A DNA stretch of 32,000 bases from Kiritimatiella glycovorans (GTDB lineage Bacteria; Verrucomicrobiota; Kiritimatiellia; Kiritimatiellales; Kiritimatiellaceae). Under the pieces are notes generated by a model. It saw nothing but the letters and a program-made list of their open reading frames with translations. It had not been told where the DNA came from and did not search any database. Below are positions 1 through 32,000 of the stretch, piece by piece. A program made the position numbers and the translations under genes. Location: positions 2,250,001 through 2,282,000 of the forward strand of contig NZ_CP010904.1 of assembly GCF_001017655.1 (NCBI RefSeq), in the 5' to 3' direction. Each line of letters begins with the position of its first letter. Position 1 is the stretch's first letter.

Positions 1-675
1 GTTGCGGTGATCGCCGATAAACCGGGCCGCACGACCGGACAGCACTTCGGACATCAGCTCGCCGGAGTGGGCCGGGCCGTCTTCCGTCACGACGGAGGCG
101 TGCAGGTGGTCGAACGACCGTGCGACGACGGCCTCATCGAATCCCTTTCGCCGGATGTATTCGACGTCTTCCGCGGCGATGCGATGCATGTGGGGGACGT
201 GTCCGCGGCGGAAGAGGGCGTGGACCTTTCCGAAGAGCGCGGTTGCGTAACCCGCCCTCCGCAGCGGCTGCGGCAGCAGGATCGCGTCCTCCGGAACGGC
301 CTCGGGGTTCGCGCAGGCGAGCAGCTTACGCTCGCCGTACTCGAGAAACTGCTCGTGGCCGTCAAACCGCTCCGGCGGACCGACCGTGTACACGCCGTGG
401 CGCGGGACGTACCGGCCGGTCAGGAGACAGGCGCGGGTCGGGGCGCAGTTGGCCGCGTTCGCGTAGGCGTCGGTAAACCGCATTCCCTGCGCCGCGAGAC
501 GGTCGATGTTCGGCGTCCGATGATAGGTGTTGCCATAGCATCCCGTGTCCGCCCACCCCAGGTCATCCGCCAGAATCAGGACGATGTTCGGGGGACGTTT
601 CTCTGCCGCGTTCGTACGGAGAACACCGAGCGCGCCCGCCCCGAACGCCATGTGCAGGAAATCACTTCGCTTCAC
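1..675 (-). CDS. Arylsulfatase (formylglycine-dependent sulfatase family), N-terminal part; the gene runs off the left window edge
   Basis: Absent from the ORF track because it has no stop in the window. Reverse-strand frame starting at GTG (675-673) reads MKRSDFLHMAFGAGALGVLRTNAAEKRPPNIVLILADDLGWADTGCYGNTYHRTPNIDRLAAQGMRFTDAYANAANCAPTRACLLTGRY... It contains the sulfatase C-x-P-x-R signature (CAPTR) and the DDLGW metal-site motif. GGAGGG lies 5 nt upstream of the GTG, and the N-terminus looks like a signal peptide. Track ORF 7..702(+) is its antisense shadow. Confidence 0.85.
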   Translation of the reverse strand, partial: MKRSDFLHMAFGAGALGVLRTNAAEKRPPNIVLILADDLGWADTGCYGNTYHRTPNIDRLAAQGMRFTDAYANAANCAPTRACLLTGRYVPRHGVYTVGPPERFDGHEQFLEYGERKLLACANPEAVPEDAILLPQPLRRAGYATALFGKVHALFRRGHVPHMHRIAAEDVEYIRRKGFDEAVVARSFDHLHASVVTEDGPAHSGELMSEVLSGRAARFIGDHRN

Positions 676-792
676 CTCATCCCTCCGCAACTCACCCGCT
701 GATCGTATCGATTCGTTTCCGGGATTCAACGGGAAAGGCTATCGTTTGCACTTTCTCGAAAACCGGAAACTGTGAGATTATGTCTTTTAAAC

Positions 793-3687
793 ATGAGGAC
801 ACTTCAACCCAGATGGTTCTGGATCTTTGCGGTCTTCACGTGCGCAGCACTTCTTGCGCGCGGCGAAGGGGCACTGCTGCTCGAATACAACTTCAGCGAC
901 GATCCCACGCCGTCGAAGATGGACGCGGAGTATATCGATCCCGATCTCGCAGCCACAGACATCACCGAATACGGCGACCCGGACGCCAGCGGGACCTCGC
1001 CGGAGCTGGCCAATTTCGCGGGCTATTCGCTGAACATCAAGCGCAACGCGCTCGATACGCATCCTATGAATTCCAGCGATTACCTGACGTTCACGGTCCG
1101 CACGGCCGACACGAACCGGCTGATAGATCCCGATCACGCCGAGCTGCGGTTCAACCAGTTCAGTGACGACTTCTCGTTCGTGATCTACGTCGATGCCGGC
1201 GAAGGTTTCCGGGAGGCGGCCACTCTGGGCGGAGCGAGCAACAGCTCTCTGCGGGACACGATCCGGGATCTCGACCTGGATGCGGTACCGGCCTCCACCT
1301 CGCTGGTCTTCCGGATCGAGTGCGCCCATGCCGCACCCGGTTCCGCCCTCAACACCACCCTTCAGTTCGCTCACGTCAAGCTGTACGGCGAACTCAGGAA
1401 TGCGGGGCAGCGGGATTCCGCGCGGCGTTTCCCCCGACTGACGAGACTCGCCGATGCGTCGGACCGGCTCGCCCTCCGGTGGCCCGGCGTGCAGGGATCC
1501 GTGTACAGGGTCGAGTCCACGACCCACCTCGTCGGAGGCACCTGGGGCCCCGAAGCCACGAACCTTGTCGGCGCGGGGGGATTCTGCGCGGTCACAAACA
1601 CAGCGGAGGGCAATCGACGTTTCTACCGCGTCCGAAAGACGGCAGCCCATGCCCCGGCTTATGCGTACCACGACATCCGCGACTACGGGGCGGTTCTCAA
1701 CGACGGGCTCGACGACTCGGACGCGGTTCAGGCCGCGATCGATGCCGCCGCCGCCAGCCGCTGGAACGGGACGGTCTATTTTCCGCCCGGTGTCACGACG
1801 ATCACCCGGCCGCTGGAGATGCGGATCTTCGTCAGCCTGCTCGGCGCCGGCACGCCCGGCGAAGCGGGAGGCTCTGTCCTGCGTGCCGCGCCGTCGGCCG
1901 AACTCACCTCCATGCTTTGGGGCCGCGACCCGGCGGTGCGGTTCCTGAGCATTGAGCATCTCACCTTCGACGGCGCCGGGCTGGAGATCCCGTGGATCAT
2001 CGACTTCGAGGACGCCATCAATCTGCGTATCGCCAATGTACGCATCGAGAACGTCCGCGGCGGCGGGATCCGCCAGCTCCGCTCGGACGGCGATCCCTGC
2101 TGGGTGAATTTCTATGAGAACATCGAGATCGAAATCCGGGATCATTCCGGGACCGGTTTTATTCACGGCGACAGCGACAGCCACCTGGCGGATCTCAGGA
2201 TCAGCGGCGCGGACGTCGGCATCCTCGAGATCGACGGCGGAGCGAATCTCTATCGCAACTGCGTGGTCTCGAACTGCATGACCGGAATGGTCCTTGCCGA
2301 CGGCGCCGACTGGCGACACGCAAATTCAGTCTGTGACAGCATTTTCCGGGACAACGTCGACTACGGCCTTGCGGTAACCAACGCCGCTCCGGCACACATC
2401 GTAATCAACGGGAACGTCTTCCGGGACAACGGCGAACGCGATATCTTTCTGCAGGACGCTTCCTGCCTGGCGATCCGGGGCAACGAGTTCCAATCGGCCC
2501 TGCCCCGCGACGCGATTTTCATGGAGCCGGGCACGGTGGACTCGGTCGCCCTCACCGGCAACCGCTTCGCACGCTCCTCGCAATCGCTCGAAGGCGCGAA
2601 AAGCGTCCGGACTGAGAACGTCTTCGGTCTCACCGGAAGTGAATTCGAAGGCATTGAGCGACTTGAAATCGGTCCGCCGCCGATCGTGCCGGGAGACGTC
2701 CCGTGCGATATCAACGTGAAGGACGCACCCTACCTCGCCGCCGGGAACAAGAGCGATGACGACACCGCCGCGCTGCAGGCGGCGCTGGACACCGCGCCGG
2801 ACGGGTCGATCGTCTATATCCCGCCCGGGCGCTACATGATCACCGAACCGCTTGAAATCAGGTCCTCCATCACCCTGCTCGGAGAGTACGCTGCCACATA
2901 CATCGTGGCCGACGCCCCCATGGACTGCATAATCCGCGGCGCCCCGGAGTCCGGCTTTCTGGAGGATGTCCTGATCAGCTCGCTGACCCTTTCGGGCAAC
3001 AATACCAACGTGGCCGCGGCCGTCCGGCTGGATGGACTGCGGCGCAGCACGCTGGATCGCGTCGACGTACGTTACCTGCCCGGACACGGCATCGTGGTTC
3101 CGGAGGGCTGCGACGGGAATCTGATCCGTTCCTGCAATATCCACAGCGCCGACACGCAGCTCGTCGTTGAGGGCGCGGGCACCACGATCGCCTCGGTCTA
3201 CGCCGGCGGCGGGATGTACTACGACGAGCTGGAAGGTTCCTTCTGCGGGGTGCGGCTCACGGGTGATGCGCGATTCACGCGGATCTACACCTCGCACATC
3301 GACCACACCCGCAGGCCGGGCAATATCGCGGCGCTGCACTTCACTCATCCGACCGCCTTCGACCAGAGCGCCATCATCCGCAACAGCTACTTCGACCTTC
3401 ACGACCGGGGACTGTTTTTCGATTACGACGAGCCTGCGACGGCCAACATCCTTTTTAAAGGCAACATATTCCGCGCGGTGAACGACTACAACTACCTGAA
3501 CGGGAACGCAGACGGCGTGTACCTGTACGGCAGCGTGTTTCTCGATAATCACTCCGACGCGTACATCCGGCACGAGTCCGGCGAGCTGGATTATATCGAA
3601 GTCATCGGGAACGTCTTCCGCGAACCGCGGTCGTACAGCCTCCCCGGCTCGCATTCAATCGACGCGGCAAACACGACGCAGGAATAG
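793..3687 (+). CDS. Secreted protein with an N-terminal domain of unknown type and two tandem right-handed beta-helix (pectate-lyase-superfamily-like) modules
   Basis: Track ORF 772..3687. I prefer the ATG at 793 (MRTLQPRWFWIFAVFTCAALLARGEG, signal-peptide-like). Two copies of the motif typical of the pectate_lyase_3 N-cap: YHDIRDYGAVLNDGLDDSDAVQAAIDAAAASRWNGTVYFPPGVTTITRPLEM and INVKDAPYLAAGNKSDDDTAALQAALDTAPDGSIVYIPPGRYMITEPLEI. Each is followed by repetitive beta-helix-like sequence. The first roughly 290 aa end in a ...RRFYRVRK module. No PEP-CTERM tail. Confidence 0.75.
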   Translation: MRTLQPRWFWIFAVFTCAALLARGEGALLLEYNFSDDPTPSKMDAEYIDPDLAATDITEYGDPDASGTSPELANFAGYSLNIKRNALDTHPMNSSDYLTFTVRTADTNRLIDPDHAELRFNQFSDDFSFVIYVDAGEGFREAATLGGASNSSLRDTIRDLDLDAVPASTSLVFRIECAHAAPGSALNTTLQFAHVKLYGELRNAGQRDSARRFPRLTRLADASDRLALRWPGVQGSVYRVESTTHLVGGTWGPEATNLVGAGGFCAVTNTAEGNRRFYRVRKTAAHAPAYAYHDIRDYGAVLNDGLDDSDAVQAAIDAAAASRWNGTVYFPPGVTTITRPLEMRIFVSLLGAGTPGEAGGSVLRAAPSAELTSMLWGRDPAVRFLSIEHLTFDGAGLEIPWIIDFEDAINLRIANVRIENVRGGGIRQLRSDGDPCWVNFYENIEIEIRDHSGTGFIHGDSDSHLADLRISGADVGILEIDGGANLYRNCVVSNCMTGMVLADGADWRHANSVCDSIFRDNVDYGLAVTNAAPAHIVINGNVFRDNGERDIFLQDASCLAIRGNEFQSALPRDAIFMEPGTVDSVALTGNRFARSSQSLEGAKSVRTENVFGLTGSEFEGIERLEIGPPPIVPGDVPCDINVKDAPYLAAGNKSDDDTAALQAALDTAPDGSIVYIPPGRYMITEPLEIRSSITLLGEYAATYIVADAPMDCIIRGAPESGFLEDVLISSLTLSGNNTNVAAAVRLDGLRRSTLDRVDVRYLPGHGIVVPEGCDGNLIRSCNIHSADTQLVVEGAGTTIASVYAGGGMYYDELEGSFCGVRLTGDARFTRIYTSHIDHTRRPGNIAALHFTHPTAFDQSAIIRNSYFDLHDRGLFFDYDEPATANILFKGNIFRAVNDYNYLNGNADGVYLYGSVFLDNHSDAYIRHESGELDYIEVIGNVFREPRSYSLPGSHSIDAANTTQE

Positions 3688-3752
3688 CTTTCCCGCCCCT
3701 GCCTTCACGTTTTTACCCGCCCCGGGCGTCCCCGGTACGGCGCGATCTCTCC

Positions 3753-3793
3753 GCCTTCGGCGCTCCGAGTACGCGTACGCGTACGAGTACGAA
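3753..3793. repeat. Intergenic repeat, copy 1 (GCCTTCGGCGCTCCGAGTACG followed by GTACGN hexamer periodicity)
   Basis: The exact 21-mer GCCTTCGGCGCTCCGAGTACG recurs at 16147-16167. The following GTACGCGTACGAGTACGAA tract parallels 16168-16196. It contains the GCGCC-TTC-GGCGC hairpin and the palindrome GTACGCGTAC. Confidence 0.6.
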
Positions 3794-3833
3794 AACGGCG
3801 GACGGTCTTCTGCTGTCCAGCAGAACCGCCGAC

Positions 3834-3867
3834 AAAAAAACCCCGCGGAGCCTCAGCTTCCGCGGGG
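3834..3867 (-). terminator. Rho-independent terminator of the 320-aa PEP-CTERM gene
   Basis: On the minus strand: CCCCGCGGA-(9 nt loop)-TCCGCGGGG followed by T7 (A-run 3834-3840 on plus). Located 25 nt downstream of the stop at 3892. Confidence 0.7.
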
Positions 3868-3891
3868 TTGAATCCGATTCGCTACTGCCGG

Positions 3892-4854
3892 TCAACTCGC
3901 TCTGCGGCGCAGAATCGCGAGTCCGGCGCAGGACATGATCAGCAGGCCGATCGTGGCCGGTTCAGGGATGACGGTCGTTTCGTCGCTGATGCTGTCGTAA
4001 CTGTACGTCAAACCGCTTCCGGCATTGTCGACGAACAGACCGTCGTCGATCCATCCCTGCACGGCGTTGGTGGCATCGCCGCCGAACACGATCTTCGATC
4101 CCAGTTCATCGAAGAAAATGCCTTCCGTCGCGGTAGGTCCGGAATAGAAGTTCAGGGCATTGCTCGAAGTAAAATACAGCTCCCCGCCGAGCAGATTGAC
4201 CTTGGCCTCTCCGCTGACGACGCCGAAATCCCACTGGCCCAGCGATCCCGTGCCCGCCAGACTGTTGGAATAAACATTCACATGTACCGTCGCGTCAATT
4301 GCTTCAGGGGTCCCGAGATTGTCGGTGCCCATGAAAAACTTTCCGCGATACTCCCCTCCGTTCATCACATTGAGGGTGAATCCGTTGTTGGTATTGGCCG
4401 CCGATGCGGCATAGAACGGATAATTCCCCAGGCCGCCTCCCTGCCAAGACGATCCGGATCCCGTGATCGTCAGCGTAGCCGAAGAATTTTTCAGCCCGTT
4501 GAGCGTCACCGCCCGTGTCTGCCCTAAGGCGGCATTAACCACCGCGCCGTTGGTCACGATGATCGTGGTATCGCGCCAGTCCTGAACGCCGGCGGGCGCG
4601 AAATTCGACGAGATCAGCATGTCCGAGTTGCGGATATTGATCCCGCCCGGAGCCGCGTTGGTAGGGTCGGCGGCGATTACATACGCCCCGCCCTCAATCA
4701 CCGCGTTGCTCTGCAGCGGCAACGTGTCGTTCTCCCAGTTCAGCGGGTTGTTCCAGCGATTATCACCGGCGTCGTTGTCCCAGTGATTCTCCGCAGCCTG
4801 AACCGTCAGCGCAGCCGCCGCCAGAACAAGCATCATAATACTCAGTCTCTTCAT
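3892..4854 (-). CDS. PEP-CTERM-anchored secreted protein (320 aa)
   Basis: Signal peptide MKRLSIMMLVLAAAALTVQAAE; N-terminal W-rich module HWDNDAGDNRWNNPLNWEND. The C-terminus VIPEPATIGLLIMSCAGLAILRRRAS is the PEP motif plus a TM helix plus an Arg cluster, i.e. a PEP-CTERM sorting signal. Strong RBS GGAGGAGG upstream of the ATG. Confidence 0.88.
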   Translation of the reverse strand: MKRLSIMMLVLAAAALTVQAAENHWDNDAGDNRWNNPLNWENDTLPLQSNAVIEGGAYVIAADPTNAAPGGINIRNSDMLISSNFAPAGVQDWRDTTIIVTNGAVVNAALGQTRAVTLNGLKNSSATLTITGSGSSWQGGGLGNYPFYAASAANTNNGFTLNVMNGGEYRGKFFMGTDNLGTPEAIDATVHVNVYSNSLAGTGSLGQWDFGVVSGEAKVNLLGGELYFTSSNALNFYSGPTATEGIFFDELGSKIVFGGDATNAVQGWIDDGLFVDNAGSGLTYSYDSISDETTVIPEPATIGLLIMSCAGLAILRRRAS

Positions 4855-4997
4855 GCCTCCTCCTCTGTTTAATGCACTCGATTGCCTTGTAAGACTACAC
4901 CCACGCGGCCGTCAAGTTTTTTTGTTCAGGAATATCAAGGAACACGATGGCGGCAGCGCCGCGATCCCGTTCGCCGCAGATCCGCGCAGCGGAAAAA

Positions 4998-5049
4998 GTT
5001 CGTAGTAGGCCCGCAGGTCCGCGCAGCGGAGCGAGGGCCGTTATCTTAA
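4998..5049 (+). repeat. REP-like element, left arm of a palindromic pair split by IS copy 1
   Basis: GTTCGTAGTAGGCCCGCAGG (4998-5017) is the perfect reverse complement of 7058-7077. It contains the TCCGC-GCA-GCGGA mini-hairpin. Confidence 0.7.
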
Positions 5050-7029
5050 CCCGTCTTTCCCCGTTCGGCGGCCCAAACGTCTTTTTTCGGGGGTGTGACC
5101 TCCGTTTCGTCCTTTGTTTTCAAGGGGTCACGTTCCAAAAGGGGCTGTGGGGCAGACCTTGCCGGTTGACGACTTGATTTTCTGTGAAAAAATCGGGTTG
5201 TGTATTTGAAGTGCCACAGGCGACGCAAAGACGGCAAAGAGCACCGCTACTGGAGCATCGTTGAAAGTGTGCGGACCCGGCGCGGCGTCATGAAGCGTCC
5301 GCTGCTCTATCTGGGCGAACTCAACGACAGCCAGAAGGCTCAATGGTGCTCGGCACTCGACGTGCTGGATGAATCGACCGATTCGGTTCGACAGATAAGC
5401 CTGTTCCCGGAAGACCGCACGCCGCCGCCGGAGGTGTCCCATCCCGTTCGGATCCGGCTTTCCCGGCTGAGCTTGCATCATCCGCGTCAGTGGGGCGGAT
5501 GCTGGCTGGCCATGGAGTTGTGGAACGAGCTGGATCTGGACCGTTTCTGGAGCCCCCGTCTTCCCGCGAGCCGCAAGGGCACCGGCTGGCTCCACGTGCT
5601 CAAAACGCTGGTGACCTATCGTCTGCTCGATCCGGGCAGCGAGTGGCGGCTGCACCGCGACTGGTTTAAGGCCAGTGCCATGGCGGACCTGCTCGGCGAA
5701 GATGAGTCCATCGCGGCCAAAAACACGCTCTACCGCTGTCTCGATAAACTCGGTGAACACAAAGCCGATCTGTTTTCGTTTCTAAAGACACAGTGGCGCC
5801 TGTTGTTCGACGCTTCCTACGAGGTGCTGCTTTATGACCTGACCAGCACCTATTTTGAATGCGACGTGCCCGAACGCGAAGGGCTGCGCAAGTTCGGCTA
5901 CAGTCGGGACAAGCGATCCGACTGCGTGCAGGTGGTCATTGCGCTGATCGTCACGCCCGAGGGCTTTCCGGTCGCCTACGAGGTGATGCCCGGGAACACC
6001 TCGGATAAAACGACCCTGCCGGACTTCCTGCGCAGGATCGAGGCGCAGTACGGGAAGATGAACCGGCTCTGGATCATGGACCGGGGCATCCCGACCGAGG
6101 ACGCGCTCGAACAGATGCGAGCAGAAGGCGCGAGCTATCTGGTGGGCACGCCGCGCGGGCGGCTCAGCAAGCTCGAGGACCAGCTCTTCGGTCAACCGTG
6201 GAGGCAGGTGCAGGAGCAGATCGAGGTCAAGCTGGCCCGCGACGGGGAGGATCTTTACGTCCTCACCCGCAGCGGAAGTCGCTGCGATAAAGAGCGCTCC
6301 ATGCGACAGCGCAAACTCAAGAAGCTCTGGAAGCGCCTGCATCAACTGGGGGGCATGAAAAACCTCAAGCGCGACGAACTTTTGCTGAAACTGGGTGCCG
6401 CCAAACAGGAAGCGGGCAAAGCCTGGGGTCTGGTGGACCTCCGCCTTCCCCAACCCCGCGAGGCCGTTACGCCGGAGAGCTTTCACTTCCGGCTGAACCG
6501 CAAAAAACTGCGTAAAGCCCGTCGAGGTGAAGGCACCTACCTGTTGCGCACCAATCTGGCGGCCGAACAGCCCGAAGAGCTGTGGAAGCAATACATGGTC
6601 CTGAACGAGGTCGAGCAGGCCTTCAAGGAGCTGAAGAATGATCTGGATATCCGCCCGGTGTATCACCAGAAGGATGAGCGGATCGAAGCGCACATCTTCG
6701 TGTCATTTTTGAGCTACGCTCTGCAAGTCACGCTGAAACAGCGGGCCAAAGCCAGGGCCCCGGGCTTGACCCCCCGCGCCATCCTGGAAAAGTTCAAAGC
6801 CGTGCAGATGATCGATGTGCACCTGCCCACGACCGACGGGCGCACCCTGATCCTGCCGCGCTACACGCAACCGGAGAAAGACCTTCAGCTTCTGCTGCAC
6901 CAGCTCAACCTGACGCTTCCGGAACAACCACCCCCTCGGCTTGAAGAGCTGAAGAAAAAATGTGGGGCAGACCTTTGAACTGAAATCGAAGAAAAAAGGC
7001 GTTTTCGCCGCCGAACAGGGAAAGACGGG
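5050..7029 (+). mobile_element. IS1634-like (IS4 superfamily) insertion sequence, copy 1, 1980 bp
   Basis: Identical, in every stretch compared and in the 592-aa ORF translation, to 13702..15681. Terminal inverted repeats: CCCGTCTTTCCCCGTTCGGCGGCC (5050-5073) versus the reverse complement of 7006-7029, CCCGTCTTTCCCTGTTCGGCGGCG (22/24). Flanked by the direct repeat TTAA (5046-5049 and 7030-7033). Confidence 0.9.
5200..6978 (+). CDS. DDE transposase, IS1634-like / IS4 superfamily (592 aa)
   Basis: The N-terminus ...KDGKEHRYWSIVESVRTRRG...LLYLGEL and the core LLYDLTSTYFECD...GYSRDKRSDCVQVVIALIVTPEGFPVAYEVMPGNTSDKTT...WIMDRGI...EVEQAFKELKNDLDIRPVYHQKDERIEAHIFVSFLSY match the pattern I associate with IS1634-family DDE transposases. 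GTG start as given in the track. Confidence 0.88.
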   Translation: MYLKCHRRRKDGKEHRYWSIVESVRTRRGVMKRPLLYLGELNDSQKAQWCSALDVLDESTDSVRQISLFPEDRTPPPEVSHPVRIRLSRLSLHHPRQWGGCWLAMELWNELDLDRFWSPRLPASRKGTGWLHVLKTLVTYRLLDPGSEWRLHRDWFKASAMADLLGEDESIAAKNTLYRCLDKLGEHKADLFSFLKTQWRLLFDASYEVLLYDLTSTYFECDVPEREGLRKFGYSRDKRSDCVQVVIALIVTPEGFPVAYEVMPGNTSDKTTLPDFLRRIEAQYGKMNRLWIMDRGIPTEDALEQMRAEGASYLVGTPRGRLSKLEDQLFGQPWRQVQEQIEVKLARDGEDLYVLTRSGSRCDKERSMRQRKLKKLWKRLHQLGGMKNLKRDELLLKLGAAKQEAGKAWGLVDLRLPQPREAVTPESFHFRLNRKKLRKARRGEGTYLLRTNLAAEQPEELWKQYMVLNEVEQAFKELKNDLDIRPVYHQKDERIEAHIFVSFLSYALQVTLKQRAKARAPGLTPRAILEKFKAVQMIDVHLPTTDGRTLILPRYTQPEKDLQLLLHQLNLTLPEQPPPRLEELKKKCGADL

Positions 7030-7077
7030 TTAAACGCGCCTGGCCCTGCTTCGCAGGCCTGCGGGCCTACTACGAAC
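7030..7077 (-). repeat. REP-like element, right arm of the palindromic pair split by IS copy 1
   Basis: The reverse complement reads GTTCGTAGTAGGCCCGCAGGCCTGCGAAGCAGGGCCAGGCGCGTTTAA. It contains the GCCTGC-GAA-GCAGGC hairpin. Confidence 0.7.
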
Positions 7078-7084
7078 GATATCA

Positions 7085-7124
7085 CGCGCCTTGGCCCTTC
7101 GGGCCTTACGGCGCTACTACGAAC
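7085..7124 (-). repeat. REP-like element (second unit, tandem to 7030-7077)
   Basis: The reverse complement reads GTTCGTAGTAGCGCCGTAAGGCCCGAAGGGCCAAGGCGCG: the same core plus a GGCCC-GAA-GGGCC hairpin and a terminal GGCGCG. Confidence 0.65.
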
Positions 7125-7141
7125 TCTTCCTCACGCTATAC

Positions 7142-7174
7142 AAAAAAAGCGGCAGACCGTCGCCGGTCTGCCGC
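7142..7174 (-). terminator. Rho-independent terminator of PEP-CTERM gene A
   Basis: Minus strand GCGGCAGACCG-GCGA-CGGTCTGCCGC followed by T7. Located 30 nt downstream of the stop at 7204. Confidence 0.8.
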
Positions 7175-7203
7175 TTCCGTGCGATCCATCTTCGCGCGAA
7201 CCC

Positions 7204-8127
7204 TTACCGCAGACGCCGCCGCACGATCATCAGACCGCCCATCGCCGCGCCGAGCAGGCCGATGGTCGCCGGTTCGGGAATGACGGTCGTGAGGTCGCTG
7301 TCCGCATCGTAGCTGACCTGCAGATCGCCGACGGTCGACGAGAGCGCGCCGTCGCTGATCCAGCCGTTGACCTCGGTCACCCGGTTGCTATCAAGCGTGA
7401 TCTTCGAATCCGGCGCCGTGAAGATGATCCCGTCGTCGCCGTTGATGGTCAGGTTGGAATAATCGTACCCATCCAGCCCCGCCAGCCGGTTATTGAAATT
7501 CAGCGTACCGCCGTTGAGGTAGATCGCCGTTTCGTTATCGGTACCCGACTTCATGATTATGTCGAAATAAACATCGAATAATCCGCCGGTGTTCACGGAA
7601 ACCACATGGCTGTAGGTGCTGTAATCCGATCCCATTCCGCTCCCTTTGAACAAAAAGTCACCGTTTACATCGATATTCACAAACACCTGTTTTCCCCAGA
7701 AACTGTTGCCCGGGTTGATCCAGTCCCCGTTCACGGTGATATCCACGGTCTTACCCGCGGCACCGGCGGGTTCGAGCCGGTTTCCGCCTGCGTCGAACGT
7801 ACCGTCGACGATAAGCGAACCTTCATAGAATTTGGTTACGTTATTCTCGTTTATTGTGAACGTCGACCCGGACGTTATCCGCAGCGAGCTATCGTCCGTG
7901 AGTTTGAATCCGCCGACACTGAAATTGCCGTCGGCGGTGGTAATGCTGGTCTCGTTCGTCAACCGGTAGTTGTCATCGGTCGCAAACGAGGTGCCCGCCG
8001 GCGTCCAGTTTCCCGCGTCGCCGAAATTCGTTGACGTTCCGCCCTGCCACAGATAATCCGTCGCCTGCGCGGTCATCGCCAGACCCGCCACGCCGATCAG
8101 CACGGCCATCACTCTCATCGCCTTCAT
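7204..8127 (-). CDS. PEP-CTERM-anchored secreted protein, paralogue A (307 aa)
   Basis: Signal peptide MKAMRVMAVLIGVAGLAMTAQA; N-terminal module YLWQGGTSTNFGDAGNWTPAG; C-terminus VIPEPATIGLLGAAMGGLMIVRRRLR (PEP-CTERM). RBS GGAAGGAGGA. Confidence 0.9.
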   Translation of the reverse strand: MKAMRVMAVLIGVAGLAMTAQATDYLWQGGTSTNFGDAGNWTPAGTSFATDDNYRLTNETSITTADGNFSVGGFKLTDDSSLRITSGSTFTINENNVTKFYEGSLIVDGTFDAGGNRLEPAGAAGKTVDITVNGDWINPGNSFWGKQVFVNIDVNGDFLFKGSGMGSDYSTYSHVVSVNTGGLFDVYFDIIMKSGTDNETAIYLNGGTLNFNNRLAGLDGYDYSNLTINGDDGIIFTAPDSKITLDSNRVTEVNGWISDGALSSTVGDLQVSYDADSDLTTVIPEPATIGLLGAAMGGLMIVRRRLR

Positions 8128-8192
8128 CGTTCCTCCTTCCGTTTAATTCGCACCCTCGACTTTATGCAAACTGCCATCGTTTGCACTCGATA

Positions 8193-8221
8193 TACTAACA
8201 TCTATATTTGAGGGGGTGCAA
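8193..8221 (-). promoter_or_regulatory. Candidate sigma70-type promoter of PEP-CTERM gene A
   Basis: Minus strand AAAAAAAAC-TTGCAC-(17-18 nt)-TTAGTAT. The -35 box plus upstream A-tract is conserved at 15755-15768 and, as TTGAC, at 4911-4923 upstream of the 320-aa PEP-CTERM gene. The -10 match is weak. Confidence 0.4.
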
Positions 8222-8239
8222 GTTTTTTTTCGGGAATAT

Positions 8240-8269
8240 TTGATCGAGAGTTGCAGACCGACGTACAAT
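8240..8269 (+). promoter_or_regulatory. Candidate sigma70-type promoter reading toward the large secreted protein gene
   Basis: TTGATC-N18-TACAAT. The paralogous position 15778-15807 reads GTGATC-N18-TAAAAT. Confidence 0.45.
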
Positions 8270-8433
8270 TCCTGCGGGGAACGGGATTTCACCAGAGAGC
8301 GGTTGAACTCAGCGGCGGCACTCCGTCCGCTGAAGGGACTGGTTCGAACCTGTTTTTTTCTCGCCAGGCCGCCAGGGTCGCCAGGGATTGTCTTCATTCG
8401 GGGAACACGATTTCTTTCCGCGCAGCGGAAAAA

Positions 8434-8485
8434 GCTCGTAGTAGGCCCGCAGGTCCGCGCAGCGGGGCCAGGGCCGTTATCTCAA
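8434..8485 (+). repeat. REP-like element (single arm) in the leader of the large ORF
   Basis: GCTCGTAGTAGGCCCGCAGGTCCGCGCAGCGGGGCCAGGGCCGTTATCTCAA is near-identical to 4998-5049. It is translated spuriously in track ORFs 8251.. and 8216.. Confidence 0.7.
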
Positions 8486-8541
8486 CCCGTACCGAATGCG
8501 AGCGATTGCATTTAACATTGTCCGCGTGCTGCGCAGCCCGC

Positions 8542-11500
8542 ATGATGACGGGAATGAGGGGTCAGAAAACATGGGTCGATGCGGGCCGAATGGGGCTTCT
8601 CGCGGGGGCGCTGATCGCCCTGCTCTTTTCGACGCCTCCGGCCCGCGCGACTGAGACCAACACCTGGCTGGGCGGCGACGGAACATGGAGCGATCCGGCG
8701 CCGTGGAGCCTGGGTGTCCCGTCGGCCACCCAGCATGTGGAAATCGCCGCGGGCGTAACCGTCACCTGCGCACAGCCCGCCAACCACGCAGGCTCCGTCC
8801 GCCTCCGCGGCGGTGCGTCCCTGCACATCGACTCGGACACACTCGACCTCTCCCCCGGCACCGGCGTCCGGAACCTCTTCGTCGGCGAGGGAACTTCAAC
8901 CCTTTACATCGCCCACGGAGCTACGCTGGACAGCCAGGGTCTGGACCTCGATCCGGGCGTCGATCTCACGGCACGCATCGAGGGGCTGTGGGACGCATTC
9001 GGCGGAAGTCCGATCATCAGCACCGGAACCCTGCGCATGATCATCGGCGCCGACGGCATCTTCCGTTCACGCAACTACACCTCCCGCTGGGGCGATTTCC
9101 CCCACTCCTCCCACCTTCACACGGAAACCGATATCTTCGGTCAATTCATCTCCCGGATCGGTGCCATCGGTCATCCCGATGCCGATCATCAGTCGATCAC
9201 CTTCAATCTCTACCGCGGCGGTACGATGGATACCTGGGACCGCGGATTGACCCTCCGCGAATCTTCAACCAGCGAGATCACGCTCAACCTCTACGGCGGA
9301 CAGCTCCGGGTGCGGGGCGACACGGGAGTCGAGTTCAACGCCGAAGACGGCACGCCCGCCGGGGGGATCCTCTTTCACTCCACCGACGCGGAGATGCAGA
9401 TCGACGGCGGCGATTTCACTGCCGCGGTCACGGACGCGATAACCGCCGGCGCGCTGCGCGCGGGCCCCGCACTCGACGATTACAAGCCGGAGGCCTCTTT
9501 TGACGGAACCCGCACCCGTGTCTACGCCGTGCGCGATTCCGACGTCGACGGCGACGGTCTTCCCGACCGCATGGAAACGGGCACGGGAACCTACCGCGGT
9601 CCTTCAGATCCGGGCACCGATGCCGACCGCGCCGACTCCGACGGCGACGGGGTCGATGACTACGCCGAGATCCACCACTTCCTGACCGACCCCGCTGATC
9701 CCGACGACCATCCGGCGGATACGGGGGCCGCCTCGCCGGACCGGCGCGTCCTCGAGATCCCCCTCGAGGCATACGTCGTCGCTTCGACCGAATCGACGGA
9801 ATCGCTCAAATCCGATTCCGCGGCACAGGACTGGCCGGAGGCGGGCGAACTTTATGCACGCGAGACCTTTAATTTCCGCAAGGCGGACTACGACACCTTT
9901 CATGAAATGGCCGCCGACTACCCCGATTTCCCCTTTTCGCAGGAAGAGGCCTGTTACGGCGACAAGCGCGCGCGCCTCTTCCTCCGCTTCGACCTCTCCG
10001 CGCTTTCCACCGGCGACCTCGCGCACATCGAATCGGCCTGCCTCCGCCTGCACCAGCGGGGTCGGCGCCACGACCTCACCCGCTACCACGTCGAAGACAT
10101 CGAGATCGCCGCGGCCGGGATACGGATCGCGCGCGTCGAGGCCCCGTGGGCCGACAGTCCCGGCCAATACCCCGTCTTCACCCAGGAGCGGACGACGTGG
10201 CAGACCATCGGCGGGTATTATGAGTTCGGCTGGGGACTCGATTCCGCGGGATTCTACTCGGGCGATACAGGCGCACACTGGGTCATGGACGACCGGATCG
10301 AGATGACCGGATGGGTTGCGGACTGGATCCGCCGTCCGGCAGAGAATCACGGGCTCGTCGTCGGGGTAGAGGACGGCCGCTACGCCGGCGTCTCGTGTTC
10401 CATCGCGGACGACCCGGCCACCCCGGAAAATGAAGCGCCCGCGCTGATCGTGACCTTTGAGACGCAGGAGGACGCCGGATCGCCGGAGCTGGCTCTCCGC
10501 CGCACGCGTGATCCGTCCACCGGCGAGCGCCGGACCACGGTATCGCTGTGCACTGAGTGCCGCCTGAACACGCATGAAGCGATCCTCTACTACTCGAACC
10601 ATCTTCGCCGCTGGACGCCGATCGACTACGACAGTCACAGCGCGTGCTTTCCCTGGTGGACCTCCGATCGCGTCCCGGACTTCAGGGCCTCCACGGAAGA
10701 GCTTCCCGGAGGCAGAAGACATACCTCGTGGCGGCTTCCGGGTTCGATGAACCCGGGATTCTTCCGGGTTCAATCGAGACCGATCGCTGAGTCGGCCGAT
10801 GGCGAGGTAACCGGCGCATTGCCGGTCGGGGCTCTGCACAGCCCCTACGCCTCCGAACGGGTGGTCGACCTCCAGATCAAACGCGGCTCGCATATCCGCG
10901 AACTTCCGAAAGGCATCCCGGATGCCGAAGTGGATCTTCCCTACCTGCACCGCCGCGCGGATCACGGACCTGAGTTTCTTTTCAAGGACCACCTCTACTT
11001 CGTGCGTTCTCTCGGCGGATACGGGGGGCAGTACGAGCTTAATAGCGGAGAGCTGCATACCAACGACATCGCCTACCTGCAGGACGGCGCATTTTACTTT
11101 GATCCCGAAGAGGTGAAAGAGCGGTTCGACATCTGGTTCCCGGTCCGCGACGAGTTGGGCGTCGACCAGCCCGACGTACAGGACTTCCTGCGCTACACGA
11201 TCGTGATCGATACCATCCCGTGGGATTTCTCGTCGCTGCCGACCCCGAACGCATCGTTTGGCAACCGCGGTGCGCCCGAGGACATGGACGCCTGGTACCT
11301 ATTCGTCCACTGGCTGTGCCAGACCCTGCTTGACCGTTACGAGCCGGAATTCGTGCGCGGACTGCGGTTCAGGATCGGCAGTGAAGCGCGCTACACGCTG
11401 TCGGAAGGCGACGAAGCCGCAGGACGCAACCGGGAGCAGAGTTACCTGCGCTACTACGACACCACGGCCGCCGCGATCCGCGATGTGCTTCCCGAAGCCC

Positions 11501-12669
11501 GGATCGGACCCTTCAACCAGATGGCCGCGGCCGAGCTGTTTACGCGCTATCCGACCGCAGGGGCGCCCGACGAGCTGGGCACGATCTGGAGCGTGGCCGA
11601 ACACTGCGCGGGGCGGGGACGTTTTCCGCAGAACTTCGCCTGGCTCGAAGGTCGGGCGGGCGCCGAAGCGCGCCGGGCGCCGTACGATTTTGCCGGGGGA
11701 TCGTGGTACAAGGAGAATTCCTCGGTCGCCGAACTGGAACGCGACTTCCGGTCACTCCGAAACAAGCTGATGGATATCGACGCCGACCGTTACCGCGATA
11801 TCACGCTGGAGATGATGGAGAGCGACTTCCGCTCGCTCTACCGCGAGGCGGACAGCTGGGAGACCGGGGCGTACGGAGCGGCGTACCGATTCCGTTCCGC
11901 CCTCCGCGGCCTGCGTCACGGCATCTGCGGCGAGTGGGGCGCGCCGGAGTTCGAGGAGATCGGTGCCGTGAACGAATACGGCGACACCCCGTCTCATACC
12001 GTGCTCGGGAGCGCCCTCACCGGACACGGCTTTGTGCGCATCGTGATGACGCACATGGAGGACGGATATGGCTACATCCTTCCCGTAGAACGCACCGGTA
12101 CGGCGGGCGGGGTCGAGGCCCTGATGGCGTACTTCCCCGCGGAGGACCGGCTGCTGATCGGGGTCGCCGCCTCCGAGTTCGATGAAAAGCCGCCCGCGCC
12201 CGATACCGGCTGGGCGATTCCCGAAGAGCACCTGCGCCGGGAATCCGTCTCCATACGGATTCCCGCTCTCCTGATCGAAGACCCCGCGGGCACCGTATCG
12301 ATCCGGTCCACGGCGCTGACCTCGAACACCGCGGTCTACCGCTATCTGCGTCATAAGCTCGCCTCCTGGGGACTGCTGAGCGATTCGATGACGGAGACGC
12401 CGCAGGCCGTCGGGGGCTGGTACCAGATGATGGGCGGCAAGGGACGCGCCACCCGCCGCGAGGATGAGGAAGTCAATGCGCGGATCAACGAGGCCTATGA
12501 TCACGTAGACGCCACGCTGATCGAAACCGTCCACACTATGAACCGTGATCTGCTGATGCTGGAGGACGACACGAACAGCGCGTTCATCCGCGACGGCGCC
12601 AGTTACCGGCTGAACGTCACCGTCGAATTCCCCGGCATGCATGTGTTCGAGATCGACTGGGCGCGTTAA
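8542..12669 (+). CDS. Large multidomain secreted protein (about 1376 aa). Order of parts: W-rich N-terminal beta-strand module, thrombospondin-type-3-like Asp-rich Ca-binding repeats, DNRLRE-like domain, FFRV-terminated module, then a roughly 620-aa C-terminal region that may be a glycoside-hydrolase-like TIM barrel
   Basis: Track ORF 8251..12669; its first 97 codons cross the promoter and the REP, so I start at ATG 8542 (alternatives 8554, 8590). Signal peptide ...RMGLLAGALIALLFSTPPARA/TE; TNTWLGGDGTWSDPAPWSLGVP; DSDVDGDGLPDRMETGTG...DSDGDGVDDYAEIHHFLTDPADPDD (about 9535-9720); KRARLFLRFDLSAL...ACLRLH...MTGWVADWIRRPAENHGLVVGVEDG (about 9900-10380). The C-terminal segments ...LRFRIGSEARY... 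and ...DITLEMMESDF... are vaguely clan-A-like, which is a weak inference. No PEP-CTERM tail. Confidence 0.8.
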   Translation: MMTGMRGQKTWVDAGRMGLLAGALIALLFSTPPARATETNTWLGGDGTWSDPAPWSLGVPSATQHVEIAAGVTVTCAQPANHAGSVRLRGGASLHIDSDTLDLSPGTGVRNLFVGEGTSTLYIAHGATLDSQGLDLDPGVDLTARIEGLWDAFGGSPIISTGTLRMIIGADGIFRSRNYTSRWGDFPHSSHLHTETDIFGQFISRIGAIGHPDADHQSITFNLYRGGTMDTWDRGLTLRESSTSEITLNLYGGQLRVRGDTGVEFNAEDGTPAGGILFHSTDAEMQIDGGDFTAAVTDAITAGALRAGPALDDYKPEASFDGTRTRVYAVRDSDVDGDGLPDRMETGTGTYRGPSDPGTDADRADSDGDGVDDYAEIHHFLTDPADPDDHPADTGAASPDRRVLEIPLEAYVVASTESTESLKSDSAAQDWPEAGELYARETFNFRKADYDTFHEMAADYPDFPFSQEEACYGDKRARLFLRFDLSALSTGDLAHIESACLRLHQRGRRHDLTRYHVEDIEIAAAGIRIARVEAPWADSPGQYPVFTQERTTWQTIGGYYEFGWGLDSAGFYSGDTGAHWVMDDRIEMTGWVADWIRRPAENHGLVVGVEDGRYAGVSCSIADDPATPENEAPALIVTFETQEDAGSPELALRRTRDPSTGERRTTVSLCTECRLNTHEAILYYSNHLRRWTPIDYDSHSACFPWWTSDRVPDFRASTEELPGGRRHTSWRLPGSMNPGFFRVQSRPIAESADGEVTGALPVGALHSPYASERVVDLQIKRGSHIRELPKGIPDAEVDLPYLHRRADHGPEFLFKDHLYFVRSLGGYGGQYELNSGELHTNDIAYLQDGAFYFDPEEVKERFDIWFPVRDELGVDQPDVQDFLRYTIVIDTIPWDFSSLPTPNASFGNRGAPEDMDAWYLFVHWLCQTLLDRYEPEFVRGLRFRIGSEARYTLSEGDEAAGRNREQSYLRYYDTTAAAIRDVLPEARIGPFNQMAAAELFTRYPTAGAPDELGTIWSVAEHCAGRGRFPQNFAWLEGRAGAEARRAPYDFAGGSWYKENSSVAELERDFRSLRNKLMDIDADRYRDITLEMMESDFRSLYREADSWETGAYGAAYRFRSALRGLRHGICGEWGAPEFEEIGAVNEYGDTPSHTVLGSALTGHGFVRIVMTHMEDGYGYILPVERTGTAGGVEALMAYFPAEDRLLIGVAASEFDEKPPAPDTGWAIPEEHLRRESVSIRIPALLIEDPAGTVSIRSTALTSNTAVYRYLRHKLASWGLLSDSMTETPQAVGGWYQMMGGKGRATRREDEEVNARINEAYDHVDATLIETVHTMNRDLLMLEDDTNSAFIRDGASYRLNVTVEFPGMHVFEIDWAR

Positions 12670-12677
12670 GAAAGAAG

Positions 12678-12691
12678 GTTCGTAGTAGCGC
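12678..12691 (+). repeat. REP-like core only (GTTCGTAGTAGCGC) at the boundary of duplication copy B
   Basis: Same core as 4998, 8434 and, inverted, 7067-7077 and 7114-7124. It abuts the first duplicated base, 12689. Confidence 0.55.
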
Positions 12692-12696
12692 TATAC

Positions 12697-12729
12697 AAAA
12701 AAAGCGGCAGACCGTCGCCGGTCTGCCGC
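12697..12729 (-). terminator. Rho-independent terminator of PEP-CTERM gene B; may also stop the convergent large ORF
   Basis: Identical to 7142-7174. It lies 28 nt after the stop of the plus-strand large ORF, but the plus-strand side lacks a T-run. Confidence 0.75.
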
Positions 12730-12758
12730 TTCCGTGCGATCCATCTTCGCGCGAACCC

Positions 12759-13682
12759 TTACCGCAGACGCCGCCGCACGATCATCAGACCGCCCATCGC
12801 CGCGCCGAGCAGGCCGATGGTCGCCGGTTCGGGAATGACGGTCGTGAGGTCGCTGTCCGCATCGTAGCTGACCTGCAGATCGCCGACGGTCGACGAGAGC
12901 GCGCCGTCGCTGATCCAGCCGTTGACCTCGGTCACCCGGTTGCTATCAAGCGTGATCTTCGAATCCGGCGCCGTGAAGATGATCCCGTCGTCGCCGTTGA
13001 TGGTCAGGTTGGAATAATCGTACCCATCCAGCCCCGCCAGCCGGTTATTGAAATTCAGCGTACCGCCGTTGAGGTAGATCGCCGTTTCGTTATCGGTACC
13101 CGACTTCATGATTATGTCGAAATAAACATCGAATAATCCGCCGGTGTTCACGGAAACCACATGGCTGTAGGTGCTGTAATCCGATCCCATTCCGCTCCCT
13201 TTGAACAAAAAGTCACCGTTTACATCGATATTCACAAACACCTGTTTTCCCCAGAAACTGTTGCCCGGGTTGATCCAGTCCCCGTTCACGGTGATATCCA
13301 CGGTCTTACCCGCGGCACCGATGGGTTCGAGCCGGTTTCCGCCTGCGTCGAACGTACCGTCGACGATAAGCGAACCTTCATAGAATTTGGTTACGTTATT
13401 CTCGTTTATTGTGAACGTCGACCCGGACGTTATCCGCAGCGAGCTATCGTCCGTGAGTTCGAATCCGCCGACACTGAAATTGCCGTCGGCGGTGGTAATA
13501 CTGGTCTGGTTCGTCAACCGATAATTATCATCGGTGGCGAACGAGGTGCCCGCCGGTGTCCAGTTTCCCGCGTCGCCGAAATTCGTCGACGTTCCGCCCT
13601 GCCACAGATAATTCGTCGCCTGCGCGGTCATCGCCAGACCCGCCACGCCGATCAGCACGGCCATCACTCTCATCGCCTTCAT
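12759..13682 (-). CDS. PEP-CTERM-anchored secreted protein, paralogue B (307 aa)
   Basis: Differs from paralogue A only at D24N, E59Q, K75E and A120I. Same signal peptide and the same PEP-CTERM tail. RBS GAAGGAGAGGA is retained, but IS copy 2 begins 19 nt upstream of the ATG. Confidence 0.88.
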   Translation of the reverse strand: MKAMRVMAVLIGVAGLAMTAQATNYLWQGGTSTNFGDAGNWTPAGTSFATDDNYRLTNQTSITTADGNFSVGGFELTDDSSLRITSGSTFTINENNVTKFYEGSLIVDGTFDAGGNRLEPIGAAGKTVDITVNGDWINPGNSFWGKQVFVNIDVNGDFLFKGSGMGSDYSTYSHVVSVNTGGLFDVYFDIIMKSGTDNETAIYLNGGTLNFNNRLAGLDGYDYSNLTINGDDGIIFTAPDSKITLDSNRVTEVNGWISDGALSSTVGDLQVSYDADSDLTTVIPEPATIGLLGAAMGGLMIVRRRLR

Positions 13683-13701
13683 CGTCCTCTCCTTCGGTTA
13701 G

Positions 13702-15681
13702 CCCGTCTTTCCCCGTTCGGCGGCCCAAACGTCTTTTTTCGGGGGTGTGACCTCCGTTTCGTCCTTTGTTTTCAAGGGGTCACGTTCCAAAAGGGGCTGT
13801 GGGGCAGACCTTGCCGGTTGACGACTTGATTTTCTGTGAAAAAATCGGGTTGTGTATTTGAAGTGCCACAGGCGACGCAAAGACGGCAAAGAGCACCGCT
13901 ACTGGAGCATCGTTGAAAGTGTGCGGACCCGGCGCGGCGTCATGAAGCGTCCGCTGCTCTATCTGGGCGAACTCAACGACAGCCAGAAGGCTCAATGGTG
14001 CTCGGCACTCGACGTGCTGGATGAATCGACCGATTCGGTTCGACAGATAAGCCTGTTCCCGGAAGACCGCACGCCGCCGCCGGAGGTGTCCCATCCCGTT
14101 CGGATCCGGCTTTCCCGGCTGAGCTTGCATCATCCGCGTCAGTGGGGCGGATGCTGGCTGGCCATGGAGTTGTGGAACGAGCTGGATCTGGACCGTTTCT
14201 GGAGCCCCCGTCTTCCCGCGAGCCGCAAGGGCACCGGCTGGCTCCACGTGCTCAAAACGCTGGTGACCTATCGTCTGCTCGATCCGGGCAGCGAGTGGCG
14301 GCTGCACCGCGACTGGTTTAAGGCCAGTGCCATGGCGGACCTGCTCGGCGAAGATGAGTCCATCGCGGCCAAAAACACGCTCTACCGCTGTCTCGATAAA
14401 CTCGGTGAACACAAAGCCGATCTGTTTTCGTTTCTAAAGACACAGTGGCGCCTGTTGTTCGACGCTTCCTACGAGGTGCTGCTTTATGACCTGACCAGCA
14501 CCTATTTTGAATGCGACGTGCCCGAACGCGAAGGGCTGCGCAAGTTCGGCTACAGTCGGGACAAGCGATCCGACTGCGTGCAGGTGGTCATTGCGCTGAT
14601 CGTCACGCCCGAGGGCTTTCCGGTCGCCTACGAGGTGATGCCCGGGAACACCTCGGATAAAACGACCCTGCCGGACTTCCTGCGCAGGATCGAGGCGCAG
14701 TACGGGAAGATGAACCGGCTCTGGATCATGGACCGGGGCATCCCGACCGAGGACGCGCTCGAACAGATGCGAGCAGAAGGCGCGAGCTATCTGGTGGGCA
14801 CGCCGCGCGGGCGGCTCAGCAAGCTCGAGGACCAGCTCTTCGGTCAACCGTGGAGGCAGGTGCAGGAGCAGATCGAGGTCAAGCTGGCCCGCGACGGGGA
14901 GGATCTTTACGTCCTCACCCGCAGCGGAAGTCGCTGCGATAAAGAGCGCTCCATGCGACAGCGCAAACTCAAGAAGCTCTGGAAGCGCCTGCATCAACTG
15001 GGGGGCATGAAAAACCTCAAGCGCGACGAACTTTTGCTGAAACTGGGTGCCGCCAAACAGGAAGCGGGCAAAGCCTGGGGTCTGGTGGACCTCCGCCTTC
15101 CCCAACCCCGCGAGGCCGTTACGCCGGAGAGCTTTCACTTCCGGCTGAACCGCAAAAAACTGCGTAAAGCCCGTCGAGGTGAAGGCACCTACCTGTTGCG
15201 CACCAATCTGGCGGCCGAACAGCCCGAAGAGCTGTGGAAGCAATACATGGTCCTGAACGAGGTCGAGCAGGCCTTCAAGGAGCTGAAGAATGATCTGGAT
15301 ATCCGCCCGGTGTATCACCAGAAGGATGAGCGGATCGAAGCGCACATCTTCGTGTCATTTTTGAGCTACGCTCTGCAAGTCACGCTGAAACAGCGGGCCA
15401 AAGCCAGGGCCCCGGGCTTGACCCCCCGCGCCATCCTGGAAAAGTTCAAAGCCGTGCAGATGATCGATGTGCACCTGCCCACGACCGACGGGCGCACCCT
15501 GATCCTGCCGCGCTACACGCAACCGGAGAAAGACCTTCAGCTTCTGCTGCACCAGCTCAACCTGACGCTTCCGGAACAACCACCCCCTCGGCTTGAAGAG
15601 CTGAAGAAAAAATGTGGGGCAGACCTTTGAACTGAAATCGAAGAAAAAAGGCGTTTTCGCCGCCGAACAGGGAAAGACGGG
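13702..15681 (+). mobile_element. IS1634-like insertion sequence, copy 2, 1980 bp
   Basis: Same sequence and same IRs as copy 1 (offset 8652). Flanked by the direct repeat TTAG (13698-13701 and 15682-15685). Confidence 0.9.
13852..15630 (+). CDS. DDE transposase, IS1634-like (592 aa), identical to 5200..6978
   Basis: Identical translation in the ORF track. Confidence 0.88.
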   Translation: MYLKCHRRRKDGKEHRYWSIVESVRTRRGVMKRPLLYLGELNDSQKAQWCSALDVLDESTDSVRQISLFPEDRTPPPEVSHPVRIRLSRLSLHHPRQWGGCWLAMELWNELDLDRFWSPRLPASRKGTGWLHVLKTLVTYRLLDPGSEWRLHRDWFKASAMADLLGEDESIAAKNTLYRCLDKLGEHKADLFSFLKTQWRLLFDASYEVLLYDLTSTYFECDVPEREGLRKFGYSRDKRSDCVQVVIALIVTPEGFPVAYEVMPGNTSDKTTLPDFLRRIEAQYGKMNRLWIMDRGIPTEDALEQMRAEGASYLVGTPRGRLSKLEDQLFGQPWRQVQEQIEVKLARDGEDLYVLTRSGSRCDKERSMRQRKLKKLWKRLHQLGGMKNLKRDELLLKLGAAKQEAGKAWGLVDLRLPQPREAVTPESFHFRLNRKKLRKARRGEGTYLLRTNLAAEQPEELWKQYMVLNEVEQAFKELKNDLDIRPVYHQKDERIEAHIFVSFLSYALQVTLKQRAKARAPGLTPRAILEKFKAVQMIDVHLPTTDGRTLILPRYTQPEKDLQLLLHQLNLTLPEQPPPRLEELKKKCGADL

Positions 15682-15960
15682 TTAGGCTCTTTACGGCTCT
15701 TCATGCAAACCGCCATCGTTTGCATATGATGCACTTACATCTATATTTGACCGGGTGCAAGTTTTTTTCGGGAATATGTGATCGAGACTTACAGGCCGAC
15801 GTAAAATCCCTGTGGGGATCGGGATTTCACCAGAGAGCGGTTGAACCCAGCGGCGGCACTCCATCCGCTGAAGGGATTGGTCGAACCTGTTTTTCTCTCG
15901 CCAAGCCGCCAAGGCCGCCAGGGAATGTCTTCCTTCGAGGGAGCACGATGTCTTTGCCTG
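15682..15960. promoter_or_regulatory. Divergent promoter / leader cassette (long form, copy B'), separated from PEP-CTERM gene B by IS copy 2
   Basis: Homologous to 8128-8420. Contents: TGCAAAC-N7-GTTTGCA (15704-15724); GTGCAA plus T7 (15755-15768); GTGATC-N18-TAAAAT (15778-15807); CAGCGG-N11-CCGCTG (15848-15870); CGCCAAG/CGCCAAG/CGCCAGG (15899-15922); GAGGGAGCACGATG (RBS plus ATG at 15948). Confidence 0.6.
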
Positions 15961-16127
15961 TGCTCTTCTCATTCATCTTTGCGGTTCCGGCGCCTTGGCG
16001 AGAGTCACTTCTTGTGTTTTCGACGACGGATTACATCGATGACGCGGATGGGATCTCGAAATCCGAATCGAAGTCGAAATCGAGGTTCAGAGAGAACATA
16101 ATTCGTGCTCTTACTCGAGTTCCCTGA
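15948..16127 (+). CDS. Hypothetical small protein (59 aa), speculative
   Basis: ATG at 15948 is preceded by GAGGGAG 4 nt upstream and by the TAAAAT promoter candidate. Product: MSLPVLFSFIFAVPAPWRESLLVFSTTDYIDDADGISKSESKSKSRFRENIIRALTRVP (hydrophobic N-terminus, Ser/Lys-rich tail). The RBS-ATG box is conserved at 4937-4949 but is ATT at 8410. The 3' half overlaps low-complexity repeats, so this may be a gene remnant. Confidence 0.3.
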   Translation: MSLPVLFSFIFAVPAPWRESLLVFSTTDYIDDADGISKSESKSKSRFRENIIRALTRVP

Positions 16128-16201
16128 ACAGGGGGAGTGGGATCGCGCCTTCGGCGCTCCGAGTACGAGTACGCGTGCGAGTAAGAGTACGAATTATGTT
16201 C
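16094..16201. repeat. 108-nt inverted-repeat element (24-bp arms with 1 mismatch, 60-nt structured spacer); a bidirectional terminator, a MITE-like element or a structured RNA
   Basis: GAACATAATTCGTGCTCTTACTCG (16094-16117) versus the reverse complement of 16178-16201 (CGAGTAAGAGTACGAATTATGTTC). The spacer carries the GCGCC-TTC-GGCGC hairpin and the 21-mer shared with 3753-3773. The arms have visibly lower GC than their surroundings. Confidence 0.6.
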
Positions 16202-16225
16202 ACCCCTTCATGCTCTTCATGGCCT

Positions 16226-16597
16226 TCATGGTGAATCCCATGCTCTCCCCACGCGGGGGGCGTCGTTCCACAAACCCTCGAGGTCGTAGTATTCGCGCAT
16301 GTCGCGGCTGAACAGGTGCACCAGCACGTCCTGGTAATCCACGACCACCCACCCGCTCTCCGGCTGGCCGGCGGAGCGGATGCCGCCGCCGGCACGGCGT
16401 TTGAGGGCGGTCACGATTTCATCCTGAAGGGCCTTCAGATGCGGAACGCCGGTGCCGCTGGCGATGATGAAATAATCCAGGACATCGGAGAGGCCGCGCA
16501 GGTCGAGAACGGTGACGTGTTCGGCCTTTTTATCCTCCAGAATCGCGCAAATCTCGCCGACGTAACCGGGGTGCGTCTGCTGCGTGTCTCCGCTCAT
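16226..16597 (-). CDS. rsfS: Ribosome silencing factor RsfS
   Basis: 123 aa. ...VLDLRGLSDVLDYFIIASGTGVPHLKALQDEI...GWVVVDYQDVLVHLFSRDMREYYDLEGLW is the classic RsfS/iojap pattern. ATGA overlap with nadD, the usual nadD-rsfS pairing. Confidence 0.9.
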   Translation of the reverse strand: MSGDTQQTHPGYVGEICAILEDKKAEHVTVLDLRGLSDVLDYFIIASGTGVPHLKALQDEIVTALKRRAGGGIRSAGQPESGWVVVDYQDVLVHLFSRDMREYYDLEGLWNDAPRVGRAWDSP

Positions 16598-17220
16598 GAA
16601 TCTGCTCTCCCTCGCTCATACAGATGATGTTCCGCGACGTAATCCGCCACGACCGGCGGCACGAGGAATCGAATCGACTGTCCCTCCGCCGCGCGGGTCC
16701 GCACCTCGGTCGACGAGATGCCGATCCGGTGCGATTCGAACACCCCGCGCATAACCCGCCGCTTCCATGGCTCTTCGAGCTGTACTTCGCCGCATTCGGC
16801 CTCCGCACGGCGGGCGATGATCAGGGTGCATCGCTCAAGCAGATCGCGGACCGCTTTCCACTTATGCAGCTCGGGAAGGCTGTCTCCGCCCACCAGGAAG
16901 AAAAGCTGGGCCTCCGGATATTGATCCCGCATTGCCGTCAGGGTGTCGATGCTGTAGGAGACGCCGGCGCGGTTGATCTCCACATCCGACACTTCAAAAG
17001 CGGGGTGTCCGTCGACAGCGAGGCGAACCATGTCCAGACGCCGTCGGGGTCCGGGTTCGTCCCCGATCGATTTATGAGGCGGGGCATGCGCCGGGATAAA
17101 GATCATCCGGTCCAGCTCGAAGCGTTCCAGGGCATCCTGGGCGATGATGAGGTGTCCGAGGTGGGGAGGATTGAAGGTGCCGCCGAAGAGTCCGATTCGC
17201 TGGACATGTGTGCCTGTCAT
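16594..17220 (-). CDS. nadD: Nicotinate-nucleotide adenylyltransferase
   Basis: 208 aa. IGLFGGTFNPPHLGHL (the (H/T)xGH nucleotidyltransferase motif), ...FIPAHAPPHK..., ISSTEVR near the C-terminus. Confidence 0.9.
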   Translation of the reverse strand: MTGTHVQRIGLFGGTFNPPHLGHLIIAQDALERFELDRMIFIPAHAPPHKSIGDEPGPRRRLDMVRLAVDGHPAFEVSDVEINRAGVSYSIDTLTAMRDQYPEAQLFFLVGGDSLPELHKWKAVRDLLERCTLIIARRAEAECGEVQLEEPWKRRVMRGVFESHRIGISSTEVRTRAAEGQSIRFLVPPVVADYVAEHHLYERGRADS

Positions 17221-17248
17221 AAAGGGGGCGTCCCTGGTTTGAGCCGCC

Positions 17249-17833
17249 TCAGAAAATGCTGCGCCAGACCCTGATCACGTCGCCGGCCTCGATCATGGGA
17301 TCGCGCCCCGGATTCTTCTCGAGTTTCTTCGCATTGTAGAAATAGGTCTCGCCACCTCGGGTAATCTGGATTTTCCGTTCGTTGGCGTACTCGGTATAGC
17401 CGCCTGCGGCCGCAATGGCCTGGAGCAGCGTGGTGCCTTTGGTGATCTGGTACTGTCCCGGACTTTTCACTTCGCCACGCACATAATAGCTCTTGGCGTA
17501 CATCATGACGTGGACGGTGACATCGCGGTAGATATCGTTGTCGATATACGCCCGCTCGATCTCGTCTTCAAGTTCCGCCGTACTCTTCCCGGCGGCCTCG
17601 ATGGAATCGAGATACATCAGGTTGATTCGGCCGGACTCATCGATGGTCTCTTCGATCACGCGTTCGCCTTCCGGAATGCCCCTGAGCACGACATTGATGG
17701 GATCCAGCGGCTTGAGCCGGTAGGTTCCCACGTCACGTGAACTCTCGTCCCCGGACGACTGCGTATAGGTCAGACATCCCGCCGCCGCCAGCAATACGAG
17801 CAACCACAATCCTGCGCCAACCCAACTTTTCAT
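17249..17833 (-). CDS. Polysaccharide export lipoprotein, Wza/EpsE-like (Poly_export plus SLBB)
   Basis: I prefer the ATG at 17833 (RBS GAGAGGTGG) over the TTG at 17848 in the track. Lipobox-like LLAAAGC; YRLKPLDPINV...; ...GEVKSPGQYQITKGTTLLQAIAAAGGYTEYA...I.I.R is typical of Wza-family N-terminal domains. Confidence 0.8.
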   Translation of the reverse strand: MKSWVGAGLWLLVLLAAAGCLTYTQSSGDESSRDVGTYRLKPLDPINVVLRGIPEGERVIEETIDESGRINLMYLDSIEAAGKSTAELEDEIERAYIDNDIYRDVTVHVMMYAKSYYVRGEVKSPGQYQITKGTTLLQAIAAAGGYTEYANERKIQITRGGETYFYNAKKLEKNPGRDPMIEAGDVIRVWRSIF

Positions 17834-17844
17834 CGAGCCACCTC

Positions 17845-19968
17845 TCAACCCTCAGCCGTTTCTGTTTCCTGCGGCGCCGATTCGCCGGAACGATAGTAGT
17901 AATAATTATAGTAATACGAGTGATAGTAGTAGTAGTAATCGTCCCGCATCACATTGATGTTGTTGAGCACCACACCCGAGACGCGGGCATTGCTCGATTC
18001 AAGAAGCTGCTTGGCGCGCATCGCCATATCCCGCGGATATTTCCGGTACTGGCAGACCATGATCACACGGTCCACGGCTGAAGCCAGGATCGAGGCGTCG
18101 CTGATCCCGATCACCGGGGGACTGTCCAGAAAGATGACGTCGAATTTGCTGCGGAGGTTGTGAATCAGTTCCTTCATCCGCTGCGATTCGAGCAGGCCCA
18201 GGGAGGTGCGCGGCAGCCGCCCGCTCGGCAGGAAGTGGAGGTTCGGCACGCTCGTCGGCTTGATCGTCTCCTCGACCGGCACGTCGCGCAGGAGCACGTT
18301 AGTCAGCCCGAACCGGTTGTCCGTATCCAGGATACGGTGCTGAACCGGGCGGCGGAGGTCCGAGTCGATCAGGAGAACCTTTTCTCCCCGCTGTGCGCAG
18401 ATATAGGCGAGGTTGAAGATGGTCGTCGACTTCCCTTCGCCCGCTCCCCCGCTCGTGCACAGGAACGTGCCCTTCGTCTGGCCTTCGTTGGTAAAGGTAA
18501 GGTTCGTGCGCAGCACGCGGTAGGCCTCCGCGTGTTCGCTGTCCGGCCCCTCCTCGATCATCGGCCGCACCTTCTGCGGGACCAGCCCCAGCACCGGGAG
18601 GCTGAGATAGCGCTCGACATCGTCCGCTGTCTTGATCGAGGTGTCCAGATATTCAATGAAGTAGGCGAGGCCCACGCCGGCGCCGAGCCCGAGGAAGACG
18701 CTCATGAGCACATTGAGAAACAGGTTGGGGCTCACCGGCGATGAGCCGGGTTCCGCGGGTTCAATAACTTCGACGGCGGTGCGCGGGATTTCAAGGGTAA
18801 TCCCCTCCTGCGTCACCCGGGCCTTCAACGCATCCAGGATCGAGCGCTGGATCTCAAGATTTCGACGGGCCTTATTGAAGGGAAGCAGGCTCTCGCGCTG
18901 CGTCTGTCGCTCCTCTTCCCTGATTCCGGCCAGCTCCTTTTCGAGCGCCTCATAATTCGCCCGGGCAACCTCGTAATCGGCCTTCAGCCCCTTGATCAGA
19001 CCATCCAGCGCCTCTTCCAGCTTGCCCATCAGTTCCTCACGGGCCGCACGCAGACGCTTCACTTCCGGGTGGTTCTGCCCGTAATTCTCCGACATCAGGC
19101 TCAGCGAGACATCGGTATCCAGAATCTGTTTCCGCAGGTCGCTGAGATTGGGATCCTTGACGACATATTCCGAGGCGTTGAGAAGTTCGGGGCCTTCGAG
19201 CGCCTGCATCTGCTCGAAACGCGCCTTGCGCACCAGCATTTCCACCCGCGCCTGGATGCGGTCGCCTTCGAGCTGCTGCAGGCGCATCTTATCGACGCTC
19301 ACGCCGCTCTGCTCATTGCCCACAAATGTTACATCGAGTTCCTGACGGATGCGCTCCATTTCCTGTTCCGCCTCATCCACCTTCGTCTGCTGTTTCTGAA
19401 GCTGTGTCCGAAGTTCCTCGATAGCGTTACGCATTTCCTTGCGCTTCACATCCCGGCGCATATCCCGGTAGACCTCGGCCACTTGATTGGCTATGCGCGC
19501 GGCCTCCTCGGGTTTTTCCCGCTCTGCGATGATGGAAATAAGCGAGGTGTCGGGCGCAGCCGACAGATTGATACTTCGGCGGAGAATATTGAGTGCGACA
19601 TCCTCGGGAATTTTACGGTCTTCGTTGCCCCAGACCTTGCGAAGATTCAGTCTTTCAATCACCTCGTACAGAACGGGGCGCGAAGATATGATTCGCTGCT
19701 GTGTCCTGAGAAAGTAGGGGTTGTAAAGCGAGCGGCCGCCTTCGTTGCGAAAGACGTCGACATCCGTGCCCTCGTTGTTAACTTTAATCGTCGCCGTGGA
19801 GCGATAGATCCTCGGGAGCGTAAATGTGTATGCGGTGCCGACCAGCACCACCAGAAGCGCGACGGCCAGGATGATTTCCTTACGGGCGCGGATGACGCGC
19901 CAGTAATCGAGGAAGTGAAGACCGCCGTCAGAGTCCTTCTGCTGCTGATTCGGGTTGGGTTGATCCAT
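17845..19968 (-). CDS. Polysaccharide co-polymerase / tyrosine autokinase, Wzc-like (707 aa)
   Basis: N-terminal Wzz-type segment with a TM helix, a long coiled-coil, a second TM helix, Walker A GGAGEGKSTT, DSDLRRP, FLDSPPV, and a C-terminal Tyr cluster DDYYYYYHSYYYNYYYYRS. Confidence 0.88.
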   Translation of the reverse strand: MDQPNPNQQQKDSDGGLHFLDYWRVIRARKEIILAVALLVVLVGTAYTFTLPRIYRSTATIKVNNEGTDVDVFRNEGGRSLYNPYFLRTQQRIISSRPVLYEVIERLNLRKVWGNEDRKIPEDVALNILRRSINLSAAPDTSLISIIAEREKPEEAARIANQVAEVYRDMRRDVKRKEMRNAIEELRTQLQKQQTKVDEAEQEMERIRQELDVTFVGNEQSGVSVDKMRLQQLEGDRIQARVEMLVRKARFEQMQALEGPELLNASEYVVKDPNLSDLRKQILDTDVSLSLMSENYGQNHPEVKRLRAAREELMGKLEEALDGLIKGLKADYEVARANYEALEKELAGIREEERQTQRESLLPFNKARRNLEIQRSILDALKARVTQEGITLEIPRTAVEVIEPAEPGSSPVSPNLFLNVLMSVFLGLGAGVGLAYFIEYLDTSIKTADDVERYLSLPVLGLVPQKVRPMIEEGPDSEHAEAYRVLRTNLTFTNEGQTKGTFLCTSGGAGEGKSTTIFNLAYICAQRGEKVLLIDSDLRRPVQHRILDTDNRFGLTNVLLRDVPVEETIKPTSVPNLHFLPSGRLPRTSLGLLESQRMKELIHNLRSKFDVIFLDSPPVIGISDASILASAVDRVIMVCQYRKYPRDMAMRAKQLLESSNARVSGVVLNNINVMRDDYYYYYHSYYYNYYYYRSGESAPQETETAEG

Positions 19969-20064
19969 GATTGTTTACCCCCGTAATAGAGACGGTGAGG
20001 CCTTTTGAGCCTCACCCGCCTGCCTGAGTCTCCCCGGATTAGTGCGCCGGGGCACCCTGTGTGT

Positions 20065-21750
20065 TCAGAATTTCATGCGCCATCCGAACTCGACCTGGTT
20101 ACGGTCCCAGTCATCCCGGGTGGCTATATCGGACTGCAGGTCCGTAAACCGATATCCGACGTCGAACGAATGCATCCGGTTGAGGTCGTAAGTCAGACGT
20201 GAACGCACCTGAGAGTAATAGGTCTGGCCGTCCACCCCGATCGGAATCCCTGTACCGGGAATGAGAAACTCGGATTCGTACTCGTCGATATAGTAGGATC
20301 CGGTCAGATCAAAGGTCAGCTTGCCGGTCAGCTCGTGCTTCACGCCGAGCGCATAGTCCTGCCGGAGCGAGCTGGCGTAGGTAAATTCGGTGGACTCCTC
20401 GTTGAACGAATACCCCGCCCCGGCGTGAACCGTGGTACGCGGCGAGAACTGGTAATACACTTTGGCGCGTGCATAAGGCGCGAGATAGTCGTCGCCCCGC
20501 ACATTGTTCTCGAATTCGGTCTGGGAAGCCCCGAGATAGCCCTCCATCGTAAGGTCCGGGTTGAACACGTGGCTCATACCGAGCGTCATCAGCATGGTGT
20601 CGGTGCCGGCATTGCGGTTGGCCCCCACGTATTCGGCCCGCTGGAAGCTCGCGTTCACGAAGCCCACGGTCTTGTTCGGAACGATCTGGCGCGACAGCGA
20701 GCCGCCGATCCGGTACTTGTCCATGTCGTGACGGTCGGAAAGCAAATCCTCGTCGTAGCGGAGTATTTCATTGCCCACGCTCAGGTTGAGACGAGAGTTG
20801 TAGTGCAGGGCGTGATCGGCGCTCAGGTTCACCTTATTCCGATAGTAGGTGCTCTCCGTATTCCGACCGGAAACGACCCGCTCCGGCTGCTCCTTGTACT
20901 GGAAGGTATCCGAAAGACGCAGCATCGTGCGCGGCGAGATCGAATGGTTGACCTGGCCGGAGAACTCGTGGAAGAGCTGCTGGTCGTCGTCTTTCTCGGG
21001 CGAGTACCGGTACGTGGGTCGGTAGTGGAGATAAAAGTCTGTACGGTCCGTACCCATTCTCGTCGAAAGCGTGAAGCTCTCGTTGAAACTCCAGCCATCG
21101 TCCTTGTCGTCATCCGTGTAGAGATTGTCGTCCCACCGGACATACATCCGGTTGCTGAGATCCCAGAAAGCGGACCCCGCGGTGAAGAGTTCGGTAATGT
21201 ACCCGGGAAGCTGCCATTCCGTCTTGCCGCCCGCTTTCGGTTTCGAGGTCTTGCGTTTCTTGCGGGACGCCTTGCCTTCCTCTTCTTCGGAGTCCTCAGC
21301 AGCCGCAGCCATCCTGAAGTCGCCGTTCATGAGCCGACCGACCTCCGCGACGACCTGCCGCCCGGTCTCCTCGAATTTCGTGCCTTCGGTAACCACGTCG
21401 ATGCCGAGCGCCGTCGCCTTGAAATTTTCGGGGCCGCCGCCTTTCAGTACTCCGGCCGAAACCCACTTGACCGTGCGTTCATCGCCGGTCTGCATGGATT
21501 GCTCGACGAGTTCCGCCGCCAGTTCCATGACGGCCTCCTCGCTGACGTCGCCTTCGACACGCGACTTAACGATCGCGGCCGCTTCATGGCCGGCCTTGCG
21601 CGCGTCGTCGCTCTGGATCGCGCTCTTGAACTGCCCCATAGACTCGGCGGCCTGCAGGTGGGAGACGGTCGCGAACAGCAGACCTGCCGTAAGCATGATT
21701 GAAATGCTGATGCGTTTGGGAATGCTCTCTAAAATAACAGCTGTTTTCAT
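20065..21750 (-). CDS. Predicted outer-membrane beta-barrel protein with a charged N-terminal extension (561 aa)
   Basis: Signal peptide ...LLFATVSHLQAAE; Glu/Lys-rich segment EDSEEEEGKASRKKRKTSKPKAGGK; then alternating-hydrophobicity beta strands ending ...NQVEFGWRMKF (terminal Phe). Its position beside Wzc/Wza resembles the uncharacterised barrels of PEP-CTERM/EPS loci (inference). Confidence 0.7.
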   Translation of the reverse strand: MKTAVILESIPKRISISIMLTAGLLFATVSHLQAAESMGQFKSAIQSDDARKAGHEAAAIVKSRVEGDVSEEAVMELAAELVEQSMQTGDERTVKWVSAGVLKGGGPENFKATALGIDVVTEGTKFEETGRQVVAEVGRLMNGDFRMAAAAEDSEEEEGKASRKKRKTSKPKAGGKTEWQLPGYITELFTAGSAFWDLSNRMYVRWDDNLYTDDDKDDGWSFNESFTLSTRMGTDRTDFYLHYRPTYRYSPEKDDDQQLFHEFSGQVNHSISPRTMLRLSDTFQYKEQPERVVSGRNTESTYYRNKVNLSADHALHYNSRLNLSVGNEILRYDEDLLSDRHDMDKYRIGGSLSRQIVPNKTVGFVNASFQRAEYVGANRNAGTDTMLMTLGMSHVFNPDLTMEGYLGASQTEFENNVRGDDYLAPYARAKVYYQFSPRTTVHAGAGYSFNEESTEFTYASSLRQDYALGVKHELTGKLTFDLTGSYYIDEYESEFLIPGTGIPIGVDGQTYYSQVRSRLTYDLNRMHSFDVGYRFTDLQSDIATRDDWDRNQVEFGWRMKF

Positions 21751-22262
21751 TGCTCTTCCCTTCTGTTTGGGATCTCCTCACCGTTCAACCGCCGGACATA
21801 CGACGCATTCTCTCGAACGAAATCCATAAGCTTCGCCCATGCGTGATCAACGTTTATATCGTACAGGAGGCAATAGTCAACCCATGAATCCGCGTCCGGG
21901 GGCAGAATTACACGTCCGGATTCGTATTCCGCCTCCCCCGTCCGGACGAGAACCGACTGGGCTACCAGGCGCGCCAGCTCTTTCTTCGGAAGGGGTTCAC
22001 TCAGCCCGGCGGAGTCGATGTGTATGCCGTGCGCGTTGAGAAACTGCACGCACTGATTCAGGCCGGCCTCGCGGTCCACATAGCGGTGAAATGTGCCGTG
22101 AGCGAGTACCGTCGCGGCCACGGCGTAGGTGACCCGCTCCTCCGGCGGGTTACCGCCGCCTGAGGGAGCCGCCGTGCACATCAGGCAGAGCATGCCCGAG
22201 ACCGTGGCGCCCAGTATCCATTTTTCGATGGGGTTCATCATATTCAAGACCGAACCAAGCAT
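21747..22262 (-). CDS. Hypothetical secreted or membrane-anchored protein (about 171 aa), translationally coupled to the beta-barrel gene
   Basis: This is the C-terminal part of track ORF 21747..23195; the upstream part of that ORF is antisense to rnhC and is rejected. MLGSVLNMMNPIEKWILGATVSGMLCLMCTAAPSGG looks like a signal or anchor. ATGA overlap with the start at 21750. No family recognised. Start could also be 22241 or 22238. Confidence 0.55.
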   Translation of the reverse strand: MLGSVLNMMNPIEKWILGATVSGMLCLMCTAAPSGGGNPPEERVTYAVAATVLAHGTFHRYVDREAGLNQCVQFLNAHGIHIDSAGLSEPLPKKELARLVAQSVLVRTGEAEYESGRVILPPDADSWVDYCLLYDINVDHAWAKLMDFVRENASYVRRLNGEEIPNRREEQ

Positions 22263-22316
22263 GTACAGTAAACGCTCTTGTCTCTCATACGTCAAAGAAT
22301 TATAGGTTTGAATTTC

Positions 22317-23288
22317 ATGAAAAAGACGAGTTTTACACGCAAGCTGACACCCGAGCAACAGGAGTGCCTTGTGCGCATTCTGGACACGGGTAATTACCGT
22401 CCGGCGGAGACCCCTCACACCATCCGGGCGGTAAAGGGCCGGGACTGCAATATCAACCTGTACCGCAGCGGGAAGTGCGTGGTTCAGGGCCGGGGGGCCG
22501 AGGACTGGGTCTTGTTCACCCTGGAGCCGGAGGTCCTCCGCACGGCCGAAGTCGGTTACGAGGACGCCCTCGACCCCGCACTCAGAGAACCGCACCTCGG
22601 GGTCGATGAAAGCGGCAAGGGCGATTACTTCGGTCCGCTGGTCGTCGCCGCGGCCTACGTGAACGCCGAGCTGGTGGACGGCCTGCGCGGGCTGAATGTC
22701 CGCGACAGTAAGAACTATTCTTCGGACCGCGCACTCCGCAAATCGGCGGAACAGGTGCGCGAACTCCTGGAGGGCCGGTACGCGCTGGTTCCCGTAAACC
22801 CCTCGGCCTACAACCGCCTCTACGACAAGATGCGGAACGTCAACAGCCTCGTCGCCTGGGGTCACGCCCGGGCGATCGAAAACCTGCTCGAACAGGTCCC
22901 CGACTGCCCCCGGGCGGTGCTCGACAAATTCGGGCCGACGCACCGGGTCGAGCGCGCCCTCATGAAGCGCGGCCGCGGCATCCGGGTCGAGCAGCGGGTC
23001 CGCGCCGAAGACGACCCGGCGGTGGCGGCCGCCTCGGTCCTGGCCCGGGACGAATTCCTTTCGCGGCTTGAAGGTCTGGGGAAGACCTGCGGCGTCGCCC
23101 TGCCGAAAGGCGCCTCCGGAAAGGTGCGCGCGGCGGCCGAGCAGCTCGTGCGCGCCAACGGACCGGAGGTGCTTCGCGAAACCGCGAAATGCCACTTCCG
23201 CACCACGGACCGCGTGCTGGAGGCGTGCGGGGAGGAGATGCGGAGCTTGAGTTCTGAAAACGGAAAATCTGAAAGCGGAAATCCATGA
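22317..23288 (+). CDS. rnhC: Ribonuclease HIII
   Basis: GVDESGKGDYFGPLVVAAAY is the RNase HIII active-site motif (HII has DEAGRG). The N-terminal roughly 80-aa TBP-like domain is present. I prefer ATG 22317 (MKKTSFTRKL) to the TTG at 22278 in the track. Confidence 0.85.
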   Translation: MKKTSFTRKLTPEQQECLVRILDTGNYRPAETPHTIRAVKGRDCNINLYRSGKCVVQGRGAEDWVLFTLEPEVLRTAEVGYEDALDPALREPHLGVDESGKGDYFGPLVVAAAYVNAELVDGLRGLNVRDSKNYSSDRALRKSAEQVRELLEGRYALVPVNPSAYNRLYDKMRNVNSLVAWGHARAIENLLEQVPDCPRAVLDKFGPTHRVERALMKRGRGIRVEQRVRAEDDPAVAAASVLARDEFLSRLEGLGKTCGVALPKGASGKVRAAAEQLVRANGPEVLRETAKCHFRTTDRVLEACGEEMRSLSSENGKSESGNP

Positions 23289-24166
23289 AACTTGTACGAT
23301 ACGGAAATGCGGGCGAAGAGCGGCCGGGGGTGCTGCTGGAGGACGAAGTCATTCTCGATGTAAGGGCCGCGGTGTTCGACATCGAGGATTACGATGCCCA
23401 TTTTTTCTCACACTACGGAATCGCCCGGCTTGAATCGCTCGTACGCGAGAAACCCGGGCGCACGGTGCGTCGGGACGAGGTCCGCCTCGGGCCGCCCGTG
23501 GCCCGGCCGGGTAAGATCATCGCCGTCGGCGAGAATTACGCAGACCACGCCGCGGAATTCGGCAGGCCGCCGCCCCCCGAGCCCATCCTCTTTTCCAAAC
23601 CGGCCTCGGCCCTCGCCGGCCCGGAAGACCTCCTGAAACTTCCCGGCAAACCCGCCGAGATCGATGCGGAAGTCGAACTGGCAATGGTGATCGGTGCGCG
23701 GGCAAAAAATGTCCCGGCGGCGGAGGCGCATAACTGCATCGCCGGATGGACGATCCTGAACGATCTCACCGACCGCCGGGCCCAGCGGACCTGTTCCCAG
23801 TGGTTCGCCGCGAAGGGACACGACGGCTTCGCGCCCCTCGGCCCCTTCCTGCTCACCCGGGACGAGCTTCCGTGTACACCCGAACTCGATCTGGCATCAG
23901 AGCTGAACGGTGCACGGATGCAGAGCGGGAACACGCGAACGATGATCTTCCCGCCCGATCGACTGATCGAGTACATCACCCTGGACCGCGGAATCACGCT
24001 CGAACCCGGCGACGTGATCGCCACCGGCACGCCGCCGGGCATCGGCGCGGCGCAGGACCCGCCCAGACCCCTGGCGGAGGGCGATGAAATGGTGTTGCGG
24101 ATCGAAGGGCTGGGAGAACAGCGGCTGAAAACCGCTGCCGCTACTCCTCAAAGCCCACGTACCTGA
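23285..24166 (+). CDS. Fumarylacetoacetate hydrolase (FAH) family protein
   Basis: 293 aa. ...KIIAVGENYADHAAE...PILFSKP.SAL..P...L.P......D.EVELAMVIG... and ...GDVIATGTPPGIG follow the FAH-fold pattern. ATGA overlap with the rnhC stop. Confidence 0.85.
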   Translation: MKLVRYGNAGEERPGVLLEDEVILDVRAAVFDIEDYDAHFFSHYGIARLESLVREKPGRTVRRDEVRLGPPVARPGKIIAVGENYADHAAEFGRPPPPEPILFSKPASALAGPEDLLKLPGKPAEIDAEVELAMVIGARAKNVPAAEAHNCIAGWTILNDLTDRRAQRTCSQWFAAKGHDGFAPLGPFLLTRDELPCTPELDLASELNGARMQSGNTRTMIFPPDRLIEYITLDRGITLEPGDVIATGTPPGIGAAQDPPRPLAEGDEMVLRIEGLGEQRLKTAAATPQSPRT

Positions 24167-24674
24167 AATTCCCGCCAGGCCGGTCCGGGACGATATACGG
24201 GGATTCCGGGGTGAGATCGATTTCCTCCTCCGCCGTCTCGTTGGTCTGCACCATCCGGGAGAGAAGCTGTTCGCCGCCCGCGTTTTCCATCACGCGGTCG
24301 GCTTCGATCACCATGCCGTCGAGGTGACGGCCGGTTCCCCCGCCCGAACCGAGAAGGTTCAGGGCAAGGAAGAGGATGAAAAGGAGTGCAAGACCGTAGC
24401 GCGGCTCCGCGAAAAACCACATCCAGCGCCGCTCGCGCTCCCGGCCCTTTTCGGTCTCCGCACGCACGACGGACATGATCCGCGCGGCCGCACGGTCCTC
24501 CAGACCCCTACGCGGAGTTTCATAGGCCTTCAGCGAACACCAGGCCCTGGTCCGGGACTGAAGATGCCAGAGGTCGCGGCAACCGCCGCAGGTTTCGAGG
24601 TGCTGTTTCAGCTCGGGACCCGGATCGCCGTCGAGTTCCCGCCGCATTAATTTCCGTGCTCGAATGCAGTTCAT
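24141..24674 (-). CDS. Anti-sigma factor (zf-HC2 type), single-pass membrane protein
   Basis: MNCIRARKLMRRELDGDPGPELKQHLETCGGCRDLWHL matches the H-x3-C-x2-C zinc-finger anti-sigma motif. Central TM helix YGLALLFILFLALNLL. ATGA overlap with the sigma gene. The 3' end overlaps the convergent FAH gene by 26 nt. Confidence 0.8.
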   Translation of the reverse strand: MNCIRARKLMRRELDGDPGPELKQHLETCGGCRDLWHLQSRTRAWCSLKAYETPRRGLEDRAAARIMSVVRAETEKGRERERRWMWFFAEPRYGLALLFILFLALNLLGSGGGTGRHLDGMVIEADRVMENAGGEQLLSRMVQTNETAEEEIDLTPESPYIVPDRPGGNFRYVGFEE

Positions 24675-25279
24675 GGTGCGAACTCAGCCAGTTTGCCCTG
24701 TAAGATCTGACGCGCGTAAAAGAGACGGGATCGCACCGTCCCCACCGAACATCCTACAATTTTTGCGATCTCGTTGTGCGGCAGTCCCTGGATGTCATGG
24801 AGCACCACCACCGTTCTGTGCTTGTCAGACAGGGACTGCAGGGCGCTGTTCAATTTTTTCTGGAACTCGGAGATGTTGGCGTTCCGGAAAGGGGACTCGT
24901 CGGCGTGCAGCCTGGTGTACGCGGGGTCCGTCTTCACCTCGCCGACCATCTCGTCGAGGCTGAGCGCCTGTTTGCGATTCCGCTTTTTGCGGTAGTTGAT
25001 CGTCATATTGAGCGCGATGCGGTAGAGCCATGTGTAGAAGGAGGAACGCCCCTGAAATCTCGAGAGCGAGCGGTAGGCCTTGAGAAAAATCTCCTGGGTA
25101 AGGTCTTCGGCATCCTCGCGGTTGCTGGTCATGTTGTAGACCAGTCCGTAAATCCGGGCATGATGGCGCCGGACCAGATCCTCATACGCCCCGGCATCCC
25201 CCTGCTGGACGCGTCGCACCAGCTCGGCGTCCGGGGGGCCTTCCGCAGGCGGCGTCCGGTTGTCGTCCCCTTTACTCAC
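24671..25279 (-). CDS. ECF-type RNA polymerase sigma factor (sigma-70 family, group 4)
   Basis: Region 2 ...YEDLVRRHHARIYGLVYNMTSNREDAEDLTQEIFLKAYRSLSRFQGRSSFYTWLYRIALN...; region 4 ...HRTVVVLHDIQGLPHNEIAKIVGCSVGTVRSRLFYARQ. Confidence 0.9.
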   Translation of the reverse strand: MSKGDDNRTPPAEGPPDAELVRRVQQGDAGAYEDLVRRHHARIYGLVYNMTSNREDAEDLTQEIFLKAYRSLSRFQGRSSFYTWLYRIALNMTINYRKKRNRKQALSLDEMVGEVKTDPAYTRLHADESPFRNANISEFQKKLNSALQSLSDKHRTVVVLHDIQGLPHNEIAKIVGCSVGTVRSRLFYARQILQGKLAEFAP

Positions 25280-25357
25280 AGCAGTCCCACCATAAACTCA
25301 TCCGGGCCGGCTGCACAGGCGAAACCCGGGGCCGTCGCACAACTCCCCGGGCGCACC

Positions 25358-25385
25358 AAAAAAGACACCCGGCGGACCGGGTGTC
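25358..25385 (-). terminator. Rho-independent terminator of ppdK
   Basis: Minus strand GACACCCGG-TCCG-CCGGGTGTC followed by T6, starting 28 nt after the stop at 25413. Confidence 0.8.
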
Positions 25386-25412
25386 TCGTTGGCTTGCGAG
25401 CGCGCGGTCCGG

Positions 25413-28163
25413 TTACTCTTCGATCGCGGCCTGCGCCGCCGCCAGCCGCGCGATCGGCACGCGGTAAGGCGAGCAGCTCACGTAGTCCAGTCCGCTCTCG
25501 TAGCAGAACCTGACGCTATCGGGATCGCCCCCGTGCTCACCGCAGATTCCGCATTTGAGATCCCCGCGAACCGAGCGGCCGCGTTCGACGCCCATTTTCA
25601 CCAGCTGCCCGACGCCCTCCTGGTCCAGGTGCTGGAACGGATCGACGTCCAGAATCTTCCGGTTGGTGTACTCCGGAAGGAACGTGCCGACGTCGTCGCG
25701 GCTGAACCCGAAGGTCATCTGCGTCAGGTCGTTCGTACCGAAACTGAAGAACTCGGCCCGGTCGGCGATCTGATCGGCGGTGAGCGCCGCGCGCGGCACC
25801 TCGATCATCGTCCCGACCATGTACTTCACCTTCGCCCCGGTCCTCTCGATGATCTCGTCCGCGGTCGTACGGATCACGTTCTCGAGGTAGTCCAGTTCCG
25901 TCTTGCTGCCGACCAGCGGAACCATGATCTCGGGATGGACCTTCACGGCGTTCTTGAGCTTCGAGACCTTGCAGGCGGCTCCGATGATCGCCTTCGTCTG
26001 CATGACGCAGAGTTCGGGATAGGTGATCGACAGCCGGCAACCGCGGTGGCCCAGCATCGGGTTGAATTCGTGGAGCTGCCGGACGCGGTCCGCGACCTTG
26101 CGGGCGCTCACGCCCAGGCGGCGCGCCATCTCCTGCTGCTCTTTCTTTTCATGCGGCACGAACTCGTGCAGCGGCGGATCGAGCAGCCGCACCGTCACCG
26201 GCAGGCCATCCATCTCCTTGAAGATGCCCTCGAAATCCTTCTGCTGATGTTTCAGCAGATCCTTGAGCGCCTTCTCACGCCCCTCCCTGTCCTCGGCCAG
26301 GATGAATTCGCGGATCGACCAGATCCGGTCGCCCTCGAAGAACATGTGTTCGGTACGGCAGAGGCCGATGCCCTCGGCGCCGAAGCCCTTCGCGGCCGCG
26401 GCGTCCTTCGGCGCATCGGCGTTGGTGCGGACTTTCATTTTGCGGTGCGTGTCCGACCACCCCGAAAGCATCTCGTACATGCGGTAATAAGGGTGCTTCT
26501 TCGCGGCCGCCTTTCCGCCGATCACCGCCTCGACCACCGGGCTCGACTGTAGCGGGATCTCACCCTCATACACCTTGCCGGTCGATCCGTTGAGGCTGAT
26601 GCTGTCGCCCTCCTTGTAGACCTTTTTGCCGACTGTGACCTGCTTCTTCTTGTAATCAATGTTCAGCGCAGAGGCGCCGCAGATGCAGCATTTGCCCCAG
26701 CCGCGAGCCACCACGGCCGCGTGCGAGGTCATGCCGCCGGTCGACGTGAGCACGCCGCGCGCAGCCCACATGCCGCCGACGTCCTCGGGACTCGTATCGC
26801 GGCGCACGAGAATGACGCGGGCGTTTTTGTCCTTCTCGACCGCCGCCTCGGCGTCGTCGGCGTCGAACACGATCGTGCCGCTCGCCGCGCCCGGCCCGGC
26901 CGGGAGCCCTTCGGCGATGACGTTCGCCTTCTTCTCTTCCTTCATGTCGAAGACCGGGAAGAGGAGCTGTTCGAGATCGGAGCCGCCGACGTTCATCAGC
27001 GCGTCCTTCTGACTGAGAATTTTGGTCTGCTTCTTTCCGGTGAAGACGTCCTTGCCGGTCGCCATCTCGACCGCCCAGCGCACGCCGGCGATCCCGGTGC
27101 GCTTGGCGTTGCGGGTCTGCAGCAGCCACAGCTTCCCGCGCTCGACCGTGAACTCGATGTCCTGCGGGTGCTTGTAGTGCTTCTCGAGCCTTTTCATGAT
27201 CTGGATCAGCTCTTTGTGCGTCTTGCGCCACGCCGGCGACTTGTCCTTCGCCATGTCGTTCATGTGCTTCGGCGTGCGGATGCCGGCCACGACGTCCTCG
27301 CCCTGCGCGTTCTTCAGGTAATCGCCGTAGGCCACCGATTCGCCGGTGGACGGGTCGCGCGTGAAGGCCACGCCGGTTCCGCAGTCGTCGCCCATGTTTC
27401 CGAACACCATGGTACAGACGTTGACCGCCGTGCCGAGCAGGCCGCTGATCTTATTGATCTGGCGATACTTGACCGCGCGATCGGAGTCCCACGACCCGAA
27501 CACGGCGCGGATGGAGAGGTCGAGCTGCTGTTCCGGATCCTGCGGGAAGGGCTTTTTGACCTTGTCCTGGTAGACTTTCTTATAAATACCGACGAGTTCC
27601 TTGAGCTGCTCGGCGGTAAGGTCGGTGTCCTCCTTCGCGCCGTACTTCTTTTTCAGCTTCTCGATCTCGTGCTCGAAGTGCTCGTGCTTGAGCCCGGTGT
27701 AGGGGCCCATGACCACGTCGCCGAACATGTCGATGAACCGCCGGTAGCAGTCCCAGCCGGCGCGCTCACTGCCGGTCTGCTTGATGAACCCCTGCACCGA
27801 CTTGTCGTTGAGACCGAGATTGAGCACCGTGTCCATCATGCCGGGCATCGAAATCGCGGCGCCGGAGCGCACAGAAACGAGCAGCGGATTGTCGGGATCG
27901 CCGAGCTTCTTGCCCATGCCCTTCTCGAGCTGGTCGAGGTGAGCCCGGATCTCCTTCTCAAGGCCCTGGGGATACTTGCCGCCGTGCTCCGAGTAATACT
28001 TGCAGGCCTCGGTGCTGAGGGTGAACCCGGGCGGGACCGGCAGCCCCGCGTTCGACATCTCGGCGAGGTTCGCGCCCTTGCCGCCGAGAATCGCTTTCAT
28101 GCTGCGATCGCCCTCGGTCTGCTCTTCACTGAGTCCGTAGAAATAGACGTACTTTTTCGCCAT
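25413..28163 (-). CDS. ppdK: Pyruvate, phosphate dikinase
   Basis: Start moved to ATG 28163 (MAKKYVYFYG..., RBS GGAGGAG) from the track start at 28277. LGGKGANLAEM, ...GGMTSHAAVVARGWGK (phosphohistidine swivel domain), ...GLCRTEHMFF..., ...FFSFGTNDLTQM..., ...VSCSPYRVPIARLAAAQA are PPDK hallmarks. Confidence 0.95.
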   Translation of the reverse strand: MAKKYVYFYGLSEEQTEGDRSMKAILGGKGANLAEMSNAGLPVPPGFTLSTEACKYYSEHGGKYPQGLEKEIRAHLDQLEKGMGKKLGDPDNPLLVSVRSGAAISMPGMMDTVLNLGLNDKSVQGFIKQTGSERAGWDCYRRFIDMFGDVVMGPYTGLKHEHFEHEIEKLKKKYGAKEDTDLTAEQLKELVGIYKKVYQDKVKKPFPQDPEQQLDLSIRAVFGSWDSDRAVKYRQINKISGLLGTAVNVCTMVFGNMGDDCGTGVAFTRDPSTGESVAYGDYLKNAQGEDVVAGIRTPKHMNDMAKDKSPAWRKTHKELIQIMKRLEKHYKHPQDIEFTVERGKLWLLQTRNAKRTGIAGVRWAVEMATGKDVFTGKKQTKILSQKDALMNVGGSDLEQLLFPVFDMKEEKKANVIAEGLPAGPGAASGTIVFDADDAEAAVEKDKNARVILVRRDTSPEDVGGMWAARGVLTSTGGMTSHAAVVARGWGKCCICGASALNIDYKKKQVTVGKKVYKEGDSISLNGSTGKVYEGEIPLQSSPVVEAVIGGKAAAKKHPYYRMYEMLSGWSDTHRKMKVRTNADAPKDAAAAKGFGAEGIGLCRTEHMFFEGDRIWSIREFILAEDREGREKALKDLLKHQQKDFEGIFKEMDGLPVTVRLLDPPLHEFVPHEKKEQQEMARRLGVSARKVADRVRQLHEFNPMLGHRGCRLSITYPELCVMQTKAIIGAACKVSKLKNAVKVHPEIMVPLVGSKTELDYLENVIRTTADEIIERTGAKVKYMVGTMIEVPRAALTADQIADRAEFFSFGTNDLTQMTFGFSRDDVGTFLPEYTNRKILDVDPFQHLDQEGVGQLVKMGVERGRSVRGDLKCGICGEHGGDPDSVRFCYESGLDYVSCSPYRVPIARLAAAQAAIEE

Positions 28164-28275
28164 GTCCGATTCTCCTCCGCTTACGTTTCGTTGCACCGGG
28201 GTCCCGGCCGCACCAGACCCCGGCTTTCCGGTTCGCGCAAAATGAGTTCCGCCGCGCCGACCGCTTAAGTCGGCC

Positions 28276-28304
28276 ATATTTATGAACTCGCGCGTTCATG
28301 TCAA
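28276..28304 (-). promoter_or_regulatory. Candidate ppdK promoter with an embedded palindrome
   Basis: Minus strand TTGACA (28304-28299), 15-17 nt spacer, ATAAATAT. The spacer carries ATGAAC-N6-GTTCAT (28282-28299). About 105 nt upstream of the ATG. Confidence 0.45.
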
Positions 28305-28313
28305 GATGAGGGC

Positions 28314-28341
28314 GGGATTATGGGATTATGGGATTATGGGA
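28314..28341. repeat. Tandem 8-mer (GGGATTAT) x3.5
   Basis: gggattat gggattat gggattat ggga, immediately upstream of the candidate ppdK -35 box and downstream of the UPF0210 stop. Confidence 0.85.
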
Positions 28342-28391
28342 TGGAGCCTGAGTGAGAACCCTGAAACCTGAAGGATGAACAAGAGCGTCGT

Positions 28392-29771
28392 TCAGTTCCT
28401 GAGGCTGTGAATCGGCGCGGGGATGCGCCCGCCGAAGGCGGCCATGCGGCCGGAACGGCGGGGTTCACGGATGGTCATGATCGCGCTGGCGCCGAAGAGT
28501 CCGCCGAAGGATACCCGCTCGCCCGCCTCCCTGCCGGGCACGGGAATGATCCGCACACCGGTGGTCTTGTGGTTGACCACCCCGATCGCCAGCTCATCGG
28601 CGGTCAGGGCGGCGATCGTGGCCGCGTCGGTGTCGCCCGGCACGGGCACCATGTCCAGCCCCACCGAGCATACGCTGGTCATCGCCTCCAGTTTCTCGAG
28701 CGAGAGGTGACCCGCCTCCGCGGCGGCGGCCAGCTCGGCGTCCTCCATCACCGGCACGAATGCGCCGCTCAGCCCCCCGACGGCATGGCTGGCAAAGGCC
28801 CCGCCCTTCTTCACCGCGTCGGTCAGCATCGCCAGCAGCGCCGTCGTGCCCGGCGCGCCGATCGCGTCCACGCCCAGGATGCGCAGGATATCGCCCACGC
28901 TGTCGCCCACCGCCGGGGTCGGCGCGAGCGAGAGGTCGACCACCCCGAACGGCACGTCCAGGGCGGCGGCGACCTCGCGGCCGATCAGCTCACCGCAGCG
29001 GGTCACCCGGAACGCGGCCTGCTTGATCTCCTCGGCCAGGTCGTCCAGCCGAGGCCGCGCGCCGCCGGTCTCCCCGAGCCTCCGCTCCAGCGCGCGGGCC
29101 ACGACCCCCGGGCCGCTGACCCCCACGTGCAGCACCTTTTCGGGCTGGCCCGCGCCGTGAATGGCCCCGGCCATGAACGGGTTGTCGCCGGGCTGGTTGG
29201 CAAAGACCACGCACTTGGCCGCCCCGAACCCGTCCCGTTCGGCCGTGGCGGCGGCGACGCCCAGGATGCGCTCCGCGAGCAGGTTGAGCGCGTCCATGTT
29301 GATCCCGTGCCGGCTGTCGGCGGCGTTGAAGGAGGCACACACCCGCCCGGTCCCGGCCATCGCGCGCGGAAGGGCGTCGATCAGCGTCCGGGCTGCGGGA
29401 CTGACGCCCGAACAGACGTCGGCGGAAAACCCGCCGAGAATGTCCACGCCCACACCCTCAGCCGCGCGGTCGAGCGCCGCCGCGAGCCGTACGAACCCGG
29501 CGACGTCCATGCCGGCCCCGATCTCCGCCGCCGGGGTCACGGCGATGCGCTTGTTCACCACGGGCACGGCGTAGCGCGACCCGATCTCGTCGCAGTTCCG
29601 GACCAGATCCTTCGCCGACGCGCGGATCTTCGCCTCGACGGCGGCGCAGGTCGACTCGGCATCGCCGGTCCGGCAGTCACGCAGGTCGATCCCCATCGTC
29701 ACCGTCCGGACGTCGAGGTTCTCTTTCTGGATCATCTCGACCGTGTCGAGAATCTGGTCGGAACGGATCAT
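28392..29771 (-). CDS. UPF0210 / DUF711 family protein
   Basis: 459 aa. The N-terminus MIRSDQILDTVEMIQKENLDVRTVTMGIDLRDC closely follows the conserved UPF0210 N-terminus (..IRTITMGISLLDC..). Paired with an upstream ACT-domain gene, as in other bacteria. Confidence 0.85.
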   Translation of the reverse strand: MIRSDQILDTVEMIQKENLDVRTVTMGIDLRDCRTGDAESTCAAVEAKIRASAKDLVRNCDEIGSRYAVPVVNKRIAVTPAAEIGAGMDVAGFVRLAAALDRAAEGVGVDILGGFSADVCSGVSPAARTLIDALPRAMAGTGRVCASFNAADSRHGINMDALNLLAERILGVAAATAERDGFGAAKCVVFANQPGDNPFMAGAIHGAGQPEKVLHVGVSGPGVVARALERRLGETGGARPRLDDLAEEIKQAAFRVTRCGELIGREVAAALDVPFGVVDLSLAPTPAVGDSVGDILRILGVDAIGAPGTTALLAMLTDAVKKGGAFASHAVGGLSGAFVPVMEDAELAAAAEAGHLSLEKLEAMTSVCSVGLDMVPVPGDTDAATIAALTADELAIGVVNHKTTGVRIIPVPGREAGERVSFGGLFGASAIMTIREPRRSGRMAAFGGRIPAPIHSLRN

Positions 29772-30346
29772 CGCCAGTACTCCCGGATTTCGTGCGTGGC
29801 CTTGAAGATGTCGCGGTGCTGCAGCACTACGGAGAGCCCGGCCTCTTCGCCGAGGGCCTCAAGCCGGGTGCGCAGCGCGGCGGGATCGTCTACCGGGGAC
29901 AGGTCGAGCAGCAGGATCATGGTGTAGTTTTCGCCGGCCAGCGTGGTGGCGAGATCGAGGATGTTGATCCCGTGTTCGCGACAGAAGGACGAGACGCACG
30001 CCACCAGCCCGCTGCGGTTCGGTCCGACCGCGGTGAGCACATACTCGCCGCCCGAGTCGCGGGCCGCCGCGTCCGCCGGGAGCTCCTCCTCCAGCACGCG
30101 GATACCCACGTCAAACGCCTCCCCCGTCTCCGCGCCGCGGGCCTCGAGACGTTCGCGCACCTGCGCCGCTTCGACGCCCGCGGGGAAACGCGCGGCGAGG
30201 ATCATCGTGAAATACCCGCAGAGCACGGTCTGGCTCAGGTCGGCCAGATCGCCGCCCAGATCGCGGATCACCCCCGTCACGTCGGCCACGATCCCCACGC
30301 GGTCGCGAGAGAGGATCGAAATCACGAAATGCCGCCGGTCATCCAT
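29768..30346 (-). CDS. Tandem ACT-domain protein (GcvR/UPF0237-like)
   Basis: 192 aa. Two copies of the ACT-type pattern: FVISILSRDRVGIVADVTGVIRDLGGDLADLSQT and YVLTAVGPNRSGLVACVSSFCREHGINILDLAT. 4-nt overlap with the UPF0210 gene. Confidence 0.75.
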   Translation of the reverse strand: MDDRRHFVISILSRDRVGIVADVTGVIRDLGGDLADLSQTVLCGYFTMILAARFPAGVEAAQVRERLEARGAETGEAFDVGIRVLEEELPADAAARDSGGEYVLTAVGPNRSGLVACVSSFCREHGINILDLATTLAGENYTMILLLDLSPVDDPAALRTRLEALGEEAGLSVVLQHRDIFKATHEIREYWR

Positions 30347-31427
30347 TTCCCTCCGCCACCTTGCTGCGGTAGGCCTCGACCTCCCAGTTCTCGATAAACT
30401 CGCGCGCGCGGTCGTCCATGTAGCGGATCCCGCCGAAGGCCTGGGCGTACTGCACGATCAGCGCGCCGTCGCGCGCCAGTTCCAGCGCGCGGCCGGCGAC
30501 CTTCTGCGACGGTCCCGCGCCGAACACGGCGGGCTCTTCGCTGATCACGCGCGGCGCGTACCCGTACTCTTTGCGAAACGTCTCCGCCGCCTCCGGCGTG
30601 CAGCGCCCGATCAGCGGGAAGGACTTCGCGTACACGATATGGTCGGGCGAGATCGGCCCGCCCGGCGCGGCGAATACGCCGCCGCGCGCCAGCCCGGCCG
30701 CATCGTCGCCCAGCGCTTCGCGGATGCGATCCGCGGCCTTGTCGCACGCCTGTTCATCCGCTTCGCGCTCGTCCAGTTCGGGGGCGATTTCCGCCGACTC
30801 GATTTCGCCGCGGAGGGCCTGCATGACCTTCCCGTACTGTTCGCGGATCTCTTCCGCGCTGTCGCCGGCGATGAACACGCCGTGGTTCTGCAGAAAGATG
30901 AGGCGGGTTTCAGCGCCCTGTTCCCGTTTCCACTCGCCGATGCGTTCACGGAGTACCGTACAGAGCGTATACCCCGGATCGATGTACTCGCACCACATCG
31001 CGTCGGGGAAAAGCTTCCGGCAGGCCTGTTCGCCCTGCTGCGCGCAGGTCATGCCGTTGACCATCGGCGGGTGGGTGTGGACCACGAACACGGCGTCGAA
31101 CTCATTGTGCAGGGGGGCTTCGACCGAAGGCCGGCCCTCGTACCCGGGAAGCACCGTCTCCGCCATCAGGTCCTTGACCCACGTCTCGCGCGCAGAGGCG
31201 TCCTCCGGCGGCTCGGCCTCGTGGAGACGATCCACCTTCTTCCGGTCCAGCGCGACGAACGTCCCGGGGCTCATGCCGTCCAGGGTCGTCCCGGAAGGCT
31301 TGACCCAGAGGGTCGTATCGTTCTTGCAGGAGGTGTTCCCCCCCCCGCCCTTCACATATTCCTCCCCGCCGAACTCCGTCGAAAGTTCGGTGATGGTTTC
31401 CAGGTTCCGTCGTTCTTCCTCGTTCAT
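30339..31427 (-). CDS. Class II aldolase/adducin-family protein (resembles the aldolase half of rhamnulose-1-phosphate aldolase/dehydrogenase fusions)
   Basis: 362 aa. ...YVKGGGGNTSCKNDTTLWVKPSGTTLDGM... and ...VFVVHTHPPMVNG... (metal-binding His cluster). Confidence 0.7.
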   Translation of the reverse strand: MNEEERRNLETITELSTEFGGEEYVKGGGGNTSCKNDTTLWVKPSGTTLDGMSPGTFVALDRKKVDRLHEAEPPEDASARETWVKDLMAETVLPGYEGRPSVEAPLHNEFDAVFVVHTHPPMVNGMTCAQQGEQACRKLFPDAMWCEYIDPGYTLCTVLRERIGEWKREQGAETRLIFLQNHGVFIAGDSAEEIREQYGKVMQALRGEIESAEIAPELDEREADEQACDKAADRIREALGDDAAGLARGGVFAAPGGPISPDHIVYAKSFPLIGRCTPEAAETFRKEYGYAPRVISEEPAVFGAGPSQKVAGRALELARDGALIVQYAQAFGGIRYMDDRAREFIENWEVEAYRSKVAEGNG

Positions 31428-31476
31428 ATCCGTAATCTCCTTCGTTCCGGTGCGTCCTGCGACGCCTCCCTGCCGG

Positions 31477-32000
31477 TCATGGTTCCCCCGCCGCCGCGCG
31501 CATCCCGCACAGCGTTACGGTCTCCTCGTACAAGGCCTTGCCGACGATCGCGCCGACCAGGTTTGCGCAGCCCAGCGCGGCCAGCGCACGGACGTCGTCC
31601 GCGGTCGAGACCCCGCCGGAGGCGATAACCCCGCAGTCCACGGCACGGCACATCCGTTCCATGGCGTCCACGTTCACCCCCCGCATCATGCCGTCGCGGG
31701 AGATGTCGGTATAGACCAGCGTCCCGACCCCCGCCTCCGCGGCGCGGCGCGCGAGTTCCGGCGCATCGGCGTCACACGTCCCGACCCAGCCCCGGGTGCG
31801 GACTTTCCCGTCGCGGGCGTCCAGCCCCAGCGCGAGCCGGTCGCCGCCGAACCGCGCCGCGAGCGGCGCGAGGTCTTCGGGCCGTTCCGCCGCGCGCGTA
31901 CCCAGCACGGCGCGGGCCGCGCCCGCCGCGAACACCCGCTCGAGATCCGTGTCCGTACGCAGCCCGCCGCCCGTCTGGACCGGGACCGGCGACGCCGCGC
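31477..32000 (-). CDS. hisA: HisA (ProFAR isomerase), C-terminal part; the gene continues beyond the right window edge
   Basis: ...VQTGGGLRTDTDLERVFAAGAARAVLGT...YTDISRDGMMRGVNVDAMERMCRAVDCGVIASGGVSTADDVRALAALGCANLVGAIVGKALYEE. The reading frame stays open upstream of the track start at 31935 (an internal GTG) to position 32000. Confidence 0.85.
   Translation of the reverse strand, partial: AASPVPVQTGGGLRTDTDLERVFAAGAARAVLGTRAAERPEDLAPLAARFGGDRLALGLDARDGKVRTRGWVGTCDADAPELARRAAEAGVGTLVYTDISRDGMMRGVNVDAMERMCRAVDCGVIASGGVSTADDVRALAALGCANLVGAIVGKALYEETVTLCGMRAAAGEP

What the first reader, a model, noticed from the sequence alone, without database searches (positions are those of the whole stretch)
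5050..15681. Two identical IS copies in direct orientation bracket a 6.7-kb cassette whose own ends are near-identical PEP-CTERM genes (nested direct repeats)
The layout is IS (1980 bp), PEP-CTERM A, large secreted protein, PEP-CTERM B, IS (1980 bp). Both IS copies are on the plus strand and both PEP-CTERM genes are on the minus strand. This gives two nested pairs of long direct repeats: 1980 bp at 100 percent identity, and about 1 kb at 98.7 percent or better. Each IS has its own 4-bp target duplication (TTAA for copy 1, TTAG for copy 2), so the two arrived independently rather than as one composite transposon. Both targets fit YTAR. The structure is poised for RecA-mediated deletion, circular excision or tandem amplification of the large secreted protein gene. 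Zero divergence between the IS copies implies very recent activity.
Basis: partly seen in the sequence, partly recalled or inferred. Interest (0 to 1): 0.7.

Follow-up and report, generated by a model that had tools for sequence, protein, structure and literature searches.

The report
Two fresh IS copies around surface-protein genes
Two identical copies of an active jumping gene (an IS1634-family insertion sequence) landed separately in non-coding DNA next to cell-surface protein genes of Kiritimatiella glycovorans, which is ordinary mobile-element biology apart from this element's unusually strict 4-base YTAR landing site.

Summary
Two 1980-bp IS copies (5050-7029 and 13702-15681, + strand) are 100% identical. 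Each has its own 4-bp duplication, TTAA and TTAG. They bracket two 307-aa PEP-CTERM genes (4 aa differences) and a 1359-1375-aa orphan secreted protein. The source is Kiritimatiella glycovorans L21-Fru-AB, a PacBio plus Illumina genome with 75 transposase genes.

The transposase is IS1634 family (310 bits, cutoff 100). At least 4 identical protein copies exist in the genome.

In 65 related elements (59-86% aa identity), 47 carry perfect 4-bp duplications and 46 of those are YTAR. The TSD reading is therefore real and a property of the clade. It differs from the 5-6-bp AT-rich duplications described for the family.

One correction: the repeats are interleaved, not nested. The PEP-CTERM duplication continues beyond IS2 (8160-8417 matches 15699-15955 at 88%). 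IS2 sits inside the B copy, 15 nt upstream of its ATG, and probably cuts B off from its promoter. IS1 sits in the apical loop of a 96-nt palindrome. A 632-bp stretch of complete identity between A and B points to past gene conversion.

Independent insertion is supported and composite arrival is rejected. The predicted deletion or amplification could not be tested. This is an ordinary finding of low interest.

The parts
5050..7029 (+). IS copy 1, 1980 bp. IRL 5050-5088, IRR 6991-7029. Promoter-like site at 5166-5193.
5200..6978 (+). Transposase, 592 aa, GTG start, IS1634 family. Candidate DDE residues are D213, D294 and E496, placed by eye in the LLYDLTS, IMDRGI and ERIEAHIF motifs. The YREK motif is incomplete.
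   Evidence: NF033559 at 310 bits against a cutoff of 100; PF01609; NCBI's own name for it; motif positions
5046..5049 (.). TSD of copy 1 (TTAA), left. The right copy is at 7030-7033.
4998..7077 (.). Long palindrome split by IS1. Arms are 4998-5049 and 7030-7077. With the IS removed it folds as a 96-nt hairpin with TTAA in the apical loop.
   Evidence: I3; dG -77.9 kcal/mol, z -9.0
13702..15681 (+). IS copy 2, identical to copy 1. Transposase at 13852-15630.
13698..13701 (.). TSD of copy 2 (TTAG), left. The right copy is at 15682-15685.
7204..8127 (-). PEP-CTERM gene A (307 aa). Intrinsic terminator at 7145-7178.
   Evidence: TIGR02595 at 23.6 bits against a cutoff of 16
12759..13682 (-). PEP-CTERM gene B (307 aa, 4 aa different from A). 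Terminator at 12700-12733. Its ATG is 15 nt from the TSD of IS2.
7134..8417 (.). Duplicated segment, copy A: terminator, gene and a 290-bp upstream region.
12689..13701 (.). Duplicated segment, copy B, part 1. It is interrupted by IS2.
15686..15955 (.). Duplicated segment, copy B, part 2. This is the upstream region displaced by IS2, 88% identical to 8147-8417.
8542..12669 (+). Large orphan secreted protein, L21SP4_01932. NCBI places the start at 8590, giving 1359 aa. It has a signal peptide, TSP3-like Asp-rich repeats and a weak GH39-like stretch.
3892..4854 (-). Third, distant PEP-CTERM paralogue C. IS1 lies about 192 bp upstream of its ATG.
8417..8490 (.). A 95%-identical copy of the left half of the IS1-site palindrome, next to the end of dupA.
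   Evidence: D4

Best explanation
An active IS1634-family insertion sequence of Kiritimatiella glycovorans made two separate simple insertions into rare YTAR tetranucleotides in the non-coding DNA of a PEP-CTERM surface-protein cluster. The element is 1980 bp, has about 39-bp inverted repeats with CCCGTCTT termini, and encodes one 592-aa DDE transposase.

Its transposase makes 4-bp staggered cuts at YTAR, so repair produces 4-bp duplications (TTAA and TTAG). IS1 landed in the apical loop of a REP-like palindrome between PEP-CTERM genes A and C. IS2 landed in the 5' leader of PEP-CTERM B, 15 nt upstream of the ATG.

The A/B duplication is older than both insertions. Its upstream regions are 12% diverged, while the IS copies show 0% divergence. 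The duplication has since been partly homogenised by gene conversion.

What is shown: the boundaries, the TSDs, the family assignment, the target rule across the clade, and the interruption of a pre-existing duplicated sequence.

What is inferred: recent timing; that B is uncoupled from its native promoter (no outward sigma-70-like promoter was found at the IS left end); and that the 1980-bp direct repeats are a substrate for future deletion or amplification of the 6.7-kb interior.
For: - The two copies are 100% identical, and each has its own TSD.
- The IS1634 HMM scores 310 bits against a cutoff of 100, while IS5 models score 16-18 bits against cutoffs of 110-275. NCBI names the protein 'IS1634 family transposase' and lists 4 accessions for the identical protein. 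Two of them, AKJ65165 and AKJ65169, are four genes apart, as in this window.
- In 80 related loci the termini are CCCG(A/T)CTT. Of 65 elements with both ends found, 47 have perfect 4-bp TSDs: CTAG 25, TTAG 10, CTAA 8, TTAA 3, GTAG 1. The logo is a strict Y-T-A-R with no flank preference.
- A 35%-identical Bradyrhizobium element also has a CTAA TSD. A 28%-identical Geobacillus element has CCCGAGTT termini and a 5-bp ATTTT TSD.
- The reconstructed empty site of IS2 is collinear with paralogue A, which has a single TTAA at that position. The reconstructed empty site of IS1 is a hairpin with a z-score of -9.
- YTAR occurs only 27 times in 32 kb and is 4 times denser in intergenic DNA.
- The A/B differences are confined to codons 24-121, and 632 bp are identical. 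The probability of that is about 1e-10 at the rate seen in the rest of the CDS.
- The genome was assembled from PacBio libraries of more than 10 kb plus Illumina, and carries 75 transposase genes.
Against: - The rest of the source genome could not be read (it was also absent from the hits). The total copy number and the other TSDs in this strain are therefore unknown.
- Identity between the copies could in principle be maintained by gene conversion rather than recent transposition.
- No empty site was found in any other genome or metagenome, so the pre-insertion state is reconstructed, not observed.
- Silencing of gene B is inferred only from position and a crude sigma-70 scan.
Confidence: 0.88

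Rival explanations
1. The whole IS-cassette-IS unit arrived as a composite transposon carrying the PEP-CTERM genes and the large secreted protein.
For: Two identical direct IS copies flank a 6.7-kb segment that holds an orphan gene with no relatives.
Against: - The outer flanks are TTAA and TTAG, so they are not a shared TSD. Each IS has its own matched TSD on both sides.
- The sequence right of IS2 continues the homology with paralogue A's upstream region.
- The flanks of IS1 form one palindrome.
- Both insertions therefore interrupt sequence that was already contiguous.
- GC content is unremarkable.
Confidence: 0.03
2. One IS copy, or the A/B duplication, is an assembly artefact.
For: Exact 2-kb repeats are classic sources of assembly error. 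No reads were available here.
Against: - The two copies have different unique flanks and different TSDs.
- A and B differ at 15 positions, and their upstream regions differ by 12%.
- The genome was finished with PacBio libraries of more than 10 kb plus Illumina.
- Four separate protein accessions exist for the transposase.
Confidence: 0.03
3. The IS copies are old and kept identical by gene conversion, so zero divergence does not mean recent transposition.
For: Gene conversion clearly operates at this locus. There is a 632-bp identical tract between A and B, next to regions that are 4% and 12% diverged.
Against: - Conversion would have to cover all 1980 bp and stop exactly at the ends, in at least 4 copies.
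- The TSDs are still perfect.
- The closest complete element found in another genome, among the five compared, is only 79% identical in DNA, so a recent burst within this lineage is the simpler reading.
Confidence: 0.06

Closest known systems
IS1634 family (IS4 superfamily; IS1634, IS1549, ISGka5)
   Same: - The transposase passes the family HMM.
- The length is 1980 bp, within the family range of 1500-2000 bp, with a single ORF.
- The termini CCCGTCTT fit the family consensus C-----YT and resemble the Geobacillus terminus CCCGAGTT.
- The second D and the E of the DDE triad are about 200 aa apart, and the YREK motif is incomplete.
   Different: - The family is described as making 5-6-bp AT-rich duplications (ISGka5 makes 6 bp; Geobacillus pGYMC5201 has 5-bp ATTTT). 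IS1634 and IS1549 make long variable ones.
- This element and its clade make 4-bp duplications at strict YTAR.
- It shares only about 28% aa identity with the Geobacillus, Alicyclobacillus and Rhodococcus members.
IS5 (IS5 family, IS5 group)
   Same: A 4-bp duplication at 5'-YTAR-3'. A bias towards non-coding DNA that is partly explained by where YTAR occurs (PMC5009759; here).
   Different: The transposase is not IS5 family (16-18 bits against cutoffs of 110-275). The element is about 0.8 kb longer than IS5 (IS5 is about 1.2 kb, from my own knowledge). The resemblance lies in target choice only.
Composite (compound) transposons such as Tn10 and Tn5
   Same: Two copies of one IS flank a passenger segment. 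In principle the outer ends could mobilise the 10.6-kb unit.
   Different: The copies are direct rather than inverted. There is no shared outer TSD, and each IS has its own. The passenger is resident chromosomal DNA.

Membership tests
IS1634 family | DDE transposase scoring above the curated family cutoff | tested here: met
   NF033559 scores 310.2 bits against a cutoff of 100, covering model positions 24-476 of 483. PF01609 scores 55 bits.
IS1634 family | Element of 1.5-2.0 kb with one ORF and terminal IRs fitting C-----YT | tested here: met
   The element is 1980 bp. The IRs match at 35 of 39 positions, and the terminus is CCCGTCTT. The family table is in PMC2266710.
IS1634 family | Incomplete YREK motif and a long spacer between the second D and the E | tested here: met
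   Read by eye from the translation: PVYHQKDERIEAHIF has K where R is expected, a 4-residue spacing, and no downstream K. Candidate residues D294 and E496 are about 200 aa apart. This was not a formal alignment.
IS1634 family | Target duplication of 5-6 bp, AT-rich (typical for the family but not used to define it; IS1634 and IS1549 themselves deviate) | tested here: not met
   The duplications here are 4-bp YTAR, as in 46 of 47 perfect TSDs of related elements. I therefore file it as a divergent clade of the family, on the transposase and the termini.
IS5 family | Transposase matching IS5-family models | tested here: not met
   NF033580 scores 17.8 bits (cutoff 110) and NF033578 scores 16.1 bits (cutoff 275).
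IS5 family | 4-bp YTAR target duplication (IS5 group) | tested here: met
   The IS5 motif is documented in PMC5009759.
Composite transposon (arrival as a unit) | One shared TSD at the outer ends, and none at the inner junctions | tested here: not met
   The outer flanks are TTAA and TTAG. Each IS has a matched TSD on both sides.
PEP-CTERM / exosortase substrates | C-terminal PEP-CTERM sorting domain | tested here: met
   TIGR02595 scores 23.6 bits (cutoff 16) for A and B and 21.3 bits for C. The VIPEPATIGLL...RRR tail is visible.
PEP-CTERM / exosortase substrates | Exosortase encoded in the same genome | not testable with these tools
Wza-like, Wzc-like and BBP2 porin genes lie at 17.2-21.8 kb.

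The most novel reading that the evidence does not exclude
This element belongs to a large clade inside the IS1634 family that spans several phyla: Kiritimatiellota, Verrucomicrobiota, Pseudomonadota, Acidobacteriota and Planctomycetota. The clade has exchanged the family's 5-6-bp AT-rich duplications for a strict YTAR tetranucleotide target with a 4-bp stagger. That is a convergence on IS5 behaviour by an unrelated DDE transposase, and I could not find it described in the searchable literature. The probability below covers the property being both real and undescribed. ISfinder could not be consulted and may already record it.
Probability: 0.35. Interest if true: 0.4.

Novelty: new member of a known kind. 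Interest (0 to 1): 0.22.

Why it matters
Locally, this is a clean example of IS-driven remodelling of a surface-protein and EPS locus in the only cultured Kiritimatiella. One PEP-CTERM paralogue is probably uncoupled from its promoter. A 6.7-kb segment carrying an orphan secreted protein is now bracketed by 2-kb perfect direct repeats, so deletion or amplification variants are likely in culture stocks. That matters to anyone doing genetics or comparative genomics on this strain.

More generally, the related loci give a well-populated natural data set. It shows that a deep branch of the IS1634 family uses a 4-bp YTAR target. This could help IS annotation, since TSD length is used to delimit elements. 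It also offers a comparison for how IS4-superfamily transposases set their cutting stagger. Neither point is surprising to a specialist.

Tried and rejected
- **Reaching the rest of the source genome.** Exact-protein look-ups for the transposase, PEP-CTERM A, P0022 and P0001 all returned nothing. The genome-contig scan returned no K. glycovorans locus. Copy number is therefore known only as at least 4, from accession numbers.
- **Empty-site search.** 24-nt reconstructed joins for both insertions gave 0 hits in metagenome contigs. The large protein and PEP-CTERM A have essentially no close relatives outside this genome, so no orthologous empty site exists in the data.
- **Segmental duplication of an IS plus PEP-CTERM unit.** Rejected. 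IS1 lies 3' of gene A, while IS2 lies 5' of gene B.
- **Preference for palindrome centres.** A symmetric-complementarity test on 47 reconstructed sites showed none (mean 7.3 pairs of 30 against a null of 8.0). The test is crude and sensitive to offsets. Insertion of IS1 into a hairpin loop is best explained by the loop holding one of the few YTAR sites.
- **IS remnants elsewhere in the window.** None found.
- **Known RNA families in the conserved 290-bp leader of A and B.** None found.
- **Function of the large protein.** There is only a sub-threshold GH39-like stretch, and no PDB relative by sequence. I ran no further search on an orphan without an alignment.
- **Genomic-island composition signal.** None found.
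- **Supplement of the genome paper.** Not held.
Full report
**1. Observation**

A self-BLASTN of the window gives 5046-7032 = 13698-15684 with one mismatch in 1987 bp. The exact match runs 5050-7032 = 13702-15684.

The junctions read as follows:
- Copy 1: TTAA|CCCGTCTTTCCCC...GGGAAAGACGGG|TTAA
- Copy 2: TTAG|CCCGTC...GACGGG|TTAG

The element is therefore 1980 bp. The two copies are identical and lie in direct orientation. The flanking tetranucleotide differs between copies but matches on the two sides of each copy, which is the signature of a 4-bp target-site duplication. The inverted repeats are about 39 bp (35/39 matching).

The two PEP-CTERM genes (7204-8127 and 12759-13682, - strand, 307 aa) differ at 4 residues. 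The DNA repeat 7134-8143 versus 12689-13699 is 98.4% identical. All coordinates and numbers in the finding are essentially right.

**2. Source and context**

The large ORF is 100% identical to L21SP4_01932 of Kiritimatiella glycovorans, from a 2,949,723-bp contig. That genome was finished from PacBio libraries of more than 10 kb plus Illumina MiSeq. It is reported to carry 75 transposase genes and 12 tentative genomic islands (PMC5148204).

The window also holds:
- a pectate-lyase-like beta-helix protein (772-3687);
- a third, distant PEP-CTERM paralogue C (3892-4854, - strand; 44% identity over the C-terminal 108 aa);
- rsfS-nadD (16226-17220);
- a Wza-like exporter, a Wzc-like tyrosine kinase and a BBP2 porin (17249-21750);
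- an ECF sigma and anti-sigma pair;
- ppdK.

The locus is therefore a PEP-CTERM and exopolysaccharide export neighbourhood.

**3. The IS**

The 592-aa ORF (GTG at 5200) scores 310 bits on NCBIfam's IS1634 model against a cutoff of 100. It scores far below cutoff on the IS4, IS1380, IS1182, IS5 and IS701 models. It also carries Pfam DDE_Tnp_1. NCBI itself names it an IS1634 family transposase.

The identical protein has four accessions: AKJ63709, AKJ63911, AKJ65165 and AKJ65169. The tool lists at most four. The last two are four genes apart, matching this window. The genome therefore holds at least four copies that encode an identical protein.

The family description (PMC2266710) gives elements of 1500-2000 bp, ends C-----YT, an incomplete YREK motif, a long spacer before the catalytic E, and 5-6-bp AT-rich duplications. 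This element fits on size, on ends (CCCGTCTT), on the motif (Y-HQ-K-DERI-E, no downstream K) and on the spacer (about 200 aa between the second D and the E). It does not fit on the duplication.

**4. Is the 4-bp YTAR duplication real?**

The genome-contig scan returned 80 loci with transposases 59-86% identical. They come from Kiritimatiellales, Verrucomicrobiota, Alpha- and Gammaproteobacteria, Acidobacteriota, Planctomycetota and others.

I anchored on the conserved termini CCCG(A/T)CTT and AAG(T/A)CGGG. Both ends were found in 65 loci. Of those, 47 have a perfect 4-bp duplication: CTAG 25, TTAG 10, CTAA 8, TTAA 3, GTAG 1. Most of the other 18 have YTAR on both sides differing at one base.

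Within single long-read genomes, identical-length copies carry different tetranucleotides that still match left to right. In OZ253541, for example, they are CTAA, TTAG, CTAG and GTAG. The tetranucleotide is therefore target DNA and not part of the element.

The position counts are T 48/48, A 48/48, Y 47/48 and R 48/48, with no preference in the 12 nt on either side.

A 35%-identical Bradyrhizobium plasmid element still shows CCCAACTT termini and a CTAA duplication. A 28%-identical Geobacillus plasmid element has CCCGAGTT termini but a 5-bp ATTTT duplication, which is the classical family behaviour.

The target rule is the one known for IS5 (PMC5009759), but the transposase is not IS5 family.

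**5. What the insertions interrupted**

*IS2.* Removing IS2 and one TTAG joins 13701 to 15686. The join aligns with paralogue A from 7134 to 8417. The regional identities are:
- 100% for 7134-7765;
- about 96% for 7766-8058;
- a poorly aligned 15-20 nt around the insertion point;
- about 88% for 8160-8417 versus 15699-15955.

Paralogue A has a single TTAA (8143-8146) where B has the duplicated TTAG. This serves as an internal empty-site control.

The duplicated unit is therefore about 1.28 kb (terminator, gene and a 290-bp upstream region). IS2 lies inside it, 15 nt upstream of B's ATG and just beyond its GGAGAGGA ribosome-binding site. The two repeat families are interleaved rather than nested.

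No outward-facing sigma-70-like promoter was detected at the IS left end. The only hit in the left 150 bp is the + strand site at 5166-5193, ahead of the transposase. B is therefore probably cut off from its native promoter. This is inference.

*IS1.* Removing IS1 joins 5049 to 7034. On the - strand this produces a 96-nt hairpin (dG -77.9 kcal/mol, z = -9.0 against shuffles) with TTAA in the apical loop.

The stem motif GTTCGTAGTAG occurs 5 times in the window against 0.07 expected, so this is a REP-like repeated palindrome. It is not the terminator of gene A. A and B each have their own strong terminator (15 pairs plus a T-run).

IS1 lies about 192 bp upstream of PEP-CTERM C. Both insertions thus sit 5' of a PEP-CTERM gene, with the IS left end facing the gene.

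*Target availability.* YTAR is rare in this 62% GC DNA: 27 sites in 32 kb, at 0.56 per kb in coding DNA and 2.25 per kb in intergenic DNA. Target availability plus selection against gene disruption is enough to explain intergenic landing. No adaptive story is needed. A crude test found no general preference of the clade for palindrome centres.

**6. History**

The A/B duplication predates the insertions. Its upstream regions are 12% diverged, while the IS copies are identical.

The A/B differences are confined to codons 24-121 (13 nt; 8 synonymous codons and 4 replacement codons). The remaining 632 bp are identical, including the 3' UTR. The probability of this is about 1e-10 at the rate seen in the rest of the CDS. 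That mosaic is best explained by gene conversion. Homologous recombination between the direct repeats has therefore already happened here, without crossover.

The matched TSDs show that no crossover between the two IS copies has occurred since insertion.

Two of at least four copies lying 8.65 kb apart in a 2.95-Mb genome would happen by chance with P of about 0.035 if n = 4 (my arithmetic). With more copies the probability is much higher. Local hopping is therefore possible but not established.

**7. Rivals**

- *Composite-transposon arrival* is contradicted by the junctions.
- *Assembly artefact* is unlikely, given the distinct flanks, the distinct TSDs, the divergent A/B copies and the long-read assembly.
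- *Old insertions kept identical by conversion* cannot be excluded without sister strains, but it is less economical.
- *Segmental duplication of an IS-plus-gene unit* is excluded by gene order.

**8. Comparison and verdict**

This is a new, apparently unnamed member of the IS1634 family. Among the five related elements I aligned, the best DNA identity was 79%. The best protein identity is 86-88%.

It behaves like IS5 in target choice. The arrangement around the PEP-CTERM genes is ordinary IS biology.

The only mildly novel element is the clade-wide 4-bp YTAR rule inside a family described as making 5-6-bp AT-rich duplications. I could not find that rule in the searchable literature, and I could not check ISfinder. 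Interest is low.

Noticed in passing
window 8417-8490: A 74-nt copy (95% identical) of the left half of the IS1-site palindrome lies at the outer end of duplicated segment A. Its homology to 4981-5054 runs through TCAA and then 'CCCGT', which are the first 5 nt of the IS left end, before breaking off. The right half of the palindrome is absent, and the large orphan gene follows. This could be chance (about 1 in 1000), or a scar of an earlier IS insertion or deletion at the same hairpin loop that accompanied arrival of the 4.2-kb orphan-gene segment.
   Followed up: partly
window 3752-3797 and 16146-16191: A 46-nt direct repeat (89% identical) rich in GTACG(C/A) hexamers brackets the whole 12.4-kb PEP-CTERM and IS region. 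One copy lies just after the beta-helix gene and the other just before rsfS. It may be another REP-like family or the boundary of an island.
   Followed up: no
window 4998, 7067, 7114, 8434, 12678: The motif GTTCGTAGTAG occurs 5 times against 0.07 expected. It forms the outer stems of GC-rich palindromes in the intergenic DNA of this cluster, which suggests a REP-like repeat family in K. glycovorans.
   Followed up: partly
window 7134-7765 versus 12689-13320: There are 632 bp of perfect identity between PEP-CTERM A and B, next to regions that are 4% and 12% diverged. All 13 coding differences fall in codons 24-121. This looks like a gene-conversion mosaic.
   Followed up: yes
window 8128-8417 and 15686-15955: The 290-bp region upstream of A and B is conserved at 88%. 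It carries + strand promoter-like sites (8180-8208, 8240-8269, 15719-15747) and has no Rfam match. It may be a divergent promoter or a long leader shared by the PEP-CTERM genes and their + strand neighbours.
   Followed up: partly
window 8542-12669: The large secreted protein is an orphan among 5.8 billion proteins, with only partial weak hits through TSP3-like Asp-rich repeats. It has a sub-threshold GH39/rhamnosidase-like stretch and a weak DNRLRE domain hit. Its N-terminus shares the 'W-x-GG-x-x-x-W-x-x-x-x-NW' type motif with the PEP-CTERM proteins.
   Followed up: partly
L064, L065, L067, L070, L072 (Vicinamibacterales MAGs OZ244838 and OZ253576): Five related IS copies in two genomes share the same right flank, CTAG-CAGCCCGTGG. 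This suggests repeated insertion into a genomic repeat, or an element end slightly longer than I delimited.
   Followed up: no

Follow-up and report, generated by a model that had tools for sequence, protein, structure and literature searches.

The divergent intergenic region at 8128–8541 of the window (the whole 32-kb stretch of DNA analyzed here) is probably an ordinary, lineage-specific divergent promoter and 5'-UTR belonging to a small paralogous family of PEP-CTERM surface proteins in Kiritimatiella glycovorans. An earlier note had described a conserved cassette there, with two long forms and one short form. A single duplication of 1.28 kb gave rise to both long forms, whereas the short form corresponds to this region in an older paralogue and has two gaps. 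As judged by alignment, only (A)TGCAAAC-N7-GTTTGCA(T), a palindrome, and ACATCTATATTTGA, a block of 14 nt, are kept in a relative, and the two together form a predicted sigma-70-like promoter reading towards a large secreted, glycan-enzyme-like protein.

One segmental duplication split by an IS1634-family element

The region lies between PEP-CTERM gene copy 1 (7204–8127, minus strand) and a large secreted-protein gene (8542–12669, plus strand), both placed by the ORF map with Pfam and NCBIfam, and long form 1 occupies 8128–8417. The location between divergent genes, with promoter-like sites, was confirmed for 8128–8541, whose AT-richest part is 8150–8249, where GC content drops to 41%. The N-terminus of the large gene product had no orthologues and only weak repeat matches. 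The PEP-CTERM family is small, with only seven homologues among 5.8 billion proteins, and our literature search found no paper pairing Kiritimatiella glycovorans with "PEP-CTERM". Comparison of the paralogues showed that the family proteins are mosaic; gene duplication enlarged the family, and remodelling followed.

Self-BLAST and reconstruction showed that 7134–8417 corresponds to 12689–13701 plus 15686–15955, that is, to one segmental duplication of 1.28 kb. Copy 1 (7134–8417, minus strand) comprises a terminator, the PEP-CTERM gene 7204–8127, and its upstream region. Copy 2 is in two parts: a gene-proximal part (12689–13701, minus strand), with the PEP-CTERM gene 12759–13682 and 15 nt of upstream sequence including the Shine-Dalgarno, and a distal part (15686–15955), which is long form 2. 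Because both long forms stem from a single segmental duplication, their agreement reflects shared ancestry and not independent recurrence.

Copy 2 was split by an IS1634-family element, copy B (13702–15681, plus strand; transposase 13852–15630), which is flanked by the target duplication TTAG at 13698–13701, the end of the gene-proximal part, and at 15682–15685. This later insertion, 15–18 nt upstream of the start codon of copy 2, shifted the upstream region 2 kb off, so that one of the "cassettes" became detached from its gene. The stretch 15682–15960, which had been taken to lie directly upstream of a PEP-CTERM start, is therefore on the far side of the insertion: its first four nucleotides are the IS target duplication, and its gene ends at 13682, 2 kb away. 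A near-identical element, copy A (5050–7029, plus strand; TTAA at 5046–5049 and 7030–7033), is inserted in the loop of a long REP-like hairpin with arms at 4998–5042 and 7033–7077. Both copies resemble the IS1634 family in their transposase, their terminal inverted repeats (about 40 nt, or 42–46 nt), and their short direct target duplications; the DDE transposase (592 aa) scored 310 bits with the IS1634 model NF033559, against a cut-off of 100. A composite transposon made of both copies was ruled out, as each has its own matching target duplication.

Divergence between the copies of the duplication follows a gradient, from 0% in 7134–7765 to 13 differences (3.6%) in 7766–8127 and 12–14% upstream; together with the mosaic proteins, this gradient points to gene conversion among the paralogues. 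From the palindrome outward (8164–8417), the long copies differ at 31 of 255 aligned positions (12%), evenly spread, and their longest perfect run, 27 nt, is what chance would give (P = 0.62). Three 1-nt indels (8223, 8343, and 8401) break the reading frames, as the earlier note had stated, and the substitutions lack codon periodicity. No ORF in the region had a Pfam match, and an 84-aa minus-strand ORF (8143–8397) had no homologue among 1.84 billion representative proteins. The region is thus non-coding, as had been claimed, and a hidden small gene was ruled out.

The short form (4855–4980) lies upstream of the older paralogue 3892–4854 (minus strand). It retains the Shine-Dalgarno region, TGCACTCGAT, CAAGTTTTTTT..GGAATAT, and GGAACACGAT, and is without the palindrome and the long-form module; its collinearity with the long form is clear in the non-REP part (z = 6.7 against shuffles). 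The view of the short form as a long form with a deletion of about 170 nt holds as far as collinearity and a gap of about 165 nt are concerned, but a second gap, of 35 nt, takes most of the palindrome. The cassette can thus hardly be called shared by PEP-CTERM loci: the full set is found only in the two copies of one duplication, and the third paralogue is without the palindrome and most of the module. Just beyond long form 1, a REP-like half element, TCCGCGCAGCGG...GTAGTAGGCCCGCAGG... (8417–8490, plus strand), is 95% identical to 4981–5054 and lies outside the gene duplication.

A promoter-like core kept in a relative

The perfect palindrome TGCAAAC-TGCCATC-GTTTGCA spans 21 bp (8165–8185), 38–58 nt upstream of the ATG at 8127. 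As reported earlier, it is present in both long forms (8165–8185 and 15704–15724) with a single difference, in the spacer (chance 0.06); it is also found at positions 81–101 of L002, a contig from a metagenomic relative in the ENA assemblies ERZ10759773/ERZ10759774. Its 7-7-7 geometry is unusual, which speaks against our preferred explanation. Elsewhere in the 32-kb window there was no further copy, only one match with two mismatches inside an ECF sigma gene, so no regulon is visible at the other promoters of the window. One arm had been said to recur at 741–751, upstream of a beta-helix protein gene, and to hint at a shared regulator. This link was not upheld, as the 10-mer at 741–750 is a chance match (at least three matches in 26 of 100 shuffles), and no matching −10 follows it.

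Twelve nucleotides from the palindrome lies the AT-rich block ACATCTATATTTGA (8198–8211), which offers −10-like hexamers on both strands (TATATT on the plus strand and TATAGA on the minus strand). Its sequence does not differ between the two long forms and L002, and the 12-nt spacing is the same in each, with a variable linker. L002 keeps ATGCAAAC-N7-GTTTGCAT and the block with identical spacing while the flanks diverge: the core is 93.5% identical over 62 nt, versus 80–84% in the adjacent 5' coding sequence, in a cross-species comparison that consists of one 890-nt contig of a fairly close relative. Between long forms 1 and 2, these two islands have one mismatch in 35 nt and the surrounding gene-proximal DNA has approximately 40–50% mismatches, a post hoc figure that depends on the alignment. 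Across these three sequences, and again judged post hoc, a two-fold symmetric site has been kept against diverging flanks. The conserved 62 nt could also be a recombination tract in a mosaic family and not a selected site, a second point against our explanation.

The Pontiella homologue lies inside an operon without a comparable upstream region, L004 covers no more of the relative's gene than its 3' part, and L005 and L006 are too distant. Nothing similar to the long form was found upstream of the Pontiella, L005, and L006 homologues, and the palindrome is absent from all three. A scan of metagenomes (JGI) with the palindrome-plus-block pattern gave one chance match, inside a repeat-protein gene.

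The right arm of the palindrome is the −35 hexamer of a sigma-70-like promoter, TTTGCA-17-TATATT (8180–8208, plus strand), which points away from the PEP-CTERM gene. A consensus scan called this site at homologous places in long form 1, long form 2 (15719–15747), and L002 (86->58); the 17-nt hexamer spacing is kept, the spacer sequence is variable, and there are only two such sites in the window. The scan used the sigma-70 consensus, which may not be that of Kiritimatiellota. A different, back-to-back plus-strand promoter had been proposed as the conserved one. Its hexamers are indeed present, as TTGATC-N18-TACAAT at 8240–8269 and GTGATC-N18-TAAAAT in copy 2, but only that of long form 1 passes the consensus scan, and TTTGCA-17-TATATT is the one conserved instead.

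On the minus strand, an A-tract with TTGCAC, followed by GGAATAT (8219–8239), may provide an UP element and a −35 for the PEP-CTERM gene. The A-tract plus TTG(C/A)C is common to all three forms, as had been noted, since CAAGTTTTTTT was found in each (chance 0.18); in L002, the motif has only a loose counterpart (AAAAGTTTACG), displaced by 3 nt. We found no convincing positionally conserved −35/−10 pair that would serve the PEP-CTERM gene. The ACATCTATATTTGA block was also considered by eye as an ECF-type or a Bacteroidetes-type promoter, and neither reading was supported. An upstream ORF of 17 codons, which starts in the palindrome loop and in each window copy finishes on the main ATG, was likewise dropped: read directly from the sequence, its frame is not kept in L002 and it has no Shine-Dalgarno.

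Since only the palindrome and the adjacent promoter-like block are kept in the relative, the region has the look of an ordinary promoter and operator rather than of a new RNA or a dispersed element, and the earlier suggestion that the palindrome is an operator is plausible. Transcription of one or both divergent genes would start in this 50-bp core. The palindrome could be the binding site of a dimeric regulator, overlapping the −35 of the plus-strand promoter, and would also mark the beginning of the PEP-CTERM transcript or fall just within it, which would allow a single protein to control both genes. The other ~230 nt, with the TTGATC promoter, hairpin, T-run, heptamers, and "RBS-start box", would be drifting spacer or leader DNA, whose apparent conservation would reflect no more than the age of the duplication.

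The long-form module and rival explanations

The long-form-specific module (8240–8416, plus strand) is known from two paralogous copies only. The elements listed for it in the earlier note do exist: the hairpin CAGCGG-N11-CCGCTG (8309–8333 and 15848–15870), the T-run (8353–8359), which is broken in copy 2, three CGCCAGG units (8361–8386; TRF score 32–38, below the usual threshold), and the RBS-start box, present as GGAACACGAT (8402–8411). A degenerate DNA pattern for TTVIPEPATIGLL had no match in a contig collection that evidently does not cover the source genome. The evidence does not bear out the further idea that these are structured elements or a leader RNA. Fold z-scores of the three regions were −0.44, +0.56, and −0.20 against shuffled controls, and no Rfam family matched at the gathering threshold anywhere in the window; at E<=1, the three regions gave one meaningless 13.7-bit snoRNA fragment, inside coding sequence. 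The short hairpins fold well alone, yet such hairpins are common in the window, and their stems are invariant across two or three sequences. Given the even mismatches, the shuffle-level folds, and the lack of an Rfam match, the case for the hairpin, T-run, heptamers, "RBS-start box", and TTGATC promoter comes from paralogy alone.

It is accordingly quite unlikely that the module is a plus-strand cis-regulatory leader of 8542–12669 or a small RNA, starting at 8216 or 8276 and ending near the T-run. There are promoter-like sites on the plus strand, a leader of about 270–330 nt before the large gene would leave regulatory room, the hairpin at 8309–8333 is stable (−15.4 kcal/mol, z = −4.4) and is followed by the T-run, and an alternative small hairpin contains one double change from G-C to A-U (8325/8339). 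However, the module folds as a whole no better than its shuffles (the first two z-scores above), the T-run begins 21 nt after the hairpin, and no intrinsic terminator was called on the plus strand in 8300–8360 or 15840–15900. RNAalifold also missed the proposed hairpin, in an alignment of two sequences that carries no statistical power. Moreover, the short form does without the module, no gene follows the module in copy 2, and L002 ends approximately 50 nt past the conserved core, in a stretch without recognisable similarity to the window. That the whole cassette or the module is a small repeat of mobile or REP/MITE type, dispersed in the genome, is highly improbable. REP-like elements do adjoin at 8417–8490 and 4981–5045, two IS copies lie in the same regions, and a direct repeat (18/22; 8269–8290 and 8393–8414), for which we found no explanation, brackets most of the module. 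Against this, all window copies are explained by gene duplication, the module boundaries have neither terminal inverted repeats nor a target duplication, viral, plasmid, and phage collections gave no match, and the metagenome scan for palindrome plus block returned its one chance coding match.

For the palindrome itself, a role as RNA is conceivable but doubtful. Close to the 5' end of the PEP-CTERM mRNA, it would form a stem of 7–9 bp topped by a conserved GAUGGCR loop, acting as a stabiliser or as the site of a post-transcriptional regulator. On the gene strand, the hairpin folds stably (−9.8 and −9.9 kcal/mol, z = −3.5 and −4.0), its loop is conserved as much as its arms in three sequences, and 38–58 nt upstream of the ATG is a typical 5'-UTR position. 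A palindrome folds equally on either strand, however, perfect hairpins of 7 bp with a short loop abound (87 in the window), and the short-form paralogue manages without it; the invariant stem means that covariation neither supports nor rejects the idea. The coincidence of the right arm with exactly the −35 of the conserved promoter-like site fits a role at the DNA level. We consider it rather unlikely that nothing is functional here beyond a generic promoter, with the similarity due to recent ancestry and gene conversion and the palindrome a neutral passenger. Clear conversion tracts and mosaicism in the family would allow this, as would a single relative that is close (93.5% identity), the frequency of hairpins of this size, and the absence of the palindrome from the third paralogue and the distant homologues. 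On the other hand, within about 100 nt, the window copies combine near-invariant islands with strongly differing DNA in between and on either side, conservation of the island in L002 exceeds that of the adjacent coding sequence, and the 17-nt hexamer spacing is kept despite a changed spacer sequence.

Comparison with known systems and significance

According to Haft et al. 2006 (PMC1569441), PEP-CTERM genes mostly form operons of one gene, each behind a large non-coding region whose cis-regulatory sequence is shared within a lineage. In Proteobacteria, to which this cis-regulatory motif is confined, the region combines motif 1 with a sigma-54 motif 2 and goes with PrsK/PrsR/PrsT; many PEP-CTERM upstream regions are without a known regulatory motif (Haft et al. 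2006, PMC1569441). As in the PrsR system, the PEP-CTERM genes of K. glycovorans stand alone behind a non-coding upstream region of more than 200 nt with no hidden ORF, paralogues within the genome share upstream sequence, which suggests common control, and polysaccharide-export genes lie nearby (17249–21750). By the 2006 description, a sigma-54 promoter (−24 GG/−12 GC) lies 23–221 nt upstream of the start codon, and motif 1, of 17 nt with TTTACA at its end, precedes motif 2 by about 63 nt. The sigma-54 pattern TGGCAC-N5-TTGCW, allowing up to two mismatches, had no match in 4855–5045, 8128–8541, or 15686–15955, and its 13 matches in the whole window, versus 10.3 expected, are at chance level; the absence of a −24/−12 site in all three regions rules out a sigma-54 promoter. 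TTTACA was not found on either strand of the three upstream regions. Unlike the PrsR system, the shared piece here is a 7-7-7 palindrome with a sigma-70-like −35/−10 pair, the host belongs to Kiritimatiellota, and the sharing is explained by recent duplication and not by a genome-wide regulon.

The core resembles general divergent sigma-70/operator regions, with its two-fold symmetric site, its overlap with a predicted −35, its AT-rich position between divergent genes, and its 17-nt hexamer spacing kept while the spacer varies. The operators of LacI/PurR regulators are contiguous 14–16-bp palindromes with half-sites ..GCAAAC / GTTTGC.. and a central CG. As a lead only, TGCAAAC / GTTTGCA resemble the pair of half-sites in a PurR/LacI-family box; the genes nearby look related to glycans, and there is a LacI-family gene close to the Pontiella homologue. 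In contrast to LacI/PurR operators, the halves are 7 nt apart here, and no LacI-family gene was seen in the window. The half-site centres, 14 bp apart, are further from each other than in most helix-turn-helix dimer operators.

A bolder proposal, which we regard as speculative and unlikely, takes ATGCAAAC-N7-GTTTGCAT and the promoter core as the operator of an undescribed Kiritimatiellota regulator that would jointly switch the variable, mosaic PEP-CTERM surface protein and the giant divergent glycan-enzyme-like secreted protein, and so represent a non-proteobacterial, sigma-54-independent counterpart of the PrsR system; in that case, the GGGGAAC..GATTTC repeats paired in the long-form module could make it a second regulatory layer, as looping sites or leader RNA.

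These results carry a lesson for the reading of genome sequences: what looks like several "conserved cassettes" in one window may go back to a single gene duplication that an IS element has cut and gene conversion has homogenised, and motif agreement between such duplicated copies is uninformative on function. As it stands, the region would be an ordinary promoter region containing a single candidate operator, for which the support is modest. Should the operator be real, it would give a first handle on the control of PEP-CTERM surface proteins outside Proteobacteria, in Kiritimatiellota.

Duplication and IS insertion at the PEP-CTERM loci

The window carries, on the plus strand, a beta-helix protein gene (772-3687), the gene for a 592-aa transposase (IS copy A, 5200-6978), a gene encoding a 1375-aa secreted protein with weak glycosidase-like matches (8542-12669), for which no orthologue was found in the database, and a second transposase gene (IS copy B, 13852-15630). 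The minus strand carries genes for a 320-aa PEP-CTERM protein (3892-4854) and two 307-aa PEP-CTERM proteins (copy 1, 7204-8127; copy 2, 12759-13682, 99% identical to copy 1), and rsfS (16226-16597), beyond which lie polysaccharide-export genes and an ECF sigma/anti-sigma pair.

Self-BLAST of the window matched 5046-7032 with 13698-15684 (99.95% identity), 7134-8143 with 12689-13699 (98.4%), and 8160-8417 with 15699-15955 (87.6%). Two IS1634-family copies in the same orientation were recognized (A, 5050-7029; B, 13702-15681; NF033559, 310 bits; junctions read), with terminal inverted repeats of about 40 nt each and their own 4-bp target duplications (TTAA for A, TTAG for B). When copy B and one TTAG were taken out, 13701 was joined to 15686 and the sequence became collinear with 8128-8417 (long form 1) and equal in length; long form 2 (15686-15955) is thus the upstream region of the gene at 12759-13682. 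Both long forms belong to the copies of one 1.28-kb duplication of terminator, gene, and upstream region (7134-8417; 12689-15955), which are direct repeats on either side of the 4.1-kb large gene (8542-12669). The upstream copies at three sites described in the earlier note are real, but the two long ones stem from a single duplication, and a cassette shared by PEP-CTERM loci is unsupported. IS copy B lies 15-18 nt before the copy-2 start codon, with the Shine-Dalgarno sequence on one side and the palindrome on the other, and, by splitting the gene from its promoter region, may silence copy 2. The two IS copies also bracket PEP-CTERM copy 1, the large gene, and the copy-2 coding sequence.

The short form (4855-4980) precedes an older paralogue (44% identity, in the C-terminal third only) and is collinear in patches with long form 1 (z = 6.7 against shuffles). 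It lacks about 165 nt, corresponding to the long-form module (8240-8416), in line with its earlier description as a long form with an internal deletion, but a second gap of 35 nt removes most of the palindrome. The short form and long form 1 are each adjoined by a REP-like element (4981-5054 = 8417-8490, 95%), and a long hairpin, also REP-like, has IS copy A in its loop. Members of this repeat family (GTTCGTAGTAGGCCCGCAGG...) are found at 4998-5042, 7033-7077, 7078-7125, and 8434-8478, the first two of which made up a hairpin of about 95 nt prior to IS copy A, with the loop TTAA as insertion site. Another class of repeat, in which GTACG(A/C)G is frequent, occurs at 16094-16201, where it forms a hairpin (24-bp arms) downstream of rsfS, and in similar form at 3752-3797, after the beta-helix gene.

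The copies of the duplication show no difference over 7134-7765, 13 differences over 7766-8127, and 12-14% differences in the upstream region, a sharp gradient that fits gene conversion among paralogues or cassette-like exchange. Two proteins of the PEP-CTERM family, P0001 and P0002 (a paralogue encoded outside the window), share 41% identity overall and are nearly identical over their last ~55 residues. Across the family, the signal-peptide region, C-terminal ends, and terminator are well conserved and the central domain has diverged, a mosaic pattern seen among the genome's own paralogues and in comparison with a metagenomic relative; such mosaic proteins likewise agree with gene conversion or cassette-like exchange. 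These data show that the three upstream copies were produced by duplication, IS insertion, and deletions or insertions, and they fit a contribution of conversion.

A putative promoter core and a candidate operator

The family is tiny (7 homologues in 5.8 billion proteins), and searches of metagenome, viral, plasmid, and phage data found no further relatives. The 5' part of the relative's gene and 149 nt upstream are carried by L002, an ENA metagenomic contig, and the 3' part by a second contig, L004. On the gene strand, L002 reads ...CTCAAATATAGATGT-aaatgcattata-TGCAAACgatggcgGTTTGCA... and equals the window in a 14-nt AT-rich block (8198-8211), a 12-nt distance, and the palindrome TGCAAAC-N7-GTTTGCA (8165-8185; 15704-15724 in long form 2), including its spacer. 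Beyond these elements, the sequence further upstream is unrelated to the window, and on the downstream side there is an insertion of 11 nt. Identity to the window is 93.5% in a 62-nt upstream stretch, 93.5% in the 3' 310 nt of the gene, and 80-84% in the adjacent 5' coding sequence. Between the long forms, the palindrome and block islands differ by 1 mismatch in 35 nt and the linker and 5'-UTR flank by about 40-50%, both figures being post hoc and alignment-dependent. Sequence comparison showed the core (8165-8211) to be the only part also kept in the relative. An A-tract with a −35-like box (TTGNNN) was indeed common to the three window copies, as previously proposed, but is shifted and altered in L002.

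A consensus scan called a sigma-70-like promoter, TTTGCA-17-TATATT, at 8180-8208 in long form 1 and at the equivalent position in both long form 2 (15719-15747) and L002 (86->58), always on the strand that reads away from the PEP-CTERM gene. The right arm of the palindrome makes up its −35, its −10 falls within the block, and its spacer is fixed in length and variable in sequence; the AT content of the intergenic region peaks at this core. No positionally conserved −35/−10 for the PEP-CTERM gene could be defined in the copies and L002. Transcription from a pair of divergent promoters would start in the core, where the palindrome would be an operator overlapping the plus-strand −35 and would lie at the beginning of the PEP-CTERM transcript or slightly within it. 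The palindrome may instead act as a 5'-UTR hairpin, for which an energy of −9.8 kcal/mol was calculated. These comparisons give modest support to a promoter core that includes a palindromic candidate operator. The palindrome arms are similar to LacI/PurR half-sites, yet they lie 7 nt apart. The supposed recurrence of one arm at 741-751 did not hold up: the 10-mer (741-750) occurs about as often as chance would predict, and no matching −10 lies downstream. A degenerate palindrome (TGCGAACTCAGCCAGTTTGCC, 2 mismatches) was observed at the ECF sigma/anti-sigma gene junction (24677-24697), about 0.06 matches of this grade being expected by chance in the window.

PEP-CTERM genes have been described as single-gene operons with long non-coding regions ahead, which in Proteobacteria have a PrsR motif and a sigma-54 promoter in common (Haft et al. 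2006, PMC1569441). The K. glycovorans regions have the same general arrangement, but the sigma-54 site and TTTACA motif that define that system are absent.

Other motifs of the long forms

From the palindrome outward (8164-8417), the long copies show 31 differences in 255 aligned positions, evenly spread, with no uninterrupted match longer than 27 nt (P = 0.62 if differences fall at random). Substitutions between them showed no codon periodicity, and none of the reading frames survives the three 1-nt indels, which confirms the earlier note on this point. The ORFs of the region had no match in Pfam, and an 84-aa minus-strand ORF had no homologue among 1.84 billion representative proteins. The proposal of a structured leader RNA was not supported: folds of the module and the whole region were not better than shuffles (z = −0.44, +0.56, −0.20), Rfam gave no match, whether at the gathering threshold or with E<=1, and no terminator was called at the T-run. 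RNAalifold, which carries no weight with two sequences only, returned a structure unlike the one proposed, with three double changes in 56 pairs. The heptamer array scored 32-38 in TRF, similar to other trivial arrays nearby, and the window holds 87 perfect 7-bp hairpins with short loops. Given the even divergence, these null results, and such trivial arrays and hairpins, the TTGATC promoter, hairpin, T-run, heptamers, and "RBS-start box" have no support as conserved elements beyond common descent. The plus-strand promoter (TTGATC/GTGATC) was called in long form 1 and failed the consensus scan elsewhere. An 18/22 direct repeat, TTC(C/A)T(G/T)CGGGGAAC..GATTTC (8269-8290 and 8393-8414, 124 nt apart), encloses most of the long-form module; its second copy is the "RBS-start box", and the pair is weaker in duplication copy 2 and reduced to a single copy in the short form.

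Genomic surroundings and possible consequences

Downstream of the relative's PEP-CTERM homologue, an alpha-L-rhamnosidase-like gene was recognized by eye from its N-terminal sequence (L004, 1136-1753), and in Pontiella the homologue has sulfatase genes around it and a LacI-family gene close by. Recombination between the 1.28-kb direct repeats could delete or amplify the large gene (8542-12669), and the PEP-CTERM family may be tied to glycan degradation and not to exopolysaccharide export alone.
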